Shown piece by piece: positions 1 to 64,000 of a stretch of DNA of 64,000 nt. The stretch is taken from contig JAOAHC010000041.1 in the NCBI GenBank assembly GCA_026415435.1, positions 4,290 to 68,289 on the forward strand, read 5' to 3'. How positions within the stretch are numbered: the stretch's first letter is position 1; each line of letters starts with the position of its first letter. The stretch is from Clostridia bacterium (GTDB lineage: Bacteria; Bacillota; Clostridia; TANB77; CAG-465). The translations under genes were made by a program, and so were the position numbers. Below the pieces are notes generated by a model. The model did not search any database. It was not told the origin of the DNA and saw only the letters and a list, made by a program, of their open reading frames with translations.

Positions 1-826
1 TCCAGGTCCAAGCAGAGATTGGTTAAAATTTGTTAAGACTTCAAGTGCAAAGAATAAAATAGTTTCTTTTTTAAAAAAGCAAGGTAGAGAACTTAATATT
101 CAAAAAGGAAGAGAATTATTTGAAAAAGAATTAAAGAAACAAAGAATAAACAAAGAAGAATTGATAAAAGAAGAATATATAGATGGTATGCTTAAAAAGT
201 GTAATTTTAATACCCTTGAAGATTGTTACGAAAATATTGGTTTTGGTAGAATATCTCAAATTAAAGTTATTCATAAATTAATTGAAGAATATGAAAAAGA
301 CTTTAAACAAAAATCTATAGATAGTAATAATTTAATTAACGATATTAACGAAAAATTGAAATCAAAACATATCAAAAAAAATTCAAATGATGGAGTAATA
401 GTTGAAGGAATAGATAATTGTCTAATTAAATTTTCAAAATGTTGTAATCCCATACCTGGAGATGAGATAGTAGGATATATTTCATACGGTAAAGGAGTAT
501 CTATACACAGGATTGATTGCAAAAATTTAACTGGACTTAATATAGATACAAGAAGAATTAATGTCAGATGGCAAGGTAAAGTAAATTTAAACTTTACTGC
601 AAATATTTCAATAAGTGCTAATGATACAAATACTGTAGTATCTGATATCCTTAAAAAATTGCAAGAATTAAAAATTGATATTACCAATATAAATGCTAAA
701 AAAACTAATAATAGAGAGTGCTCTATAGATATTGGCATTAATGTTGATAATATAGATAGACTTCAAAAGATAATAAAAGAATTAAGAAAAGTAGATAGTG
801 TATTTGATGTAAGAAGAGAAAAATAG
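1..826 (+). CDS. relA: RelA/SpoT-family (p)ppGpp synthetase, C-terminal (TGS-ACT) part; the 5' end lies outside the window
   Basis: The frame is open from nt 2 (PGPSRDWLKFVKTSSAKNKIVSFLKKQG...) and is continuous with the listed 161..826 ORF. The C-terminal region looks like an ACT-like regulatory domain typical of RelA. Confidence 0.8.
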   Translation, partial: PGPSRDWLKFVKTSSAKNKIVSFLKKQGRELNIQKGRELFEKELKKQRINKEELIKEEYIDGMLKKCNFNTLEDCYENIGFGRISQIKVIHKLIEEYEKDFKQKSIDSNNLINDINEKLKSKHIKKNSNDGVIVEGIDNCLIKFSKCCNPIPGDEIVGYISYGKGVSIHRIDCKNLTGLNIDTRRINVRWQGKVNLNFTANISISANDTNTVVSDILKKLQELKIDITNINAKKTNNRECSIDIGINVDNIDRLQKIIKELRKVDSVFDVRREK

Positions 827-869
827 GTTGATATATATGTAAATTTTAATAAATTAACAGGAGGCTTTT

Positions 870-1562
870 ATGGATTATGATGTTGAAGAGATAAATGGGG
901 TGGTTATAGAAACATTACATGTGGATGTAGCTAATTTGGACCATATACAAAATATATATTTGGTATATGATAAATTAACAAAACATGGAGTAATAATTGA
1001 TCCAGGGTTTAGTGCTGATAAAATAATATCTAGAATAATTAAAAAACTTATAACTGTTGAATATATAGTAGTTACCCATTCTCACGCAGATCATATAGGT
1101 GCTCTGGAAGAAGTTCAAAAATATACTAAAGCTAATATAATTATACATAAAAATGATATTGATGGATTAACTGATGTGGAAAAAAACAAATCAGATTTAC
1201 TAAATGTTAAAAAACAAAATATAGATTATTCAAGTATTATTGAAGTAATAGATGGCTTCTATTTTGAAATAGGAAAGGTACATTTAGAAATATTACATAC
1301 TCCTGGACACACAAGTGGATCGATTTGTATTCACGAACAAACTGCTGATGTACTATTTACTGGAGATACTATTTTTGGTGATTGCTATGGTAGAACCGAT
1401 CTTAAAAGTGGAAATTTTGAAGATATGAAGAAAACAATAAAGATGCTATTTAAGAAATTTAATAATATAAAAATATACCCAGGACACAGTGACAGTGTAA
1501 ATATAGAACGTGCAAAAAGAAGAGTAAATATATTAATTGCTATTAAAGAAAAAAGAAGTTAA
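870..1562 (+). CDS. MBL-fold metallo-hydrolase (glyoxalase II-like)
   Basis: HxHxDH zinc motif VTHSHADHIGAL; later HTPGHT; RBS ggaggc upstream; commonly found next to relA in Firmicutes. Confidence 0.75.
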   Translation: MDYDVEEINGVVIETLHVDVANLDHIQNIYLVYDKLTKHGVIIDPGFSADKIISRIIKKLITVEYIVVTHSHADHIGALEEVQKYTKANIIIHKNDIDGLTDVEKNKSDLLNVKKQNIDYSSIIEVIDGFYFEIGKVHLEILHTPGHTSGSICIHEQTADVLFTGDTIFGDCYGRTDLKSGNFEDMKKTIKMLFKKFNNIKIYPGHSDSVNIERAKRRVNILIAIKEKRS

Positions 1563-1576
1563 ATGGAGATATAAAG

Positions 1577-2245
1577 ATGAGTTATTTTAAAGAATTTATT
1601 GAAAAAGAATCAAAAGAAGAATATTATATTAAATTGAAAGAATTTATTGATAAAGAATATGAAGAAAAAACCATATTTCCACCAAAAAGTAAAGTGTTAA
1701 ATGCGCTTTCATACACACCTTATGAGGATATTAAAGTCCTTATAGTTGGACAAGATCCGTATCACGGTGAAGGTGAGGCACATGGTCTAGCTTTCTCTGT
1801 TAATATTGGAATAAAGATACCACCATCTTTAAAAAATATGTATAAAGAATTAAATAGAGATTTAGGATTAAAAACTCCTAACAATGGCTATTTAGTTAAA
1901 TGGGCGAAACAAGGTGTTATGATGTTAAACAGTGTACTTACTGTAGAAAAGGACAAGCCAGGTAGTCATAGAGGTAAGGGATGGGAAATTTTTACTGATA
2001 AAATAATTGAGAAAGTTAATAAGAAAGAAACTCCAGTAGTTTTTGTGCTTTGGGGAAATTATGCAAAAGAAAAAGAGAGACTAATAACTAATTCAAAACA
2101 TCTTATATTAAAAAGCTCGCATCCAAGTCCATTCTCCGTGAGAAATGGCTTTGAAGGATGTTCTCATTTTTCAAAAATAAATGAATTTTTAATTAAAAGC
2201 AATATGTCTCCTATAGATTGGCAGATTGAAGATTATATAGTTTAA
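1577..2245 (+). CDS. ung: uracil-DNA glycosylase
   Basis: UDG family-1 motifs GQDPYH and HPSP (SSHPSPFSV) are present; the length of 222 aa is typical. Confidence 0.9.
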   Translation: MSYFKEFIEKESKEEYYIKLKEFIDKEYEEKTIFPPKSKVLNALSYTPYEDIKVLIVGQDPYHGEGEAHGLAFSVNIGIKIPPSLKNMYKELNRDLGLKTPNNGYLVKWAKQGVMMLNSVLTVEKDKPGSHRGKGWEIFTDKIIEKVNKKETPVVFVLWGNYAKEKERLITNSKHLILKSSHPSPFSVRNGFEGCSHFSKINEFLIKSNMSPIDWQIEDYIV

Positions 2246-2257
2246 GCGAGGGTATTC

Positions 2258-3334
2258 ATGATACGTGTTAACTTTCTTCCAATATTAATAGTTTTATTTT
2301 TAGTATGGGAGTTATATAGAATTATTAAAATTAGAAAAAATGGGATAAATATTATAAGAGAGGTAGTTGTACAAGCTTTATTTGTCTATATTATGCTACT
2401 AATAAATGTTGTATTTTTCCCTATGAATTCTTACTTATATTATTGGAAATTTTCATACAATTTAACTCCTATAAAAGAAACTATTTTAATGATACAAGGA
2501 GCTAATATACACACATCACTTAGAAATATTATAGGTAATTTTATTTTGTTACTACCTTTAGGCACTTTCTTGCCAGTATTAGATTTAAATTATAGGAAAT
2601 GGTACAAGACTTTCTTTTTTGGAATTGCCGTATCATTGCTAATTGAAATATTGCAGTTAGTTTTAATGATAAGAATATTTGATATTGATGATATTCTCTT
2701 CAATTCTGTTAGTGTTGTTATTGGTTACTTAGTATACTACTTTATGAATAAGATTAGAGTATTTGATAATATACTTAAAAAGATAGAAAATACCAAAAAT
2801 ATAGCTTTTTTTAAAACTTATGCTATATCTGTGGGAAGCATTGTTAGTAGTATATTAATATTGTGGGTAATAAATTATTTTAATGCAACAATACCAACAA
2901 AAAATATTTTAGATGAGAATATTCAAGGAAGAATTGTTAGTAAATGTAATCAATTTGGCTATTATTTCATATTATCAGAAAAATCAAACAATGAGATTAT
3001 TGCTTATGGCTACAGAAATACTCCATTTAATAGGGTATCACTTGGCGTTACATCTACTCCCATAACTATGAATGAATATTCTAATTCATATAATTATATG
3101 GGAAATTCTACAGTAGATGAAAAAATGTTGTATGTAGTATATGGATATAATTCAATGGGAAAAATTAAATTGGTGGTTGAAAGTAATGGCCAAGAGATAA
3201 CAACTGAAATTCCAAAAGGATACTATATATTTCCATATAAATTTGAATTTGGTGGTAAATATTCCTTTAGTATAAGATTTTTTGATAGTGCAAATAAAGA
3301 TATAACATACATGTTTGATGGTAATGATAAATAA
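2258..3334 (+). CDS. VanZ-family membrane protein with an extra ~190-aa C-terminal extracytoplasmic domain
   Basis: N-terminal ~165 aa carry 4-5 hydrophobic helices with a VanZ-like pattern; C-terminal beta-rich domain follows one more TM; RBS gagggt. Confidence 0.55.
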   Translation: MIRVNFLPILIVLFLVWELYRIIKIRKNGINIIREVVVQALFVYIMLLINVVFFPMNSYLYYWKFSYNLTPIKETILMIQGANIHTSLRNIIGNFILLLPLGTFLPVLDLNYRKWYKTFFFGIAVSLLIEILQLVLMIRIFDIDDILFNSVSVVIGYLVYYFMNKIRVFDNILKKIENTKNIAFFKTYAISVGSIVSSILILWVINYFNATIPTKNILDENIQGRIVSKCNQFGYYFILSEKSNNEIIAYGYRNTPFNRVSLGVTSTPITMNEYSNSYNYMGNSTVDEKMLYVVYGYNSMGKIKLVVESNGQEITTEIPKGYYIFPYKFEFGGKYSFSIRFFDSANKDITYMFDGNDK

Positions 3335-3359
3335 GTATAAATAATAAATCTATTTAAAA

Positions 3360-3409
3360 CACCTAAAAATGTTAGATAAAAGTCTGATGTTTTTGGGTGT
3401 ATTTTTATA
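3360..3409 (+). terminator. putative rho-independent terminator after the vanZ-like gene (long-loop hairpin cacctaaaaa...tttttgggtg followed by a T-run)
   Basis: inverted repeat with one G-U wobble, followed by tatttttat. Confidence 0.35.
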
Positions 3410-3513
3410 ACAGAATACTAAAAAAATTATACATTAAAAGATAAATAATGCTGCATGTGAAAGTCAGATTTTGATATAAATTAGTCGTAATATAAATGTT
3501 ATTAAAAGTTTAT

Positions 3514-3541
3514 TGACAATATATTCAATATACTGTAAAAT
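3514..3541 (+). promoter_or_regulatory. sigma-A-type promoter for the giant surface-protein gene (TTGACA-N16-TAAAAT)
   Basis: consensus -35 TTGACA at 3514-3519, -10 taaaat at 3536-3541, then RBS aagaggt before the ATG at 3602. Confidence 0.5.
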
Positions 3542-3601
3542 AAACATATATAATATAAAATTAATATTTTATAAAAATACATATGTAAAAGAGGTAAAAT
3601 T

Positions 3602-6600
3602 ATGAGAAATATAAAAGGAATATCGCTAATAACGTTAGTAATAACGATAATAGTTATAATTATAATATCAACTGCAGTAATACTTACTGTAACTAATAAT
3701 ATAGGAGAACCAGCAGCTAGAGCAAGATTTATGAACGACATAAGAAATGTTGAAGATGCTATCTCTTTATATAAAACAAGTAAATATGCAAATAGCCAAA
3801 GCGAAAATATAAATCCTATAGATATAGATAAGGGAATATCAGGAATAGTAGATGTAACAACTCTATCAGATGGTTTAGTAAGCCATATGGAAGAAGTATT
3901 TGATACAACTATAGATACTAAACAAGGAAAACTATACTATGTAAAAATGTCTGATTTAAATTTGAACATAAGTAGTGCACCTGCAAAAGAAGGCGGATAT
4001 ATAACAAAGAATTCAAGTATAATACAAGATATGGATACCGGTAAAGTATTTTATGAAGAAGGACAAGATATAGGTAGTAAAAGATGGTATAGTATATATG
4101 GTGGAGCAGAAGTAGCAAGAGAAGAAATACTTCCAACGTTGCAGATGGAAGCAACTCCAGCACAAGAACCAGATACAGGAGCTACTACAGAAGTAAATGT
4201 AAAAATGCTAGCAAATAATGCAAACAGGATAGAGTATAGCTTAGATGGAGAGTCATATAGCTTGTATGAAGGAAGCTTCAGAGTATATGATAATGGAACA
4301 GTATATGGAAGGGCATTAAATGAAGTAGGAGAAGCAACAGACCAGTTAGACATAGTGAATATAAAGAAAGAACCTGACGTAGAAATAGTAGCAAATCCAG
4401 AACAGAAAATAGAAAATAAACCATCAGGAAATGTAACAGTAACAATAAATACAAGAAGTGCAGATGTGGTACAATATAGTTTTGATGGTGAAACGTATAC
4501 ACCATATAATGCGCCATTTATAGTAAATACAAATGGAACAATATATGCAAAGGCAATAAACACATACGGGGAATCAGAAGCTACAATAGAGATAATAACA
4601 ATAGGAGATGAACCACCTGTAGTAATAGCTTCAAAATGGGATAATGAAAATGAAGGAAATGAACCATTACTTACAAAGGGTGAAAACAGTACCCAAAAGA
4701 TCTTAAAACCAATGGAATGGGTAGGAAATGAGTGGAAAGAGGTAACAGACTTAGATAAAGTATGGTATTCATATAGTACAGACTCACAGTATTGGGCAAA
4801 TGCGCAAAGTGCAGATGGCTCAATGTGGGTATGGATACCAAGATTTGCATATAAGATAACTAGTGGTGTACATAGTAATACAGCAGGAACAGTAGATATA
4901 AAATTCATACAAGGTGATGCAGATGCACCATCAGGATATACTTTAGCATCGGCATTTGAAGTAGAGCCAAAAGTAGGAGAAAAACTACATTTACAAGGAA
5001 TATGGGTAGCAAAATTTGAAGCAAGTAAATTATCATATAAAGATGCAAATAATAAAACTAAGTATAGAATACAAGTAAAACCAGGAGTAGTAAGCTGGAG
5101 ATCAATAAGGATGAGAGATGCATTTAATTATTGCGTAAATATGAAAACAGATAGTGCATATGGTTTTGGAACAGATGGTATAAGTGTGGATACTCACTTG
5201 ATTAAAAACGGAGAATGGGATGCTATAACATACTTGACGCAAAGTAAATATGGAACAAAAGGTCAAGAAGTATGGTTAAATAATGACTACTATTTTAAAA
5301 CAGGACGTGCAGGAAAAACTGTTTCATCTAAGTATGGAGGAATAGTTAACACAAATACATATACATACGATAATGCAAAATATGGAGTAAATGCAAGTAC
5401 AACAAAGAATGTATATGGAATATATGATATGTCAGGTGGAGCAAAAGAAATGACAGCTTCATATGTAAATAATAATCATAGATTTATAAAATATTCAGGT
5501 GGAGTATATAGCGGTTTAGAAAAGTATTTTGACAAGTATCCTTCGTCTCAATTAGATAAAGATTACGCCGCAAAATCTCCAAATTCCACAGTAAGGCTTA
5601 GTATATCAAATCAGAATTATCAGTTGTTATCAGGATTAAATGATAGTAGCGTATATAATACTAGTAGTAGTACAGATTATAGATTTTTGTCTACACAGGT
5701 AAACTCATATAGTAGTTGGTTTTCAGACTATAGTATCTATCCACAAAATTCATCTCCTTTTATTGCAAGAGGAGGTAGCAGACCAGGAAGCACAGAAAAT
5801 CCAAAAGTAGGTATATATGCATATGAAGGCTATACAGGATATGCATCATCAGGAGTAGGCTTTAGACCAGTATTATCAATAAAAGAAGAAATAGAGATTA
5901 TGCCAGATAAGGTGGCAGAACCAAGTATATATGTAACATCAAAAATTGCCGAAGAAGGAACAGATATTGAGTTTCCGGAATATGAAGATACAAGTACAGT
6001 TTTAAAAACAGGAGAAAAAGTAGTAATAGCATATCCGAAAGAAGCAGAATATATGTACTATAAAAAGTGGACTTCAACAGCTGAACCTTCTACATGGACC
6101 TTAATAAATAATAGTGATGCTAACTTAGTATTTGACGAAGCTTCAGGAATGTATTTATATAGTATTACATATATACCTAGGTCAACAAAATTTAAGGCAT
6201 ATTGTAGTAAGGGGCCAGCAGCAACAGATTCAGAAGAGGATTATTTAGAAGTAATGTATGATACAACAAAACCAGGTGTAGTAATAACAGGACCAAATAA
6301 ATCAGGTATAAAACCAGGAGAGAGTGTAACATATACTATAGTATTTAGCGATAATACTAATGAATTAAACGAAGCAATATTAAATGAGAGCGACTTATAC
6401 GATAAGATAATTGTTAAAGCAGGAACAAGTATAATATCAGAAGATGAAATAACAAAAGTAGTAGAAGCAGATGCAAATGATATAAGTAAGTGGAATGTTA
6501 CTTTAAATGTAGATTCAGGTGTTACAAGAAATATATCAGGTGTGAAAATAGAAGTTCAAGCAGGAGCAGCAGAAGATTTATCAGGCAATAAAAGTAATCT

Positions 6601-8629
6601 AAAAAGCAGCTCGTCATTTTCAGTAGATAAAGCGGCACCAACAGTATCATTCTCACCAAACGGAGGGTTAGATAAGCCACTTAGTTCAAGGGTTACAGTA
6701 AGTGATACAGGAGGAAGTGGAGTAGATCCAAATTCTCTACAATATATATGGAGTGCAAGCGAAAGCGAACCTACAAGTGGATGGAATACATTTACGAGTG
6801 GAGCACTTATAACAGGTAGTGCATCAGTATCACAATATTTATGGATAAAATGTAGTGATAAAGCAGGAAATACAACAGTAACACAGTCTAACTTATTTGA
6901 AATGGATACGACACCTCCAAATAGTCCGACAATGGTAGCAAATCCAGTAGGATGGACTAATGGAAACGTATCAGTAACAATAACATATCCATCAGACACA
7001 AAAGTAAAAGAATATAGTTTAAATGGAACAACGTGGAGTAACTATGCATCTGCAATAGTAGTAAATACAAATGGGACAACAGTATATGCAAGAGGAAAAG
7101 ATGCGTCAGGTAATATAAGTGAAGCATCTACAATAACAATAACAAATATTGACAGAACAGCGCCAACAATTACATTTGGTACAAATGGTGGTGTTGATAT
7201 GGAAACAGCAAGTACTACAGTAAATGTGACGGATGTTGGAGGAGGAGTAAATGCAAGTACATTGCAATACATATGGGATACTCAAAACTTATCTGCTCCT
7301 ACAAGCGGCTGGACATCATTTACAAATGGGGCAACATTAACAAAATCAAATTACACAACAATATATTTATGGGTAAAAGCAACAGACAATGCAGGAAATT
7401 CTGTCACTATAGTATCAAATATGTTTAAAGCTTTAGAAGTACCTTCTGCAAATAAACCAGTGTTAGCACCAGGAATGACAGCAGTAAATTGGAATGGCTC
7501 TTCATGGGTAGCTGTAGCAAATCCTGATACAAATACTACATGGTATAACTATGACGGTAAACAATGGGCAAATGCAATGACAGCGGATGGATCAATGTGG
7601 GTATGGATACCAAGATATATATATAAGATAACAAGTGGTTGGCATACTCAATATGCAAGTGAAATACAGATACAATTTACTAGGGATACAAATGATGATT
7701 GGAATAGTAGTAAAATAGGTTTAATTGACCGTTCTCCGGGTGCAAGTGCATCAAATAACAAATGGACAAATCATCCAGCATTTACATTTGGAAGCACTGA
7801 AGTAAAAGGAATATGGGTAGCAAAATTTGAAGCAGGTGGAAGTACTAGTGCTGTGGATGTAAAACCAAATGTATCAGTATTAAGAATTTTGACTATTGAT
7901 TCTATGTTCACAGCATGTAGAATTATGGAGACAAACTCAAGATATGGTTGGGGTACAAGTGGAGCTGGAATAGATACGCATATGATGAAAAATATAGAAT
8001 TCGGTGCAGCTATGTATTTATCTAGTAGTAAATATGGAAAAAATGGTGAAGTATGGGTAAATCCACTTAACAGTTTTCTTACTGGTTATTCAGGTAAAGC
8101 TGCAAACTCTGGATCTCTAGGAATAGCTTCAACTTATCCATATTATGACACAACATATGGAGTAAATGCCGGTACAACAGGAAATGTATATGGTATATTT
8201 GATTTTAGTGGTTGTACTTGGGAAAGACTTGCAGCTTACATAGATAATAACAATGCAAATCTAACAACTTATGGGGCAAGTTTATATTATGCAGATCCAA
8301 AATACAAAGACGTATATACTAAAGCAACCTCTGAGTCTATAGTAAATAACTATAACCTTGCAGCAAGTAATAAAAAAGGAGACGCTGTATATGAGACTTC
8401 AAATGTAGGCAATGGAGGATCTTCAGGACATAATCAATGGTATGGTGGATTATCAAATATGCCATATTCAAGTAGCCCTTTCTTTATGAGAGGTGACTAT
8501 AATGGGGCGGGTTATAGTGGTAGTTCTTATGGCGCATATTCACTTTATCAAACTACTGGTACAAGTTCAGGTGATATTGGTAAGTATCAAGGTTTCCGTC
8601 CTGTTCTAATAGTAGCTGACGGAATATAG
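3602..8629 (+). CDS. giant (1675 aa) membrane-anchored surface protein: prepilin-like N-terminus, Ig/Fn3-like repeats, two FGE-sulfatase/DUF1566-like (C-type-lectin-fold) domains
   Basis: Single uninterrupted ORF with a strong promoter and RBS. N-terminus MRNIKG|ISLITLVITIIVIIII followed by a pilin-like helix PAARARFMNDIRNVEDAISLY. Two copies of a ~370-aa module containing WVWIPR, GIWVAKFEA, YGI(Y/F)D(M/F)SG and GFRPVL, which resemble the FGE motifs GLYDMSGNVWEW, RGGS and GFR. Repeated ~90-aa beta-sandwich units (TAPT(V/I)(S/T)F..NGG...LQYIW...PTSGW) lie between them. Confidence 0.8.
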   Translation: MRNIKGISLITLVITIIVIIIISTAVILTVTNNIGEPAARARFMNDIRNVEDAISLYKTSKYANSQSENINPIDIDKGISGIVDVTTLSDGLVSHMEEVFDTTIDTKQGKLYYVKMSDLNLNISSAPAKEGGYITKNSSIIQDMDTGKVFYEEGQDIGSKRWYSIYGGAEVAREEILPTLQMEATPAQEPDTGATTEVNVKMLANNANRIEYSLDGESYSLYEGSFRVYDNGTVYGRALNEVGEATDQLDIVNIKKEPDVEIVANPEQKIENKPSGNVTVTINTRSADVVQYSFDGETYTPYNAPFIVNTNGTIYAKAINTYGESEATIEIITIGDEPPVVIASKWDNENEGNEPLLTKGENSTQKILKPMEWVGNEWKEVTDLDKVWYSYSTDSQYWANAQSADGSMWVWIPRFAYKITSGVHSNTAGTVDIKFIQGDADAPSGYTLASAFEVEPKVGEKLHLQGIWVAKFEASKLSYKDANNKTKYRIQVKPGVVSWRSIRMRDAFNYCVNMKTDSAYGFGTDGISVDTHLIKNGEWDAITYLTQSKYGTKGQEVWLNNDYYFKTGRAGKTVSSKYGGIVNTNTYTYDNAKYGVNASTTKNVYGIYDMSGGAKEMTASYVNNNHRFIKYSGGVYSGLEKYFDKYPSSQLDKDYAAKSPNSTVRLSISNQNYQLLSGLNDSSVYNTSSSTDYRFLSTQVNSYSSWFSDYSIYPQNSSPFIARGGSRPGSTENPKVGIYAYEGYTGYASSGVGFRPVLSIKEEIEIMPDKVAEPSIYVTSKIAEEGTDIEFPEYEDTSTVLKTGEKVVIAYPKEAEYMYYKKWTSTAEPSTWTLINNSDANLVFDEASGMYLYSITYIPRSTKFKAYCSKGPAATDSEEDYLEVMYDTTKPGVVITGPNKSGIKPGESVTYTIVFSDNTNELNEAILNESDLYDKIIVKAGTSIISEDEITKVVEADANDISKWNVTLNVDSGVTRNISGVKIEVQAGAAEDLSGNKSNLKSSSSFSVDKAAPTVSFSPNGGLDKPLSSRVTVSDTGGSGVDPNSLQYIWSASESEPTSGWNTFTSGALITGSASVSQYLWIKCSDKAGNTTVTQSNLFEMDTTPPNSPTMVANPVGWTNGNVSVTITYPSDTKVKEYSLNGTTWSNYASAIVVNTNGTTVYARGKDASGNISEASTITITNIDRTAPTITFGTNGGVDMETASTTVNVTDVGGGVNASTLQYIWDTQNLSAPTSGWTSFTNGATLTKSNYTTIYLWVKATDNAGNSVTIVSNMFKALEVPSANKPVLAPGMTAVNWNGSSWVAVANPDTNTTWYNYDGKQWANAMTADGSMWVWIPRYIYKITSGWHTQYASEIQIQFTRDTNDDWNSSKIGLIDRSPGASASNNKWTNHPAFTFGSTEVKGIWVAKFEAGGSTSAVDVKPNVSVLRILTIDSMFTACRIMETNSRYGWGTSGAGIDTHMMKNIEFGAAMYLSSSKYGKNGEVWVNPLNSFLTGYSGKAANSGSLGIASTYPYYDTTYGVNAGTTGNVYGIFDFSGCTWERLAAYIDNNNANLTTYGASLYYADPKYKDVYTKATSESIVNNYNLAASNKKGDAVYETSNVGNGGSSGHNQWYGGLSNMPYSSSPFFMRGDYNGAGYSGSSYGAYSLYQTTGTSSGDIGKYQGFRPVLIVADGI
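4814..5023 (+). repeat. intragenic DNA repeat, copy 1 (FGE-like domain A), with near-identical stretches shared with 7586..7834
   Basis: A 31-mer gatggctcaatgtgggtatggataccaagat at 4814-4844 differs by 1 nt from 7586-7616. The 27-mer ggaatatgggtagcaaaatttgaagca at 4997-5023 is identical to 7808-7834. Confidence 0.7.
7586..7834 (+). repeat. intragenic DNA repeat, copy 2 (FGE-like domain B)
   Basis: see copy 1; the high nucleotide identity in patches contrasts with the otherwise diverged domain copies. Confidence 0.7.
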
Positions 8630-8667
8630 AAAGTAAATAATATTACAGGAAAATGAGATAGTAGATA

Positions 8668-8715
8668 AGAACACTGAGATTACATTTCGTAAAAATCAGT
8701 GTTCTTCTATTTGTA
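8668..8715 (+). terminator. putative terminator after the giant gene (aagaacactga...tcagtgttctt hairpin followed by a T-rich tract)
   Basis: an 11-bp inverted repeat with a 17-nt loop, followed by ctatttgtag; the T-run is weak. Confidence 0.35.
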
Positions 8716-8800
8716 GTTAAACGATTATAAATTTAAATTTACTTTTTATATTGTTTATGATATAATTATGAATATAAAATGTTTTTAGGAGGAATGCCAA

Positions 8801-9127
8801 TTGGGAGTTCTCATTTTCGCTTTTATTTTTACTTTTGGTATAATATCGTTTGTTTTTAGTCTTATTATGTTGCTTATAAAAAAACTGAAAAATAAGACTC
8901 CTTGCATATTAAAAGAAATAGAGACATTTACTATGAAAATATGCAATAACTTGGATAGTGTGTATAAAACTATAATTTTATTGATAATTCTATTACAGTT
9001 TCTATTATTCTGGGGATACAATATTCTTGGATATATACCAGTTAATGTAAACATTGTTTTTGGTGTACTTATGGCTTTTATACATTTTTTATTTTTTCAT
9101 AATAAGAATATATATACATATAAGTAA
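8801..9127 (+). CDS. small hypothetical membrane protein (108 aa, TTG start)
   Basis: RBS aggagg 8 nt upstream of TTG; two to three hydrophobic helices. A minus-strand ORF at 8785..9054 overlaps it; the plus-strand ORF was preferred because of its RBS and its orientation with the neighbouring genes. Confidence 0.4.
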   Translation: MGVLIFAFIFTFGIISFVFSLIMLLIKKLKNKTPCILKEIETFTMKICNNLDSVYKTIILLIILLQFLLFWGYNILGYIPVNVNIVFGVLMAFIHFLFFHNKNIYTYK

Positions 9128-9144
9128 AAATTTTCATTTGGTTA

Positions 9145-9180
9145 AGGAAATAGTTTATAAAAACTATTTCCTTATTTGTC
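9145..9180 (+). terminator. rho-independent terminator (aaggaaatagttt / aaactatttcctt hairpin)
   Basis: perfect 13-bp stem with a 4-nt loop, followed by atttgtc. Confidence 0.55.
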
Positions 9181-9222
9181 TATACATGGTATAATATTTA
9201 ATTAAAAGGAGATACATATAGT

Positions 9223-11408
<2,186 letters not shown>

Positions 11409-11420
11409 TTAGGTGATTTT

Positions 11421-13022
11421 GTGGAGATTAAAGAAAAAGATCTAAAAAGACAAATAAATAAGCATAAAGGAGAAACAAATATATTTGTAACTATATTTAA
11501 AATATTGATATTTGTAGTTTTAATAGGAATACAAATTTTAGTATATTTTACATTATATAAAGCTACAAAAGGCATATCAGAGTATGCAATTACCTTGTTT
11601 TTTGTAATTAAATTATTTGTAATAGCTTATCTGTTATATAGAAATGATAGTTTGGCATACAAGGTTACATGGATATTAATAATAGTATTTTTACCAATAG
11701 CAGGTATACTTCTATATATTTTCCTGGGTAGTAACAAGTTAGGATCTAAAAAATTTAAATCTCTAAGAAAAATAGATGATGAGACTGAATATTTATCTGA
11801 AAAAGATTTATCATGTATAGAAGAAATAAAAGATGATAAATTGAAATACAATCAAATAAACTATATAACAAATGTTACAGGATATCCATTGTACAATAAT
11901 GAAAATGTAGAATATTTTAATCTTGGTGAAAAATTTTTTGATAACTTGAAAAAAGACTTAATTATGGCTAAAAAATATATACTATTAGAATTTTTTATGA
12001 TATCAAAAGGAAAACTATGGGAAGAAATTTTACAGATACTGAAGCAAAAATCATCTGAGGGTATAAAAATCACTGTTATATATGATTCAATAGGAAGTTT
12101 ACTTAATAGACCTAAAAATATAATTCAAGATTTAGTTAATAACAATATAGAAGTTTATGTCTTTAATCCTTTTAATTATTGTATAAATAGTTATATAAAT
12201 CACAGAGATCATAGAAAAATTATAGTCATAGACGGAATAGTTGGTTATACTGGTGGTATAAATATAGCAGATGAATATGTTAATTTAATAAATAAACATG
12301 GCCATTGGAAAGATGGTGGTATAAAGGTAGTAGGAAAATGTGCATGGAGCTATACTTTAATGTTTTTAAGAAATCTTCAAGGGTTATCGAAAAATAATGT
12401 AAATTATCAGTGGTATAAAGATATAAGAGATGAACAATTAAAAGCTAATAAAATGCGTAATACGAGTGAGAGTAAAGGGTATGTTATATCTTTTTCAGAT
12501 GGACCAGAAAACATGAAAAATCCAACAGAAAATGTCTATATCGAATTAATAAATAAAGCTAAAGATTACATATATATAAATACTCCATATTTTATAGTAG
12601 ATGAATCATTGCTTACTGCATTAATAAATAGCGCAAGAAGTGGAGTAGATGTAAGAATAGTTCTTCCACATATACCAGATAAAAAAATAGTACAAAAAGT
12701 AACTAGGTCTTTTTATGAAGTTCTACTTGAAGCAGGCGTTAAGATATATGAATATAGACCGGGTTTTATGCATTTAAAAAGTATAGTTATAGACGATGAA
12801 ATTTCTATGATTTCAACAGCTAATCTAGATTATAGAAGTTTGCATTTAAACTATGAATGTGGTTCTATTGTATATAATACTGGAATAGAGAAAAATATAA
12901 GAGAAGACTTTATGAAAACTTTGCAAGACTGTATAGAAATAGACTTAGATAGTTGGAAAAGAAGGAATTTATGTTCTAGGGCAAGTGATGCAATACTTTC
13001 AGCATTTGCACCGCTGCTTTAA
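11421..13022 (+). CDS. cls: cardiolipin synthase (phospholipase D family)
   Basis: GTG start after aggtga; two N-terminal TM helices; two HKD motifs (HRKIIVIDG...N..D and HLKSIVIDD...N.D). Confidence 0.85.
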   Translation: MEIKEKDLKRQINKHKGETNIFVTIFKILIFVVLIGIQILVYFTLYKATKGISEYAITLFFVIKLFVIAYLLYRNDSLAYKVTWILIIVFLPIAGILLYIFLGSNKLGSKKFKSLRKIDDETEYLSEKDLSCIEEIKDDKLKYNQINYITNVTGYPLYNNENVEYFNLGEKFFDNLKKDLIMAKKYILLEFFMISKGKLWEEILQILKQKSSEGIKITVIYDSIGSLLNRPKNIIQDLVNNNIEVYVFNPFNYCINSYINHRDHRKIIVIDGIVGYTGGINIADEYVNLINKHGHWKDGGIKVVGKCAWSYTLMFLRNLQGLSKNNVNYQWYKDIRDEQLKANKMRNTSESKGYVISFSDGPENMKNPTENVYIELINKAKDYIYINTPYFIVDESLLTALINSARSGVDVRIVLPHIPDKKIVQKVTRSFYEVLLEAGVKIYEYRPGFMHLKSIVIDDEISMISTANLDYRSLHLNYECGSIVYNTGIEKNIREDFMKTLQDCIEIDLDSWKRRNLCSRASDAILSAFAPLL

Positions 13023-13043
13023 ATAGTAAAATGGGGGAAAATT

Positions 13044-14207
13044 ATGTATGGTTTAGTTTTAGAAGGTGGAGGTGCCAGAGGAGCTTATCAAATAGGAGCA
13101 GTAAAGGCTTTATTTGAAAATGGTTATGAAATTGGTGCTATTACAGGAACTTCAATTGGGGCAATTAATGGAGCAATGATCGCTCAAGGTGATTTTGATC
13201 TTGCATATAAATTATGGAAGGACATAAGTTTTTCAAAAATAATGGATGTGGATCAAGAAAAATTAAGTAGAGTTTTAAAAAAAAGTATTGACTTTGGAAT
13301 GTTAAAATATTTATCTACACTGGTAAGAGAAACTATATCTAATGGTGGAATTAACACATCTAAAATGCGAGAACTATTTAAACAATATATTGATGAGGAT
13401 AAAATAAGAAATTCTAATATAGAATTTGGACTGGTAACGGTGTGCATTACTGATAGAAAACCTCTTGAACTATTCATAGAAAATATTACTAAGGGAAGTT
13501 TAATTGATTATTTAATGGCATCTGCTAGATTACCTATTTTTAAATCTGAAGCAATTGAGAATAAACACTATTTAGATGGAGGGTTTTATAATAATTGTCC
13601 AATAAATATGCTTCATAAAAAGTGCTACAATGATATAATTATTGTTCGTACAAGTAGCAAAGGGCGTATAAGAGACTTAAAGAAGATTAAAAAAAGTGGT
13701 GCTAATATTATCTTAATAAGTCCTGTAAGTGAATTACAAGGTATAATGAATTTTGATAATAAAACATTAAATGAAATGATTAAACTTGGATATTATGATG
13801 CTTTGAAAGTGATTAAAGGACTAGAAGGAATAAACAGTTATATTGAGCCTGTTGATGAAAAATCAATATTTAAAGCTTTATGCAACTATAACTTTCATGA
13901 CATTGTTGAAATATCTAATGAATTGAATATTAATCTTGAAATGGATGAAATGAAACTTCTTATAGAAAAAATAATACCTAGTATAACTTCTAAATTAGGA
14001 TATAAAAATGTTGCTACATACAAGCAAAGTTTATATATAATTTTAGAATACATATCAAAAAAAGAAGAAATAGATTTACTAAAGGTATATAAATTAAAGG
14101 AATTAATACTTGAAATCCAAAATAAAATTAAAACACCTCATAAAAAAGGTTTTGATAAAGCAATATATAAATTTGTAAAACATTTTAATACTAATAATTT
14201 AGATTAG
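13044..14207 (+). CDS. patatin-like phospholipase
   Basis: GGGARG oxyanion motif and GTSIG (GxSxG) nucleophile elbow near the N-terminus. Confidence 0.8.
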   Translation: MYGLVLEGGGARGAYQIGAVKALFENGYEIGAITGTSIGAINGAMIAQGDFDLAYKLWKDISFSKIMDVDQEKLSRVLKKSIDFGMLKYLSTLVRETISNGGINTSKMRELFKQYIDEDKIRNSNIEFGLVTVCITDRKPLELFIENITKGSLIDYLMASARLPIFKSEAIENKHYLDGGFYNNCPINMLHKKCYNDIIIVRTSSKGRIRDLKKIKKSGANIILISPVSELQGIMNFDNKTLNEMIKLGYYDALKVIKGLEGINSYIEPVDEKSIFKALCNYNFHDIVEISNELNINLEMDEMKLLIEKIIPSITSKLGYKNVATYKQSLYIILEYISKKEEIDLLKVYKLKELILEIQNKIKTPHKKGFDKAIYKFVKHFNTNNLD

Positions 14208-14274
14208 TGCATACAATCATAATATATTTAATTTATAATATATTTATATTGATTAATATATTGTGAGGGTGATT

Positions 14275-15060
14275 ATGTTGAAAAAATTTTGTGTTTTGGG
14301 TACTGATAAAAGAAGTGTTAAGCTAAGAGAAATGTATATAAGTGAAAAGGTGCAAATAACAAGTTATGATAAAGCAGAAGTAGTAATAGCACCTGTACCA
14401 TTTTCAAGGGATGAAATAAATATAACTGGTGAAATACTAACATGTGATGAATTAATTAATGTTATGTCAAATACAAAGAATATTCTATTTTCAGGAGCTA
14501 TATCAGATAGTATAAAAGAAAAATTAAATCAAAATAGAATTGAATTTTATGATTTATTTGATATAGAAGAAGTAGCTATAATGAATGCTATTCCAACAGC
14601 TGAAGGTGCTATATGTCTTGCTATGGAAAATACTGAGTATACTTTGCATAATTCAAATGTATTAATAACTGGATATGGCAGAATAGGAAAAATACTTGCT
14701 AAAATGCTAGTTGGTATAGGTGCAAATGTATATTGTGAAGCTAGAAATGAAAAAGATTTGGCAATGATTGAGGCAATGGGATATAATAGTGTGAGATTGA
14801 ATGACATGGATAGTTTTTTAGGGGAGATAGACATAGTATATAATACAATTCCAACCTTAATTTTTGATGAAACCAGATTAAAGCTATTAAAAAAAGATGT
14901 TCTTATTATTGATCTTGCTTCAAATCCTGGTGGAGTTGATTTTACAAAAGCAAAAGAACTTGAAAAAAATGTTATTTGGGCATTATCACTTCCCGGAAAA
15001 GTTGCACCAGTATCTGCAGCTAAATATTTAAAAAATGCTATAGATAAGTTATTAAAATAA
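14275..15060 (+). CDS. DpaA-like protein (dipicolinate synthase subunit A family / NAD(P)-binding), with no dpaB partner downstream
   Basis: ATG at 14275 after gagggtg; central Rossmann motif ITGYGRIGKILAKML; overall layout like SpoVFA; no flavoprotein B subunit follows. Confidence 0.45.
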   Translation: MLKKFCVLGTDKRSVKLREMYISEKVQITSYDKAEVVIAPVPFSRDEINITGEILTCDELINVMSNTKNILFSGAISDSIKEKLNQNRIEFYDLFDIEEVAIMNAIPTAEGAICLAMENTEYTLHNSNVLITGYGRIGKILAKMLVGIGANVYCEARNEKDLAMIEAMGYNSVRLNDMDSFLGEIDIVYNTIPTLIFDETRLKLLKKDVLIIDLASNPGGVDFTKAKELEKNVIWALSLPGKVAPVSAAKYLKNAIDKLLK

Positions 15061-15069
15061 TAGTCATAC

Positions 15070-15098
15070 TTGAATAATTACTAAAAATGTGGTATAAT
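15070..15098 (+). promoter_or_regulatory. sigma-A-type promoter TTGAAT-N17-TGgTATAAT for the first small paralog
   Basis: extended -10 at 15090-15098. Confidence 0.5.
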
Positions 15099-15152
15099 AT
15101 TGCGATAATCTTTAAAATATCACTAAATAGATTTAGGAGGTATGTAGGAGTA

Positions 15153-15509
15153 ATGACTGATTTGTCAGAATACACTTTTGAGGGGCTTATAAAAGAAATA
15201 AAACGAAATGAATTTTTAGATTTAATCACTAATGTTCGGTTTTCTGTAATTGAAATTGAAGGAGATGTACTGAAACTAAATTTAAAAGATTGTAAATCTA
15301 TAGTAGTTGCATCGGAATTTATAATGAGTTTGTATAGGGAAATTCCAAAAGTCGAGGTTTATATAAAAGGCAATTTAAATCCGGTTGAAATAAACAAAAT
15401 ATACTTTACTTTTAATAATGTTGAAGTTGAGACTGAAAAAGGAGTGACATACCAAGATATGCTGGAGAGATTTAAACTTGACAATATTAACAAAAAAATA
15501 ACCATATAA
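15153..15509 (+). CDS. small acidic protein, paralog 1 of an unknown family (118 aa)
   Basis: ATG at 15153 after aggagg/taggag; shares a core (I/V)RF(S/K)VI..E.G.L......KS(I/F)..VA.EFI..(F/L)(Y/F)(R/K) with the next two ORFs. The listed 15087 start lies inside the promoter. Confidence 0.6.
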   Translation: MTDLSEYTFEGLIKEIKRNEFLDLITNVRFSVIEIEGDVLKLNLKDCKSIVVASEFIMSLYREIPKVEVYIKGNLNPVEINKIYFTFNNVEVETEKGVTYQDMLERFKLDNINKKITI

Positions 15510-15540
15510 ACTATAATATAAATTCAAGGAGGGTTTAACT

Positions 15541-15894
15541 ATGGCAGAAGAATTAAAAATTAAATTCAGTGAAGAAAAGTTTAAGAAATTAGTGGAGACT
15601 GATGAATTCATGGATCTGAAAACTGGAGTGCGGTTTAAAGTAATTGGGTTTGAAAATGGTGCACTTGTGGTTAACTGCAATACCTCAAAATCGATTGAAA
15701 ATGTGGCTGAGTTTATTATAAGTTTTTATAGGGATCAAGGCTGTAGTATAGAAATATGTGAAAATGATAAATGTATAGAACTTAGTAATATACTATTAGT
15801 ATTTTGTGATACTAAAATTGAAGTTAATGAAAAATCTCTTATTAAAGAAGTAATTGATGCATATTACCATATGAAGAGAGACGATAAACTTTAA
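15541..15894 (+). CDS. small acidic protein, paralog 2 (117 aa)
   Basis: RBS aaggaggg; conserved core VRFKVIGFENGALVVNCNTSKSIENVAEFIISFYR. Confidence 0.6.
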   Translation: MAEELKIKFSEEKFKKLVETDEFMDLKTGVRFKVIGFENGALVVNCNTSKSIENVAEFIISFYRDQGCSIEICENDKCIELSNILLVFCDTKIEVNEKSLIKEVIDAYYHMKRDDKL

Positions 15895-15904
15895 ATTATA
15901 AAAA

Positions 15905-15943
15905 AAGATTGAATTTATAAATGTAATTTCAATCTTTTTTTTA
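15905..15943 (+). terminator. rho-independent terminator (agattgaa...ttcaatct followed by T8)
   Basis: 8-11 bp stem followed by tttttttt. Confidence 0.65.
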
Positions 15944-15954
15944 TGTTTACTAGG

Positions 15955-15983
15955 TTGAAATTTTATGTAAAACATGATATAAT
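15955..15983 (+). promoter_or_regulatory. sigma-A-type promoter TTGAAA-N17-TGaTATAAT for paralog 3
   Basis: consensus -35 and an extended -10. Confidence 0.55.
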
Positions 15984-16030
15984 ATATATAAATAATGTGT
16001 GGACTATCCTAAACTTAAGGGGGTTAAAAT

Positions 16031-16405
16031 ATGTTGGGCAGAGATTTTCTTGTTTTTGATGGAAATTTATCCGATTGTGGACCATATGAGTATGAATATG
16101 AATGTGATTCAACAAAAATACGGTTTAAAGTAATTTCTTATGAGGTGGGTATACTTAAAATCGAAATAAAATCTAATACATCATTTATAGTAGTAGCTGA
16201 TTTTTTATCTAAATTCTTTAAACAGGAAGAAAAGCTACAAGTATGGGAAATTAGGGGGCAATATAGTAAAGCTAATATTAAAAAAATTTGTTATATATTT
16301 GGAGAAATAGAAGAAACGTTTGATTTTGATTCATCGGTTAGCACTATTATAACTAATTACTATTTAAAGGTTGCTGAAAAAAAGCAAGAAAAATATAAGA
16401 TATAA
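16031..16405 (+). CDS. small acidic protein, paralog 3 (124 aa)
   Basis: RBS aagggggt; conserved core IRFKVISYEVGILKIEIKSNTSFIVVADFLSKFFK. Confidence 0.6.
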   Translation: MLGRDFLVFDGNLSDCGPYEYEYECDSTKIRFKVISYEVGILKIEIKSNTSFIVVADFLSKFFKQEEKLQVWEIRGQYSKANIKKICYIFGEIEETFDFDSSVSTIITNYYLKVAEKKQEKYKI

Positions 16406-16430
16406 GCACTCAATTGAGTGCTTTATTTTT
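16405..16430 (+). terminator. rho-independent terminator (GCACTCAATTGAGTGC palindrome followed by a T-run)
   Basis: perfect 8-bp stem with no spacer, followed by tttattttt. Confidence 0.65.
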
Positions 16431-16498
16431 ATGTTTATATTGTAAAATTTAAATTTATGTTGTATCATATATATGTATTAATTAGATTAAATGATAGG

Positions 16499-17347
16499 AT
16501 GATGAATTTGGGACAAATAATTGATGTAAAAGGTATAGTTGAAAAAAGAAAAGAAGCATTAAAATTAAAAATAGATAAACTAAATGATAGAAATATAGTG
16601 CCAAAGCTTGCTGTTATTTTGGCAAGTTTTGATGAGGCTTCAAAAATATATGTTGGCAAAAAGAAAAGATTGTGTGAAGAATTTAAAATACTACAAGAAG
16701 AATATATTTATGATGAAAATGTTACTGAAGATGAGTTATTAAATTTAATAGATAAACTTAATAATGATGATACAGTTGATGGAATTTTAATACAACTTCC
16801 TTTATTTAAACATTTGGATGAAAAAAAGATATTAAATTATATAAAACCAACAAAGGATGTTGATGGATTTCATCCAGTAAATTTGGGAAACTTAGTTGCT
16901 GGTTCAAAAGGAATAGTGTCATGTACTCCAAAAGGAATAATTACAATTTTAGAAGACATAGGTGAAGATATAAAAGGTAAAAATGCTGTTGTAATAGGTA
17001 GGAGCGTTATAGTTGGAAAGTCTATTGCACATCTACTTTTAAATAAAGATGCAACCGTAACAATATGCCATTCAAAGACTAAAAATCTAGAGTATTATAC
17101 TAAAAATGCTGATATTTTAGTAGTTGCAGTTGGTATTCCTAAATTTATAAAATCAGATATAATAAAAGAGGGTTCTGTAGTAATAGATGTTGGAATAAAT
17201 AGGGTAGATGGCAAAGTTGTAGGTGATGTAGATACGGAGGATGTCTTAGAAAAAGTTAAATATGTAACGTCAGTTCCTGGAGGAGTTGGAATTACAACTG
17301 TATTATCTCTTATTGAGAATGTGGCAGATGTTGCTAGTTTAAGATAA
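16499..17347 (+). CDS. folD: bifunctional methylenetetrahydrofolate dehydrogenase / methenyl-THF cyclohydrolase
   Basis: True start MMNLGQ after gatagg; motifs GRS.IVGKS, HSKT and PGGVGP-like (VPGGVGITT); the listed 16418 start adds a spurious hydrophobic leader. Confidence 0.9.
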   Translation: MMNLGQIIDVKGIVEKRKEALKLKIDKLNDRNIVPKLAVILASFDEASKIYVGKKKRLCEEFKILQEEYIYDENVTEDELLNLIDKLNNDDTVDGILIQLPLFKHLDEKKILNYIKPTKDVDGFHPVNLGNLVAGSKGIVSCTPKGIITILEDIGEDIKGKNAVVIGRSVIVGKSIAHLLLNKDATVTICHSKTKNLEYYTKNADILVVAVGIPKFIKSDIIKEGSVVIDVGINRVDGKVVGDVDTEDVLEKVKYVTSVPGGVGITTVLSLIENVADVASLR

Positions 17348-17361
17348 ATTTTGTGTTTTGA

Positions 17362-17406
17362 ATAAAGAATTAGAATACTAAAAACTAATTCTTTATTATT
17401 TTTTAT
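17362..17406 (+). terminator. rho-independent terminator (aaagaattag / ctaattcttt followed by a T-run)
   Basis: perfect 10-bp stem with an 11-nt loop, followed by attatttttt. Confidence 0.7.
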
Positions 17407-17441
17407 ACCTATATTATTTATTATATTTTTAGACAAATTTA

Positions 17442-17470
17442 TTGATAAAAGTACATGATTAGAGTATAAT
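17442..17470 (+). promoter_or_regulatory. sigma-A-type promoter TTGATA-N17-TATAAT
   Basis: followed by RBS agagggtg and ATG at 17492. Confidence 0.5.
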
Positions 17471-17491
17471 TATTTTTAAAGAGGGTGTGTT

Positions 17492-18514
17492 ATGGAAAAA
17501 CTAGTAATATATAATAAACATAAAATATTTTTATATACAGAAGCAATATTATATTTTGTATTAATTGTCTTTATAATTTTTTTACACATATATGGTAACA
17601 TATACATAAGACTAGTTCCTCTATTATTTTTTTTGGGATTACTTGGTAATATGCTATTTGACAGGCCTATACTTACTAGTACATATGGATCGATAATTAC
17701 ATATACATTACTTTATATGCATGGTTCTACTAATGTTTTAGAAAATCTATATAGTTGTGTTTTTGTTTTTATTTCAATATGGTCTGGTGAGATCTTAGGA
17801 GAGTTTTTACATAAATTACATGATCATTATAACAAAGTGGAAGTTATTTCATTTAATAAAAAAATATATCTTTATGTGATGACTGCTGTTTTTATAGTTG
17901 GACCTGTATTATTTAATACATATATTAATGGAGATATTTTTAAGTATAACGAAGCAAAACTAAAATTTAATAATTATATATCACAAAATTATAATAATAT
18001 AGTAATTGTTAATTCAAGATACAACTCACTTAAACCTTCCGGATATATATTTGAAGTTAAAAATATTGATCCACAAAATACTTCGAAAATATATAATATT
18101 TCAGTATATACAAATAATAATATTTATGATGAGTATAAAGATACTATAATAGAAAAAAATAATATTAGTTATAAACAAAGTCTTACTAGTTTTATAAAAG
18201 ATAAAAATATAGATAACGAATATACCGATTTTGAATTTGACTTAGTATTTGAAAATGATTCTAGTATTTTGAAAATACAAAAAACAGTAAAAGATATTGA
18301 TGATTTGCAGCTTGATAATTTTTCAAGCGAACTAGTAAATATATTAGAAAAATTTAAAGAATTTAATTTGTATAATAGAATATCAAAACTATCAATTAGC
18401 ATTAAATCATATAACAATAGTATTCAAGAGGCAATAATATATAAACAAAATTTTGATAATAAGTCTGATTATTTTAAAGATAGCTTAAAAACAGAATATA
18501 TAGAAGAAAATTAA
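17492..18514 (+). CDS. hypothetical membrane protein (4-5 N-terminal TM helices plus an Asn/Lys/Tyr-rich soluble domain)
   Basis: good promoter and RBS; AT-biased third positions; no recognisable family. Confidence 0.55.
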   Translation: MEKLVIYNKHKIFLYTEAILYFVLIVFIIFLHIYGNIYIRLVPLLFFLGLLGNMLFDRPILTSTYGSIITYTLLYMHGSTNVLENLYSCVFVFISIWSGEILGEFLHKLHDHYNKVEVISFNKKIYLYVMTAVFIVGPVLFNTYINGDIFKYNEAKLKFNNYISQNYNNIVIVNSRYNSLKPSGYIFEVKNIDPQNTSKIYNISVYTNNNIYDEYKDTIIEKNNISYKQSLTSFIKDKNIDNEYTDFEFDLVFENDSSILKIQKTVKDIDDLQLDNFSSELVNILEKFKEFNLYNRISKLSISIKSYNNSIQEAIIYKQNFDNKSDYFKDSLKTEYIEEN

Positions 18515-18535
18515 TAGTGTACAAAGGAGGAAAAT

Positions 18536-19432
18536 GTGAGAAAGAGACATCACAAAAGAAGATTATCACTCATAACTGATGTATTAATATTTATAGTTTT
18601 GTTAGTTATAGCTTCTCCATTTTTAAAACTGCTTAATTCAAATTCAATCGAAAAGCAAATAAATTATGAAAGCGTATTGGCACTTAATAATAGTGAAATT
18701 CTTGAAAAAAGTATTAAAGAACAAAATAAGCTTTTTATACAAAAAATAAAAGAATATTATGGTATTAGTATTAAATATGGAGATGAAACTAAAGGTTTGG
18801 CTACAAATGTAAATGCAGTTGGACAATATGATGATAATATTGTAAACAACAATATTATATTGATACAAAATGCACTTGAAAAATATCCTAAAACTTTATT
18901 TGATACATTTAAAAATGGATCAGTTAAGTGTAGTGTCTCAATAATATTGCTAGATAAATTTAATAACAACAATTTAGCACTTGCATCTAAAAACGGTGTA
19001 AATGATTTTAAAATATATTTAAGTAATACGCAAAAGTTTGAAAGAGCTTTTCATCATGAAGTGTTTCATATTATGGAATATTATATGCAAGCTGCAACTA
19101 ATGTACAAATCATATATCCTAATTGGAATAATCTAAACCCATTTGATTTTTCATATACAACTGATTTATCCAAGATAGATAATAAATATGTATATGCCTC
19201 AAGGACTGATTTATCCAAGATATATTTTGTAAGTAAATATTCTAAAACTTCAGCTAAAGAAGATAGAGCAGAAATCTTTGCTGAACTAATGATTATGAAT
19301 AAAAAATCAGAATATTTAAAAGATGGTCAAAATATAAGAAAAAAAGCTGAATATATTTCACAGATAATAGATAAAAATTTAAAAAACTTAAGAGTTGTTG
19401 AGACTAAATATTGGAATAACTATATAAAGTAA
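18536..19432 (+). CDS. membrane-anchored putative zincin-like metallopeptidase (HExxH)
   Basis: Positively charged N-terminus followed by one TM helix (LITDVLIFIVLLVIASPF). HHEVFHIMEY matches a HExxH zinc site, with a candidate third ligand in EDRAEIFAELM about 70 aa downstream. Translationally coupled to 17492..18514 across a 21-nt gap. Confidence 0.5.
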   Translation: MRKRHHKRRLSLITDVLIFIVLLVIASPFLKLLNSNSIEKQINYESVLALNNSEILEKSIKEQNKLFIQKIKEYYGISIKYGDETKGLATNVNAVGQYDDNIVNNNIILIQNALEKYPKTLFDTFKNGSVKCSVSIILLDKFNNNNLALASKNGVNDFKIYLSNTQKFERAFHHEVFHIMEYYMQAATNVQIIYPNWNNLNPFDFSYTTDLSKIDNKYVYASRTDLSKIYFVSKYSKTSAKEDRAEIFAELMIMNKKSEYLKDGQNIRKKAEYISQIIDKNLKNLRVVETKYWNNYIK

Positions 19433-19461
19433 TTGAAAATATGCGCCAAGTGTGATATAAT
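19433..19461 (+). promoter_or_regulatory. promoter TTGAAA-N17-TGTGATATAAT overlapped by the GC-rich inverted repeat GCGCCA...TGGCGC
   Basis: consensus -35 and extended -10; inverted repeat 19443-19448 / 19471-19476. Confidence 0.45.
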
Positions 19462-19505
19462 CACCACAAATGGCGCTTATTTGCATTTTTTGGGGATGAA
19501 TTTTA

Positions 19506-21104
19506 ATGAGTTTTATAAAAATAGGAAAAAATTATTCAAATGTTATCTTAAAAACATTTTGTATATATATATTAATGTTAATATGCTCAAATATTTATAT
19601 TTGGGCTGATTCTGTTAATAATGGTACAAGTACGGCTTTAAATACTGAAAATAAAATTGATAATAATAGTTATTCAGAAATGCAGAATGTATTAAACAAT
19701 ATAAGAGAAGAAATAAATGAAATGGACGTTAAGCTACAAAAAATAAGATCTAAAAGTGAATATCAAGCATATCCAGCAGTAAGACTTAATGTTGACACCC
19801 CAATATTTGGTATATATTCTGTTACAAATAGAAGATTAAAAATAACAGAAGATGTATCACCAGCTGATATAACTAGCGGCTATTCTATAAGAGATATTAT
19901 AAAATCTAATAAGCTTAAAGTACCTAGTTTTAAAGTGGTATCTTTTGTAGTTATAACAAGAGATATAAAAATTAATAATTCTATGACTAAATCTGATTAT
20001 AATATTTGTATTAATAAACTTCTTAAGTATTTAGAAGTAGCAAAAAATATTAACAATTCAATAGATAGTCAAATAAATAATATATTAAATTCATATAAAG
20101 GTAAAGATATAATTGAACTTAAAAATAAGTTAAATGACAATTTAAATGAAATAAATAATGAAAATCAAATTGTTATAGATTCGATAAATAAACTAAACTT
20201 ACTTCAGTATGATGGAGCATATGATTATTACAAGCAATCATATGATATTAAACAAAGTGTTGATGAATTTTCAAAATTAATAAATAATTCCCTTACAAAT
20301 GATGAAAATATAAAAAATATTGAGAGTAATGTTGCAAAAATAAAATCAAGCACGGATATTCTTAAGGAGAAAGTAGAAAACTCATATAATGAAAGTATAA
20401 AAAATATTGATAAACTTAAAATGTTGACTTACGTACAACAAAAAATGGATGATCAAATTAACTATTTAAATCAATATATAAAAAATAGCCAAAAAGACCT
20501 AAATATGGGTATAGACTATACACAAAGTTTGAATATAAGTGATGCATATATTATGGATAGTAATATTATATACAATATTACATCTAGAAATATTTTAAAA
20601 GAACTTGAAAACTATAAAGATATTGTAGATTCAAAAATAATTGAACTTAGTGAAACTAATAGTTCTGATGTTCAAAATATTGATACAACTACATTAACTC
20701 AAACAGGGAATGAAATTAATGCAACAAATAAGTTAGATTCAGATCTTGAACTTATTCAAAAAATAAATACAATATATATTGATTTTTTGAATAAAACGCA
20801 CACATTTATTTTAAATAATATAAATTTTCTTAATAATAAATCAAAAAATGATATATCATATCTGACAATGAATACATCTATAGAAATATATAATTATATA
20901 GAATATGTTTATTCAAATCTACCTAATATTGTTGAAAAAACAGAGCAAAGTATAGATAAAAATAGTATATATAGTTTAAGTAATACTGTACAAAATTTAA
21001 AAATTGAACTTAATAATATAAATCAATATAGCGTACAGATTGATGGGTTATACATTCAAAACTATAAAACTACCAGTGTAGATAGGAGTAGTAATTCTAG
21101 GTAA
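19506..21104 (+). CDS. secreted Asn/Ile/Lys-rich coiled-coil protein (532 aa), hypothetical
   Basis: N-terminal signal peptide (cleavage near IWA|DS); long heptad-like low-complexity helical regions; RBS ggggatga. Confidence 0.5.
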   Translation: MSFIKIGKNYSNVILKTFCIYILMLICSNIYIWADSVNNGTSTALNTENKIDNNSYSEMQNVLNNIREEINEMDVKLQKIRSKSEYQAYPAVRLNVDTPIFGIYSVTNRRLKITEDVSPADITSGYSIRDIIKSNKLKVPSFKVVSFVVITRDIKINNSMTKSDYNICINKLLKYLEVAKNINNSIDSQINNILNSYKGKDIIELKNKLNDNLNEINNENQIVIDSINKLNLLQYDGAYDYYKQSYDIKQSVDEFSKLINNSLTNDENIKNIESNVAKIKSSTDILKEKVENSYNESIKNIDKLKMLTYVQQKMDDQINYLNQYIKNSQKDLNMGIDYTQSLNISDAYIMDSNIIYNITSRNILKELENYKDIVDSKIIELSETNSSDVQNIDTTTLTQTGNEINATNKLDSDLELIQKINTIYIDFLNKTHTFILNNINFLNNKSKNDISYLTMNTSIEIYNYIEYVYSNLPNIVEKTEQSIDKNSIYSLSNTVQNLKIELNNINQYSVQIDGLYIQNYKTTSVDRSSNSR

Positions 21105-21129
21105 TATAAAAAAGAAAGGTAATAAATAT

Positions 21130-21588
21130 ATGTCAAATAATAAGTCACAAAACTATGTTAATATAAATAATAGAGAAATTAATTATAAATATGATGTATT
21201 GGAAAAAATAGAATGTGGCATAGAATTAAAGGGAACAGAAGTAAAATCAATACGAGATGCCATGTGTAATTTAAAAGATAGTTTTGCTATTATAAAAAAT
21301 GGTCAAGTTGTGCTTAAAAATATGTACATTAATCCCTATGAAATGGGTAATATTAACAATTCAAATCCAACAAGAGATAGAAAATTATTACTTAATAAAT
21401 TAGAAATATTAAAACTATATAATAACCTTAAACAAGGTGGATATACACTTGTACCAAATAGAATATATACTAAAGGTAGATGGATAAAATTAGAACTTGC
21501 CATATGTAAGGGTAGAAAACTCTACGATAAAAGGCAAGCTCTAAAAGATAAACAAGCAAAAAAACAAATTAATGCATTTAAATTATAA
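21130..21588 (+). CDS. smpB: SsrA-binding protein
   Basis: GTEVKS(I/L)R, LKDSFA, NPYE and RKLLL motifs; 152 aa. Confidence 0.85.
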   Translation: MSNNKSQNYVNINNREINYKYDVLEKIECGIELKGTEVKSIRDAMCNLKDSFAIIKNGQVVLKNMYINPYEMGNINNSNPTRDRKLLLNKLEILKLYNNLKQGGYTLVPNRIYTKGRWIKLELAICKGRKLYDKRQALKDKQAKKQINAFKL

Positions 21589-21893
21589 GAGTAAGTTAGT
21601 TATTTTTATTAGTTTTTCTTGTTCAGTCATAATAGGTGTAGTTTGTAAATTCTGTTTTGCTACAGTTTGTAAACAAATACCTCTGTTATTAAATCCAATT
21701 GCAGATATAGAAAGAATATTTTGACTCAATATTAAAAAAAATTGGGACAAAATATTTTGTTCTTCTGGTAGTAAATCCTTTGTCAAAATTATAGAAAATA
21801 TGGCTGCTGCGATTACTATATCAAATCCACAATTGTTGACTGTATAACAATCTAGCGAATGGTTAGTAATGTTATCTGTAAATGTAGTATTCA
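21583..21893 (-). CDS. small Cys-containing protein Z (103 aa), third gene of a minus-strand operon
   Basis: ATG at 21893 preceded by GTGAGGA; its stop overlaps the smpB stop in a TTATAA; hydrophobic central segment; 4 Cys. Confidence 0.45.
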
Positions 21894-21920
21894 TAATAAT
21901 CCTCACTAAAAATTATATTT

Positions 21921-22214
21921 TTAATCTTCCTCTATATTTACAGAAATAGCTACTATATGTTCTTTACACTTATTAGGTAGACATATTTCCGTAGTATAAT
22001 TTGTAAATATATTTCGTATAATCGCATAAACACCATTTTGTATTAAAACTGTAGCAAAATTTTCTTCAACATTTATTACATTTAATGTAAAACAATTTTG
22101 TAAGGCTACTGTCTGAGATGTTTCAGTTATTGTAACCATCTTTCTATTTACTTCCTTAAAGCATTTATTGCAACAAGTATCCACTATACTTAGTTGAACG
22201 ATAAAATCATCCAT
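21921..22214 (-). CDS. small Cys-rich protein Y (97 aa) with an N-terminal CC.KC motif
   Basis: ATG at 22214 preceded by AAGGATGTGA; 7 Cys including TCCNKC near the N-terminus; beta-rich composition. Confidence 0.5.
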   Translation of the reverse strand: MDDFIVQLSIVDTCCNKCFKEVNRKMVTITETSQTVALQNCFTLNVINVEENFATVLIQNGVYAIIRNIFTNYTTEICLPNKCKEHIVAISVNIEED

Positions 22215-22239
22215 AAAAATCACATCCTTAATAATAAGT

Positions 22240-22569
22240 CTAATCCGAACAATAAAGATTTGAAATGCCACAAGGGGCTAGAGTTGCACCTATATAAACT
22301 CTATACGTTCCACATTCACATGGTAAATCGAATACTCTAAAACTCCCATTAGGTATATTAAAAACTGTGGCGGGTAAACTTATATCATTTGATATGGAAA
22401 TGGTGGCAACATTACCAGTTCCATTCAAAAATGTTAACTTGTATCCGAAACTTAAATCAATAACGGTATTAGCATTAACGCTTGTATGTAAATTATCAAA
22501 GTTTCTTGTAATACCATTTTGACAAGTAAGTTGTCGTATATTTAATGTATAACAGCATGAACCTTCCAT
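22240..22569 (-). CDS. small Cys-rich protein X (109 aa) with an N-terminal SCC motif and C-terminal CxC...C...C
   Basis: ATG at 22569 preceded by GAGAGG; 7 Cys; beta-strand-like N/T/S/I/V-rich sequence; no signal peptide. Confidence 0.5.
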   Translation of the reverse strand: MEGSCCYTLNIRQLTCQNGITRNFDNLHTSVNANTVIDLSFGYKLTFLNGTGNVATISISNDISLPATVFNIPNGSFRVFDLPCECGTYRVYIGATLAPCGISNLYCSD

Positions 22570-22781
22570 AATATATAACCTCTCTAATATTAAATTATGT
22601 ATTTGTAATATAATATGATAGTATTAAGTATAATGTGTATACTTTAAAATATATATTTCTTAAGTATGATAAAAATCACTTTGTAGTTAACATAAGTTGA
22701 ATTTTTATTGAGAATATGATATAATATTAGTTAGAATATTAATATTATATCAAAACTAATTGGTTTAAAGGAGAGCATAGT

Positions 22782-23165
22782 ATGGATTATTACATGCATA
22801 TTGAGAAAATAATTGAGATTATGGAGAGAAATACTGGTAATCAGAATCTTCTTATTAATGATCTTAATTCAAATGAAGGAAATAAAATTGCTTCTTCACT
22901 TGTATACTTAAAAGGCTACATTGAATCCTTAATAAATACACAGAGAATTACTAGTTTAGAAGCTACACCAATTATTACTTTTATCATAGGAAGCATATCT
23001 ATATGTAATCAGTTAAAAGTTTTCTTAGAATATATGTTGCTAGTAGAAAAAATTGCAGAAAAAGGTGTACTAGATAACATATCATCACAAAGAGAAAATT
23101 TTGAAATTATGTATGAGGTAGTAAAAGGAATAAGCAATAAGTTTTCTGATTTATATTCTTTGTAA
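22782..23165 (+). CDS. hypothetical protein (127 aa)
   Basis: RBS aaggagag; own terminator downstream; no recognisable motif. Confidence 0.45.
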   Translation: MDYYMHIEKIIEIMERNTGNQNLLINDLNSNEGNKIASSLVYLKGYIESLINTQRITSLEATPIITFIIGSISICNQLKVFLEYMLLVEKIAEKGVLDNISSQRENFEIMYEVVKGISNKFSDLYSL

Positions 23166-23173
23166 TTAAACAC

Positions 23174-23212
23174 AGAAACTATCGTAAAATTTACGATAGT
23201 TTCTTTTTTTTA
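23174..23212 (+). terminator. rho-independent terminator (gaaactatcgtaaa / tttacgatagtttc followed by T8)
   Basis: perfect 14-bp palindrome followed by tttttttt. Confidence 0.8.
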
Positions 23213-23241
23213 TTGTAAATAAGCTAATACTTTGGTATAAT
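23213..23241 (+). promoter_or_regulatory. sigma-A-type promoter TTGTAA-N17-TGgTATAAT for era
   Basis: extended -10; followed by RBS aaaggag. Confidence 0.5.
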
Positions 23242-23276
23242 AAGTATGAAATTTAAAAGTTTGAAAAGGAGAATTC

Positions 23277-24200
23277 ATGTATAAATCAGGATTTGTAGCA
23301 ATAGTAGGTAAGCCAAACGCAGGTAAATCTACTTTAATTAATAAGTTAGTAGGGTATAAGGTGGCAATTACAACGCCTAAGCCTCAAACTACTAGATATA
23401 ATATAAAAGGAATATTAACGACATCTTCGTCTCAAATAATATTTATAGATACACCAGGGGTACATATGCCTAAACATAAATTAGGTGAATATATGATGAA
23501 AGGTGTATCAAACGCTATAAATGAGGTAGACGTTATAATATATTTAGTTGATGCAACAAAGTATAGAATTGATGGAGCAAATGAAAAGATTATTAATGAT
23601 TTAGTAGCATTAAATAAAAAAATTATACTTTGTGTTAATAAAATAGATAAAGTAAAAAAAGACGAATTACTTACAGTTATAAATACATATAACGAATATA
23701 TAGTAGGGTTGGGACGTAGTTTTGCTGAAATTATACCGGTTTCTGTTTATAAGGATGATGGACTTGATATTTTAGTTAAAAATGTGGAAAAGTATCTTCC
23801 AGAGGGTGATCAAATTTACTTAGATGATGAAATTACAGATATAAGTGAAAAAGAAATAGTAGAAGAGACAATAAGAGAAAAATTACTTAATAATTTAGAT
23901 GAAGAGGTACCACACGGTATAAATGTTCAAGTTGAGTCGTTTAAAGAGGTACAAGAAATTATTAATAAAGAAATTGTTAATAAGTATGATATCCAAGTAA
24001 ATATTATATGTGAAAAAGCATCTCATAAGGGTATTATAATAGGTAAGTCTGGAGAGATGTTAAAAAAGGTACGTCTACAGTCTAAAAAAGAAATTGAAAA
24101 AATGTTGGAAACAAAGGTAAGTCTAGAGCTTTGGGTAAAGGTAAGACCTGATTGGCAGAAAAAAGATATATATTTAAACAATATAAAAAATAAAATATAG
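23277..24200 (+). CDS. era: GTPase Era
   Basis: G1 motif GKPNAGKST, DTPG, NKID and a C-terminal KH domain; ~300 aa. Confidence 0.9.
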   Translation: MYKSGFVAIVGKPNAGKSTLINKLVGYKVAITTPKPQTTRYNIKGILTTSSSQIIFIDTPGVHMPKHKLGEYMMKGVSNAINEVDVIIYLVDATKYRIDGANEKIINDLVALNKKIILCVNKIDKVKKDELLTVINTYNEYIVGLGRSFAEIIPVSVYKDDGLDILVKNVEKYLPEGDQIYLDDEITDISEKEIVEETIREKLLNNLDEEVPHGINVQVESFKEVQEIINKEIVNKYDIQVNIICEKASHKGIIIGKSGEMLKKVRLQSKKEIEKMLETKVSLELWVKVRPDWQKKDIYLNNIKNKI

Positions 24201-24281
24201 GTTAAATTTTTACAGTTTATTCTAAAAATTATTGTATGTAGAGGTCTGTTTTACATATAATACTATTGGGTGATAATTATG

Positions 24282-24482
24282 TATGAAGATTTAGCTTGGG
24301 ATAATTTTTTGAAAACTGGCAATTTAGAAAGTTTCTTAGAATATAAAAAAATGGCTGATATTAAAGATAACATAGAATCTACCGTTAATGGTTTTGTAGA
24401 AACAGACGAAGTAATAGAGGGTGTTTTGTTAAATGAGACTAGTCAAAGTAAAAGGGATAGTGATAAAGGAAATACCATATAA
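24282..24482 (+). CDS. YqzL-like small protein (between era and recO, as in Bacillus)
   Basis: DLAWDNFLKTGNLESFLEYKKM resembles the YqzL W..F..TG.I..YL..K pattern; conserved position; overlaps the recO start by 50 nt. Confidence 0.4.
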   Translation, partial: YEDLAWDNFLKTGNLESFLEYKKMADIKDNIESTVNGFVETDEVIEGVLLNETSQSKRDSDKGNTI

Positions 24483-25185
24483 AGAAAATGATAAAATAAT
24501 AACTGTACTGACAGATGAACTAGGAAAAATATCATGTATTGCAAAAGGAGCAAAAAAGACAAATAGTTCTTTGCTTGCATGTTCACAATATTTAGTATAC
24601 AGTGAATTTATATTATACAAAGGGACTAATTTTTATCACGTTAATTCCGCTACAGTAATAGATACATTTTATAACTTAAGAATAGATTTTGAAAGTTTAA
24701 ATATTGCCTTTGAGATTACAAGATTATTACAAACAACAACAGATGAAAATCAAGACACATCGCAAATTACTAAATTATTTTTAAACACATTGTTTTTAAT
24801 ACAAAATAAAAGTATTGATATAAAACTTGTAGTAGCAGTATTTAAAATAAAGCTTTGTACATTACTTGGGTTTTCACCTAATACTTTAAAATGTTTGAGA
24901 TGCGGTTTTAAATTTGATATAAAAAAAGTGGAAGAGTCTGATAAAGAAAAATTAAATACAATATATTATGATTATGTAAGTAACATGTTTTTATGTGCTG
25001 ATTGTGTTGATAAAAATGAAATGAAAAGATATATAAGTATTTCATATAATACTTTAATTGCTATAAATTATGTTATATTGTCTGATATAAAAAAGATATT
25101 TTCTTTTAAACTGGGAACAGTAAGTTTTAGAGAATTTATTGTATTTGCTCAGACATATACAGATACCATGACAACAGGAATATAA
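24433..25185 (+). CDS. recO: DNA repair protein RecO
   Basis: N-terminus ...KGIVIKEIPYKENDKIITVLTDELGKI...AKGAKK aligns with RecO; C-terminal zinc motif CLRCG...CADC. Confidence 0.85.
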   Translation: MRLVKVKGIVIKEIPYKENDKIITVLTDELGKISCIAKGAKKTNSSLLACSQYLVYSEFILYKGTNFYHVNSATVIDTFYNLRIDFESLNIAFEITRLLQTTTDENQDTSQITKLFLNTLFLIQNKSIDIKLVVAVFKIKLCTLLGFSPNTLKCLRCGFKFDIKKVEESDKEKLNTIYYDYVSNMFLCADCVDKNEMKRYISISYNTLIAINYVILSDIKKIFSFKLGTVSFREFIVFAQTYTDTMTTGI

Positions 25186-25221
25186 AAAGCTTAGGTTTTT
25201 AAATTTAACCTAAGCTTTTTA
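25184..25221. terminator. bidirectional terminator between convergent recO and glmS (aaagcttaggtt / aacctaagcttt flanked by A- and T-runs)
   Basis: perfect 12-bp stem. Confidence 0.65.
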
Positions 25222-25225
25222 TTAA

Positions 25226-27064
25226 TTATTCTACTGTAACTGATTTTGCAAGATTTCTAGGTTGATCTATATCGCAGTCCCTTAAAATAGCAGTTTTATA
25301 TGCTATAAGTTGCAATGCTACCATAGTCACAAGCGCTTGTGTAAAATCAGTAGCACTAGGAAGAACTAGTTTGATATCAAAAAATCCACTAGTATCTTCA
25401 ACACTTTTTATATATTTATCTTCTAAATCTCTAGTTGTTATAAATACTACAAATGAACCTCTAGCTTTAGTCTCTTTTACGTTGCTTACAGTTTTTTCAA
25501 ATAAAATTTCATCTGTTGCAACGGCAATTAAAGGTGTGCCTTGTTCAATTAAAGATATTGTACCATGTTTTAATTCACCTGCAGCGTAAGCTTCACTATG
25601 CATATATGATATCTCTTTTAATTTTAAAGAACCTTCTAAACAAACGGCATTATCTATCCCGCGACCGATATAGAAGAGATGATCATGTTTGTATATATAT
25701 TCAGATACTTTTTTATACTCCTCTTCATAGTTTTTAATAACGTCTGATATTGTGTTTTGAATATTTTTAAAATCATTATATATATGTTCTTCAAAAGTTT
25801 TATCTATTAATCCCTTTTTTATAGCAGTATTTAGAGCAAGAGTAGAGAGTACAGCTACTTGACTTGCATAACCTTTTGTAGTAGCAACGGCAATCTCAGG
25901 ACCTGCATGAGTATATATTGTTATATCAGATTCTCTAGATATAGTTGAACCCACAGCGTTTACTATTCCAAGCGTATGAGCTCCTTTTTGTTTAGCTATT
26001 CGTAAAGCTGCTAAAGTATCAGCAGTTTCACCAGACTGAGATATTATTATAACTAAGGTGTTGTTAGTTATAAGTTGGTTTTTGTATCTGTATTCTGAAG
26101 CTACTTCTACTGTAACTGGTATTAAAGCATATTTTTCAAATAAGAATTTACCTACAAGACCTGCATGCATAGCACTACCACAAGCAACTATATGAATATT
26201 ATCATAGTTTGAAATATCTATGTTTTGATCATAAGTGTTGTTTGAAAAATATCTTTCGAATACTTGTTTTAATACTTTTGGTTGTTCATTTATTTCTTTT
26301 AGCATAAAATGATCAAAGCCACTTTTTTGATATTCTGAGCTACTCCAAGTCGCAGTTAAAATCTCTTTTTCTATTTTTTCTAAATTAGAATTAAATATTT
26401 CAATACTATCCTTAGATATTTTAGCAAATTCTTCATGTTCTAATAGAATATATCTGTTTGTGTAATTTAAGATAGCTGAAATATCAGAAGAAATAAAGTT
26501 TTCATCTGATGCCCCCACTCCTATAACAAGAGGACTATCTTTTCTTACAGCATATATTGTATCTGGTTCGTCATCAAAGATAATTGCAAAAGCGTATGAA
26601 CCTCTAAAATTTTTACATGATTGAGCGATACATTTAATCTTATTTTTTTCAGTTTTATATATTTCGTTTATATATGCACAAGCTACTTCAGTATCAGTTT
26701 GCGTTTTAAATTCAGTTCCTTTTAGAATTAAATCTTGTTTTAATTCTAAATAGTTCTCAATTATTCCATTGTGAACTAGAGTAACGTTTCCACATTTATG
26801 TGGATGTGCATTTGTCTCGTTTGGTACTCCATGAGTAGCCCATCTTGTATGACCTATTCCTAAATTTAGTGTACTAGTATTTTTAGACAATGATTCTTCT
26901 AGATTTTTAATTTTCCCAGTAGATTTATATAGGTTGATTTTTTCATTTTCGTAAACTGCAATACCTGCAGAATCATACCCTCTATATTCTAATTTTTTAA
27001 GTCCGCTAAGTAGAACTTCCTTAGCATTATTTTTGGTTCCTGTATATCCAATTATTCCACACAT
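25226..27064 (-). CDS. glmS: glutamine--fructose-6-phosphate aminotransferase
   Basis: MCGIIGY N-terminal nucleophile; 612 aa; two SIS domains. Confidence 0.95.
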   Translation of the reverse strand: MCGIIGYTGTKNNAKEVLLSGLKKLEYRGYDSAGIAVYENEKINLYKSTGKIKNLEESLSKNTSTLNLGIGHTRWATHGVPNETNAHPHKCGNVTLVHNGIIENYLELKQDLILKGTEFKTQTDTEVACAYINEIYKTEKNKIKCIAQSCKNFRGSYAFAIIFDDEPDTIYAVRKDSPLVIGVGASDENFISSDISAILNYTNRYILLEHEEFAKISKDSIEIFNSNLEKIEKEILTATWSSSEYQKSGFDHFMLKEINEQPKVLKQVFERYFSNNTYDQNIDISNYDNIHIVACGSAMHAGLVGKFLFEKYALIPVTVEVASEYRYKNQLITNNTLVIIISQSGETADTLAALRIAKQKGAHTLGIVNAVGSTISRESDITIYTHAGPEIAVATTKGYASQVAVLSTLALNTAIKKGLIDKTFEEHIYNDFKNIQNTISDVIKNYEEEYKKVSEYIYKHDHLFYIGRGIDNAVCLEGSLKLKEISYMHSEAYAAGELKHGTISLIEQGTPLIAVATDEILFEKTVSNVKETKARGSFVVFITTRDLEDKYIKSVEDTSGFFDIKLVLPSATDFTQALVTMVALQLIAYKTAILRDCDIDQPRNLAKSVTVE

Positions 27065-27099
27065 AATTTTACCTCCATAATTTTTAAATTTTCAAAGTA

Positions 27100-27285
27100 C
27101 GATTTTAAATATTTCTAAATTATATGTGTTTGTAGCAATATATGATTTTGCTTTTTTGTACATATATAACGATAATAGAAAGTACCGTGATAGCATCCGC
27201 TGACAAATCGACAACTATCATCCTCGTCAACATATATTATTTGCAATTATGATTTAATATATGTCCATGCGCTAATTAAACTTTC
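27100..27285 (-). ncRNA. glmS ribozyme (GlcN6P-responsive self-cleaving leader)
   Basis: Minus-strand leader reads ...UUAAUUAGCGCAUGG...GACGAGGAUGAUAGUUGUCGAUUUGUCAGCGGAUGCUAUCACGGUAC, matching the conserved glmS core GACGAGGAUGG.GG...UCGAAUU..CGGCGGAUGCC.CCCGG. It lies directly 5' of glmS. Confidence 0.7.
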
Positions 27286-27325
27286 AATAAATGATCACCT
27301 CTAAAATGAAAATCTAATTTGCTAT

Positions 27326-27354
27326 ATTATATTATATAAAATATAAAATGTCAA
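27326..27354 (-). promoter_or_regulatory. sigma-A-type promoter TTGACA-N17-TATAAT for the glmS leader
   Basis: minus-strand read: tttttTTGACAttttatattttatataaTATAATata. Confidence 0.5.
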
Positions 27355-27442
27355 AAAAATATAAAATATTTTATATAGTTTATAATATTTTTACAATATA
27401 CGATTTTAATCGATATAAATTAAATAAATAACAGTAAAATAA

Positions 27443-27471
27443 TTGAAAAAATGAGTATCCTGTGATATAAT
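27443..27471 (+). promoter_or_regulatory. sigma-A-type promoter TTGAAA-N17-TGaTATAAT for the glycopolymer locus
   Basis: consensus -35 and extended -10. Confidence 0.5.
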
Positions 27472-27490
27472 TCTAGCGGAGTTGATAGAT

Positions 27491-28858
27491 ATGGGATATA
27501 ATGTAAAAAGTGATATTAATCCTAATATATATAGAGGATATGATATCAGAGCAATATATGGGCAAGACTTAAATGAAGATGTAGCTTACACTGTAGGTTT
27601 AGGCTTTGGTTCATATGTACAAAAAAAAGGATACAAAGAATGTGTGATAGGCCATGATAATAGGGCTTCTTCAGATTCGTTATCAGATGCGCTAATTAGT
27701 GGTATAACAAGTACTGGGGTAGATGTTAAATTTATAGGGTTAGTTACAACACCTATGTATTATTACGCACAAAAATCACTTAAAATAGATCCAGGCATAA
27801 TGATAACTGCAAGTCACAATCCAAAGGAATACAATGGATTTAAAATGGCTTTTGATGATTTTGGTAACGCTTGTGGAGAAATGATACAAGAGTTTAGAAA
27901 ATTCGTTGAAAAGTTAGAATTTTCTAGTGGTACTGGTAAAGTTGAAAAGATTAATATAAGACAAGGATACTTAGATTTAATAAAAAACTCTTTAAAACTA
28001 GGAGATAAAAAGATAAAGGTAGTTGTTGATGCAGGAAATGGAACAACATCTATAATAGCAAAAGAAGCTTTTGAAATGATGGGACTTGACGTAATACCAA
28101 TATTTTGTGAATCTGATCCTGATTTTCCAAACCACCATCCAGATCCATCAGTTGAAAAAAACAATGAGTTTTTAAAAAAGGCAGTATTAGAGAATAAAGC
28201 TGACTTGGGTGTTGGTTTAGATGGCGATGGAGATAGAGTAGGTGTTATTGACGAAAAAGGTAATATGATATTCATAGATTATTTCGCTATAATAATTTGG
28301 CGAGATATAATGAGTAAGATTGAAAATAAAAATGCTTTGTTCGATGTTAAATGCTCGAAATCTTTAGCAGATGAAATAATAAAGCTAGGTGGAAATCCTG
28401 TATGTTATAGAACAGGTAATTCATATATGAAAGCTAAAATGAAAGAAGGAAATTTTGCTTTTGGTTCAGAACTTTCAGGACACGTATTTTTTAATGATAA
28501 ATGGCCAAATATTGATGATGGAATATATGCAGGTCTTAGACTTATTGAAATTTTATCTAATACAGATAAAACAGTAAGTGAGCTATTAGATGGTATAAAT
28601 AAATACTATTCTACACCAGAAATTAAGATAAAGTCATCAGATGATGAAAAATTTGGAATAATTGCTAATGTTAGAAAATATTGCGAAGAAAAAGGGTATA
28701 ATATTAATACAATTGACGGTGTTAGAGCTGAATTTGATAATGGTTGGGCTTTAGTTCGCGCTTCAAATACAGGACCAGATATTACTGTTAGATTTGAAGG
28801 TAAAACTGAAGATGACATGAAAAAAATAGAAGAGGAGTTTATGGGACTTCTAAAATAA
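27491..28858 (+). CDS. phosphomannomutase/phosphoglucomutase (alpha-D-phosphohexomutase family)
   Basis: Active-site loop TASHNP; ATG at 27491 after ggag; the N-terminus is not GlmM-like. Confidence 0.8.
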   Translation: MGYNVKSDINPNIYRGYDIRAIYGQDLNEDVAYTVGLGFGSYVQKKGYKECVIGHDNRASSDSLSDALISGITSTGVDVKFIGLVTTPMYYYAQKSLKIDPGIMITASHNPKEYNGFKMAFDDFGNACGEMIQEFRKFVEKLEFSSGTGKVEKINIRQGYLDLIKNSLKLGDKKIKVVVDAGNGTTSIIAKEAFEMMGLDVIPIFCESDPDFPNHHPDPSVEKNNEFLKKAVLENKADLGVGLDGDGDRVGVIDEKGNMIFIDYFAIIIWRDIMSKIENKNALFDVKCSKSLADEIIKLGGNPVCYRTGNSYMKAKMKEGNFAFGSELSGHVFFNDKWPNIDDGIYAGLRLIEILSNTDKTVSELLDGINKYYSTPEIKIKSSDDEKFGIIANVRKYCEEKGYNINTIDGVRAEFDNGWALVRASNTGPDITVRFEGKTEDDMKKIEEEFMGLLK

Positions 28859-28879
28859 AGAAAGGACAGAATTAATAAC

Positions 28880-29665
28880 ATGAAATTAGTAGATAAATTT
28901 AAAGAATTACACAAATATAGACATATGTTATATACTCTAGTTAAACAGGATATAAGAGGGAAATATAAAGGTTCAATACTTGGATTTTTATGGTCTTTAT
29001 TAAATCCGTTATTGTTGCTTTTAGTATATGCAACTGTATTTCAATTAGTATTTAAAATAGACATTCCAAATTATTCAATACATCTTTTTATAGCATTAAT
29101 GCCTTGGAATTTCTTTGCAAATACAATATCAATAGGTACAGTATCTGTAACTAATGGTGCAAGTATATTAAAGAAGGTATATTTTCCAAGAGAGATTTTA
29201 CCCCTTGCAACAGTTATAAGTGGTACAATAAATTACTTTTTTAGTGCCGTTATAATATTTATTGCATTAATATTTTTCAGCCCTATAGGTGTTTCAGTGT
29301 TTGCACTATGGCTTCCAATTATTGTAATTATACAAGCGATATTTTCACTTGCTTGCATAATGATACTTAGCGCAATAAACGTATATGCAAGAGATGTACA
29401 ATATATAATGAACGTTATTTTAATGGTTTGGTTCTATATTACACCAGTACTATATAGTACTGATATGGTACCTGAGAGGTATAGATTTTTCTATAATTTA
29501 AACCCAATGGTAAAATTAATTGATTCATATAGAGATATTTTGTATAGTAAGACTATGCCTAATTTAAAATGGTTAGGACTTATATTACTAGCATCTACTA
29601 TTTTACTATATGTTTCATACTTGATTTTCCAAAAATTACAAAGAAGATTTGCTGAAGAGGTGTAA
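28880..29665 (+). CDS. ABC-2 type polysaccharide/teichoic-acid export permease (Wzm/TagG-like)
   Basis: 6 TM helices; conserved N-terminus LVKQDIRGKYKGSILGFLWSLLNP. Confidence 0.8.
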   Translation: MKLVDKFKELHKYRHMLYTLVKQDIRGKYKGSILGFLWSLLNPLLLLLVYATVFQLVFKIDIPNYSIHLFIALMPWNFFANTISIGTVSVTNGASILKKVYFPREILPLATVISGTINYFFSAVIIFIALIFFSPIGVSVFALWLPIIVIIQAIFSLACIMILSAINVYARDVQYIMNVILMVWFYITPVLYSTDMVPERYRFFYNLNPMVKLIDSYRDILYSKTMPNLKWLGLILLASTILLYVSYLIFQKLQRRFAEEV

Positions 29666-29668
29666 ACA

Positions 29669-30424
29669 ATGAAAAATATAGATAGTGAAAATAATAACGA
29701 TGTTGTTATATCAGTTAAAAATGTTACGAAACAATTCGTTGTATACGAAGATAAAGCTTATTTTATAAAAGAAAGATTAGCTAATTTAAGAAGAAACAGA
29801 AAGCAAGTTCATGTTGTGTTAAATGATGTTTCTTGTGACATAAAAAGAGGAGAAACTGTTGCTTTAATAGGAGTTAATGGTTCAGGTAAATCTACATTAT
29901 TAAAACTTCTTACAAAAATTATGTATCCTGAACAAGGAACAATTGATATACATGGAAAAGTATCAAGTCTGCTTGAATTAGGAGCAGGTTTTAATACTGA
30001 TTTTACTGGTAGAGAAAATATATATTTTAATGCATCTATATATGGACTTGGTAAAAAAGATGTTGATAAAGTAATAGATAAAATAATAGATTTTTCTGAA
30101 CTTGGTCAATTTATAGATGTACCAGTTAGAACATATTCTTCTGGTATGTATATGAGACTAGCATTTTCTATAGCAGTAAATGTTGAAGCAGAAGTTCTGT
30201 TAATAGACGAGATACTTGCAGTTGGAGATCAACATTTCCAAGATAAATGTTTGAAGAAGATGAAAGAATTAAAAGAACAGAAAAAAACAATGGTATTTGT
30301 TTCGCATAGCATGCATACGGTTAAAGAATTTTGTGATAGAGCAATATGGATAAGAGATGGAAAGATTGTTTTAGATGGATCAACTGATGTAGTGTGTGAG
30401 GAATATTTAAAAGAACAAGGATAG
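29669..30424 (+). CDS. ABC transporter ATP-binding protein (Wzt/TagH-like, lacking a C-terminal carbohydrate-binding domain)
   Basis: Walker A GVNGSGKST, signature YSSGM, Walker B LLIDE; 251 aa. Confidence 0.85.
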   Translation: MKNIDSENNNDVVISVKNVTKQFVVYEDKAYFIKERLANLRRNRKQVHVVLNDVSCDIKRGETVALIGVNGSGKSTLLKLLTKIMYPEQGTIDIHGKVSSLLELGAGFNTDFTGRENIYFNASIYGLGKKDVDKVIDKIIDFSELGQFIDVPVRTYSSGMYMRLAFSIAVNVEAEVLLIDEILAVGDQHFQDKCLKKMKELKEQKKTMVFVSHSMHTVKEFCDRAIWIRDGKIVLDGSTDVVCEEYLKEQG

Positions 30425-30454
30425 AAATTAGATAAATTAAGGGGTATAATTAAT

Positions 30455-32737
30455 ATGGTAAATGAAAAAAAGTATTTTAATTTTAGTAAAGAACCAGGTA
30501 AGCAATTATCAAATAGAATTGTATTAAATGATGGCGAACCACTTATTAGTATAATAACTCCATACTATAATTCTAAAAAATATTTACAGCAAACAGCAAA
30601 TAGTATATTTAATCAAACTTTTCCATACTTTGAATGGATAATAGTAAATGATGGAAGTACAGAGGAGGATACTACTGAGTTTTTAAGTAAATTTGCAAAT
30701 CAAGATAATAGAATTAAGATACTAAATAAAGAAAATGGTGGTCCAGCATCGGCCAGATTTTTTGGTGTAGAAAATGCAACGGCAGATATAATATATACAA
30801 TGGATGCAGATGACTTAATAGATAATACATTGTTAGAGTGTGGATATTGGACTTTAACTACAAATAAAAAAGCCACATGGGCATATTCAAATAGTTGTGC
30901 ATTTGGAGAACAAGAATATTTATGGTGTCCACCATTTAATACAATGAAAGAAAAAAAAGAAAATCTATTATGTGGGTCTGCTTTTATACGAAAAGATAAA
31001 TTTCTAGAACTGCCTGAATATACAAAGCTTCCAAAAGAAGTCCACGAAGATTGGTATATGTGGTTAAAGTTTCTATCAAAAGGATACCTTCCTATAAAAA
31101 TGAATTTTTATGGCTTTTGGTACAGAAGAGAGACAGTAGGTAGATTAAATGCTATAAATTCTGATAAGGAAAAGAGTAAAATAGCTGAATCTTATCTTGA
31201 AGAAGTGGCAAAAAATATAAAGAAAAATGTTGGAGCTATACAATTTCCAATAACAACAGATTATTGTTATACAGCATATCCGAAAGAGCTTAACTGGTCA
31301 AGATTACCTATTACTAAGAAAGGTGAGAAAAAAAGAATACTATGCATTTTTCCATGGTCAGTAACAGGTGGAGCAGATATATTTAATTTAAACTTAATAA
31401 AGGTTTTAAAAGGACAAGGCTTTGAAATAACAATGGTAACAACAGAATCTACACAATATATACTTAGGCATCAATTTGAAGAAAATGTTGATGAATACTT
31501 TGATTTGACCACATTTCTAAAAAGAGAAGATTGGGCGGGTTTTATACATTATATAATAAAATCTAGAAATATAGATCTAGTATTTGAAAGTAATAGCTTT
31601 TATGGATATTATGTTACTCCTTGGCTTAAATGCAAATTTCCAGAAATCCCATTTGTAGATTATTTGCATGCTGAGGATTGGAGCTGGAGAGATGGTGGAT
31701 ATCCAAGAGATTCAATAGCAATTTCTTGTTATTTAGAGAAAACATATACATGTACAAGATATTTAAAGGAAATAATGCATGATAAAATGGAAAAAAGGCT
31801 TGATAATACAAAAGTATTATACATAGGTGTAGATACTAAACATTTTGATCCGGATCTAGATTTACCACAAGATAATGAACTAAAGGAGAAATATAAAGAT
31901 AAAAAAATATTACTATTTCCATGCAGATTGGAATATTTAAAAAGACCAATATTTATGGTTGAACTTATGAAAATTATATGTAGTGAAAGAAAAGATATTA
32001 TTTGTCTATTCATTGGAGATGGGTCTGCTAAAGATAAAACACTCGAATATATAAAAAAATATGATTTGAGCAATTATATAAAAATATTAGGGATGAAAAG
32101 CGATGTTAGACCATATTACAAAATTGGTGATATAACAATAATATCTTCACTTACAGAGGGCTTAACACTTACAGCATACGAATCTCTTTCTATGGGCGTA
32201 CCAGTTATTTCATCAGATGTTGGTGGTCAAAAGGAACTAGTAAATGATAGCAATGGAAAAATTATTAAAACATATCAAAATGTTGAAAAAGACCTGCATA
32301 ACTATGAATATTCTATAGAGGAATTGGAAGAATATAAAAATGCAATTTATGGGATATTAGATAAAAATGATAAAGATAAAATAGAACAAAAAAAATTATG
32401 TAGAGAAAATATAATTAAAAATTTTGATACTAATAAATCAATGGAACAATTAGTTGATGAATTTAATGATATGATTAAAACTGGAAGTAGAATAGATAAA
32501 AGTATTTGTGAAAATATAGAAATAGCAGAAAGAATTTTAATTTTATACAATGAACTCAATAAAAACTACTACAAGGATGAAGATTCTAATATTAATGAAA
32601 ATGTCAATATATCTAAAAAACAAAAAATTAGAAATTTTTTATGGAGGTTTAAATTTTGGAGGGGCTTTATTAAAGTTTGTCAAAAATTCGGAATAATAAG
32701 GGTAACAAAGAAAATAAGATATATTATAAAAAGATAA
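30455..32737 (+). CDS. bifunctional glycosyltransferase (N-terminal GT2 plus C-terminal GT-B/GT4-like)
   Basis: VNDGSTEED...MDADD (GT2) followed by TEGLTLTAYESLSMGVPVISSD (GT4 E..G..EA-type motif). Confidence 0.7.
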   Translation: MVNEKKYFNFSKEPGKQLSNRIVLNDGEPLISIITPYYNSKKYLQQTANSIFNQTFPYFEWIIVNDGSTEEDTTEFLSKFANQDNRIKILNKENGGPASARFFGVENATADIIYTMDADDLIDNTLLECGYWTLTTNKKATWAYSNSCAFGEQEYLWCPPFNTMKEKKENLLCGSAFIRKDKFLELPEYTKLPKEVHEDWYMWLKFLSKGYLPIKMNFYGFWYRRETVGRLNAINSDKEKSKIAESYLEEVAKNIKKNVGAIQFPITTDYCYTAYPKELNWSRLPITKKGEKKRILCIFPWSVTGGADIFNLNLIKVLKGQGFEITMVTTESTQYILRHQFEENVDEYFDLTTFLKREDWAGFIHYIIKSRNIDLVFESNSFYGYYVTPWLKCKFPEIPFVDYLHAEDWSWRDGGYPRDSIAISCYLEKTYTCTRYLKEIMHDKMEKRLDNTKVLYIGVDTKHFDPDLDLPQDNELKEKYKDKKILLFPCRLEYLKRPIFMVELMKIICSERKDIICLFIGDGSAKDKTLEYIKKYDLSNYIKILGMKSDVRPYYKIGDITIISSLTEGLTLTAYESLSMGVPVISSDVGGQKELVNDSNGKIIKTYQNVEKDLHNYEYSIEELEEYKNAIYGILDKNDKDKIEQKKLCRENIIKNFDTNKSMEQLVDEFNDMIKTGSRIDKSICENIEIAERILILYNELNKNYYKDEDSNINENVNISKKQKIRNFLWRFKFWRGFIKVCQKFGIIRVTKKIRYIIKR

Positions 32738-32818
32738 CACAAATAAAAGAAAGATGCCTAAATTACTAGAGATTGATTAGATTAAATGAAAACTTTTTGT
32801 TGTCAAAGGAGACCAAAA

Positions 32819-34240
32819 ATGAAAGATTCAATATTAATATGTTTAAATGAATTAGGTATAGGTGGAGTGGAAACAGCAGTATTAAACCAAACGATACAAA
32901 TGATAAAGAGAGGACATAGAGTAATAGTACTAGCTAAAACTGGAATATATACAGAACAATTTGAGAGCATTGGTGCAATATGTATAAATTTCGATTATGA
33001 AATTTCAAATCAAATAGATGAAAATAAAGTAGGAGAAATAATAAAAATAATAGATAATTATAAAATAAAACAAATACATATACACAAGATGGACTGTATA
33101 AGTGTTATGTTACCAATATTATTGCTTAAAAATATACCATATGTAGCATATGTGCATAATGGGATTCCAAAACTATATGATTGGTGGGAAAGAAATTTTA
33201 AAGCATATCAAATTTATTTTAAACTATATTATAAAAATGCAACTAAAATAGTAGCAATTACTCAAACAGCTATGATAGAAAATAGTGAAAAATTTGGTAT
33301 TGATAAGGGTAAATATTTAGTAATAAATAATAGTATAGATTTTGAAAAGTATCATATTGAAGAAAATAAAGTCTCTGGAACAATAAAACGATTTTTGATA
33401 ATTAGTAGATTATCATCAGAAAAAAGTAATTCTATTATAAATGCTATTAAGCTATTTAAAAAATATTATGAATATAATAAAGATGCAAGACTTACAATTG
33501 TTGGAGATGGAAATATAAAAGAAACAATCGAAAATGAAATTGAAGATATAAAAGATATAGTCAGTATGTTAGGTGCAAGAAATGATATAGCAAAGATATT
33601 AGAGAATAATGATGTTGTAATAGGTCTAGATAGAAGCATACTAGAAGCAATTGCAATGAAAAAGATAGCAATAATCAGCGGTTATGACGGAAAAATGAAC
33701 ATACTAACCCCTGAAAATATAGTTGCAACTTCAAATGAAAACTTTTCAAATATAGATACTAGCAAATCAATAGATGATATAATAAAAACATTCCAAAATC
33801 TTACAAAGGGCGATATTAGTAGAATTGTAAGTGGGAATTATGAATTTGCATTTGAAAAATTAAACATAGCTAAAAATATTTTTATTATAGAAGAAGATAA
33901 AAATAATATTAATCTAGAAAATTTAAAACAGAATGATTATGTAAATTTACTAATAGATTTTTCTAAAATAGCCGAAGAAGTAAGGCTATATGCTGAAAAC
34001 TTATATAATGATACAAGTGAATGTAAAGTATGGTTAGAAAAGCAAATTGATATAAGAGATAAACAGTTAGAAGAAAAGGAAAATCAAATAGTTATAATAA
34101 ATAAACAATTAGAGGATAAAGAAAAACAAGTTGCTGAATTGACTAGTACACTGGAAAATATAAAAAGTAGCAAAATTATAAAAACGGCACTTAAGCTAAG
34201 TAATGTAAAAAACAAAATAATGGATGTATTTAAAAATTAG
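32819..34240 (+). CDS. GT4-family glycosyltransferase with a C-terminal coiled-coil extension
   Basis: ATG at 32819 after aaggag; the GT-B C-terminal motif ILEAIAMKKIAII is followed by about 80 aa of heptad repeats (LEEKENQIVIINKQLEDKEKQVAEL). Confidence 0.65.
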   Translation: MKDSILICLNELGIGGVETAVLNQTIQMIKRGHRVIVLAKTGIYTEQFESIGAICINFDYEISNQIDENKVGEIIKIIDNYKIKQIHIHKMDCISVMLPILLLKNIPYVAYVHNGIPKLYDWWERNFKAYQIYFKLYYKNATKIVAITQTAMIENSEKFGIDKGKYLVINNSIDFEKYHIEENKVSGTIKRFLIISRLSSEKSNSIINAIKLFKKYYEYNKDARLTIVGDGNIKETIENEIEDIKDIVSMLGARNDIAKILENNDVVIGLDRSILEAIAMKKIAIISGYDGKMNILTPENIVATSNENFSNIDTSKSIDDIIKTFQNLTKGDISRIVSGNYEFAFEKLNIAKNIFIIEEDKNNINLENLKQNDYVNLLIDFSKIAEEVRLYAENLYNDTSECKVWLEKQIDIRDKQLEEKENQIVIINKQLEDKEKQVAELTSTLENIKSSKIIKTALKLSNVKNKIMDVFKN

Positions 34241-34262
34241 AATAATATATGAAAGAGGAAAT

Positions 34263-35999
34263 ATGGAAAAAGTAGTTTTTTTAAATTCCAATAGTAAACA
34301 TATAAAAAAATGTATGAAATTTTTAGTTAACTTTGAATCACAAGTTTTAAGTATAGAAAATATAAAGGGAAAGTACAAAATTAAATTAGATAACACTAAC
34401 TCTTTATATAATGACTATGTTAAATTAGTATATATATATGAAAATGGTGGTCTGCTTTTAGATGGAAAGTATGAGATTTATAGTGAATTAAGCAATTTCT
34501 TTTTGCAGGATGTTTTTTTAGGATTTTCAGATATAAATAAAATAAGTACAAATATTATTTGGGCAAAAGAAAAGAAAAATACATATATAAAAAAGATTAT
34601 TGATTTGATGGAATTAATATGTTTTAATGATATTACAGAAGTATTTAGTAAGGCATTTTCAAGAGATTTTAAAAACACTAATAATTCATTAATAACTATA
34701 GAAAACAAGTTATATATATATCCATATGACTATTTTTATCCATTAGATTATGATAGATCTGGTAAAGATTTTTCACAAAATCTTACTGCAATACTTTATG
34801 AAAACAAAAAGATTTCTTTGAAAAGTAAAATAAAACTTAAATTTATAAAATTATTTGGTACATCTGGATATAGGTATACAAAATTTTTGCTAAGAAAAAT
34901 TAAACATAAAATATACTATAAAAAATATATAGAAAATGAAAGAAAAGGCAAGTATAAAAGTGAAGAGAGTAAAATACAAAGTATTGATAATGCATGCAAA
35001 AAGATAAATGAGTATGTAAACAAAAAAATCAAATATATTGTAATCTATAATCCAAAGTGGCTAGGAGTGACTGCTGCAACTAATGAATTATTTGAAAATC
35101 TAGTTCCACTAGAAGAAATATATACTGAAAAAGATGCAAATATTTTATCAGAAAAAATCACCAATCTGGGTGTAGAACAAGTTATTTTCAGCGCATTTGC
35201 AGATGGTTGGGACATTTTGAGTAGAAAGTTAAAGGAAAAAGATAAGAATACAAAGTTAAAATGTTTTTGGCATGGATCGCACTCTCAAGTTATAGAGACG
35301 ATAAACTGGAGAACAAATGTAAGTGTTATTAACTTACATAAAGAGGGTATAATAGATATTTTTGCAACTTGTAAAGAAAGTATTATTAATTTTTATAAAT
35401 CTCAGAACTACAACACTCACTTTATAAAAAACACAGTAAGACTAGATGAAAAATTATTACAAGAAATTGAAACTGAAAGAAATAGTATTGTAGAAGATGA
35501 TAAAGTAAGAATTGGCATATATGCTGCAGGCATGAGTTGGAGAAAAAATATGTTTAATCAAATTGCAGCAGCTTCACAGATAAAAAACGCAGTTATAGAT
35601 AGTGTTCCATTGGATTTTATTGGACAAACTTTTGCATCAAGACTAAACATTGATATGATAGGTAGTACAAAGGGTTTAAAAAGAGAAGAATTATTAAAAA
35701 GAATGAGTAGAAACGATATAAATTTATACGTAACTTTTTCAGAATGTGCACCGATGCTACCGATAGAAAGTATGGAAGTAGGAGTTATTTGTCTTACTGG
35801 AGATACAAACCATTATTTTAAAAATACCGAACTAGAAAAATATCTTATTATCGATAGAGAAGATGATACTAATGAGATAATTAAAAAAATTAAGTATGCA
35901 CTAGAAAATAAAGAAAAGATATTAGAACTATATAGACAGTGGAAAAATGTTTATGATATAGAAAGCAAAAAAAGTGTAGAGGAATTTTTAAAAATGTAA
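34263..35999 (+). CDS. two-domain glycosyltransferase: GT32-like (DXD sugar-binding) N-domain plus a GT-B/GT4-like C-domain paralogous to the next gene
   Basis: YVKLVYIYENGGLLLDGKYEI and YPYDYFYPLDYD resemble the Gly_transf_sug/OCH1-like domain; the C-terminal 340 aa align with 36016..37074 (LYVTFSECAPMLPIESMEVGVICLTGDTNHYFKN). Confidence 0.5.
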   Translation: MEKVVFLNSNSKHIKKCMKFLVNFESQVLSIENIKGKYKIKLDNTNSLYNDYVKLVYIYENGGLLLDGKYEIYSELSNFFLQDVFLGFSDINKISTNIIWAKEKKNTYIKKIIDLMELICFNDITEVFSKAFSRDFKNTNNSLITIENKLYIYPYDYFYPLDYDRSGKDFSQNLTAILYENKKISLKSKIKLKFIKLFGTSGYRYTKFLLRKIKHKIYYKKYIENERKGKYKSEESKIQSIDNACKKINEYVNKKIKYIVIYNPKWLGVTAATNELFENLVPLEEIYTEKDANILSEKITNLGVEQVIFSAFADGWDILSRKLKEKDKNTKLKCFWHGSHSQVIETINWRTNVSVINLHKEGIIDIFATCKESIINFYKSQNYNTHFIKNTVRLDEKLLQEIETERNSIVEDDKVRIGIYAAGMSWRKNMFNQIAAASQIKNAVIDSVPLDFIGQTFASRLNIDMIGSTKGLKREELLKRMSRNDINLYVTFSECAPMLPIESMEVGVICLTGDTNHYFKNTELEKYLIIDREDDTNEIIKKIKYALENKEKILELYRQWKNVYDIESKKSVEEFLKM

Positions 36000-36015
36000 T
36001 TGAAAGGAATAAAAT

Positions 36016-37074
36016 ATGTCAAGACACGGTAAAAAGATATATGATATGCTGTTTTTTAATAAGTCGTATACAGAAAAGATTTTATTAAATATAGAAAATT
36101 TAAAAGATAAAGAAGTAGTAGCAATATATAATCCTGAAAATATCGGTATAATGAATTCAACCAAAGATTTATTTGAAAACCATATAGGTATAAATGAATT
36201 ATTTAAGAAAAAGCAAATAAATCTAATTACAAAAAAAATAACTAGTTCAAATATAAAGCAGATAGTGTTTTCTTCAAATACGTTTGGATTTAAGGAGTTA
36301 GCAGAAAAAATAAGGGAAGAAAGCGAAGACATTAAGATAAAGTTTTTTTGGCATGGATCATTTTCAATGTTTGTTCAAGAAAATGAAATATATTTTTTTA
36401 ACCAGATAATTGAATTGTTAGAAAAAAATATTATTAATGGGGTGGCATTTGCAAAAGAAAGTATGTATGAATTTTACAAAGAAAAAGGATATAAGTCATA
36501 CTTTTTACCGAATAGAGTGCCAGAAATTGATGGAAAATTAAAAAATGAAAAACTTGATATATATGAAGATAATATGTTAAATATAGGGTTATATTCAGCA
36601 GGAGAAAGATGGGAAAAAAACACATATAATCAGCTAAGTGCAGCATCAATGGTAAAAGATTCAGTAGTTGATATATTGCCAGCAACTGAACTCGTAACAA
36701 CCTTTTGTGATTTAATGAATATACAAATTAAAGATGAGAGACTGGTATATCTATCAAGAGAGGAACTACTAAAAAGAATGGCAGTAAATGACATCAATCT
36801 ATATGTTACATTTACAGAATGTTCACCTGTTATACCACTAGAAAGTTTAGAAATGGGTGTGCCTTGTATAACTGGAAATAATCATCACTATTTTAAAAAT
36901 AGCAAACTATATGATTATTTAGTAGTAAAATCAGAGGATGACATAAATGAAATATATGAAAAAATAAAAAGGGCAATAGATAATAAAAATGAAATAATGA
37001 AATTATATTCAGAATGGAAGCAAGAATATAACAGTTATGTTGGGGAGTGTTTTAAAAAATTCGTAGAGGGCTAG
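36016..37074 (+). CDS. GT-B fold (GT4-like) glycosyltransferase, paralog of the C-domain of the preceding gene
   Basis: FFWHGSFS and LYVTFTECSPVIPLESLEMGVPCITGNNHHYFKN match the upstream paralog. Confidence 0.5.
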   Translation: MSRHGKKIYDMLFFNKSYTEKILLNIENLKDKEVVAIYNPENIGIMNSTKDLFENHIGINELFKKKQINLITKKITSSNIKQIVFSSNTFGFKELAEKIREESEDIKIKFFWHGSFSMFVQENEIYFFNQIIELLEKNIINGVAFAKESMYEFYKEKGYKSYFLPNRVPEIDGKLKNEKLDIYEDNMLNIGLYSAGERWEKNTYNQLSAASMVKDSVVDILPATELVTTFCDLMNIQIKDERLVYLSREELLKRMAVNDINLYVTFTECSPVIPLESLEMGVPCITGNNHHYFKNSKLYDYLVVKSEDDINEIYEKIKRAIDNKNEIMKLYSEWKQEYNSYVGECFKKFVEG

Positions 37075-37084
37075 GTGCATTTAT

Positions 37085-38137
37085 ATGAGTAATAATATAT
37101 ATGATTTATCAATTATAATACCAGTATATAATACCGAGAATTATTTTAAAAAATGTATTAATTCTGTGATGGATTCTGTTTCTGGGTTAATAAATGTAGA
37201 AGTATTAGTTATAAACGATGGATCAAAAGGAAATATAAACGAGCTAATAAAAGAATATTTAGATAAGTATAAAGATTTAATAAAATATTTTGACAAAGAA
37301 AATATAGGTAGGGCAGGTACAAGGAATTTTGGTATAGAAATTTCAAAAGGAAAATATATAACATTTGTTGATTCAGATGATGAAGTGGATAAAAATTACT
37401 ATAAAAAGGTTATAGAAATAATAAATAATGAAAATCCAGATGTAATAGTATGTGATATTGAAAGTATAAATGGAGATATTAAGTTTAGAACTCATGCGAA
37501 AAATTCTAGAATATCTGATAATAGGTGGGGATGCTTTGATATATCTGTAATGCCTTCATGTTGTAATAAGATATTTAGAAAAGAGTTATTTAATGAGCAA
37601 AATAAATTTCCAATCGGGTATAATTTTGAAGATTTATCTACTGTTCCTATAATTATGCTAACTGCAAAAAATATAGTATATATACCAGAAATGTTATATA
37701 AATATAATATACATGAAAACTCTATAATGCATTCAGAATTTAGCGAAAAAAAGTTTGAAATAATAGATATAATTAAAATACTATTTGTTAGGTTAGATAA
37801 ATTAGATATATTAATAGATGAAAAAAATCGCGCAAAACATTCGGTATATTATCAGAGACTATATTTTGAATTACTAGAACCAATATCAAAATTAGAAGAT
37901 TTTAATAAATATAATTTTTGTAAAGTATTATGCCAAAAAATTCAAAAACTTCACAAACGTATGAATGGTAATGTTTACTACAAGCTAGAGAAAAATAAAG
38001 GTAGATTAAAGAGGCAATGGTATGCACATTTAGTAGATTTTGCATTATATAATAATTTACCTTTACTTTTAACTAAAATAATAAAAAAAGCAGTGTATTA
38101 TAATAATCAATATGTAGAGGACATGTGGTGTGTATAA
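37085..38137 (+). CDS. GT2-family glycosyltransferase
   Basis: LSIIIPVYN...INDGSKGN...VDSDDE. Confidence 0.75.
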   Translation: MSNNIYDLSIIIPVYNTENYFKKCINSVMDSVSGLINVEVLVINDGSKGNINELIKEYLDKYKDLIKYFDKENIGRAGTRNFGIEISKGKYITFVDSDDEVDKNYYKKVIEIINNENPDVIVCDIESINGDIKFRTHAKNSRISDNRWGCFDISVMPSCCNKIFRKELFNEQNKFPIGYNFEDLSTVPIIMLTAKNIVYIPEMLYKYNIHENSIMHSEFSEKKFEIIDIIKILFVRLDKLDILIDEKNRAKHSVYYQRLYFELLEPISKLEDFNKYNFCKVLCQKIQKLHKRMNGNVYYKLEKNKGRLKRQWYAHLVDFALYNNLPLLLTKIIKKAVYYNNQYVEDMWCV

Positions 38138-38183
38138 AATGATATAATATTTATGTAATCGTAGTATAGGAGAGAATAATTAA

Positions 38184-39563
38184 ATGAAGATAAAAAATAT
38201 AATTTTAAGTGTAATGTTAATAATACTATTTTTAAATATCAATTATAATGCATTTAATATTTTTAGTGAAAATTATAAAAACTCTAATTTTTTTGTGGGA
38301 AAATATGATGAAAAATGGTTTGAATACTTTCAAAGTGATTCCGAAACATTAGTTATATCAAAACTTATGCAAAGCGAAAAAGAAGGAGTATTTTCCAACG
38401 CTGGATTATTGACTGTTACAAATGTTGATGGAGTTCCAAATCTTGATGTGGAAATAAGAGATATATACAAAAATGGTACAGATAAAACTATATCCTTTTC
38501 AAATTATACTTCTCAAGTTGGTTTCCAGGGCATTATAATGGGAAAAATAGCAAACTTCCTTAGCATATCTAATGAGAATGTATACAATTTGTTTAGAACA
38601 ATACTTTCATTATTATTTGCATTAGTATTGTTTGGAATATTATATTACATATATGATGAATTTGGGGTTATTGCTTGTGTAGCAATATTCTTTGTTTGTC
38701 TATTTTCACCTTACTTAAATGCTTTTGGGAAAAATCTATATTGGGTAGCATTTACCTGGTTTTTGCCAATGCTTTCAATGATAATGTTATTAAGATATTT
38801 TGAAAAGAAGAATATTAAATATAATAATATATTAGTTGCTATTGTGATATTTATTTTAGTATTCATAAAAACAACAAATGGTAATGAATATATAACTACA
38901 ATAGGAATATCAATGATAGTACCTTTAGTTTATTATGCTATAAAGAATAGCTGGAAATTAAAAGATTTTATAACTAGAACAATAATTATTACTATTGCAG
39001 CATTATTAGGATTTTGTACACAAATCATAATATGGATAATTCAATTAAGATCAGTTCTTGGAAGTTTTCCAGCTACCATGGATTTAGTAAAGCTTACTAT
39101 AGTAAAAAGAATTGGGACAAGCGCAAGTAGTTTAGGTGGTATAATTGATAATAATAGTTCAGGCTATAAACTATTAAAAGAAAGTATGGAGGCAAATGTT
39201 TTTGATGTAATAGGAAAATATTTAGTATCTCCAATATTTCCTTTTATGAATAGCTTAGCATTAATTCTTATATTTTTTATATTTCTTTTTGTATTTTTTA
39301 TATTCAGAAAGAAAATTAAAGAAACTAAGGATTATAGAAAATGTCTTGCTATAAATATATCAACACTATTTTCTTTAACAGCACCACTTTCATGGTATAT
39401 TTTAGCAAAGGGACATTCATATGTACATACACACATGAATCATGTATTATGGTATTTACCTTTTGCAATTTTAGTTCCGGCATCAATAGTATTAGTAATA
39501 AAATGTAGTTGCGAATATTTTAAAAGTGAGAATTGCATAAAAAAAAAAGGGGTGGAACTATGA
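38184..39563 (+). CDS. polytopic membrane protein (GT-C-like / polymer-modifying candidate)
   Basis: About 10 predicted TM helices with a large loop after TM1; no soluble catalytic motif. Confidence 0.45.
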   Translation: MKIKNIILSVMLIILFLNINYNAFNIFSENYKNSNFFVGKYDEKWFEYFQSDSETLVISKLMQSEKEGVFSNAGLLTVTNVDGVPNLDVEIRDIYKNGTDKTISFSNYTSQVGFQGIIMGKIANFLSISNENVYNLFRTILSLLFALVLFGILYYIYDEFGVIACVAIFFVCLFSPYLNAFGKNLYWVAFTWFLPMLSMIMLLRYFEKKNIKYNNILVAIVIFILVFIKTTNGNEYITTIGISMIVPLVYYAIKNSWKLKDFITRTIIITIAALLGFCTQIIIWIIQLRSVLGSFPATMDLVKLTIVKRIGTSASSLGGIIDNNSSGYKLLKESMEANVFDVIGKYLVSPIFPFMNSLALILIFFIFLFVFFIFRKKIKETKDYRKCLAINISTLFSLTAPLSWYILAKGHSYVHTHMNHVLWYLPFAILVPASIVLVIKCSCEYFKSENCIKKKGVEL

Positions 39564-40894
39564 AAAAAATATTAAAAGTAGTAAAAAACCCTATATTTTT
39601 AACATTTATATTTATTGCAATAATAAGAATAATTTTTTATTCGAACATAAAAGAAGTATTATTAACATTTGATAGTCATGAGTATATAGCAATACAAAGT
39701 AGAAACTTTTTTTACTTAATTGTAAACTTTGCAAGAGTGCCACTATATCCTATACTGATAGATATATTTTATGGTATATTTAAAGATCGAAATGCACTTT
39801 TAGTACTATGCTATTTTCAAGCAATATGTTCATTTATAAGTTTATATTTATTATATCTTATATTAAAAAGTAGGATAAAAAATATTAAAATTATAATATT
39901 TATTTTAATACTTTATGGTTGTTCTACAGTAATTATGGGTTGGGATTATACAATCTTAACAGAATCTTTATCACTATCCATATTTATATTATTATTATTT
40001 TTATTAAATAAATATATTGATAAAAATACAAAAAAACTGGCGGTAGCAATACCAATCGTAACATTAACTCTAATATTTTTAAAACCAAGTTATTTAGTAT
40101 TTATTGGTGCAATAATTATATTTTTTACATTAAAATTAATAATAGAGAAGAATAGAAGTGAATTAATTGGAGTTATAACATCAGGTGCTTCAATAGTCAT
40201 TATATTAATGTATTGTTATTTGAATTATCTACAAAATGGGATTTTTGTACTAAGTGGTTCATTAGTAACACAGCAGCTTACAATATCTATGCAAAGAGAA
40301 TATTATAAATCTACTACAGATAATGAGATAAAGGAAATAATTGAAAAAAGTTATGTTCAAGATAAGGAATTTTTTTTGGATGTACATAAAAAGATAATAG
40401 ACAAGGTTGGAATTGTAAGAGTAAATAAATATAATAAAGAAGTTATGAAAAAGAATTTTGTTAATGTATTAAAAGATAGTTTTTATTTAGCAGTATCGCA
40501 AAATAATAAGTATTTTACTGGATATTATACAGAGGATAATCAGGCAAGTCAGGAAAAGCCAGGTTTTACTGGGTATTATGCTTTATTTGATAGAGAAAGT
40601 GACTCTATTTATTATGCAACTTTAAAATTGATAGATAATGTATTAAAAATTATTAAAGTACATCATGCATATATATTAATTCTTATTCAAATTTTTATTG
40701 TATTAAATGGGTTAGTAAAAAATAGAAAAATCAACTTAGAAGAATCAGGATATACGGTATTTCTACTTCTTATTGTTTTAACTGCTATATTTGGAACGAA
40801 TTCAGAATATCCAAGAACAATGATTAGTGTTTTACCAATAGTATATATCTTAATGGCTAAATATTTAAATAGTATGAGTATTAAAAAGGAGTGA
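39560..40894 (+). CDS. polytopic membrane protein (GT-C-like candidate), translationally coupled to the previous gene (ATGA overlap)
   Basis: ATG at 39560 after aggggtgg; about 10 TM helices. Confidence 0.45.
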   Translation: MKKILKVVKNPIFLTFIFIAIIRIIFYSNIKEVLLTFDSHEYIAIQSRNFFYLIVNFARVPLYPILIDIFYGIFKDRNALLVLCYFQAICSFISLYLLYLILKSRIKNIKIIIFILILYGCSTVIMGWDYTILTESLSLSIFILLLFLLNKYIDKNTKKLAVAIPIVTLTLIFLKPSYLVFIGAIIIFFTLKLIIEKNRSELIGVITSGASIVIILMYCYLNYLQNGIFVLSGSLVTQQLTISMQREYYKSTTDNEIKEIIEKSYVQDKEFFLDVHKKIIDKVGIVRVNKYNKEVMKKNFVNVLKDSFYLAVSQNNKYFTGYYTEDNQASQEKPGFTGYYALFDRESDSIYYATLKLIDNVLKIIKVHHAYILILIQIFIVLNGLVKNRKINLEESGYTVFLLLIVLTAIFGTNSEYPRTMISVLPIVYILMAKYLNSMSIKKE

Positions 40895-40898
40895 TATT

Positions 40899-41819
40899 AT
40901 GAGAAAAACATTAGTAGGTTACACAGGTTTTGTTGGATCAAATATATTAGAATCATATAAATTTGATCATTTATATGATTCATCAAATATTACAGAGGGG
41001 TTTTCTACAGAACATGATTTATTAGTATATAGTGGTGTCCCTGCTCAAAAGACACTTGCAAATAGTAATCCAGAAGTAGATTTGAAAATTATTGAAAATG
41101 CTAAAAATAATATAAAGAAACTAAATCCGAAAGAAATAGTTCTTATATCTACAACTGATGTATATCCAAATCCAGAACTAGTTGATGAAGATTATGTAAT
41201 AGATACAACCAAACTACAACCATATGGTTTGCATAGATATTACCTTGAAGAGTGGGTAAAAGAAAACATAGATAATCATCTTATTGTTCATCTTCCAGCA
41301 CTATATGGCAAAAATCTAAAAAAGAATTTTATATTTGATATTATGACAATAATACCATTTATGTTAAAGTCAGAAAAAATCGAAGATTTAAAGAAAAAGC
41401 TTCCGAATATTTATGATTATTATACATTATCAGATAATGGATTTTATAAATTGAATTCACTATCTAATAGCGATAGAGAAGTGTTAAAAGAATTCTTTTT
41501 AAATAATGATTTTAATGCTTTAAACTTTACGGATAGTAGAAATAATTATCAATTTTATAATCTTGCAAATCTATGGAAGCATATAAATATTGCAAGAGAA
41601 AATAATATAAGATGCTTAAATCTAGCAACTGAGCCTATAAATGCAGGTGAACTATATAAATATATATATGATAAGAATTTTATAAATGAACTAAATGGAA
41701 GTATTGTAAAGTACAATATGAAAACAAAATATGATACATTATTTAATGGTAACAATGGATATGTTTTTGATAAATATTATACTTTAAATGACATAAAGAA
41801 GTTTATAAAAGGAGAATAA
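40899..41819 (+). CDS. NAD(P)-binding Rossmann-fold protein (sugar epimerase/reductase-like)
   Basis: N-terminal GYTGFVGS (GxxGxxG); YGLHRYYLEEWVK (Y...K-like). Confidence 0.45.
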   Translation: MRKTLVGYTGFVGSNILESYKFDHLYDSSNITEGFSTEHDLLVYSGVPAQKTLANSNPEVDLKIIENAKNNIKKLNPKEIVLISTTDVYPNPELVDEDYVIDTTKLQPYGLHRYYLEEWVKENIDNHLIVHLPALYGKNLKKNFIFDIMTIIPFMLKSEKIEDLKKKLPNIYDYYTLSDNGFYKLNSLSNSDREVLKEFFLNNDFNALNFTDSRNNYQFYNLANLWKHINIARENNIRCLNLATEPINAGELYKYIYDKNFINELNGSIVKYNMKTKYDTLFNGNNGYVFDKYYTLNDIKKFIKGE

Positions 41820-41821
41820 AA

Positions 41822-42607
41822 ATGAAATTATCTATTTCTAATATAGCTTGGGGAGAAGAATATGACTCTGAGATGTATGCGTTTTTAAAAGAAAATAACT
41901 TTAATGGACTTGAAATTGCACCCACAAGAATAGTAAAAGAAAACCCATATGATAAGCTAGAATATATAAAAGAATTTTATAATACTTTAAAAAACAAATA
42001 TGATTTAGAAATTTCATCAATTCAATCAATATGGTATGGAAGAACAGAAAAAATATTTGAGAATATTGAGGAAAGAAATTTATTAATAGATTATACTAAA
42101 AAAGCAATTTATTTTGCTTCAACTATTAATTGTAAAAATATCGTATTTGGATGTCCTAAAAATAGAAATATAAACAATGAAGATGATATTAAAGTAGCAA
42201 TAGAATTTTTTACTGAAATAGCAGAATATGCAGATAGTAAAGGCACAATAATAGCAGTAGAAGCTAATCCTGTTATATATGGTACTAATTTTTTAAATAC
42301 TACAATAGAAGCAATCGATTTTGTAAAAAAAGTTAATTCAAATGGTATAGGGGTTAATTTAGATATAGGAACGATTATTTACAATAATGAAAATTTAGAT
42401 GAGATTATTAAAAATATACACTTAATAAATCATATTCATATAAGCGAACCGAATCTAGAGCTAATACAAAAAAGGAATTTACATGATAATTTATCTGAAA
42501 TTTTGAAGAAAATAAATTATAATAAGTATGTATCAATAGAAATGAAAAATTTAGATGATATAAATTTAGTAAAAAATACAATTAACTATGTGAAAGGTGT
42601 GTTTTAA
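41822..42607 (+). CDS. sugar phosphate isomerase/epimerase (xylose-isomerase-like TIM barrel)
   Basis: Length and alternating beta/alpha pattern; conserved acidic residues (VEANP...NLDIGT...HISE). Confidence 0.45.
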   Translation: MKLSISNIAWGEEYDSEMYAFLKENNFNGLEIAPTRIVKENPYDKLEYIKEFYNTLKNKYDLEISSIQSIWYGRTEKIFENIEERNLLIDYTKKAIYFASTINCKNIVFGCPKNRNINNEDDIKVAIEFFTEIAEYADSKGTIIAVEANPVIYGTNFLNTTIEAIDFVKKVNSNGIGVNLDIGTIIYNNENLDEIIKNIHLINHIHISEPNLELIQKRNLHDNLSEILKKINYNKYVSIEMKNLDDINLVKNTINYVKGVF

Positions 42608-42608
42608 T

Positions 42609-43412
42609 ATGATATATGAAAATATAAAAGGCGTTCCTAAATTTGAATGTAATGAATTTGAAAGTAAGAAAATGAAATACTGTCTGTGTATACCTATAGT
42701 TAATGAAGGTGAAAGAATAAAAAAAGAACTTGAGAGAGCTAAAGAATATAATATAGATAAAATAGTAGATATTATAATTTGTGATAAAGGTTCAACAGAT
42801 GGTTCAACTGAAGAGAATACTCTTAAATCTTTTGGAGTAAATACTTTACTTACATTAAAACAAGATGGAAAACAAGGTTCACAGCTTAGAATGGGGCTTT
42901 GGTGGGCATTACAAAGAGGTTATGAGGGAGTTATAACAATTGATGGTAATAATAAAGATAGTATAGAAGATGTTCCTAGTTTTATAAATAAACTGGATGA
43001 AGGGTATGATTTTATACAAGGATCTAGATATGTAAAGGGTGGAAAGGCAATAAATACACCTTTTATAAGACATCTATCAGTAAAATTTATGCATGCTCCA
43101 ATTATATCATTAACTGCTAAGTATCACTTCACAGATACAACAAATGCATATAGAGGATATTCAAAAAAATATTTAGAAAATCCTAATACACAGCCTTTTA
43201 GAGATATATTTATTACATATGAATTATTAGCTTATTTATCAGTAAGGGCATCACAATTAGGGCTTAAAGTTTGTGAAGTACCAGTAAGAAGAGAATATCC
43301 TAAGAGTGGAAAAGTACCAACAAAAATTAGTTTTTTCAAAGGAAATAGTGAATTATTGAAAATATTATTTAAGAATTTTAGAGGTGAATATAATCCTAAA
43401 AATATAGAATAA
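42609..43412 (+). CDS. GT2-like glycosyltransferase (dolichyl-phosphate-mannose synthase-like, soluble)
   Basis: CIPIVNEGERI...ICDKGSTDGS...TIDGNNKD. Confidence 0.55.
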   Translation: MIYENIKGVPKFECNEFESKKMKYCLCIPIVNEGERIKKELERAKEYNIDKIVDIIICDKGSTDGSTEENTLKSFGVNTLLTLKQDGKQGSQLRMGLWWALQRGYEGVITIDGNNKDSIEDVPSFINKLDEGYDFIQGSRYVKGGKAINTPFIRHLSVKFMHAPIISLTAKYHFTDTTNAYRGYSKKYLENPNTQPFRDIFITYELLAYLSVRASQLGLKVCEVPVRREYPKSGKVPTKISFFKGNSELLKILFKNFRGEYNPKNIE

Positions 43413-43436
43413 AAATTAAAATAGGAGATGTAAAAA

Positions 43437-44567
43437 ATGAAATATTCAAAAATAATAATAGGAGCAGGACTATATGGGCTATATTCAGCAGAACTTTGTG
43501 GTAGAAACAACGAAAATGTGCTTGTATTAGAATGTGATGAACAACCATTTATGCGTGCAACATATATTAATCAAGCACGAGTTCATATGGGATATCATTA
43601 TCCTCGTTCGTATTCTACAGCTATAAAATCAAGAAAGTATTTTGATCGTTTTGTTAAAGATTATGATTTTTGCATAAAAAAAGACTTTAAAAAAGTATAT
43701 GCAACATCTAAAGATTTTTCTTGGACAAACGCAGAACAGTTTGAAAAATTTTGTAAAGCAGTAAATATTAAATGTGAAAAAATAGATTCATCATTATATT
43801 TTAAAAATGATACATGTGATGGAGTATTTGAAACAGAAGAATATACTTATGATGCTAAGGTTTTAAGGCAAGATTTATTAAATAAGATAGAAAAAATGCC
43901 AAACGTTAAGATAAAATGCAATGCTAATATCGTAAATATTAGTAAAAAATCAGATTGTTATTCTATTACGCTTAAAACAGGAGAAGTTTTTGAAACAGAG
44001 TTTCTACTTAATACCACATATGCATCAATAAATCAAATATTAAATATGGTGAAATTTGAACCTGTAAAGATAAAATATGAATTATGTGAAATTATTTTAT
44101 GTAAAGTAAGTGATAACTTAAAAAACGTTGGAATAACTGTAATGGATGGTCCTTTCTTTTCAATAATGCCCTTTGGACAAACTGGCTTACATTCACTTAC
44201 ATCCGTAACATTTACTCCTCACATAACTAGTTATGATAACCTACCTACATTTATATGTCAACAAAAATGTGAAAAAGGATATTGTATACCAGAAAAACTA
44301 GGGAACTGTAATGACTGTATTGCAAAACCTAAATCCGCGTGGGATTATATGTCAAAGCTTGCCAGGAAATATTTGAGTGATGATATAAAATTTGAATATC
44401 ATAGTTCATTATTTTCAATGAAGCCTATTCTTAAAAACTCTGAAATAGATGATTCTAGGCCAACAGTAATAAAGACATTCAGCCAAAATCCAACATTTAT
44501 AAGTGTACTGTCTGGAAAAATAAATACAGTATATGATTTAGATGAATATTTAAAGGGGGAAGAATAA
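43437..44567 (+). CDS. FAD/NAD(P)-binding oxidoreductase
   Basis: N-terminal dinucleotide fold IIIGAGLYGLYSAEL...LVLE; not UDP-galactopyranose-mutase-like. Confidence 0.5.
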   Translation: MKYSKIIIGAGLYGLYSAELCGRNNENVLVLECDEQPFMRATYINQARVHMGYHYPRSYSTAIKSRKYFDRFVKDYDFCIKKDFKKVYATSKDFSWTNAEQFEKFCKAVNIKCEKIDSSLYFKNDTCDGVFETEEYTYDAKVLRQDLLNKIEKMPNVKIKCNANIVNISKKSDCYSITLKTGEVFETEFLLNTTYASINQILNMVKFEPVKIKYELCEIILCKVSDNLKNVGITVMDGPFFSIMPFGQTGLHSLTSVTFTPHITSYDNLPTFICQQKCEKGYCIPEKLGNCNDCIAKPKSAWDYMSKLARKYLSDDIKFEYHSSLFSMKPILKNSEIDDSRPTVIKTFSQNPTFISVLSGKINTVYDLDEYLKGEE

Positions 44568-45508
44568 TGTTGATAAATAATAAAGAAAAAAATTTTATAT
44601 CTGCTGTTATTTATGTACATAATAATGAGAATGAGATTGAAGAATCTTTGAATTTAATATCACAATTTTTATACAACAATTTTGAAAATTATGAACTAAT
44701 CTGTGTAAATGATTATTCAACGGATAATAGTTTGGAAATAATAAAGACGGTAGGTAAGAAATTAAATAATTGTATTATTAATATAGTAAATATGAGTTAT
44801 TATCAAGGTTTAGAAAAATCAATGTTAGCGGGAGTAGATCTTTCTATTGGTGATTTTGTATATGAATTTGATACAGCAATTATAGATTATGATATAAATG
44901 AACTGATGAATGTATATAGAAAGTGCTTGACTGGATATGATATAATTTCAGCTTCCCCTAACAAAAGAATGAGAAAATCGAGTAGATTATTTTATTCAAT
45001 ATTTAATAAGAATGCAAGTATGATGAATTTAAGAACTGAGACTTTTAGGATATTATCAAGGCGTGCAATTAATAGAATAAACATGATATTCGATAATATA
45101 GTATATAGGAAAGCAATATATCATAATTGCGGACTTAAAGTAGAAACTATAACTTACAATTGTACAAAAAATACTGAAAAATTGCCAGATGAACTAAAAT
45201 ATAGAAGAAAAGTTGCTCTTGATTCAATAATATATTTTACAAATTTAGGTTTTAAAATTTCATTTTTATTTGCAACGGCAATGATGATATTTTCTATACT
45301 TGGTTTAATATATGCATTATTAGTATTTTTATTGTTAAAAAATACAGTTGAAGGTTGGACAACTCTTATGATATTCTTAAGTTTTGGATTTTTTGGAGTT
45401 TTTACACTACTTGCAATATTAATAAAATATGTTTCTCTAATATTAGAAACAACACATAGAAAGCAAAAGTATATTATTGAAGGAATAACTAAAATTAATA
45501 AAAATTAA
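44567..45508 (+). CDS. GT2 polyprenol-phosphate glycosyltransferase (GtrB/ArnC-like) with C-terminal TM helices
   Basis: VNDYSTDNS; two C-terminal TM helices; start overlaps the upstream stop. Confidence 0.65.
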   Translation: MLINNKEKNFISAVIYVHNNENEIEESLNLISQFLYNNFENYELICVNDYSTDNSLEIIKTVGKKLNNCIINIVNMSYYQGLEKSMLAGVDLSIGDFVYEFDTAIIDYDINELMNVYRKCLTGYDIISASPNKRMRKSSRLFYSIFNKNASMMNLRTETFRILSRRAINRINMIFDNIVYRKAIYHNCGLKVETITYNCTKNTEKLPDELKYRRKVALDSIIYFTNLGFKISFLFATAMMIFSILGLIYALLVFLLLKNTVEGWTTLMIFLSFGFFGVFTLLAILIKYVSLILETTHRKQKYIIEGITKINKN

Positions 45509-45525
45509 CCTATAAGGAGGAACTT

Positions 45526-47613
45526 ATGAATAAAATAATACATTATTGTTGGTTTGGTGGTAAACCGTTATCAAAACTAACTTTGAAGTGTATAGAAAGC
45601 TGGAAAAAATATCTACCTGACTTTGAAATAAAGCAATGGGACGAGTCTAATTTTGATGTAAATCAATGTGAATTTGTTAAGCAAGCATATGAACAAAAAA
45701 AATGGGCATTTGTTTCAGATTATACAAGGTTTAAAGTTTTAGATAAATTTGGTGGACTATATTTAGATACTGATATGGAAATAACTGCAGATGTTCATAA
45801 ATTTTTTGATGATGAATTATTTATTTGCAAGGAAGACTCTAATATGGTTAATGCAGCTGTAGTATGGGTTAAAAGTCAAAATAATGATCATATTAAAAAT
45901 ATAGTTGATGTATATGAAAAAACTAGTGTGTTTAATGCTACAGGTGATTTGTTTGATCAAAGCGTTCCAAGAGTTCTTACAAAATACTTTTTAAATTATG
46001 GTTTTGAAAAAGAAAATGATAATATACAGCTCTTAGATGATGGAAAAGTTCACATATATCCTATGGAATATTTTTATCCTTTAAGTTATGATCACCAAAA
46101 CAATAAATTTACAGAAAATACTTGTATGATACACCATTTCAATGGTACATGGACAAGTAAAAGCGAACAATTAAAAACAAATCTTAAGAGAAAAAATATG
46201 AAATGGATGGTAAATGTAATTGATTTTTTTGCAAGCGTAAAAAGATCAATTAAAAGAAATATAACTGTAAAAGATTTAGTGATATTTTTAATACCATTAA
46301 TTATGTTTACAGTAGCACTTCTTTCGTTTTGGCCTGGAATAACAACATATGACGGAAATTATCAGTGGAATCAAGTTCAAAATAACCATATAACTGACGC
46401 ACATCCATTTTTCAGCACATATTTTGTAAAATTACTATCTAATATTTGGAATAGTAAAACAATAGTTATGGTATTTCAAATATTTATGTTTAGCGTAGTA
46501 TGGACATGTGTATGCAAAAGTCTTAGAGATAAAAAAGCGGGTATTAAACTGCAAATAGTTTACACTGCTATAATGTGTATAATGCCAATAATTTTTGTAT
46601 ATGCAATAACATTCTGGAAAGATGTCATTTTTTCTTATGCTATGCTTTTATTAATTCTAATGATATATATTGGAATTAAAAAAGAATGGAAATATAGGAT
46701 ATTAGATTTGGTAGCAATAGCATTTTTACTAATATTTATTCAAGCATATAGACATAATGGAATTATAGTGAGTTTTGGAATGTTGATAACGTTCATAATA
46801 CTATTGTTAAAAAATAATGTTAGAAAAAAAGCAATTATAGCTTTTGGAGCTTCTTTAGTAGTATTTTATTTAATGGTATTTATTCCAAAAAGTATTATAG
46901 TAAAACCTTCATTAGATATAATGAGTGCAAGAGATGGACTAACTATATTTATGACTGGAGCTTTAATTAAAGATGAAGTTAAAATGGAACCACAAGATAT
47001 AGAATACATTGAATCACTTATGCCTATTGAAAAATGGAAAGAGTTATATACTCCATATTTAATAAACACAATATGTTTATCACCAAATTTTAATAAAGCA
47101 AGAGCAGAAAAAACATATGATCAATTATTTGAAATCTTTATTAAATACGCAATGAAAAATCCTAAAACTATAATGGTACACTATATAAAAGCAGATGCTC
47201 TGTTGTGGAGTCCTTATCCTTTAGGATATACTTATGTATTTGATTTTTCAGAGTGGGGACCAGACTTCTATGGTTTTGATTCTAAAGTAAATAGTAAGTT
47301 TGAACCAGGTAAAAACGTTTATGATAGTATAATTAATTTTACGTTTCAAAACAAATATTTAAGAAACATACTATATAGACCAGCAACTGCTATGTATGTG
47401 TCAATAATAATAATTATGTATATTGTATATACAACTAAAAATAAAAAATATTATTATATTTTACTGCCAATGATATTAAATACAATATCATATTTACCAG
47501 TAAACTTAGCACAAGATTTAAGATATCTATACATAAACTACTTAACACTAGGTTTTGTACTACTATTATTGTTATCAATAAAAACCAAATTAGTACCAAA
47601 ATTGAAAGGATAA
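45526..47613 (+). CDS. GT32-like (DXD) glycosyltransferase domain fused to a ~450-aa polytopic membrane domain
   Basis: SDYTRFKVLDKFGGLYLDTDMEI, YPMEYFYPLSYD; about 10 TM helices follow. Confidence 0.55.
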   Translation: MNKIIHYCWFGGKPLSKLTLKCIESWKKYLPDFEIKQWDESNFDVNQCEFVKQAYEQKKWAFVSDYTRFKVLDKFGGLYLDTDMEITADVHKFFDDELFICKEDSNMVNAAVVWVKSQNNDHIKNIVDVYEKTSVFNATGDLFDQSVPRVLTKYFLNYGFEKENDNIQLLDDGKVHIYPMEYFYPLSYDHQNNKFTENTCMIHHFNGTWTSKSEQLKTNLKRKNMKWMVNVIDFFASVKRSIKRNITVKDLVIFLIPLIMFTVALLSFWPGITTYDGNYQWNQVQNNHITDAHPFFSTYFVKLLSNIWNSKTIVMVFQIFMFSVVWTCVCKSLRDKKAGIKLQIVYTAIMCIMPIIFVYAITFWKDVIFSYAMLLLILMIYIGIKKEWKYRILDLVAIAFLLIFIQAYRHNGIIVSFGMLITFIILLLKNNVRKKAIIAFGASLVVFYLMVFIPKSIIVKPSLDIMSARDGLTIFMTGALIKDEVKMEPQDIEYIESLMPIEKWKELYTPYLINTICLSPNFNKARAEKTYDQLFEIFIKYAMKNPKTIMVHYIKADALLWSPYPLGYTYVFDFSEWGPDFYGFDSKVNSKFEPGKNVYDSIINFTFQNKYLRNILYRPATAMYVSIIIIMYIVYTTKNKKYYYILLPMILNTISYLPVNLAQDLRYLYINYLTLGFVLLLLLSIKTKLVPKLKG

Positions 47614-47618
47614 AGAAT

Positions 47619-48332
47619 ATGAATAATAAAGTTCTTTTTGTTATACCAGCATATAATGAATCTGAAAATATTGAAAAAGTAATAACTGAGATAAAAAAAG
47701 ATGTTGATTATGCTGATATTCTAGTAATAAATGATTGTTCAAAAGATAATACGCAAGAAATAGTTAGAGGTGCAGGTGTAAAATGTATAACCATGCCATT
47801 TAACGTAAGATATGCCATGGCTGTACAAACTGGTATAAAATATGCATTTGACAATGATTATGACTATGTGATTCAATTTGATGCGGATGGTCAACATATA
47901 GCTAAAGAAGCAGAAAAATTGTTAAATAAAATGAAAGAAACAAATGCTGATATAGTAATAGGATCTAGATTTTTAGAAAAGACAGATTATCCTCATTCAT
48001 TTTTTAGACTTATTGGAACTAAAATATTTACTGGTCTTATAAAATTATTTTGTAATAAAAAAATAACTGATCCAACATCTGGGTTTCAATGTTTAAATAA
48101 AGATGTTATTAAAAGATATTCTAGGAATTATCCTGAATTTCCAGATGCAAATTTAATTATGGAAATGATATATGAAGGATATGATATAGTTGAAATAACT
48201 ACTAATATGAGAATAAGAGAGAATGGACAAAGTATGCATGGTGGTATTATAAAGCCTATAAAATATATGATAGTTATGTTTTATACAATTATAATAATAT
48301 TACTTAGAAATATTTTTAGAAAGAAGGTATAA
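47619..48332 (+). CDS. GT2 polyprenol-phosphate glycosyltransferase (GtrB-like, short)
   Basis: INDCSKDNT...FDADGQH; one C-terminal TM helix. Confidence 0.7.
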   Translation: MNNKVLFVIPAYNESENIEKVITEIKKDVDYADILVINDCSKDNTQEIVRGAGVKCITMPFNVRYAMAVQTGIKYAFDNDYDYVIQFDADGQHIAKEAEKLLNKMKETNADIVIGSRFLEKTDYPHSFFRLIGTKIFTGLIKLFCNKKITDPTSGFQCLNKDVIKRYSRNYPEFPDANLIMEMIYEGYDIVEITTNMRIRENGQSMHGGIIKPIKYMIVMFYTIIIILLRNIFRKKV

Positions 48333-48334
48333 AT

Positions 48335-48673
48335 ATGAATGTTAATATATTTTTCGCAATATTAGGTGTTTTACTTGCTATATACATATTAGCTAATGTT
48401 AAAAATAATAAATTTGATATAGTTGAAAGTTTAATATGGCTTACTGGAACAGCTGCAATATTTATACTAGGTCTATTTCCAAATATTATAAGATATATTT
48501 CAAATTTAGTTGGAATAGAATATGCACCGTCTTTATTCTTTCTTGCTTGTATAATATTTATATTACTAATAAATTTTAGAACTTCGAAAAAAATATTAAG
48601 TCATCAAGAAAAAATAATTTTACTTTCACAAGAAGTTGCAATTTTAAAGGAAAAAATTAATGAAGATAAGTAG
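48335..48673 (+). CDS. small membrane protein (DUF2304-like companion of GtrB-type GT2)
   Basis: 3 TM helices plus a charged tail; immediately follows and is coupled to 47619..48332. Confidence 0.45.
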   Translation: MNVNIFFAILGVLLAIYILANVKNNKFDIVESLIWLTGTAAIFILGLFPNIIRYISNLVGIEYAPSLFFLACIIFILLINFRTSKKILSHQEKIILLSQEVAILKEKINEDK

Positions 48674-48705
48674 TATGAAATAGTAATAGTAAAGGGGATA
48701 TATTT

Positions 48706-49752
48706 GTGGAAAGAAAAACTAAATTAAGTATAGTTGTTCCTGTATATAACGTTGAAAAATATCTTAGAAGATGTTTGGATAGTTTAGCTAAACAGACATT
48801 AGAAGATATAGAGATTATATGTGTAAATGATGGTTCAAAAGATGGATGTTTAGAGATATTAAAAGAATATAAATCTAAATATGGAGATAAAGTTGTAATA
48901 ATTGATAAACAAAATGAAGGGGTTTGGAAAGGTAGACTTGACGGTATAAAGGCTGCTTCAGGCGAATATATAACTTTTACAGATTCTGATGATTATGTTG
49001 CATTAGATTTTGCAGAGAAGCTATATAATAAAATAGTAGAAACTAATTCAGATATTTTGATTTGTGGGTTTTATAGAATAGATACAGATACTGGACATGT
49101 ATTTTCAAAGGAAATGACTAAACATGCAAATAAAGTTATAGATATGGATAAAAATCCGGAAGATATAGTATCAATTAACGGAGCTTTATGGAACAAAATA
49201 TACAAAGCTGAAATATTAAAAAATGTAGACAATCTTCCTAATCCTCCTCAGATATTAGAGGATATAATGTTTCAAATGTTAACTTTTCTAAGAGTTAAAA
49301 AGATCTCATTTATTTCAGATGCTTTATACTACTATATGGTTAGAAAAGATTCAGCGATGACATCAATAAAGAAAGAGCAAATAAAATCTACTCAAAATGC
49401 AATGGTTGATTTAAAGAATATATATAACAAAAGTGAAAGAGAAAAAAAACTTCTAGAAGTAATCGATATTATGGCTTTTCTTCATTTTGCATTATCATTG
49501 ATGTTTAGAATATCTTATGATAAAAATTCTAACTTTGATGAAGAATTAAGATTAAACGAAAAATATCTTGATCAAAACTTTCCAACTTGGAGAAAATCTA
49601 AATATTTGAAATTATCATATATAGCTATGCATAAGTTTTCAAATGTTAAGGTTGGAATAATGAAAATGGTTTATTCTTTTGGACTATATAAATATTTTTT
49701 AAAATTGTATAGTTTTATGATTGATAAATTAAAAGTTGATATAAAGTGGTGA
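48706..49752 (+). CDS. GT2-family glycosyltransferase
   Basis: GTG start after aaggggat; LSIVVPVYN...VNDGSKDG...TDSDD. Confidence 0.75.
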   Translation: MERKTKLSIVVPVYNVEKYLRRCLDSLAKQTLEDIEIICVNDGSKDGCLEILKEYKSKYGDKVVIIDKQNEGVWKGRLDGIKAASGEYITFTDSDDYVALDFAEKLYNKIVETNSDILICGFYRIDTDTGHVFSKEMTKHANKVIDMDKNPEDIVSINGALWNKIYKAEILKNVDNLPNPPQILEDIMFQMLTFLRVKKISFISDALYYYMVRKDSAMTSIKKEQIKSTQNAMVDLKNIYNKSEREKKLLEVIDIMAFLHFALSLMFRISYDKNSNFDEELRLNEKYLDQNFPTWRKSKYLKLSYIAMHKFSNVKVGIMKMVYSFGLYKYFLKLYSFMIDKLKVDIKW

Positions 49753-49790
49753 TAAATAATATGGTTATTAAAATAAAAGGGGGAAAAACA

Positions 49791-50207
49791 ATGAGATATG
49801 CTCTTGTAATAATATATTTAATTTTAACTATTAGTGGTCTTATATTTATGAAATTAGGTGGTAATCCTGGTACAATAGGTTTGAAAAATAGTACTATTAG
49901 TATGGATATGAGCTTAGTAAGTGGACTTGGATTTATATGCTATATAGCAAGCTTTTTACTATTTACTAGAATAGTTATAATGTTTGATTTAAGCTACATA
50001 TTTCCAATATGTGCAGGTGTAGTTCAAGTTGCTACATTGATAGCTTCTTACTATGTATTTAAAGAAAAAATATCAATGTATGGAATATTAGGCGCTTCAC
50101 TTATAATAATAGGTATAATTATTATGAATATTAAAGTTAACAATACTGTGAAGGATACCTCTAGTATTAATATAGAAAGTACTCAAAAACAAATTAAAAA
50201 TATGTAG
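49791..50207 (+). CDS. small 4-TM membrane protein (GtrA/ArnE/SMR-like flippase candidate)
   Basis: ATG at 49791 after agggggaa; 4 TM helices; 138 aa. Confidence 0.45.
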   Translation: MRYALVIIYLILTISGLIFMKLGGNPGTIGLKNSTISMDMSLVSGLGFICYIASFLLFTRIVIMFDLSYIFPICAGVVQVATLIASYYVFKEKISMYGILGASLIIIGIIIMNIKVNNTVKDTSSINIESTQKQIKNM

Positions 50208-50227
50208 TAAAATATATGGAGAATATT

Positions 50228-51163
50228 ATGAAAAATATATCAATTATAATACCAACATACAATGAAGAAGATACAGTAAATGAATGTTATACAAGACTTA
50301 GAAAAATCTTAAAAGAATATGAGGAAAAATATTCTTTTGATATTATATTTATAGATGATGGAAGTAAAGATTCTACTTTAAGTAAACTTGAAGAAATAGC
50401 TGACAATGATAAGGTAGTAAAGGTAATATCTTTTTCTAGAAATTTTGGACAACAAAGCGCCATTATAGCTGGAATAAGAGAGAATAATTCAGATGCAGCA
50501 GTTATAATAGATTGTGATATGCAAGATCCTCCAGAAATAATAATTGAGTTAATAAAATTATGGGAAGAAGGATATGAGATAGTCTATGCTAGAAGGAAGA
50601 AAAGAAATGGCGAAAATATATTTAAGTTACTTACTTCAAAACTATTTTATTTAATATTAAATAAGTTGTCAGATACACGAATTCCTCGTGATACAGGTGA
50701 TTTTAGATTAATTGATAAAAAAGTAATACTTAGTATAAATTCATTGAAAGAACACAATAAATTTCTCAGAGGCTTATTTAGTTGGGTTGGTTTTAAACAA
50801 AAAGAATATGAATATGAAAGACAACAAAGATATGGTGGAAATACAAAATATTCTTTTAAAAAAATGCTAAAACTAGCTGCAGATGGTATATATAGTTTTT
50901 CAACTAAGCCATTAGAAATAGTTACAGGAATAGGTTTTATTTCTATTTTAATATCAATCTTGGTTTTAATATATTCGTTAATTAGATACTTTACTAACGA
51001 TCAAAATCTAAGTATAGGCTGGACTTCAATTATAGTATGTATTACATTTTTTAGTGGAATACAGCTATTATCATTAGGCATAATATCTCAGTATATTGCA
51101 AGAATATATGATGAATCAAAATCAAGACCTGAGTACATTATTAATAAGAAAATAAATATGTAA
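50228..51163 (+). CDS. GT2 polyprenol-phosphate glycosyltransferase (GtrB/ArnC-like)
   Basis: ISIIIPTYNEE...IDDGSKDST...IDCDMQD; two C-terminal TM helices. Confidence 0.75.
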   Translation: MKNISIIIPTYNEEDTVNECYTRLRKILKEYEEKYSFDIIFIDDGSKDSTLSKLEEIADNDKVVKVISFSRNFGQQSAIIAGIRENNSDAAVIIDCDMQDPPEIIIELIKLWEEGYEIVYARRKKRNGENIFKLLTSKLFYLILNKLSDTRIPRDTGDFRLIDKKVILSINSLKEHNKFLRGLFSWVGFKQKEYEYERQQRYGGNTKYSFKKMLKLAADGIYSFSTKPLEIVTGIGFISILISILVLIYSLIRYFTNDQNLSIGWTSIIVCITFFSGIQLLSLGIISQYIARIYDESKSRPEYIINKKINM

Positions 51164-51175
51164 TTGGAGGACTAA

Positions 51176-52321
51176 ATGAAAAAGATAACTTTTTTCATGT
51201 TACATTTAAATTTTGGTGGTATAGAAAAGCAGGTAACTACACTATGTAATGAACTTGCAAGACAAAATAATAAATATGATATTACTATTGTTTCTTTTTA
51301 TAAAATAAACGAAAATGCGTTTTACGATTTAGATTCATCAATAAAAGTAAAATATTTATTAAATTATGGTCCAAATAAAAAAGAAATAAAAGATGCAATG
51401 AATAACTTTAAAATATTTAGACTTTTTAAAGAACTTTTTAAGGCTTTAAAAATTATTTGGTTAAAAGAATATTTAATAAAAAATGAGATAAAAAAGGTCA
51501 ATACTGATATTATAGTTTCATCTAGAATAGAATTCTCAAAGCATATAAAAAGAAAAGATACATTAAATATATCTCAAGAACATTCATATATAGATACAGA
51601 AAACTATATATCAAAAGTAAGAAAAAGCTTTAAATACATTGATTATTTAGTTGTAATGACTGAAAAAGCAAAAAAAAATTATGAACAATGGCTGGCTAAT
51701 GAGAAAATAAGACCAGAAGTTATATGTATACCTAATATGGTAAGTAGATTAAATGAAAATTACATGTCTAAACTTGAAAATAAAAGAATAATTAGTGTTG
51801 GTAGGTTACACGAGGAAAAGAATTTTTTAGTACTGATAGATATATTTAAAAAAGTATTTGATGATGATCCTACTTGGAAATTAGACATTATTGGAGAAGG
51901 AAATCAAAGAAATGAAATTGAGAAATCTATAAAATCATATAATCTTGAAGACAAGATAATATTGCATGGAAGACTTACAGAAGATGAGATAATACAAAAA
52001 CTACAAGAAGATTCTATTTTTGTTTTAACATCAAGGAGTGAAAGTTTTTCTCTAGTACTTTGCGAAGCAATGAGACAGGGAATTCCATGTATTTCTTTTG
52101 ATGTAGATGTAGGGCCAAGAGAAATAATAAAAGATGGTGAAAATGGATTTTTAGTTGAATATCTAAATAAAGAAGATATGGAAAATAAAATAAAGTTGCT
52201 TATGAATGATGAAAGACTAAGACATGATTTTGGTGAAAAATCAAGAGTACAAGTAGAAAAATTCTATTCAGATAAAATAGTAAAACAGTGGGAAAACATA
52301 TTCGATAATAATAAAGAATAA
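51176..52321 (+). CDS. GT4-family glycosyltransferase
   Basis: SRSESFSLVLCEAMRQGIPCISFD. Confidence 0.8.
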   Translation: MKKITFFMLHLNFGGIEKQVTTLCNELARQNNKYDITIVSFYKINENAFYDLDSSIKVKYLLNYGPNKKEIKDAMNNFKIFRLFKELFKALKIIWLKEYLIKNEIKKVNTDIIVSSRIEFSKHIKRKDTLNISQEHSYIDTENYISKVRKSFKYIDYLVVMTEKAKKNYEQWLANEKIRPEVICIPNMVSRLNENYMSKLENKRIISVGRLHEEKNFLVLIDIFKKVFDDDPTWKLDIIGEGNQRNEIEKSIKSYNLEDKIILHGRLTEDEIIQKLQEDSIFVLTSRSESFSLVLCEAMRQGIPCISFDVDVGPREIIKDGENGFLVEYLNKEDMENKIKLLMNDERLRHDFGEKSRVQVEKFYSDKIVKQWENIFDNNKE

Positions 52322-52392
52322 TATAATAAATTAATTTTCCAATTTTTCATATTTTGTAACAATTGAGAAATAAAAATTTAACATTATATAGG

Positions 52393-52421
52393 TTGAATTG
52401 TAACATATAAAAGTATATAAT
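52393..52421 (+). promoter_or_regulatory. sigma-A-type promoter TTGAAT-N17-TATAAT
   Basis: lies upstream of the small ORF at 52481. Confidence 0.45.
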
Positions 52422-52480
52422 ATCTTTAAAATATAATAAAAAAAGCATAAAATAATTTTGTGTAGAGGGGAGAATTGCTA

Positions 52481-52795
52481 ATGTTCAGTTTCTCAATTAA
52501 AAATATGCATATACAAAAGATTGATAGTATCAATGGTAGTATTAAATTAGTTATAGGTAAAGATGAAGTGACCAAGGAAGAAATCACTTGTCTTGCTGTT
52601 AGTGATTCCGCAGTTACAGTTTGTATTGATAAAGATTTCGTTATTTCAGGTTTAACCAAGATAGGGCATCTTCTTAGTACTGGAATGCATGTAGATGATA
52701 ATCCAGTAATAGAGTATAAGAATAATGAATTTAACATGTCAGAGGATTTAATTATTAAAAACTTTAATTTTTTAAGTTATGCAGCAGTTGCATAA
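52481..52795 (+). CDS. hypothetical small protein (104 aa) in its own transcription unit upstream of suf
   Basis: ATG at 52481 after gaggggag; terminator immediately downstream; beta-rich; no HTH. Confidence 0.45.
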   Translation: MFSFSIKNMHIQKIDSINGSIKLVIGKDEVTKEEITCLAVSDSAVTVCIDKDFVISGLTKIGHLLSTGMHVDDNPVIEYKNNEFNMSEDLIIKNFNFLSYAAVA

Positions 52796-52829
52796 GAAAG
52801 GTCAGAAATATTCGACCTTTCTTTTTTTG
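52796..52829 (+). terminator. rho-independent terminator (gaaaggtcgaa...ttcgacctttc followed by T7)
   Basis: a 9-bp stem followed by ttttttt. Confidence 0.75.
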
Positions 52830-52839
52830 TCCAAAAATA

Positions 52840-52868
52840 TTGTAAATTTACTTTAAAAATGATATAAT
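52840..52868 (+). promoter_or_regulatory. sigma-A-type promoter TTGTAA-N17-TGaTATAAT for sufCBDSU
   Basis: extended -10. Confidence 0.5.
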
Positions 52869-52876
52869 TTTATAGA

Positions 52877-52896
52877 TAGTATCTGCCGATACTATT
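52877..52896 (+). promoter_or_regulatory. perfect 8-4-8 palindrome ATAGTATC-TGCC-GATACTAT in the suf leader (candidate operator)
   Basis: located between the -10 and the sufC start; unusual in an AT-rich context. Confidence 0.5.
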
Positions 52897-52915
52897 AATG
52901 AAAGGGGATTTTAAA

Positions 52916-53659
52916 GTGAATACACTTTTAGAAATAAATAATTTACATACAAAAGTTGAGGACATGCAAATACTTAAAGGACTTAATTTAAAAATAAATG
53001 AAGGAGAAGTACATGTTATAATGGGGCCAAATGGTGCAGGTAAATCTACTCTTGCAAATACTTTGATGGCACATCCTAAATATACAATTACTGAAGGTAA
53101 TATAATATTTGAAGGTGAAGAAATAAATAATCTTAAAGCTGATGAAAGAGCAAAAAGAGGTATTTTTTTATCTTTCCAATATCCAGAAGAAGTACCTGGT
53201 ATAACAGTTGAGAACTTTTTAAGAACATCTAAATCTTTAACTTCTGCAAATCCAATATCAATATTAAATTTTAGAAGACTTCTTAAAGAGAAAATGGCAC
53301 TTTTAAAAATGGATGAAAGCTATGCTAAAAGATATTTAAATGTAGGCTTTTCAGGTGGAGAAAAAAAGAAAAATGAAGTGCTACAAATGGCTATACTAGA
53401 ACCAAAGTTAGCAATACTTGATGAAACAGATTCTGGCCTTGATGTAGACGCTATAAAAACAGTATCAGAAGGAGTAGGACTTTTATCTGATTCAAAACGC
53501 TCTATAATAATAATAACGCATCATAATAAAATATTACAATATTTAAAACCTGACTATGTTCATATATTAATAGACGGTAAAATAGTTAAAACTGGTACTA
53601 GTGAACTAGTTCATGAAGTGGAAAAAAACGGATACGAAGCATATAAAAATTTGAACTAA
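52916..53659 (+). CDS. sufC: Fe-S cluster assembly ATPase SufC
   Basis: GTG at 52916 after gaaagggga; Walker A GPNGAGKST; signature FSGGEKK. Confidence 0.9.
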   Translation: MNTLLEINNLHTKVEDMQILKGLNLKINEGEVHVIMGPNGAGKSTLANTLMAHPKYTITEGNIIFEGEEINNLKADERAKRGIFLSFQYPEEVPGITVENFLRTSKSLTSANPISILNFRRLLKEKMALLKMDESYAKRYLNVGFSGGEKKKNEVLQMAILEPKLAILDETDSGLDVDAIKTVSEGVGLLSDSKRSIIIITHHNKILQYLKPDYVHILIDGKIVKTGTSELVHEVEKNGYEAYKNLN

Positions 53660-53684
53660 GGGGGAAATAGAAAGGACAGTTACA

Positions 53685-55094
53685 ATGGAAAAAAGAAAAA
53701 AGACTTATGTCCATGATGTGGATAGAGGCGTTTACGATATAAAAAATGAAGTAAAATTCAGATATAAGGTTAAAAGTGGACTTGATGAAAATGTTGTAAA
53801 AGACATCTCTAAACAAAAGAATGAGCCTGAATGGATGACAGAGTTTAGATTAAATTCACTTAAAATATATAATGAAATAAAGTTGCCTGAATGGGGACCT
53901 GATATATCTGATTTAAATATAGATAAAATAATAACATATATAAGACCTAACACCAATATGCAAGGTAGTTGGGATAAGGTACCAGAAGATATAAAGAATA
54001 CTTTTGATAAGCTTGGAATACAAAAAGCAGAAAAACATTCACTTGCTGGTGTTGGTGCGCAGTATGATTCAGAAGTAGTATACCATAATATAAAGGAAGA
54101 CTTAATTAAGCAAGGTGTTGTGTACACTGATATGGAAACTGCCGTAAAAGAATATGAACCTATGGTAAAAGAATACTTTATGAAATGTGTTGAGCCTGAT
54201 GATCATAAATTTGCTGCACTACATGGAGCAGTATGGTCTGGGGGATCTTTTGTATATGTTCCAAAAGGTGTGCAAGTGGACATACCTCTGCAATCATATT
54301 TTAGATTAAATGCTCCAGGAGCAGGTCAATTTGAACATACTTTAATAATTGTTGATGAGGGTGCAAAATTACACTTTATTGAAGGATGTTCTGCACCTAA
54401 ATATTCAGTTAATAATTTACATGCTGGGTGTGTAGAATTATTTGTAAAAAAAGATGCAACTCTTAGATATAGTACAATAGAAAATTGGTCAAAAAATATG
54501 TATAACTTAAATACTAAACGTGCAATAGTTGAAGAAAATGCTACTATTGAGTGGGTATCTGGTTCTTTTGGTTCAAAAGTTTCTATGCTATATCCAACAA
54601 GTGTATTAAAAGGAAAAGGTGCAAAATGTGAATATACTGGTGTTACATTTGCAGGAGAAGGACAAAATCTTGATACAGGTGCACAAGTTGTTCATTTAGC
54701 GGAACATACGTATTCAACCATAAGTTCTAAATCAATATCAAAATCTGGTGGGGTAGCTACATATAGAGGATTAGTAAGAATGGGTAAAAATGCAAGACAC
54801 TCTAAATCTACAGTATCTTGTGAATCTTTAATGTTAGATGATATATCAAAATCAGATACTATACCTGTACTGGATATATTAAATGATGAAGTAGATGTAG
54901 GACATGAAGCGAAAATAGGAAGAATAAGTGATGAGACTATATTTTACCTAATGAGTAGAGGAATAAGTGAAAAAGAAGCCAAAGCTATGATAGTAAGAGG
55001 TTTTGTTGAGCCAATGTCTAAAGAATTACCTCTGGAATATGCGGTTGAAATGAACAATCTAATTAATATCGAATTAGAAGGCACAGTAGGGTAG
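53685..55094 (+). CDS. sufB: Fe-S cluster assembly protein SufB
   Basis: 469 aa; conserved C-terminus ...FYLMSRGI.E..A. Confidence 0.9.
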   Translation: MEKRKKTYVHDVDRGVYDIKNEVKFRYKVKSGLDENVVKDISKQKNEPEWMTEFRLNSLKIYNEIKLPEWGPDISDLNIDKIITYIRPNTNMQGSWDKVPEDIKNTFDKLGIQKAEKHSLAGVGAQYDSEVVYHNIKEDLIKQGVVYTDMETAVKEYEPMVKEYFMKCVEPDDHKFAALHGAVWSGGSFVYVPKGVQVDIPLQSYFRLNAPGAGQFEHTLIIVDEGAKLHFIEGCSAPKYSVNNLHAGCVELFVKKDATLRYSTIENWSKNMYNLNTKRAIVEENATIEWVSGSFGSKVSMLYPTSVLKGKGAKCEYTGVTFAGEGQNLDTGAQVVHLAEHTYSTISSKSISKSGGVATYRGLVRMGKNARHSKSTVSCESLMLDDISKSDTIPVLDILNDEVDVGHEAKIGRISDETIFYLMSRGISEKEAKAMIVRGFVEPMSKELPLEYAVEMNNLINIELEGTVG

Positions 55095-55103
55095 GTGGTA
55101 ACT

Positions 55104-56210
55104 ATGAATATAAAATTAAATAAAGTAAATGAGATACCAGTTAAGACATATAGATGGCTTAAAGTTAATGAACTAAACTTATCTGAAGTAGAAGTTATAT
55201 TGGATACAGAATATAAAGCTCATACGTTAAGAGTTAGTGATAATGATTTAGATAAAGTTGAACTAAATAGAGATTTATCAGAAGTGATGGATTTAAATAA
55301 ATTTAAAGATGTTAGATTAAGTGAAGAATTAAAAGATATTTCAGAGAAAAATGCAAATTCAAAATCATGTTTATATATAAAAGCGGATAAAAAATTAGAA
55401 GAGCCAATAATTTTTAATTATGAACTTAATAATGATAATCCTAGCCTTATAGATAATAATATTATTTTTGCAGATAAAAACTGTGAATCTACAATTATAT
55501 TTAAATATTCTTCTAAAACAAATGAATATAATTTTCATAATTGTTTAAGTAAAATATATATAGCTGAAGGCGCAAAAGTAAAACTTATAAAAGTTCAGAA
55601 TCTAAATGATGCATCGAACCATTTTGATTTAAATCTAATTCATTTAGAAAGAGATTCAAAACTAGATATTATTTCTGTAGAAATTGGATCTAAAAATAGC
55701 TGCACTCAATATAATTCTGTTCTAGAAGGTGAAAACTCTAATTGCGATTTAAAATCAGTATATTATGCAGATAAAGATAGAATAATAGATATAAACTATA
55801 TAATTAATCATATTGCAAGAAGAACGAATAGTTCTATTGATGCAAAAGGTGTACTAGATAATACCGCTAAAAAAGTATTTAGAGGTACAATAGATTTTAA
55901 AAAAGGTGCAATAAAATCAGAGGCAAAAGAATCAGAGCATGTTATACTACTTTCAGATAAAGTAAAATCAGATTCTATACCACTTCTTCTATGTTCAGAA
56001 GATGATGTTGTAGGTTCACATTCTGCGAGTGTAGGTAAAATAGATGAATATAAATTGTTTTACTTAATGAGTAGAGGTTTTAATGAAAAAGAAGCTAAAA
56101 AACTTATAATAGAAGGATCATTTAGTAATATAATAAATGAAATAAGCGATGAGGACTTAAAAGAAGAAATTATGGATAATATAAAAAGGAGGTTAGAAGG
56201 TGATAAATAA
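55104..56210 (+). CDS. sufD: Fe-S cluster assembly protein SufD
   Basis: C-terminal FYLMSRG motif; ATG at 55104 after agggtaggtgg. Confidence 0.8.
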   Translation: MNIKLNKVNEIPVKTYRWLKVNELNLSEVEVILDTEYKAHTLRVSDNDLDKVELNRDLSEVMDLNKFKDVRLSEELKDISEKNANSKSCLYIKADKKLEEPIIFNYELNNDNPSLIDNNIIFADKNCESTIIFKYSSKTNEYNFHNCLSKIYIAEGAKVKLIKVQNLNDASNHFDLNLIHLERDSKLDIISVEIGSKNSCTQYNSVLEGENSNCDLKSVYYADKDRIIDINYIINHIARRTNSSIDAKGVLDNTAKKVFRGTIDFKKGAIKSEAKESEHVILLSDKVKSDSIPLLLCSEDDVVGSHSASVGKIDEYKLFYLMSRGFNEKEAKKLIIEGSFSNIINEISDEDLKEEIMDNIKRRLEGDK

Positions 56211-57435
56211 AGAAGAAATAGTAAAAGATTTTCCTATATTAGATAGAAAAGTTAACGGAAAAAAATTAGTATATTTTGATAATGCAGCAACTACACAAAA
56301 ACCATTGTCAGTTATAAATGCAATATCTGATTACTATAAAATATATAATGCTAACCCACATAGAGGAGCTCATACATTAAGTGTTGAAGCAACAGAAGCT
56401 TATGAACAAACACGTAATAAAGTTGCTAAATTTATTAATGCTAGAAGTGAACAAGAAATTATATTTACTAAAAATACAACTGAAGCTTTAAATTTGGTCG
56501 CATATTCATATGTAAATAATAATTTAACTAGTGATGATGAGATAACTATTTGTATAACAGAACATCACAGTAATCTAATACCTTGGCAACAAATAGCTAT
56601 AAGAAAAGGTGCTAAAATTAATTATATGTACGTTGATAGTGATGGCATTTTATCTGTTGATGAAATAAAGAATAAAATAACAGATAAAACCAAAGTGGTA
56701 TGTATAGCACACGTAACAAATACTTTTGGCATAGTTAATCCAGTAGAAGAAATAGTTAGCATAGCTCATGAAAAAGGTGCTATTGTGGTAATTGATGGAG
56801 CTCAAAGTACACCACATATGAAAATAGATGTACAAAAGTTAGATGCAGATTTCTTTGCTTTTTCAGGGCATAAAATGTTAGCACCAATGGGTGTTGGAGT
56901 TTTATATGGCAAAAAAGAACTATTAAAAAATATGACACCATTTTTATATGGTGGAGATATGATAGAATATGTATCAGAACAAACTACTACATTTGCAGAG
57001 CTTCCATTTAAATTTGAAGCAGGAACTCAAAATGTAGAAGCTGTTGTAGGACTATCAAGTGCTATAGATTATATTGAAAAAATAGGTTATGAATATATAG
57101 AAGAACAAGAAAGAGAATTAACCGAGTATGCTTTAGAAAAGTTAAATCAAATAGATGACGTTATAATATATGGCTCAAAAAATATAGAAAACAAAGTTGG
57201 AGTAATATCGTTTAATGTAAAAGATGTACATCCACATGATACAGCTACTATTTTAGATAGATATGGTATTGCTATACGCTCAGGACATCACTGTGCACAG
57301 CCATTTATGAAGCATTTAGACTTAAATTCTACATGTAGAATAAGTTTTTATTTCTATAACACTAAAGAAGAAATTGACATATTTATTGATGCTATAAAGA
57401 AAGTTAGGGGGCATATGGGCTATGGAACTAAATGA
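56200..57435 (+). CDS. sufS: cysteine desulfurase SufS
   Basis: GTG after aggagg; PLP-lysine motif FSGHKM; active-site Cys in RSGHHCAQP. Confidence 0.88.
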   Translation: MINKEEIVKDFPILDRKVNGKKLVYFDNAATTQKPLSVINAISDYYKIYNANPHRGAHTLSVEATEAYEQTRNKVAKFINARSEQEIIFTKNTTEALNLVAYSYVNNNLTSDDEITICITEHHSNLIPWQQIAIRKGAKINYMYVDSDGILSVDEIKNKITDKTKVVCIAHVTNTFGIVNPVEEIVSIAHEKGAIVVIDGAQSTPHMKIDVQKLDADFFAFSGHKMLAPMGVGVLYGKKELLKNMTPFLYGGDMIEYVSEQTTTFAELPFKFEAGTQNVEAVVGLSSAIDYIEKIGYEYIEEQERELTEYALEKLNQIDDVIIYGSKNIENKVGVISFNVKDVHPHDTATILDRYGIAIRSGHHCAQPFMKHLDLNSTCRISFYFYNTKEEIDIFIDAIKKVRGHMGYGTK

Positions 57436-57847
57436 TCTATACACAGATATAATATTAGAACATAGTCAAAATAGTTATAATAAAAAGGTTATAGAAAATG
57501 CTGATATAACTGAACTTGGACATAATCCTAGTTGTGGTGATGAAATAACTCTTCAAATAAAGTTTGATGGTGATATTATAAAAAATATAGCATATACTGG
57601 TCATGGATGTGCAATTTCTCAAGCCTCTGCTTCTATAATGATTGATAATATAAAAGGGAAAACTAAAAAAGAAGCATTAGATGAAGTAGAACTATTTTTG
57701 AAAATGATAAAAAAAGAAATAACAGATGATAACGAGCTTGAAAAACTAAATGATGCAATAGCATTTAAAAATATATCTAATATGCCCGCAAGAGTAAAAT
57801 GTGCTGTGCTTGCATGGCATACTTTAAAGGAAAGTATGGAAAAGTAA
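57422..57847 (+). CDS. sufU: Fe-S cluster scaffold/sulfur acceptor SufU
   Basis: NPSCGDE...HGCAIS...C three-Cys pattern. Confidence 0.85.
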   Translation: MELNDLYTDIILEHSQNSYNKKVIENADITELGHNPSCGDEITLQIKFDGDIIKNIAYTGHGCAISQASASIMIDNIKGKTKKEALDEVELFLKMIKKEITDDNELEKLNDAIAFKNISNMPARVKCAVLAWHTLKESMEK

Positions 57848-57872
57848 TAAATATAATTAAAGTTATTATAAT

Positions 57873-57916
57873 AAAAAATAGCCTTGGTTCAGTTTGAATC
57901 AAGGTTATTTTTTATT
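57873..57916. terminator. bidirectional terminator (ccttggttca / tgaatcaagg, A-run upstream and T-run downstream)
   Basis: a 10-bp stem with one G-T wobble; lies between convergent sufU and msrAB. Confidence 0.6.
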
Positions 57917-58867
57917 ATTTTTAATATAAGAAATCCATTCGCCATATCCTTCTTTTTCCATATTATCTATCGGAATGAAGCGAAGAGAAGCACTATTGAT
58001 ACAGTAGCGTAGTCCTCCTTTTTCTTGAGGACCATCATTAAATACATGACCTAAATGGTTATCGCCTAAACTACTTCTTACTTCAGTTCTTATCATATTA
58101 TGTGACTTATCAGTTTTCTCCGTAACGTTATTTTTATTAATTGGCTTGGAAAAACTAGGCCAACCACAAAGAGAATCAAATTTATCTGAAGATAAAAATA
58201 AAGGTTCACCAGTTACAACATCAACATAAATACCTTCTTTTTTATTATTCCAATATTTATTAAAAAAAGGCGGTTCTGTACCATTTTCTTGTGTAACTTT
58301 GTATTCCATAGCTGTTAGCTTATCTTTTAATTCATCTTTTGAAATTATCTTAAAAGAGTGAGTTTTATTAAATTTATCTGCTAAGGATAAATTGATATGA
58401 CAATAACCAGAAGGATTTTTACTTAAATATTTTTGATGATAATCTTCTGCCAAAGAATAATTTTTTAAGGGTAAAACTTCTGTTACTATTTTCTTTTTAT
58501 ATTTTAATTGTTCTAATTCTATCATTTTAGTTATATCATTCAAATCTTCTTCGTCTTTGTAATAAATACCGGTTCTATACTGTTTTCCAATATCATTTCC
58601 TTGCTTATTTATACCAGTTGGATCAATAATTAAGAAGAAAGCTTCCATTAATGCAGATAAATTTACTATACTTTTATCATAAATAATATGAACAGTTTCT
58701 GAATGATTTGTTTTGTTAATCTCATAATATGAAGTATTAATTTGATCACCATTTGCATATCCAACATCTGTTGAAATTACACCATTTATATTAGAAAAAT
58801 ATGCTTCTACACCCCAAAAACATCCTCCTGCAAACCAAATTTCTTTGTAAGTACTATTATTTAACAT
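57905..58867 (-). CDS. msrAB: bifunctional peptide-methionine sulfoxide reductase MsrA/MsrB
   Basis: N-terminal GCFWG (MsrA) and C-terminal RYCINSA with a CxxC pattern (MsrB); 320 aa. Confidence 0.85.
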
Positions 58868-58995
58868 ATATAATCAACCTCATTATTAGTTTGATTTATT
58901 TTTGTATATTTAAACAAGTATTTATAAGCAATTATATAATTTATAATAGGCAGCATATTTGATACAGTGTTATTTTAAAAAAGGAAGCGAATAAA

Positions 58996-59364
58996 ATTAC
59001 AAAAAACCTGTTTGTTGTAACTAAAATAAATAATGATTTTCATCATGGTTGGATAGAGTTTTTAAACGATCAAGAAGAAGAAATTGTATTTGATACTACG
59101 TTTGTAGGTTTCTATTTAAAGAAAGATTATTATAGTGTTTTTGATGTAACAGTAACATCTAAAAGAACTCATATCCAAATGAAAGAATATGAGTATTACA
59201 ATGAAATTTATGAGGATAGCAAAAAGCCAGCAGATGAATATATGCAAAATTTTATGTATGCATTGCTAGAACCGGAAGAATCTGAAAAATATTTAAAAAA
59301 GTGTAATGAAATAATAGAAAAGGATCATCCTGAATTTTTAAATATGCTTTCAGCTGCAAAGTAG
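58996..59364 (+). CDS. hypothetical protein; the listed 61-aa ORF (59179..59364) is in frame with about 72 upstream sense codons that lack an ATG/GTG/TTG start (possible AUU start at 58996 or a disrupted start)
   Basis: Frame open from 58963 to 59364 with a coding-like composition. There is no RBS before the ATG at 59179, whereas AAAGGAAG lies 9 nt before ATT at 58996. Confidence 0.3.
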   Translation: MTKNLFVVTKINNDFHHGWIEFLNDQEEEIVFDTTFVGFYLKKDYYSVFDVTVTSKRTHIQMKEYEYYNEIYEDSKKPADEYMQNFMYALLEPEESEKYLKKCNEIIEKDHPEFLNMLSAAK

Positions 59365-59391
59365 AAGTTATTTTAAAAAGTATTGATAAAT

Positions 59392-59456
59392 AAAAAACCA
59401 TGTATATAGTTAGTATAATAATACTAGTTATAACATGGTTTTTTCTATTTAATTTT
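59392..59456. terminator. bidirectional terminator (aaaaaaccatgt...acatggtttttt, extended imperfect hairpin)
   Basis: lies between convergent genes. Confidence 0.5.
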
Positions 59457-59457
59457 A

Positions 59458-59865
59458 TTAATCATGAATATCAGAGTTAAGATAAATCAAAACTCCATTG
59501 TCCATACAGTTTTTATCTGTTGTTGAGAAACATGTAGAACCTTTTTCTTTTACATTAAATCCAAGATTTTGTAAATATAGCATCAAAGTATCAATGGCAC
59601 CAGGTTGCTCGTCATCATATGGCATATCTATTTTTTTAAATATTGGGATGTTTGTAAATGGGGTATCATGTATACCCATATATGGCATAAAGATTTTACC
59701 TTTAACCCTCTTTTTAGCGGCCAAAAACCTAAGAATTTTTTCTCTATTAGAGTGCCAGTGAAGCTTGCATTCTAATTTGTACCCTTCAAGTTCTTTTTCT
59801 CTTTCTAAAATATCTTTGGTTGAGTTGTCAAACTTAAGGTTATCTAATGCTTCACTTAGTTTCAT
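59458..59865 (-). CDS. hypothetical protein (135 aa)
   Basis: RBS GGAGGGTGA 7 nt before the ATG; no recognised motif. Confidence 0.5.
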   Translation of the reverse strand: MKLSEALDNLKFDNSTKDILEREKELEGYKLECKLHWHSNREKILRFLAAKKRVKGKIFMPYMGIHDTPFTNIPIFKKIDMPYDDEQPGAIDTLMLYLQNLGFNVKEKGSTCFSTTDKNCMDNGVLIYLNSDIHD

Positions 59866-60026
59866 AAATCATCACCCTCCACAATATTAATATATATTTG
59901 TAAAATCGCTATAATGTTGATATTATATCATAGTTATTTACATAAAACAAGACGTGTATAATATATATTTGCATATTTATGAATAATATGATAAAATATC
60001 AATGTTTAAGAGAGGAGTTTGATGAT

Positions 60027-61037
60027 ATGTCAATTTTAGTTACAGGTGGAGCAGGTTACATAGGTAGTCATACTTGTGTTGAATTATTAAATGCAGGTCA
60101 GGATATTATAATCCTAGATAATTTTTCAAATAGTAAAGAGGAATCATTAAATAGAATAAGAAAAATAACAGGTAAAGATTTTAAATTCTATAAAGTGGAT
60201 TTATTAGATAAAAACGGTATTGAAAATATATTTGCAGAAAACAGTATTGATTCTGTTATACATTTTGCAGGGCTTAAAGCAGTTGGTGAATCTGTTTCGA
60301 AGCCAATAGAATACTATACTAATAATATATCTGGTTCACTTAATTTATTTGAACTAATGAAAAAGTATAATGTTAAGAAATTAGTTTTCAGTTCTTCAGC
60401 AACTGTATATGGTGATCCAAAAAAAGTTCCAATAACCGAAGATATGCCGCTGTCTACAACTAATCCATATGGAACAACAAAACTATTTATAGAGCAAATA
60501 TTAAAAGATTTATATGTTTCTGATAATAGCTGGGCAATATCAATTTTAAGATATTTTAATCCAATTGGTGCACATGAAAGTGGCCTTATAGGTGAAGATC
60601 CACAAGGAATACCTAATAATTTAATGCCATTTATTTCAAAAGTTGCTATAGGTAAGTTAGAAAAATTAACTGTATTCGGTAACGATTATAACACTCATGA
60701 TGGTACAGGGGTAAGAGACTATATTCACGTTGTAGATCTATCAAAAGGACATTTAAAAGCTTTAGAAAAACTAAATAAAGAACAAAAAGGTATATTTATT
60801 CATAATTTAGGTACTGGTACAGGATATAGTGTTTTAGATATGATAAATGCATTTGAAAAAGTTAATAATATAAAAATAAATTATGTTATATCATCAAGAA
60901 GACCAGGCGATATCGCAGCATGTTTTGCTGATCCAACAAAAGCTCAAATGGAGCTAAATTGGAAAGCTGAAAAAAATATTGAAGATATGTGTAGAGATTC
61001 GTGGAACTTTGAACAAAAAAATCCAAAAGGATTATAG
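60027..61037 (+). CDS. galE: UDP-glucose 4-epimerase
   Basis: [15 protein letters not shown]; catalytic YGTTK; ATG at 60027 after agaggag. Confidence 0.9.
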
Positions 61038-61133
61038 AATACTTTTAACTATATACAAGCATCCTACGTATAATATATTGATAATGATTATAGGTTACTT
61101 TATAAATTATTTTAAGTAGGAGAGGATGGTTAT

Positions 61134-61409
61134 ATGTGTAACTTTCGTGAAGTTGCTAAAAAAGATGTCCCAGAAATAACAGGACAAATGTGGCTTGAAG
61201 CATATCGGATTATAGAAAAAGCTATAAGTATTTCATGTAATCCTGACCTGTTTCCAGTTGTAGACAAACTTCTTACTACTGCAGCCGACTTGTTTAAAAC
61301 TATTAGGACACTTAAAGACTGTGTAAATGAAAAAGAATTACAAAAAATAGCATGTGAAGTAAGAGTGAAAATGATGGAAGCTCACGAAATACAAAAAGAT
61401 CTAATGTAA
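61134..61409 (+). CDS. hypothetical small helical protein (91 aa)
   Basis: RBS aggagagg; own terminator. Confidence 0.45.
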   Translation: MCNFREVAKKDVPEITGQMWLEAYRIIEKAISISCNPDLFPVVDKLLTTAADLFKTIRTLKDCVNEKELQKIACEVRVKMMEAHEIQKDLM

Positions 61410-61423
61410 AATTTTATTTTTAA

Positions 61424-61455
61424 GAGATATAAGTAAATACTTATATCTTTTTTGC
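61424..61455 (+). terminator. rho-independent terminator (agatataagta / tacttatatct followed by T6)
   Basis: perfect 11-bp stem. Confidence 0.75.
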
Positions 61456-61590
61456 TATGTAATACGGGATTAAACGAGATTTTTTTACTTTTTTTGATAT
61501 AAAACTATACAAATTTCGCTTAATTTGATATAATTAAGACAAGGTATATTTTATACTGATATAATAGTAAAAAATGTGAGGTTAGGTTAA

Positions 61591-63960
61591 ATGATATATG
61601 AAAACAAAAGGAGAAAGATTAGTAAGTTTTTGATATCAACAATTAGTGTTGTTATGACATTAAATTTTGCTATATCAAATTATATTAATGTAAGTGACGC
61701 AACTTTGACGTCTAATCTACCTGTCTCTAAAATAAAATATAATGAAAGCGATAATAGTTCAGTTTTTCCAGACAGTTATAAACCATATATACAAAGTTTG
61801 AAAGCAGCTCATCCAAACTGGATATTTAAAGCTGTATATACTGGACTTGGTTGGAATCAAACTCTAACTCAAGAGTGTTATGAGACAAAAACAGGTATTA
61901 GTACAGTTCCTGATAGCTATAGTGCTGCTTGGAAAAAAGATGGTGTAAATACATATGTTGATGGAAGCTTTGTGATAGCTTCAAAGCCAGCAGTTGCATA
62001 TACTTTAGATCCAAGAAACTTTTTAAATGAAACTAGTATATTTCAATTTGAAGCACTGGATTTTAATGATGTGACAAGTACAACATCAACAATTGAAAAA
62101 ATATTAGCTGGAACACCTATGGCAACTTATCCAACACAGTATAAAAAAGCTGGCAACATGGTTAATCATGATAATAATCTAAAATGGTCAGATATTATTA
62201 TAAATGCATCAAAAAATGCTGGTGGAAGCGGTATAAGTGCAGTGTTTTTAGCAACAAGAATGAAGCAAGAGACATCTTTGGATATATTAAATAACTATTC
62301 GATCAATGGTTCTTCAGCTACATATCCAGGAGTATATAACTTCTTCAATATTGGTGCAGTTCCAGATGCAAATGGTAATAATTCTGTTACTAATGGTCTT
62401 AGATATGCATCAAATTCAATAAATAGTGACGGTAATACAGGTTGGACAACTCCTACATACTCAATAAATGCAGGCGCAACATATCTGTGGTCAAATTATA
62501 TAAAATGGGGACAAAATACAACATATTTCCAAAAGTTTGATGTTAGCAATGTGTATGGAAATGCAGTAGCATTATGTGCGTATCAATATATGACTAATAT
62601 ATTAGCGCCTTCAAGTGAATCTAAAATAACATATAACGCCTATAATAGTTTAGGATTATTAAATTCAAATTTTGTATTCTATATACCTGTATATGGTGTA
62701 TTAAATGGCAGCGATCAAATTATATCAGATGCAATGCCTGATCAAATTTCAATGCATCCTGATTCATTAACAAGTAATTTAGATGGTACAGATATAGTGT
62801 ATTTAGATGATACAAGTGATTCATATCCAAACGTAGATGAATTTACTATAAGATCTGGACCAGGTACAGAATATAACAGACTTGCTACTTTACAAGAAGT
62901 ATCAGATTCACCTAATGATAGAACAAAATTTGTAAGAATTCAAGTTGGTACAAATGGATGGGATAAGATTAAACTTTCTGACGGAAGAGAGGGTTATGTG
63001 TATCAAGCGTTTGTAAAAACATATAATTACACACACGTAACAGATATAGCCTTAGATAAAGCTATTGCAAATTTAAAAGTATCTGAAACATTAACTCTAA
63101 CTCCAACTATATATCCAACTAATGCATACATTAAAAAAGTCATATGGAGTAGTAATGATCAAAGCGTAGCTACAGTTGATAATGATGGAAAAGTAACTGC
63201 TATTAAAGAAGGTACTGCAACCATAACAGCTACAACATTAGATGGAGCTAAAGCATATAGTTGTGTGTTAACAGTAGGTAATACACAGGCAACTAATATT
63301 ACAATGAGTAATACACAGTATACAATTGTGGTAGGTAAATACTTACAATATTCTCCTACAGTAGCACCAACTACAACTACAAATAAAAATTATGATATAT
63401 CGGTTCAAGATACTACAATTGCTACAGTTGAAGATGGTAAAGTAAAAGCTCTTAAAGCGGGTACTACAAATGTAACCTATACAACAAAAGATGGTAGCAA
63501 CAAATCATGTACTGTTAGCTTAATTGTTACTGATGTAGCAGCAAGTATAACTGATTATATAGTTAATAGTAGTAATATAGTTACAAAGGTAGAAATAGGA
63601 TCAAAAGCTTCTGCAATAAAAGATAAAGTAGTGACAAGTTATACAAAAAAAATAGTAAATTCTAATAATGTTGAAATACAAGATAATGCTGGTGTGGGAA
63701 CAGGAAGCAAAATTCAAATATTAGATGGAAGTAATTTGGTAGAAGAATATATAGTAGCTATTTATGGAGATATAAATGGTGATGCAAATATTACTTCAAG
63801 TGATTATGTTTTAGTTAAAAATAGCATTATGGGTGTTAAGTCATTAAATAGTGTTGAAAATATAGGAGCAGACATTAATAAAGATGGAAAAATAACAGCA
63901 AGTGATTATGTGTTAATAAAAAATCATATAATGGGTATTAAACAAATTTCTGCACAATAA
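61591..63960 (+). CDS. secreted multidomain protein: N-terminal glucosaminidase-like (GH73-like) region, an SH3-like segment, three Big_2 Ig-like domains and a C-terminal type-I dockerin
   Basis: Signal peptide; three similar ~90-aa Big_2-like repeats (...(S/T)NDQSVATVD.DGKVTA(I/L)K.GT(A/T)...T.DG). Two C-terminal calcium-binding dockerin repeats DINGDANITSSDYVLVKNSIMG and DINKDGKITASDYVLIKNHIMG. Confidence 0.7.
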   Translation: MIYENKRRKISKFLISTISVVMTLNFAISNYINVSDATLTSNLPVSKIKYNESDNSSVFPDSYKPYIQSLKAAHPNWIFKAVYTGLGWNQTLTQECYETKTGISTVPDSYSAAWKKDGVNTYVDGSFVIASKPAVAYTLDPRNFLNETSIFQFEALDFNDVTSTTSTIEKILAGTPMATYPTQYKKAGNMVNHDNNLKWSDIIINASKNAGGSGISAVFLATRMKQETSLDILNNYSINGSSATYPGVYNFFNIGAVPDANGNNSVTNGLRYASNSINSDGNTGWTTPTYSINAGATYLWSNYIKWGQNTTYFQKFDVSNVYGNAVALCAYQYMTNILAPSSESKITYNAYNSLGLLNSNFVFYIPVYGVLNGSDQIISDAMPDQISMHPDSLTSNLDGTDIVYLDDTSDSYPNVDEFTIRSGPGTEYNRLATLQEVSDSPNDRTKFVRIQVGTNGWDKIKLSDGREGYVYQAFVKTYNYTHVTDIALDKAIANLKVSETLTLTPTIYPTNAYIKKVIWSSNDQSVATVDNDGKVTAIKEGTATITATTLDGAKAYSCVLTVGNTQATNITMSNTQYTIVVGKYLQYSPTVAPTTTTNKNYDISVQDTTIATVEDGKVKALKAGTTNVTYTTKDGSNKSCTVSLIVTDVAASITDYIVNSSNIVTKVEIGSKASAIKDKVVTSYTKKIVNSNNVEIQDNAGVGTGSKIQILDGSNLVEEYIVAIYGDINGDANITSSDYVLVKNSIMGVKSLNSVENIGADINKDGKITASDYVLIKNHIMGIKQISAQ

Positions 63961-63986
63961 TTACTATACGAATGGAGGAAAATTAG

Positions 63987-64000
63987 ATGGTATATGATAG
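63987..64000 (+). CDS. start of a downstream gene (truncated by the window end)
   Basis: RBS ggaggaaa followed by ATG at 63987. Confidence 0.3.

Follow-up and report, generated by a model that had tools for sequence, protein, structure and literature searches.

The 64-kb window (the whole stretch of DNA that was analysed) carries on its forward strand one uninterrupted reading frame for a protein of 1675 residues, as the sequence-only reading had stated, and the product is 100% identical to the NCBI entry 'MAG: hypothetical protein N2749_05210 [Clostridia bacterium]'. The positions of the gene, its expression signals and the parts of its product are collected in Table 1. The gene was described from the start as standing alone between housekeeping genes, and this is what is found: on one side lie the C-terminal part of relA/spoT, an MBL hydrolase, UDG and VanZ, and on the other queA, tgt, cardiolipin synthase and patatin. 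A terminator-like hairpin following the VanZ-family gene is expected to end transcription of that gene, so that the giant gene is predicted to be transcriptionally isolated. The promoter of its own with which it had been credited is seen as a sigma-70-type sequence agreeing with the consensus at 11 of 12 positions, a consensus match only and in a very AT-rich region.

Table 1. Features of the giant gene and its surroundings (positions in the window)
Feature	Position	Strand	Basis or remark
Terminator-like hairpin, 3' of the upstream VanZ-family gene	3359..3400	+	19-pair stem then T-run; absent from shuffles
Sigma-70-type promoter match, TTGACA-17-TAAAAT (11/12)	3513..3541	+	Consensus match only; region very AT-rich
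Ribosome-binding site AGAGG, 7 nt 5' of the ATG	3590..3594	+	Read from the sequence
Whole ORF	3602..8629	+	1675 aa plus stop, single frame
Basic leader MRNIKG; closing Gly is the prepilin cleavage-site Gly(-1) by alignment	3602..3619	+	In-register alignment to KKGFTLIEL of solved pilins
Pilin-alpha-1-like helix, residues 7–65	3620..3796	+	AlphaFold helix (low confidence), PDB profile matches, weak GspG match
N-terminal domain, residues 66–175, candidate pilin head	3797..4126	+	Conservation among homologues
Two tandem beta-sandwich domains, residues 178–257 and 258–344, OmpL47 / chitobiase-C-terminal type	4133..4633	+	HMM matches, self-comparison
Module A, residues 353–764, FGE-subtype C-type-lectin fold, TaqVP-like family	4658..5893	+	Self-comparison; PF03781 below cut-off
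Module A VR-equivalent, residues 705–758, ARGGS to GFRPVL, putative ligand-contact surface	5714..5875	+	By homology: module B, VR of L088
Beta-sandwich spacer, residues 765–1283	5894..7450	+	HMM matches, self-comparison
Module B, residues 1284–1675, FGE-subtype C-type-lectin fold, C-terminal end of the protein	7451..8626	+	
Module B VR-equivalent, residues 1612–1669, MRGDY to GFRPVL	8435..8608	+	L088 VR mapping
First terminator-like hairpin 3' of the giant gene	9143..9174	+	About 510 nt past the stop codon, ahead of queA

The protein begins MRNIKG/ISLITLVITIIVIIIISTAVILTVTNNIGEPAARARFMNDIRNVEDAISLY, the slash standing where the prepilin cleavage site falls in alignments. MRNIKG is a short hydrophilic leader ending in Gly, as in type IV pilins, and the residues that follow, 7–65, comprise a hydrophobic part of 24–26 residues (ISLITLVITIIVIIIISTAVILTV) and then an amphipathic part (ARFMNDIRNVEDAISLY). 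The Phe1 and Glu5 of pilins are replaced by Ile1 and Thr5. When profiles of the N-terminus of the family to which the protein belongs (described below) were searched against the PDB, the top ten matches were all type IV pilins or pseudopilins (best E 2.8e-6), although profiles of hydrophobic stretches can overstate similarity among membrane helices. The matches include geopilin (E 2.8e-6 and 1.1e-4), MshA, PilE1, GspG, PilA5 and PilA; the family Gly is aligned on the pilin cleavage-site Gly, the register is held through alpha-1C, and on GspG the alignment runs over residues 8–56. These alignments support the original description of a prepilin-like leader and alpha-1 helix lacking Glu5. The GspG model TIGR01710 aligns through its positions 1–58 with residues 5–63 of the protein (E 0.0018, 18.3 bits, for a cut-off of 88.85) and gives similarly weak matches, far below cut-off, to 35 of the 35 N-termini tested. 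The N_methyl model (PF07963), which had been suggested as a check, found nothing in the 1675-aa protein even at E<=10; 14 of the 35 relatives' N-termini match it weakly, with a best E of 9.7e-5.

The long alpha-1 helix typical of pilins is thus present in the PDB profile alignment, and an AlphaFold model of residues 1–185 contains a single helix over residues 9–65 (57 residues), predicted with low confidence (pLDDT 48 for the model, and below 50 beyond residue 105). Conservation of the domain that follows, residues 66–175, extends to the closest homologues and in part to P0004, P0005, P0035 and P0108; this domain is a candidate pilin head. The 1675-aa sequence has neither LPXTG, SLH nor lipobox motifs, nor any other motif for wall binding, and anchoring by sortase, SLH domains or lipidation was rejected on that ground.

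The most conspicuous part of the protein is a module present in two copies, A and B, with 40–47% identity per segment by self-comparison and 40% overall. Two copies had been expected, and they are somewhat longer than first estimated, at about 390–410 residues in place of ~370. The motifs WVWIPR, GIWVAKFEA and GFRPVL recur in both, as had been read; YGIYDMSGG and ARGGS had also been assigned to both and are found in module A alone, their counterparts in module B being YGIFDFSGC and MRGDY. In three dimensions the modules adopt the FGE subtype of the C-type-lectin fold, and both this fold and the position of the variable end are as in TaqVP. Phage tail-fibre proteins have similar structures (Foldseek E down to 6e-8). 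Single-sequence searches of the modules against PDB sequences returned nothing useful, and an alignment profile was required. The FGE-sulfatase model PF03781 matches module A with E 4e-4 and 20.5 bits, under its gathering threshold of 23.3, and does not match module B, so that the HMM check proposed earlier came out negative at the curated cut-off; among 26 family modules, 12 match at E<=0.1, the best with E 2.5e-7. DUF1566 (Lcl-like, PF07603) gave neither an HMM match nor a close structural one, and membership of that family is ruled out. Of the FGE/DUF1566-like fold originally put forward, the FGE-subtype lectin fold is therefore retained and the DUF1566 part abandoned. The same reading had called such a fold a rarity among Gram-positive adhesins and not one usually joined to an anchor of the pilin type. 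For this lineage the statement is incorrect: of the 120 homologues among the matches listed, 54 carry the module, and most of these 54 have the same N-terminus.

Beta-sandwich repeats had been predicted around the modules and are readily recognised. The OmpL47-type domain (NF047446, E 4e-13) is matched by three stretches of the protein, the third at about residues 1111–1190, CHB_HEX_C_1 matches at E 2e-6, and in self-comparison residues 951–1110 are similar to residues 1133–1288.

Homologues of the modules are targets of DGRs. In phage contig L088 the C-terminal end of the module is the target of a reverse transcriptase with a template repeat of 144 nt; every one of the 19 mismatches between template and target falls at an adenine of the template, and the target shares 36% identity with module B. 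The same pattern is seen in L084, L086, L089 and L090, and altogether seven viral contigs encode module homologues (30–36% identity), five of them with an adjacent DGR. On a chromosome, locus L075 of a Clostridia MAG contains a complete DGR (bAvd, RVT_1 and template repeat) whose target is a 418-aa protein combining the same Glu5-less N-terminus with an FGE-type domain. Modules of this kind are hypermutated by retroelements in phages as well as in bacteria. The VR of L088 maps onto the end of module B (about residues 1612–1669), giving the arrangement of DGR variable proteins, a CLec-fold domain with the VR-equivalent at the C-terminal end. This segment is among the most variable columns of the family and is rich in Tyr, Ser, Gly and Asn, and the equivalent segment of module A lies within the high-entropy part of the family alignment. 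In the 64-kb window neither VR-equivalent has a template-repeat-like copy, adenine-biased repeats are absent, and the scanned ORFs include no reverse transcriptase; a local DGR was rejected accordingly. An adenine-biased 64-nt match between window positions 7772–7834 and L004 was rejected as a conserved coding stretch that fits AT-rich codon bias.

The N-terminus defines a very large, unnamed family of putative surface proteins. At E<=1e-10 it is matched by 19,329 protein clusters (50% identity), to be taken as a lower bound of at least 19,000, with the absence of Glu5 read in the best 150 members; among the 145 of these that were scored, position +5 is Val in 123, Thr in 9, Ile in 6, Ala in 5 and never Glu. 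The motif [KR]-G-I-[ST]-L-I is kept in all N-termini inspected even where the downstream domains are unrelated. Basic residues precede the Gly in all family N-termini picked, the picking having been done with a Gly-anchored motif that makes the invariance of the Gly itself part of the selection. Genome matches are to uncultured Clostridia/Bacillota only, and one gut MAG has at least 27 distinct ORFs with this N-terminus. The C-terminal domains of such ORFs differ widely, although lectin-fold C-termini are common among them, and relatives reach 2,226 aa. We found no paper on the N-terminal peptide strings of the family. A search of 2.9 million viral contigs did not find the family N-terminus, and this together with the housekeeping neighbours rules out a prophage or tail-fibre origin for the giant gene.

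We conclude that the 1675-aa protein is probably a cell-surface ligand-binding adhesin or receptor, anchored by its pilin-like helix and displaying two lectin-fold modules; as to its general form, a pilin-helix-anchored, wall-spanning adhesin is most likely. It would be produced from a monocistronic gene in a spore-forming, presumably monoderm, uncultured Clostridia bacterium. The protein would insert into the membrane N-in/C-out by its basic leader and long hydrophobic helix, the homologues of a pilin class-III signal and alpha-1, and this helix would be its sole anchor. The chain of beta-sandwich domains would then set the two modules (TaqVP-like, FGE subtype of the C-type-lectin fold) at a distance from the cell, where each may bind ligand via the variable surface between RGG and GFRPVL, the stretch that is hypermutated by DGRs in homologues. 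Within pilus filaments Glu5 neutralises the N-terminus of the neighbouring subunit, and since it is absent here the protein cannot be an ordinary shaft subunit. We prefer a protein held in the membrane by its helix, with the leader either removed after Gly6 or retained, over one that is the first, tip subunit of a filament. The dozens of paralogues per genome favour a general display signal over a single operon-encoded minor pilin, and we tentatively suggest, as a possibility short of an even chance, that the Glu5-less Ile1 N-terminus ([KR]-G/I-S-L-I-V-L-V-I-T-I-I-V-I-I-I-L-A-G..., the slash marking the cut) is a dedicated, hitherto undescribed sorting and display signal of an uncultured Clostridia lineage, derived from type IV pilins, cut at the Gly by an enzyme of the prepilin-peptidase type and non-polymerising.

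It is unlikely, at perhaps one chance among several, that the protein is instead a true modular minor pilin, cut by prepilin peptidase after Gly6 and presenting its two modules as a first or tip subunit in the manner of GspK-like subunits and of PilA/B/C of S. sanguinis. The leader, Gly and hydrophobic helix do align in register with pilins, and the absence of Glu5 is in known systems the mark of the first, capping subunit at the tip, GspK (the K of the HIJK complex) and S. sanguinis PilA having likewise a pilin-like N-terminus without Glu5 (PMC9934059). Modular type IV pilins also exist, with a vWA module in S. sanguinis PilB and a lectin module in PilC (Raynaud et al. 2021, PMC8179133; Shahin et al. 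2023, PMC9934059); in these as in the 1675-aa protein a pilin-type leader and alpha-1 bear grafted binding modules, lectin-type ones included, and the predicted role is adhesion. Two relatives, P0038 and P0057, are themselves canonical modular pilins in which a GFTL(I/L)E N-terminus is joined to the same module. The giant protein differs from modular pilins, however, in having other residues in place of Glu5 and Phe1, in giving no match to the IPR012902/N_methyl motif that serves to catalogue such proteins, and in that its 1675 residues are about twice the earlier extreme, the 860 aa of the largest modular pilin catalogued in 2021 (PMC8179133). Whereas modular pilins belong to one pilus operon, the Glu5-less paralogues number dozens per genome, far beyond the needs of a filament tip, and are scattered among housekeeping genes. 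The capping pilins GspK and PilA are likewise single copies in pilus or T2SS operons with partner minor pilins, unlike the present case, in which a whole expanded family is without Glu5 and has no linked partners or machinery. Pilus components were sought with Pfam (on the larger window ORFs only), motif patterns and PilD/PilT probes. By these means neither the 64-kb window nor ~1.4 Mb around 80 related loci yielded a canonical pilin, a prepilin peptidase or an assembly ATPase, and wherever family copies were inspected, no linkage to pilus genes or to a major pilin with Glu5 was seen. Residues 66–175, for which the confidence of the AlphaFold model is too low for use, are at most a candidate pilin head.

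Rather improbable, in our judgement, is an N-terminus that is an ordinary long Sec signal peptide or a plain signal-anchor and that resembles pilins through its hydrophobic composition. Such an origin would agree with the missing N_methyl match, with the absence of Glu5 and Phe1 and with the failure to find pilus genes nearby, and most relatives have small residues after their hydrophobic stretch (consensus ...VILSLS/NNNP), so that cleavage by signal peptidase I could still take place. The hydrophobic run of 24–26 residues, on the other hand, exceeds the h-region of a typical cleaved Sec signal, which is shorter. A composition effect also fits poorly with a motif as specific as [KR]-G-I-[ST]-L-I recurring ahead of unrelated domains across so large a family, with similarity that reaches into the amphipathic alpha-1C (GspG residues 8–56; GspG-model positions 1–58), and with a list of top ten PDB matches in which no other membrane protein stands between the pilins.

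The DGR-related observations bear on whether modules A and B are themselves diversified in trans by a retroelement elsewhere in the genome. This is quite improbable. Close homologues of the modules are active DGR targets in phages, the chromosomal target at L075 has the same N-terminus, and the composition of the VR-equivalent of module B is that of diversified VRs, but the window lacks any template-like copy, adenine-biased repeat or, among the ORFs scanned, reverse transcriptase, and modules A and B are only 40% identical, so that one template could not serve both. The giant protein shares the FGE-type CLec fold with the DGR variable proteins TaqVP (PDB 5VF4), TvpA and Mtd, and differs from them in having no RT, Avd or TR local to its gene; TaqVP, moreover, has one domain only and no signal for surface targeting (10.1101/432187), whereas here the module occurs twice within a giant multidomain protein. 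Receptor-binding proteins of phage tail fibres with FGE-type domains are comparable in structure and through the homologues on the seven viral contigs, but the giant gene has a chromosomal housekeeping context and a membrane/pilin-type N-terminus not found on viral contigs.

Despite the weak FGE-sulfatase HMM match, it is very improbable that the modules are catalytic members of the FGE/EgtB/PvdO group, that is, oxidative enzymes and not binding domains: the whole protein has only five Cys (511, 868, 1084, 1439 and 1538), no Cys column is invariant among 26 aligned module sequences, the DinB-like partner domain is absent, and the modules are repeated and presumably extracellular. The lack of a conserved catalytic Cys pair speaks against an FGE-type enzyme and indicates binding domains. 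With the SUMF1-EgtB-PvdO superfamily (PF03781) the modules have in common the fold subtype and a set of motifs that we take to be characteristic of it, namely the K[FY]E strand, the NxEW helix, YG[IV]YDMxG and RGG...GFR; they fall below its curated threshold, and at ~400 aa they exceed the 255-position model through large insertions.

Since pilins and modular pilins have been catalogued by the Glu5-bearing N_methyl motif, at least 19,000 clusters of one family, from gut and environmental Clostridia, fall outside that definition although they align with pilins. The Glu5-less family thus suggests that surface-display proteins include a large class still to be explored. Its association with FGE-type modules and active DGRs connects the directed hypermutation of binding sites with one particular anchoring device in Gram-positive bacteria; DGRs of Bacteroides have reportedly been found of late to diversify type V pilus adhesins, which would be a parallel to the link seen here in Clostridia. 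With two diverged heads and no local DGR, the 1675-aa protein is a convenient subject for asking what ligand such modules bind and how a Glu5-less helix is handled. If its N-terminus is indeed a pilin-derived display signal, each cell would present dozens of proteins at its surface by this means, with many C-type-lectin-fold receptors among them and some hypermutated by DGRs; the 1675-aa protein, a receptor with two heads and a long stalk, would rank with the largest cargoes encountered. The signal would then be a bacterial counterpart of the archaeal class III signals on surface proteins that do not form filaments.

The sequence-only reading had placed a single giant open reading frame (ORF), with its own promoter, between housekeeping genes, and all of this was borne out. 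The frame at 3602–8629 on the + strand is unbroken over 1675 codons, and its product has the same sequence as 'MAG: hypothetical protein N2749_05210 [Clostridia bacterium]'; the gene is already deposited, but unnamed. A promoter match and a ribosome-binding site precede it, and terminator-like hairpins lie on both sides (Table). Its upstream neighbours are a relA/spoT C-terminal part, a metallo-beta-lactamase-fold hydrolase, uracil-DNA glycosylase and a VanZ-family protein, and downstream lie queA, tgt, cardiolipin synthase, patatin and a DpaA-like gene. The gap to queA (8630–9222) is unusually long at about 590 nt and holds just short unsupported ORFs. The G+C content of the gene region (window 3500–9000) is 30–36% (0.30–0.365) as against about 25% in the flanks, for which either a Gly/Ser/Thr/Ala-rich amino-acid composition or a foreign origin could be the cause.

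Self-comparison of the protein gave the layout in the Table, in which modules A and B share 40% identity. Among the motifs that had been ascribed to both copies, WVWIPR, GIWVAKFEA and GFRPVL are indeed found in each, whereas YGIYDMSGG and ARGGS occur in module A alone, their counterparts in module B being YGIFDFSGC and MRGDY. The protein sequence is free of LPXTG, SLH, lipobox and choline-binding motifs.

Coordinates of the protein domains (residues) and of features in the window or in named loci (nucleotides)
Feature	Position	Strand	Details
Leader	residues 1–6		
Long helix	residues 7–65		
N-terminal domain	residues 66–175		unknown fold
Two beta-sandwiches	residues 178–344		OmpL47/chitobiase-C type
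Module A	residues 353–764		
Beta-sandwich spacer	residues 765–1283		internal repeat 951–1110/1133–1288; third OmpL47-type domain
Module B	residues 1284–1675		C-terminal end
Terminator-like hairpin	3359–3400		3' of gene preceding giant gene
Promoter match	3513–3541		TTGACA-17-TAAAAT, upstream of giant gene
Ribosome-binding site	7 nt ahead of giant gene's ATG		AGAGG
Next terminator-like hairpin	9143–9174		downstream of giant gene
glmS ribozyme/riboswitch	27111–27284	-	Rfam RF00234, 69 bits; upstream of glmS 25226–27064 (-)
Cell-surface polysaccharide cluster	~27500–52300	+	phosphoglucomutase-family gene, ABC-2 exporter pair, at least 7 glycosyltransferase genes
suf Fe-S operon	about 52900–57850		after polysaccharide cluster; SufB/D-like gene 53685–55094 is the only HMM-checked member
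NAD-dependent epimerase/dehydratase gene	59979–61037		beyond polysaccharide cluster
789-aa protein	61591–63960	+	two Big_2 domains, C-terminal type I dockerin
L088 DGR region (IMG/VR UViG_2814123063_000001)	6608–10226		TR 7652–7795; VR 8890–9033, C-terminal end of module homologue
L075 DGR (MAG Clostridia bacterium STCSWMC_110, JAQUBQ010000064.1)	942–4695		complete, chromosomal; target ORF 942–2198, VR 2066–2181, bAvd 3097–3528, reverse transcriptase 3512–4543, TR 4580–4695

The module is present in 54 of the 120 listed homologues, in up to five copies per protein. Pfam FGE-sulfatase scored 20.5 bits on module A, under the cut-off of 23.3, and did not match module B; it (PF03781) matched 12 of 26 aligned family modules (best E 2.5e-7). 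Searched against solved structures, the 26-module profile gave one match, 5VF4 (E 9.5e-5), which is TaqVP, the variable protein of a Thermus aquaticus diversity-generating retroelement (DGR) with the FGE subtype of the C-type-lectin fold (10.1101/432187). AlphaFold2 with the 26-module alignment modelled module B confidently (pLDDT 86.4, pTM 0.92). Structure comparison of this model scored TaqVP at 21.0 (237 residues aligned, 20% identity), PvdO at 12.4, TvpA at 12.1, CarF at 12.0, pFGE at 11.1, EgtB at 10.7, Mtd at 9.8, and both classical C-type lectins and the C-terminal domain of Legionella Lcl, chosen to represent the DUF1566 type, at 5–6. On these figures the FGE half of the sequence-only fold call was right and the DUF1566 half wrong; the DUF1566 HMM likewise found no match in the protein. 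No invariant Cys column runs through the 26-module alignment, the protein contains only five Cys, and the FGE copper-binding Cys pair is missing from the modules, which makes FGE-like enzymatic activity very unlikely and argues that they probably serve as a binding scaffold.

Phage tail-fibre proteins have predicted structures of like fold (Foldseek E down to 6e-8), and sequence homologues of the module with 30–36% identity lie on seven IMG/VR contigs. The homologue on one of these, L088, is 36% identical to module B across the whole module (E 1e-51) and is encoded just 3' of a reverse transcriptase (RVT_1, 72 bits). The reverse transcriptase gene is followed by a 144-nt repeat that is 87% identical to the 3' end of the stretch encoding the module. 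All 19 mismatches are at positions where the upstream copy has an adenine, the hallmark of DGR mutagenic homing, which the phage contigs L084, L086, L089 and L090 also show. On these phage contigs Ig-like Big_9 repeats come after the module homologue, and the adjacent ORFs appear tail- or baseplate-like, as judged from translations alone. The variable region (VR) of L088 corresponds to residues of about 1612–1669 in module B and, by homology, would correspond to 705–758 in module A. This stretch, flanked by RGG/RGD and GFRPVL, is one of the most variable in the family alignment, and we infer that its surface is a putative ligand-contact site. Neither a repeat of template (TR) type nor, among the ORFs scanned, a reverse transcriptase was found in the window, and local DGR targeting of the giant protein is less likely. 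A chromosomal counterpart was found in L075, a Clostridia MAG locus, where a 418-aa ORF carries both the pilin-like N-terminus of the giant protein, lacking Glu5, the fifth residue after the leader Gly, and an FGE-sulfatase domain (23.5 bits). The locus also encodes bAvd (66.9 bits) and a reverse transcriptase (65.8 bits) and has a template repeat, whose 13 mismatches with the 3' end of the target ORF all sit at template adenines; L075 holds a bona fide DGR joining the two domain types. GspG-type pilin domains are mentioned among rare DGR targets in a recent survey (PMC11661182).

The N-terminus common to 67 of the 120 homologues consists of a short basic leader, Gly, the run I-[ST]-L-I-[VA]-L-V-I-T-I-I-V-I-I-I-L-A-G and an amphipathic stretch (...NNPI.SA.KA.F..D...F..EL.LY). 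Of these 67 proteins, 61 have Ile at position +1; at position +5, 62 have Val, Ala, Ile or Thr, and only two have Glu. When a profile built from the N-terminal ~75 residues was compared with all PDB sequences, the top ten matches were type IV pilins and pseudopilins only, including geopilin (E 2.8e-6, 1.1e-4), MshA, PilE1, GspG, PilA5 and PilA. The family Gly coincides with the Gly of the pilin cleavage site, and the match extends through alpha-1C. This supports the proposed likeness, Glu5 excepted, to a pilin leader and alpha-1 helix. The GspG model matched all 35 N-termini scanned singly, if weakly; for the window protein (E 0.0018, residues 5–63 on positions 1–58) the match is far under the cut-off. 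Pfam N_methyl matched 14 of the 35 and not the window protein, which, since Glu5 and N_methyl both fail, is not counted as a canonical type IV pilin. The homologues P0038 and P0057 carry the same module type on canonical GFTL(I/L)E pilin N-termini. AlphaFold drew the N-terminal region as a single helix at residues 9–65, in a poor model (pLDDT 48) that shows no defined fold for the domain after it.

Among 1.84 billion cluster representatives, the N-terminal profile matched 38,255 at E<=1e-3, and 19,329 at the stricter E<=1e-10. The best 150 are from 70 to over 1100 aa long; Glu5 occurs in none of their 145 scorable members and Val in 123. All 77 loci kept from species-representative genomes belong to uncultured Clostridia/Bacillota MAGs, from ruminant or human-gut samples where the source is named, and the genes are solitary or in tandem arrays amid housekeeping genes. 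Counting sampled loci alone, at least 27 different ORFs of the MAG CAKPEI01 begin in this way. Relatives sharing the N-terminus are up to 2,226 aa long. Lectin-fold-type C-termini are frequent: the strict RGG...GFR pattern is found in at least 13 of 114 complete ORFs, and a second pattern, WLASP...VRPVVSL, in many paralogues of 390–410 aa. Glu5-less CAKPEI01 paralogues of this size (e.g. L046 11360, L060 12852, L083 9977 and L041 9974) end 'WLASPCV...(about 35 variable residues)...AVRP[VY]VSL' and differ mainly within that stretch; this suggests a hypervariable family of multiple targets whose lectin fold is of a second type, and no template repeat for them was found in the loci examined. In L002, near-identical small proteins of 148–156 aa (13900–14370 and 18342–18788) lie between the giant paralogues of a four-gene array; each combines an N-terminal membrane helix with a small beta-rich domain and has no Pfam match on record.

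The best-supported reading is that the giant protein is a surface ligand-binding protein, which the pilin-derived helix would hold, the beta-sandwich spacers would extend, and which would present two diverged TaqVP-like binding heads. A role as a tip pilin is unlikely. Glu5 forms a pair with the adjacent subunit's N-terminal amine, and its loss marks the first, capping subunit, as in GspK and S. sanguinis PilA (PMC9934059); modular pilins also bear adhesive modules (PMC8179133). Known capping subunits of this kind occur as single copies, whereas here the lack of Glu5 extends to an entire expanded family, and none of the copies examined is linked to pilus machinery. In the window and ~1.4 Mb of flanks, P0038 itself was the one canonical pilin detected, and neither a T2SSE-type ATPase nor an A24 peptidase turned up, a soft negative because the search comprised Pfam on the larger window ORFs, motif patterns, and PilD/PilT probes. 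We therefore favour a helix that anchors the protein in the membrane or acts as a general display signal, possibly with trimming after Gly6, rather than a tip-pilin function for every paralogue. An ordinary Sec signal is less likely given the hydrophobic run of 24–26 residues, the strictly conserved Gly motif and a pilin likeness that reaches into alpha-1C. A prophage origin of the giant gene is also less likely; the family N-terminus was not found on viral contigs.

Elsewhere in the window, the type I dockerin protein suggests cellulosome-like, cohesin-dockerin display in this organism, a second surface-display route beside the pilin-like anchor. Several ORFs of the polysaccharide cluster, and three successive ORFs of 340, 298 and 532 aa at 17492–21104 (+), have no Pfam match.

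Both building blocks are of known kinds, namely a pilin-type N-terminus onto which modules are grafted and the FGE-type lectin fold seen in DGR variable proteins. What is new is a very large pilin-like class, Glu5-less and N_methyl-negative, that has expanded to dozens of copies per genome and is coupled to lectin-fold modules, some of them DGR targets; the 1675-aa, two-module protein is a large example of this class.

Follow-up and report, generated by a model that had tools for sequence, protein, structure and literature searches.

Three small tandem genes (P1 to P3) separate a dpaA-like gene from folD, and our best overall reading, to which we give a probability of roughly 0.55, is that they form an autonomous accessory cassette, predicted to be strongly expressed, that encodes small soluble binding proteins. 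This estimate mixes the anatomy of the locus with a weak functional guess. The evolutionary and anatomical part, taken as a whole, is very probable: the triplet is a lineage-specific insertion of ~1.44 kb into a conserved dpaA-like/folD pair. The genes lie within the 64-kb stretch of DNA analyzed here (the window), and only one metagenome-assembled genome (MAG) contig, from one assembly, is known to contain the locus.

P1 (118 amino acids [aa]; MCX8074972.1; positions 15153 to 15509), P2 (117 aa; MCX8074973.1; 15541 to 15894) and P3 (124 aa; MCX8074974.1; 16031 to 16405) follow one another on the plus strand, as described in an earlier note on this DNA, with P2 beginning 31 nt past P1. Also in agreement with that note, all three open reading frames (ORFs) are preceded by a Shine-Dalgarno sequence (AGGAGG/GGAG for P1, AAGGAGGG for P2, and AAGGGGG for P3). 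Their proposed paralogy was upheld by pairwise BLASTP comparisons (34% identity over 87 aa [E = 1e-12], 31% over 67 aa [E = 6e-11], and 36% over 39 aa [E = 2e-6]), and the shared core, (V/I)RFxVI...F, is roughly as claimed. The conserved strand reads T-x-(V/I)-R-F-x-V-I-x-x-E; P3 has diverged furthest and differs at its N terminus. P1 to P3 are real protein-coding paralogs. Their codon-position pattern (GC1 > GC2) agrees with that of other genes in the window, and their GC3 values (0.23, 0.21, and 0.18; window mean, 0.152 [SD, 0.033]) make their codon usage slightly atypical. They also contain an invariant rare CGG codon. The proteins have a negative GRAVY score and a pI of 4.9 to 5.3; they are thus acidic, as the note held, but not distinctively so, given the pI values of the flanking DpaA-like (5.2) and FolD (5.9) proteins. 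Neither a catalytic nor a metal-binding motif was found in them. When the window and 82 related loci were searched in six frames with an HMM, there was no match to a fourth copy and none that would indicate an origin from the flanking genes.

The gene upstream of the triplet (positions 14275 to 15060, plus strand; ORF start at 14263 or 14275) encodes a 261-aa orphan homologue of dipicolinate synthase subunit A with a short N terminus. It passed the NCBIfam model PRK08306 (DpsA) (268.9 bits; cutoff, 261), matched the DpaA chains in PDB (2RIR, E = 8e-38; 3D4O, E = 2e-32) and is annotated by NCBI as DpsA, all of which bears out the earlier assignment. The narrower model TIGR02853 (spore_dpaA) was failed, with 202.3 bits against a cutoff of 319.65. 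Pfam reported 2-Hacid_dh_C and a partial DpaA_N domain restricted to profile positions 49 to 116 of 116 (31.1 bits; cutoff, 29.2), and the PRK08306 alignment begins at model position 31. As the note had stated, the flavoprotein gene dpaB does not follow, and tblastn located no dpaB anywhere in the window (best E = 0.69) nor was one found within 6 kb in the close relatives. Across 82 loci, the gene downstream of dpaA was dpaB in 34, uppP in 33, and folD in 8. Adjacent dpaB was confined to the 34 more distant loci (≤ ~48% identity). A canonical dpaB next to the gene in related genomes had been named as a sign that the DpaA-like call was wrong; as the close clade offers no case of an adjacent dpaB, the call stands. 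The presence of dpaA without dpaB is a clade-wide condition. In the literature, we found nothing specific on orphan dpaA or on a dpaA-folD link.

The insertion spans 1,438 nt from the dpaA-like stop to the folD start (positions 15061 to 16498, plus strand). folD itself occupies positions 16499 to 17347 on the same strand (Pfam THF_DHG_CYH and THF_DHG_CYH_C), with the true start (MMNLGQIIDVK) inferred from orthologues. In the closest relatives (n = 11 contigs; DpaA-like identity, 53 to 68%), folD begins 1 to 26 nt past the dpaA-like stop or overlaps it, and the triplet is missing, which identifies the triplet as a lineage-specific insertion. The syntenic order queA-tgt-cls-patatin-dpaA-like-folD, with folD abutting the dpaA-like gene, was observed at loci L001 to L006, L009, L031, and L083 to L086. 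The neighbors of the triplet (patatin, dpaA-like, and folD) are all syntenic housekeeping genes, and the outgroup order, dpaA-uppP-folD, likewise lacks it. The G+C content of the insertion overall equals that of the host. No integrase, transposase, or compositional break marks the insertion, no target-site duplication or terminal repeat was convincing, and no phage or mobile-element genes flank it; we also found no toxin, secretion-system, or phage gene adjacent to the triplet. A riboswitch or other RNA element was rejected, as Rfam gave nothing at E values up to 1 within the insertion or upstream of folD.

The genes are predicted to form two autonomous transcription units, P1-P2 and P3, each with a near-consensus sigma-A extended −10 promoter. 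The P1-P2 promoter (positions 15070 to 15098, plus strand) consists of TTGAAT, a 17-nt spacer, and a TG-extended TATAAT; that of P3 (15955 to 15983, plus strand) differs in its −35 element (TTGAAA). The strict pattern TTGAA-N15-TGnTATAAT occurs five times in the window (0.07 expected), always upstream of a plus strand ORF, and two of the five matches are the P1 and P3 promoters. A putative intrinsic terminator follows P2 (15900 to 15949, plus strand; inverted repeat I4), with an 18-bp A/U-rich hairpin (15900 to 15941) and a U8 tail (ΔG, −16.9 kcal/mol; z = −6.35; 0 of 200 shuffles folded as well). Another follows P3 (16404 to 16431, plus strand), with an 8-bp GC-containing hairpin (16404 to 16423) and a U run (ΔG, −14.3 kcal/mol; z = −4.78). 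The 31-nt gap between P1 and P2 contains neither promoter nor terminator and folds weakly, and RNA folding showed no terminator after the dpaA-like gene. As terminators follow only P2 and P3, the earlier description of three separately transcribed genes gives way to two units; of the promoters and terminators that it assigned to genes 1 and 3, both promoters and the P3 terminator held, while none terminates P1. folD is now parted from the dpaA-like gene by two terminators, and its transcription has probably been uncoupled from that gene by the insertion. A further feature is a 32-nt inverted repeat (I1) with 28 of 32 positions complementary, whose left arm (15470 to 15501) lies within P1, where the coding sequence ends (3′), and whose right arm occupies positions 16423 to 16454; the maximum among 60 dinucleotide shuffles was 27/32, with 23 to 24 being typical.

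How the triplet arose can be outlined. The junction probably received either a single founder gene or an array already formed, with subsequent tandem duplication there in units of ~394 and ~490 nt, the second of which would include the terminator tail; repeat families D1, D2, and D5 are the basis of these units. The paralog copies are 24 to 34% identical, compared to 65 to 68% between the flanking genes and their orthologues in the nearest relative. This disparity suggests either that the paralogs change at several times the rate of housekeeping genes or that their divergence preceded transfer and took place in an unsampled donor.

Searches covering about 15 billion proteins in total yielded no detectable sequence homologue of the family. 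A three-sequence profile run against 5.8 billion clusters by a word-index search and three back-translated DNA scans (GTDB genomes, IMG/VR, and JGI metagenomes) recovered only the query proteins or nothing. An exhaustive profile HMMER search of 1.84 billion representative proteins revealed no homologue, its sole extra match (P0124) being a low-complexity repeat translation. The paralog profile had no match among PDB sequences, and tblastn against phage and plasmid records found no member of the family. Pfam, NCBIfam, PHROGs, and PADLOC, the last including its models of known antiphage defense systems, gave nothing above threshold for P1 to P3. P2 alone approached Pfam DUF4780 (23.7 bits; cutoff, 24.5), which we treated as a compositional near miss; P1 and P3 did not match. 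The earlier view of old, diverged paralogs of an uncharacterized small protein is supported, and a match to a characterized family, which would have contradicted it, is absent.

The family also lacks a significant fold match. AlphaFold models of P1 (pLDDT, 70.9) and P3 (pLDDT, 71 overall and 85 to 92 in the core), obtained from a three-sequence alignment, share the same confident core topology, which is mixed alpha/beta and combines five strands with two long helices. The proteins are therefore not beta-rich, as had been proposed. No hit with an E value below 0.01 was obtained for the P1 model against PDB and BFVD or for the P3 model against PDB. In BFVD, the P1 model resembled uncharacterized phage proteins of 63 to 85 aa (target TM score, 0.6 to 0.83) at a nonsignificant E value of ~1e-2, a weak hint that the N-terminal half of P1 may adopt a phage-like small fold. 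A dsRBD-like alpha-beta3-alpha arrangement for this half was dropped, as the PDB search returned no dsRBD and the first helix is missing from P3. An internal (beta-beta-alpha)×2 duplication was rejected at the sequence level (hhalign of the N- and C-terminal halves; probability, 0.2%).

Two alternatives concern whether there is a functional insertion at all. The genes could be evolutionary noise, whether ORFs without a selected function that are newly born de novo or in decay, or an artifact of MAG assembly, and the failure to find any homologue, the support from a single contig, and the slightly shifted GC3 all fit such an account. We nevertheless consider it unlikely. Three intact ORFs of 117 to 124 codons persist in a genome with 26% G+C, divergence of their DNA is close to saturation although the protein core has been retained, which points to purifying selection on the protein, and consensus ribosome-binding sites, promoters, and terminators have been maintained. 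The high-confidence AlphaFold core adds to this, and synteny on both flanks argues against a chimeric join. The triplet could instead be ancestral at the junction and lost in all sampled relatives. The deep divergence of the paralogs suggests age, and sampling near this genome is sparse, with the nearest sampled relative sharing only 68% identity (DpaA-like). Such a history would, however, require loss in every sampled lineage in which folD is adjacent, and the outgroup also lacks the genes. The junctions of the relatives contain neither remnant ORFs nor extended spacers, and the absence of homologues anywhere else weighs further against it. We regard this alternative as quite unlikely, and gain in this lineage is favored over repeated loss on grounds of parsimony only.

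Two further alternatives tie the paralogs to the DpaA-like gene or to sporulation, both raised in the earlier note. That the paralogs are alternative partner subunits replacing DpaB for the DpaA-like dehydrogenase would fit their position directly downstream on the same strand, the lack of an intervening terminator, and the missing dpaB in the window. This is extremely unlikely, as the closest orthologues are followed directly by folD and have no triplet, and an insertion absent from relatives is not an obligatory DpaA partner. Moreover, 33 further dpaB-less loci have uppP at the corresponding position, the paralogs have their own promoters, and neither Pfam nor NCBIfam detected a flavoprotein or other cofactor-family signature in them. 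They likewise showed no similarity to the DpaB proteins of loci L017 and L039, the sole alignment touching P1 having an E value of 8.6. We infer that no functional tie exists between P1 to P3 and the DpaA-like enzyme. Spore coat components often include small, lineage-specific proteins that evolve fast, and this, along with the adjoining dpaA homologue, could suggest sporulation-associated coat, forespore, or regulatory proteins. This proposal found no support and is very unlikely: no Pfam or NCBIfam sporulation family was matched, the promoters are of the housekeeping sigma-A type and not of the sigma-E/K/F/G type, and no sporulation gene was identified among the ~50 window ORFs scanned. The position beside the dpaA-like gene results from insertion and not from conserved linkage, and dpaA is present in non-spore-formers too (bioRxiv 10.1101/2022.02.25.481979).

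We return to the accessory cassette. As small, mildly acidic alpha/beta proteins that are probably soluble, P1 to P3 might act stoichiometrically by binding other macromolecules, a doubtful suggestion although the likeliest mode of action that we can propose. The diverged copies could then cover variant targets, as is the case for orphan immunity proteins, antitoxin-like proteins, and morons derived from phages. A role akin to immunity, which the earlier note had also proposed, or in some other conflict could apply to P1 to P3 but is only a guess; homologues elsewhere and an adjacent toxin gene, which would speak for it, were not found. In its most specific form, which is improbable, the triplet would be a new alpha/beta family, arisen de novo or with its homology erased by fast evolution, and a conflict module with strong, constitutive expression for toxin immunity or antiphage/antidefense activity in which each copy addresses a different target variant. 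Under this conflict-module reading, the CGG codon and the inverted repeat that brackets P2-P3 would hint at regulation acting on nucleotides or at recombination in the array.

If the cassette is functional, it adds an uncharacterized small-protein family without relatives among the more than 15 billion sequences searched and shows cleanly how a self-contained promoter-gene-terminator unit can split a conserved chromosomal gene pair and go on to amplify at the site. At present, it is chiefly a well-delimited, lineage-restricted orphan family in a MAG of uncultured, low-GC, gut-type Clostridia; families of this sort are frequent, and few can be tackled until further genomes or a culture become available. 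Of wider use than the triplet may be the finding that a large uncultured Clostridia clade has dpaA but no dpaB, with the order dpaA-(uppP)-folD conserved, which calls for caution in using dpaA as a marker of sporulation or dipicolinate.

Among known systems, orphan immunity gene arrays of polymorphic-toxin/T7SS systems, such as the tandem EsaG/DUF600 paralogs in Staphylococcus, offer one comparison. Like these, the triplet consists of tandem, same-strand, diverged paralogs of small, mildly acidic proteins predicted to be cytoplasmic, and it is lineage restricted, apparently fast evolving, and predicted to be constitutively expressed. A tandem array of diverged small proteins is, however, generic and not diagnostic of immunity proteins. 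In contrast to the arrays, P1 to P3 match no described immunity family (Pfam, NCBIfam, and PADLOC), have no toxin or secretion gene nearby, and have no homologues found elsewhere. Phage morons are autonomous cassettes, each with promoter, gene, and terminator, that have entered between conserved genes. The triplet cassettes similarly have their own strong predicted promoters and terminators between genes that are adjacent in relatives, and the N-terminal half fold weakly resembles small phage proteins, although not significantly so. The host locus is, unlike that of morons, chromosomal housekeeping DNA and not a prophage, with no PHROG or phage genome matches. For the upstream gene only, the counterpart is Bacillus DpaA/SpoVFA (2RIR and 3D4O), with which it shares clear sequence homology, the Rossmann GYGRIG motif, and membership in PRK08306. 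It differs in missing ~30 N-terminal residues, in failing TIGR02853, and in having its dpaB partner neither adjacent nor in the window; in its clade, the pairing is instead with folD or uppP-folD.

The gene at 14275-15060 (plus strand) is a genuine homologue of DpaA, subunit A of dipicolinate synthase. Its product passed the cut-off of NCBIfam PRK08306 (268.9; cut-off, 261), failed that of the stricter TIGR02853 (202; cut-off, 319.65), matched PDB 2RIR with an E value of 8e-38, and is ~30 residues short at the N terminus. No DpaB homologue was found within the 64-kb window, which upholds the earlier note's description of a DpaA-like gene without the flavoprotein gene dpaB. We also classified which gene directly follows dpaA in 82 species-level loci: it was dpaB in 34, uppP (usually followed by folD) in 33, folD in 8, and another gene in 3, with the contig ending in the remaining 4. 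Orphan dpaA is therefore not peculiar to this genome but extends across the clade of uncultured Clostridia, most of them gut derived. The dpaB-less gene sits in a conserved dpaA-uppP-folD or dpaA-like-folD order across a large clade, and the folD-adjacent form of the protein is ~30 amino acids shorter at its N terminus.

The nearest DpaA-like orthologues (53 to 68% identity) lie within the same queA-tgt-cls-patatin-dpaA-like-folD block. In 11 related contigs (loci L001, L002 [same contig as L003], L004, L005, L006, L009, L031, and L083 to L086), the dpaA-like stop and the folD start are 1 to 26 nt apart or overlap, whereas in the window the true start of folD (MMNLGQIIDVK, 16499) lies 1,438 nt past the dpaA-like stop. 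This difference argues that the three small genes (P1 to P3) and their signals are a lineage-specific insertion into a conserved gene pair; that the triplet was ancestral at the junction and lost elsewhere is an improbable reading of the same junctions. The dpaA-like/folD pair is probably cotranscribed, and two terminators now stand between its members. The absence of the insertion from the relatives' junctions also excludes any obligatory pairing with the DpaA-like enzyme. The earlier suggestion that the paralogs are its partner subunits thus fails against the 11 contigs in which folD abuts dpaA-like, and we consider it very improbable; the adjacency came about by chance, through the insertion.

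The window comes from the chromosome of an uncultured Clostridia bacterium MAG and has a G+C content of 26% (source contig, 69.7 kb; locus tags, N2749_05235 to N2749_05250). The insertion's neighbors are housekeeping genes. Upstream lie a relA fragment and genes for an MBL hydrolase, UDG, VanZ, a surface protein of 1675 aa, queA, tgt, cardiolipin synthase, and patatin; next are dpaA-like, P1 to P3, and folD; downstream come three unknown proteins and then smpB, era, recO, glmS, glmM, and a large cluster of glycosyltransferase genes. Several other features of the region were recorded. VanZ, the 1675-aa protein, and a hydrophobic 108-aa ORF occupy 2258-9127, all between UDG and queA, where the local G+C content is 0.34 versus 0.26 for the window; in the relative L001, queA lies ~550 nt downstream of UDG. 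The 1675-aa protein, which had no match in Pfam, combines a hydrophobic, pilin-like N terminus with Ig-like repeats and a ~300-aa domain that is present twice and ends in GFRPVL. Synteny with relatives is lost directly after folD (17492-21104): the relatives carry small ORFs and then hrcA-grpE-dnaK-dnaJ, and the window encodes proteins of 340, 298, and 532 aa before smpB, of which the 298-aa protein had weak matches alone (LIC13305-like and Peptidase_Mx1-like) and the other two had none. Between smpB and era are three consecutive minus-strand ORFs (107, 116, and 109 aa; 21583-22569) without Pfam matches. Despite the presence of smpB, ARAGORN detected neither a tmRNA gene nor a tRNA gene in the whole window. 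In a single lineage among the relatives (L084, 2725-3882; L085, 1426-2583), an IS605-family OrfB/TnpB (Cas12f-like) gene takes the patatin position, directly upstream of dpaA-like.

The small genes, all on the plus strand, are P1 (15153-15509; 118 aa), P2 (15541-15894; 117 aa), and P3 (16031-16405; 124 aa). Pairwise BLASTP gave E values of 1e-12, 6e-11, and 2e-6, with 31 to 36% identity over 39 to 87 residues; the common core is T-x-(V/I)-R-F-x-V-I-x-x-E...S...F, and DNA similarity is retained in the core alone. These comparisons, and a good Shine-Dalgarno sequence before each gene, agree with the earlier description of three diverged tandem paralogs having their own ribosome-binding sites. 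The codon positions show GC1>GC2, as in other window genes, and functionless or artefactual ORFs are an unlikely explanation; the triplet is real and well delimited. The proteins have a pI of 4.9 to 5.3 and negative GRAVY.

The claim of three separately transcribed genes did not survive. Scanning the 64-kb window with the strict promoter pattern TTGAA-N15-TGnTATAAT returned 5 matches (0.07 expected), every one on the plus strand and just upstream of an ORF. Two of them lie before P1 (15070) and P3 (15955); the others (19433-19461, 22697-22725, and 27443-27471) precede the unknown 532-aa ORF, an unknown 127-aa ORF (22782-23165), and glmM. Strong intrinsic plus-strand terminators follow P2 (15900-15941 plus a U8 tail; dG, -16.9; z, -6.4) and P3 (16404-16423 plus a U-run; dG, -14.3; z, -4.8), and none was found after the DpaA-like gene or after P1. 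The array therefore comprises two units, P1-P2 and P3.

The repeat spacing (394 nt from P1 to P2 and 488 to 490 nt from P2 to P3) and a T-run-ATGTTTA motif that recurs 3′ of both terminators (repeat families D1, D2, and D5) indicate a presumptive tandem duplication of units, one including its terminator. The flanking orthologues diverge by ~32 to 35% from the nearest relative, and the paralogs diverge by 66 to 76% from each other (Kimura-corrected distances, ~0.42 versus ~1.6). We infer one of two histories: after insertion, the copies evolved at about four times the rate of housekeeping genes, or the array had already diverged in an unsampled donor before being transferred as a block. GC3 values of 0.23, 0.21, and 0.18 for the three genes (window mean, 0.152; SD, 0.033) fit, if only mildly, a foreign origin or weak codon adaptation; the total G+C content is not anomalous, and no mobile-element hallmarks are present. 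All three paralogs encode the invariant Arg of the (V/I)RF motif with CGG (15237-15239, 15631-15633, and 16121-16123), a codon that makes up only 4 of the 542 Arg codons counted across 57 ORFs of the window, 3 of them here (AGA, 433). P2 and P3 are identical around it over 15/15 nt (CGGTTTAAAGTAATT), with DNA elsewhere near saturation, which suggests local gene conversion or a constraint at the nucleotide level. P2-P3 is flanked by the arms of a 32-nt inverted repeat (28/32 complementary), the left (15470-15501) in the 3′ coding end of P1 and the right (16423-16454) just past the P3 terminator. The significance of this repeat is borderline (maximum of 27/32 in sixty dinucleotide shuffles). On the reverse strand the sequence is ...MIQHKFKFYNINIKIK, which recalls the P1 C terminus MLERFKLDNINKKITI; the repeat may be the relic of an inverted fourth copy or due to chance.

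No fourth copy occurs in the window or the relatives' loci. A word-index search with the profile across 5.8 billion clusters recovered nothing beyond the three queries, and exhaustive profile HMMER over 1.84 billion representatives added one junk repeat. At the DNA level, GTDB genomes, IMG/VR, and JGI metagenomes were scanned and yielded no relative; tblastn searches of phages and plasmids and a search of PDB sequences were likewise negative, and all matches in Pfam, NCBIfam, PHROGs, and PADLOC fell below threshold. P2 alone approached the eukaryotic Pfam family DUF4780 (23.7 bits versus a 24.5 cut-off; E = 3.9e-5; 85 residues); we set this aside as probably compositional, as P1 and P3 had no match. 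AlphaFold models of P1 and P3, built on just three sequences, share a core in which a flexible loop joins a beta-beta-beta-alpha unit to a beta-beta-alpha unit (mean pLDDT, 71; P3 core, 85 to 92; pTM, 0.63 to 0.65), with an extra N-terminal helix in P1. Foldseek against the PDB returned nothing significant; in BFVD, the N-terminal half resembled several uncharacterized phage proteins of 63 to 85 aa (target TM, 0.6 to 0.83) with E values of only ~1e-2. No internal sequence repeat and no catalytic, metal-binding, or cofactor motif was seen.

As we read it, the cassette is an autonomous accessory module, presumably expressed from its strong housekeeping-type promoters, whose small soluble products would work via binding, not catalysis. 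A role as sporulation proteins seems quite improbable. The family is a lineage-restricted orphan without assignable function, and the triplet is a fresh instance of a familiar phenomenon. In four respects the array would look most like conflict genes of the orphan immunity, antitoxin-like, or moron type: its paralogs are diverged and in tandem, their taxonomic restriction is extreme, their divergence was apparently rapid, and the promoters are constitutive. The cassette has no toxin, secretion-system, or phage context and no homologue whose neighborhood could test the idea, and we hold this functional reading only tentatively, at a probability of roughly 0.25.

Follow-up and report, generated by a model that had tools for sequence, protein, structure and literature searches.

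The window analysed here, a 64,000-nucleotide stretch of clostridial DNA with a GC content of 27%, contains a minus-strand operon of three small genes, A, B and C, bracketed by smpB (21130..21588, plus strand) and era (23277..24200, plus strand). Gene A (22240..22569, minus strand) encodes a 109 aa protein that begins with MEGSCCYTL, gene B (21921..22214, minus strand) encodes a 97 aa protein that includes the segment DTCCNKCF, and gene C (21583..21894, minus strand) encodes a protein of 103 aa. The three genes correspond to locus tags N2749_05290, 05285 and 05280, each of which is annotated as hypothetical. They are closely packed, with intergenic gaps of 25 nt between A and B and 26 nt between B and C. 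Genes C and smpB converge, with their 3′ ends overlapping by 6 nt, and a search for a terminator between them gave nothing. A purine-rich ribosome binding site can be read from the sequence 6 to 10 nt 5′ of each start codon, with AGAGAGG at 22579..22585 for gene A, AAGGATG at 22223..22229 for gene B, and GTGAGGA at 21900..21906 for gene C, all on the minus strand. By sequence reading alone, none of the three products has a hydrophobic N terminus that could serve as a signal peptide. The close packing of the genes, the ribosome binding sites, and the lack of signal peptides had all been described in a first-pass annotation of this DNA, and these descriptions hold. No additional paralogs of A, B or C were found within the window. 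The gap between era and smpB is a variable spot, with an extra 127-aa open reading frame in the window and a helix-turn-helix gene and a tRNA-Thr gene in a related locus (L001).

Protein A has seven close cluster relatives, and searching 1.84 billion representative proteins with an A profile gave 31 matches at E ≤ 1e-3, all of them from uncultured Clostridia/Bacillota, which makes this a rare family. Approximately 25 of the 31 are proteins of 100 to 120 aa with the same layout as A. Several giant proteins (2231, 2099, 670, and 1281 aa) were also considered and rejected as relatives of A. They align through many weak stretches and carry Ig_7, bactofilin or S74 domains, and we read their similarity as compositional, arising from N/T/S-rich beta repeats. 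The broad alignment of the A family was too divergent to use for scanning loci. Metagenomes and metagenome-assembled genomes yielded 16 distinct loci, with every carrier host represented by an uncultured metagenome-assembled genome, and a B-type gene of 87 to 100 aa lies within a few bases 3′ of A in all 16. Gene C was found only where the module sits between era and smpB, which is the case in the window and in loci L005 to L010 and L015; it is absent from L001 to L004, L012, L017, L019, L023, L025, and L026. Half of the loci contain A and B without C. A scan of 2.9 million viral contigs found no relative of A. Together, A and B probably represent a new orphan family.

Because AT-rich genomes contain many spurious open reading frames, and because a database search with C gave a single detectable match, which was C itself, we considered the possibility that A, B, and C are chance open frames. 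For A and B this explanation is refuted, and for the operon overall its probability is negligible. The A and B proteins are 23 to 93% identical across the 16 loci, and the pairs in which substitutions are unsaturated have dN/dS values of 0.11 to 0.35. The first-pass annotation had named a dN/dS close to 1 in related strains as a result that would argue against its reading, and the observed values instead indicate that these open reading frames are conserved as coding sequence. The 31 profile matches, the confidently predicted folds described below, and the ribosome binding site at each gene also argue against chance. For C, a core motif is shared by the window and seven other loci, and tblastn detects the C gene of L015 with an E value of 2.7e-4. 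The three minus-strand genes are therefore real, with A and B under purifying selection.

Proteins A and B are both rich in cysteine, which accounts for 6.4% of the residues in A and 6.2% in B, compared to 1.2% in the long open reading frames of the window, an enrichment of ~5-fold. Lysine is nearly absent from A, accounting for one of its 109 residues (0.9%, compared to a background of 9.2%). An AlphaFold2 model of A (pLDDT 83, pTM 0.75) consists of eight strands that are connected mostly by turns of two or three residues. The best model of B (pLDDT 78) has the same strand pattern, with the limitation that it was built from two sequences only and that the five models span pLDDT values from 44 to 78. 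An earlier comparison of A and B profiles built from few sequences was ambiguous (probability 46%). With larger profiles of 28 and 12 sequences, hhalign aligned the two families over 94 columns with a probability of 97.4% and an E value of 1.5e-11, and A and B are therefore full-length paralogs.

The two paralogs differ in how their cysteines are arranged. In A, Cys5 and Cys6 are in an N-terminal arm, Cys16 is at the first hairpin turn, Cys84 and Cys86 are in a turn with the sequence PCECG, and Cys101 and Cys107 are in the C-terminal tail. The terminal arms and the cysteine-rich tail are modelled with low confidence as flexible regions outside of the core. All 28 members of the A family have a cysteine within the first eight residues, 25 of the 28 have one within the final 15 residues, and Cys16 is nearly invariant, while Cys84 and Cys86 are confined to the closest subfamily. 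The N-terminal arm is mostly three to five residues long, and the family is further marked by the motifs FGY and DLPxExGxYR. Protein B has no counterpart of the terminal cysteine arms of A in the profile alignment. Instead, Cys15, Cys18, and Cys83 are each present in at least 90% of the 12 B sequences aligned, and most of these sequences also have His86, which places a CxxC...CxxH arrangement at the pole of the predicted fold that holds hairpin turns 1-2 and 7-8. The first-pass annotation had pointed to an N-terminal Cys-Cys motif in both proteins. The motif is present in each, but the two occurrences are not equivalent, with the Cys-Cys of B (residues 14 and 15) aligning with Cys16, the residue of A at its first hairpin turn, rather than with Cys5 and Cys6, and the motif is not a family-wide feature, occurring near the N terminus in only 10 of the 28 A-family proteins.

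Protein C differs from A and B. The first-pass annotation had grouped all three products as cysteine-rich and beta-rich, a description that fits A and B and does not fit C, which has three cysteines in the window and in which a 16-residue hydrophobic segment is followed by a K/N-D/N-L...EQ turn and then by a putative amphipathic helix. This latter segment has a helical amphipathic moment in seven of eight sequences. As read from its sequence, C is not a third beta subunit, and it looks like a pair of helices, one hydrophobic and one amphipathic, with no relationship to A or B. Of seven C-family proteins, four match the Pfam family DUF6944 at model positions 70 to 149 with scores of 15 to 19 bits (E values of 1e-3 to 1e-2). 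No C-family protein reaches the gathering threshold of 32 bits and C from the window gives no match, and the similarity to DUF6944 serves as a lead only. Searches of the literature for DUF6944 and PF22116 returned no papers. C is also the most variable part of the locus. The era and smpB genes that flank the module are 97 to 98% identical in DNA sequence between L007 and L008, and A and B are ~90 to 92% identical, whereas C is only 52 to 65% identical, and 51% at the protein level. Diversification thus has a local hot spot in this operon, most strongly in C. Faster divergence than in flanking genes is a common pattern for exposed surface components.

Upstream of gene A, the window contains the sequence CATATTATA (22609..22617, minus strand), which has the form CATAnnnTA and ends 39 nt 5′ of the ATG. 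An AC dinucleotide (22636-22635) is found 17 nt upstream of this box, as the core of a putative −35 element (22634..22638, minus strand) that reads ACACA in the window and TAACA in most of the related loci. The mother-cell −10 box is described as CATATTAT/CATATAAT, with sigma-K and sigma-E sharing a common −10 box and differing in the −35 box, which is AC for sigma-K and ATA for sigma-E (PMC3789822). The segment from 22636 to 22609 therefore has each feature expected of a promoter in the sigma-K regulon, with an AC −35 box, a spacer of 16 to 17 nt, a CATAnnnTA −10 box, and a proper distance to the start codon, and its form fits the sigma-K consensus given for both C. difficile and B. subtilis (PMC3789822). 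A motif this short is frequent by chance, with 12 occurrences of AC-N16/17-CATAnnnTA in the window compared to 10.1 ± 3.0 expected, and its weight consequently comes from conservation across loci. The motif is exact upstream of A in 13 of the 16 distinct loci, ending 14 to 39 nt before the start codon. The −10 box has one mismatch in L017 and L023 and two in L019, with the TAACA context of the −35 box retained in all three. In anchored alignments the TAACA and CATATTATA boxes are conserved as the spacer and flanks vary, and the TAACA-like context was not part of the search pattern, yet is conserved. The motif is also kept where the neighbouring genes differ, including pyk (L012), gpsA (L017, L019, and L023), and rpmB with pyk (L026). 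The first-pass annotation had suggested CATATTATA as a possible sigma-K-type −10 box, and the cross-locus conservation of TAACA-N16/17-CATAnnnTA bears this out. Because the −35 box is TAACA rather than the ATA of sigma-E (PMC3789822), the promoter is of the sigma-K type, and the operon is probably transcribed by sigma-K or a close equivalent, with sigma-E as a less likely alternative.

The window encodes dipicolinate synthase subunit A (dpaA, 14263..15060), which matches the NCBIfam model NF006162 with 268.9 bits against a cutoff of 261, and on the contig of a relative (L019) gerA, gerAC, and a spore permease gene lie 2 to 6 kb from the module. Judging from these genes, the hosts are spore formers. 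They are probably also strict anaerobes, so it is uncertain when any disulfides would form.

The promoter also bears on a reading in which the operon is unrelated to sporulation and is instead a locus of the peptide or bacteriocin type, a toxin-immunity pair, or a cassette of mobile or phage origin inserted between era and smpB, with C as a small membrane immunity protein. Small, cysteine-rich products and a hypervariable, hydrophobic C would be in keeping with such a locus, as would the variability of the era-smpB gap, with its 127-aa open reading frame in the window and its helix-turn-helix and tRNA-Thr genes in L001. We nevertheless consider this reading improbable, as the conserved promoter belongs to the mother-cell class and not to the sigma-70 class, and a scan for sigma-70-type promoters gave nothing above the level of shuffled sequence. 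Furthermore, no modification enzyme, transporter, leader or double-glycine motif, integrase, or phage gene lies beside the module in any of the 16 loci, the viral contigs contained no relative of A, half of the loci carry A and B without C, and confidently predicted beta domains of ~100 aa are unlike peptide precursors. The narrower possibility of a RiPP or bacteriocin was rejected because maturation or export genes were found in no locus.

The sequences and models of the three proteins were compared with known families and folds. The first-pass annotation had proposed A, B, and C as candidate subunits of Ena-like endospore appendages (DUF3992) or of the coat, and had named CotY/ExsY among the families to compare. 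With hmmscan against Pfam, DUF3992 gave no match to A, B or C at E ≤ 10 and none to the 28 A-family members at E ≤ 1. More broadly, searches of Pfam and NCBIfam gave no match above threshold for A, B, C, or the whole A and C families, and the family models for CotY/CotZ/ExsY did not match. Matches to Baculo_E66, Rex, and ComFB were rejected as noise (E ≥ 0.01). Single-sequence and profile searches of PDB sequences likewise gave only noise, such as actinohivin at an E value of 0.03, and the C-family profile had no match among PDB sequences. A search for the F-ENA family DUF4183 gave no match, and the N termini of A (MEGSCCY) and B (MDDFIVQ) lack the hook M-P-psi-psi-x-P-psi that is the signature of F-ENA (PMC12357932). 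Comparison of the C-family profile with A-ENA, translated from NZ_CP013279.1, gave an hhalign probability of 0.1%. At the level of structure, Foldseek searches of the PDB with the A and B models, and of BFVD with the A model, gave nothing significant, with a best E value of 0.017 and all TM scores at or below 0.38. No Ena chain was in the top 50 of the PDB searches, although the PDB includes the structure of Ena1B (7A02) (PMC12357932). Weak Foldseek neighbours include the up-and-down barrels lipocalin, LolA, and YwiB.

These results weigh heavily against A and B being true Ena subunits, that is, DUF3992 jellyrolls with an N-terminal Cys-Cys connector. Several features would suit that identity: A and B are adjacent paralogs of ~100 aa with an eight-strand core and a late-sporulation promoter, and cysteines are found at the N terminus (singly or as a pair), in the first strand, and at the C terminus. 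However, no DUF3992, PDB sequence or Foldseek match was obtained, and the N-terminal arm of the A family is three to five residues long compared to ~15 in Ena, with Cys-Cys in 10 of 28 members. The jellyroll fold envisaged in the first-pass annotation was not recovered either, with no Foldseek match at E < 0.01 or TM > 0.4. Turns of two to three residues between the predicted strands imply an up-and-down hairpin meander rather than a jellyroll, in which eight strands form BIDG and CHEF sheets joined by crossovers, and the predicted A and B models do not have this arrangement. We therefore regard true Ena membership as very improbable. Overall, what survives from the first-pass annotation is its reading of the operon as spore-related and expressed late in the mother cell, and membership in either the Ena/DUF3992 or the CotY/ExsY families is not supported.

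The main rival to a structural role keeps the timing in sporulation and takes A and B for small beta domains that bind a metal or ligand or serve a redox function, either at work in the mother cell or kept in the spore, and that do not form structural polymers. The promoter evidence fits this possibility equally well. The CxxC...CxxH of B is a classical tetrad, and the positions of A that align with it cluster at the same pole of the predicted fold. A zinc or iron site, for example, might be built from the cluster of B and from Cys16, Cys84, and Cys86 of A. The weak structural neighbours noted above, being up-and-down barrels, also point in this direction. On the other hand, Cys84 and Cys86 are limited to the subfamily closest to A, and the cysteine arms and tail of A are in flexible regions outside of the core, which is typical of cross-linking arms and not of a binding site. 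A structural shell would also better fit the extreme depletion of lysine in A and a locus that diversifies as surface components do. We consider this rival unlikely.

On balance, we lean towards the explanation that A-B(-C) is a self-contained late-sporulation module that makes structural proteins of the spore surface. Conservation of the promoter provides real support for this idea, and a late mother-cell origin and spore-surface role for A and B are well supported by inference. The individual elements of the model, which are spore-surface location, disulfide lacing, polymerisation, and sigma-K dependence, are inferences. In this model, RNA polymerase with sigma-K or a close equivalent would transcribe the operon late in sporulation, and A and B, having no export signals, would be made in the mother-cell cytoplasm and laid onto the developing spore as part of an outer coat, exosporium or appendage. 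The terminal cysteine arms and hairpin-turn cysteine of A appear to be placed for forming disulfide bonds between subunits once the spore meets oxidising conditions. The outcome would be a covalently laced polymer, which the near absence of lysine from A suggests would be protease-poor. B would probably act as a partner subunit, or else start or end the polymer, and zinc or an internal disulfide may stabilise it, and C would most likely be an exposed or anchoring accessory. A more specific version of this model, which we offer as a speculative proposal with a low probability, is that A and B form a previously unseen class of spore polymer. This polymer could be a fibre or a two-dimensional lattice, heteromeric, with a beta fold that has no PDB match, the arms of A forming disulfides to Cys16 of neighbouring subunits, B acting as a nucleator or cap, and C as a tip or anchor. 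It would represent an independently evolved counterpart of Ena pili in uncultured Clostridia.

In Clostridia, the proteins of the spore surface show little conservation and most are uncharacterised, and each class of ENA described to date (S/L, F, and A) has brought a different construction of ultra-stable protein fibres. Because the module is compact, with two genes and one promoter, and has no characterised relatives and no fold match in the PDB, it is directly testable with recombinant proteins and does not require culture of the host. Self-assembly of A and B would provide a new cross-linked protein material and a new sporulation marker for uncultured Clostridia. Even without self-assembly, their conserved sigma-K-type promoter identifies the two as a new gene family of late sporulation.

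Several known systems offer a basis for comparison. CotY, CotZ, and ExsY in Bacillus and CsxA, CdeC, and CdeM in Clostridia are cysteine-rich proteins that are made late in the mother cell without signal peptides, and that assemble on their own at the spore surface, where disulfides cross-link them. A and B resemble these proteins in being cysteine-rich and lacking signal peptides, but are much smaller single beta domains with no match to the CotZ/ExsY-type Pfam families. The module is also limited to two or three genes and has no collagen-like BclA partner close by, unlike the lattice systems of the exosporium and coat. Coat genes are under sigma-K control (PMC3789822). F-ENA fibres, which occur on spores of uncultivated Clostridia, are built from DUF4183 subunits of ~100 aa that have two beta sheets and an N-terminal docking extension (PMC12357932). 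A and B are of a similar size to these subunits; however, F-ENA is not disulfide-linked, and A and B have no N-terminal hook. For C, the closest parallel in form is the alpha-helical hairpin subunit of A-ENA 'sporesilk' (Q8KNV8), which is also ~100 aa, has two helical segments, as C appears to have, and belongs to a small spore-associated cluster (PMC13111695), although C has no detectable sequence homology with A-ENA (Q8KNV8/Q8KNV7) by hhalign.

A further parallel is with Ena1A, Ena1B, and Ena3A, the S- and L-type endospore-appendage subunits (DUF3992) of the Bacillus cereus group, which assemble on spores into micrometre-long fibres that resist SDS and heat. Ena1A and Ena1B are adjacent paralogs of 117 to 126 aa with an eight-strand core, an N-terminal Cys-Cys connector, and cysteines in strands B and I (10.1101/2020.08.21.260141). 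Like the Ena proteins, A and B are encoded by adjacent paralogous genes, are ~100 to 120 aa in length without signal peptides, have a predicted eight-strand beta core, and are expected to be produced in the sporulating mother cell, with A in particular having a cysteine-bearing N-terminal arm, a cysteine in the first strand, and a cysteine near the C terminus. There are also differences. A and B have neither a DUF3992 sequence signal nor a fold match to Ena1B, and their predicted topology is a hairpin meander where that of Ena is a jellyroll. In Ena, the Cys-Cys of a flexible connector of ~15 residues bonds with cysteines of other subunits, located in their first and last strands, whereas the arm in the A family is mostly three to five residues long, with Cys-Cys in only 10 of 28 family members, and its partner B is entirely without arms. 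Finally, Ena1C is a third DUF3992 protein, whereas C has no relationship to A or B and its sequence suggests two helical segments. By analogy, A and B may nevertheless form an Ena-like, disulfide-laced polymer of beta-core subunits with terminal cysteine arms.

The A-B-C locus evolves unevenly among close relatives. Between L007 and L008, two of the related metagenomic loci, gene C (L007 6637-6856, the counterpart of 21583..21894 in the window) is either replaced or hypervariable, with a DNA identity of 52-65% in strains that are elsewhere 97-98% identical, and its dS is far greater than that of genes A and B. This combination of low identity and high dS within otherwise nearly identical strains suggests that gene C alone has undergone allelic replacement by recombination. 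Protein A (22240..22569) has an unusual composition, with one lysine and two glutamates in its 109 residues against a background of 9.2% Lys and 6.4% Glu, so that the charged residues targeted by proteases are almost absent from it. From this scarcity, protein A would be expected to resist trypsin.

Gene A directly adjoins era in most related loci, and the era-smpB gap is therefore a variable spot for insertions. In L001-L003 the gap is occupied by an HTH_3 gene and a tRNA-Thr, and in the window a plus-strand ORF of 127 aa (22782..23165), divergent from the A-B-C operon, has neither a family match nor a counterpart in any related locus. Between this ORF and era, a hairpin with a perfect 14-bp stem and T runs on either side (23174..23204) is likely a bidirectional terminator that separates the two. 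On the other side, directly upstream of smpB, lies a plus-strand gene for an Asn-rich protein of 532 aa with a hydrophobic N terminus (19506..21104). This protein matches no family in Pfam or NCBIfam, and relatives with 29-45% identity are encoded at or near the equivalent position in L001, L002, L004, L007-L009, and L015, which marks it as a conserved, Pfam- and NCBIfam-unassigned neighbor of the locus.

The plus-strand gene at 14263..15060, for dipicolinate synthase subunit A (NF006162, 268.9 bits, over cutoff; also Pfam DpaA_N), marks the host as an endospore former. Approximately 40 nt 5′ of this gene, near 14212-14221, is a mother-cell-type -10-like box, CATACAATCA, but with an AC spacing of 18 nt. 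The next ORF (140 aa, 15087..15509) matches neither DpaB nor a flavoprotein. Farther away, a plus-strand ORF of 1675 aa (3602..8629) may encode a large surface protein, its sole family match being the OmpL47-type beta-barrel domain NF047446 (49.5 bits).

In the search of 1.84 billion representative proteins, the A-family profile also matched the giant repeat proteins P0022, P0032, P0037, and P0040 (670-2231 aa), which carry Ig_7, bactofilin, or Peptidase_S74 domains. A distant link between the A family and beta-repeat adhesin modules is a possible reading of these matches; they consist of weak stretches, up to 15 in each protein, and their resemblance to the A family is probably compositional.
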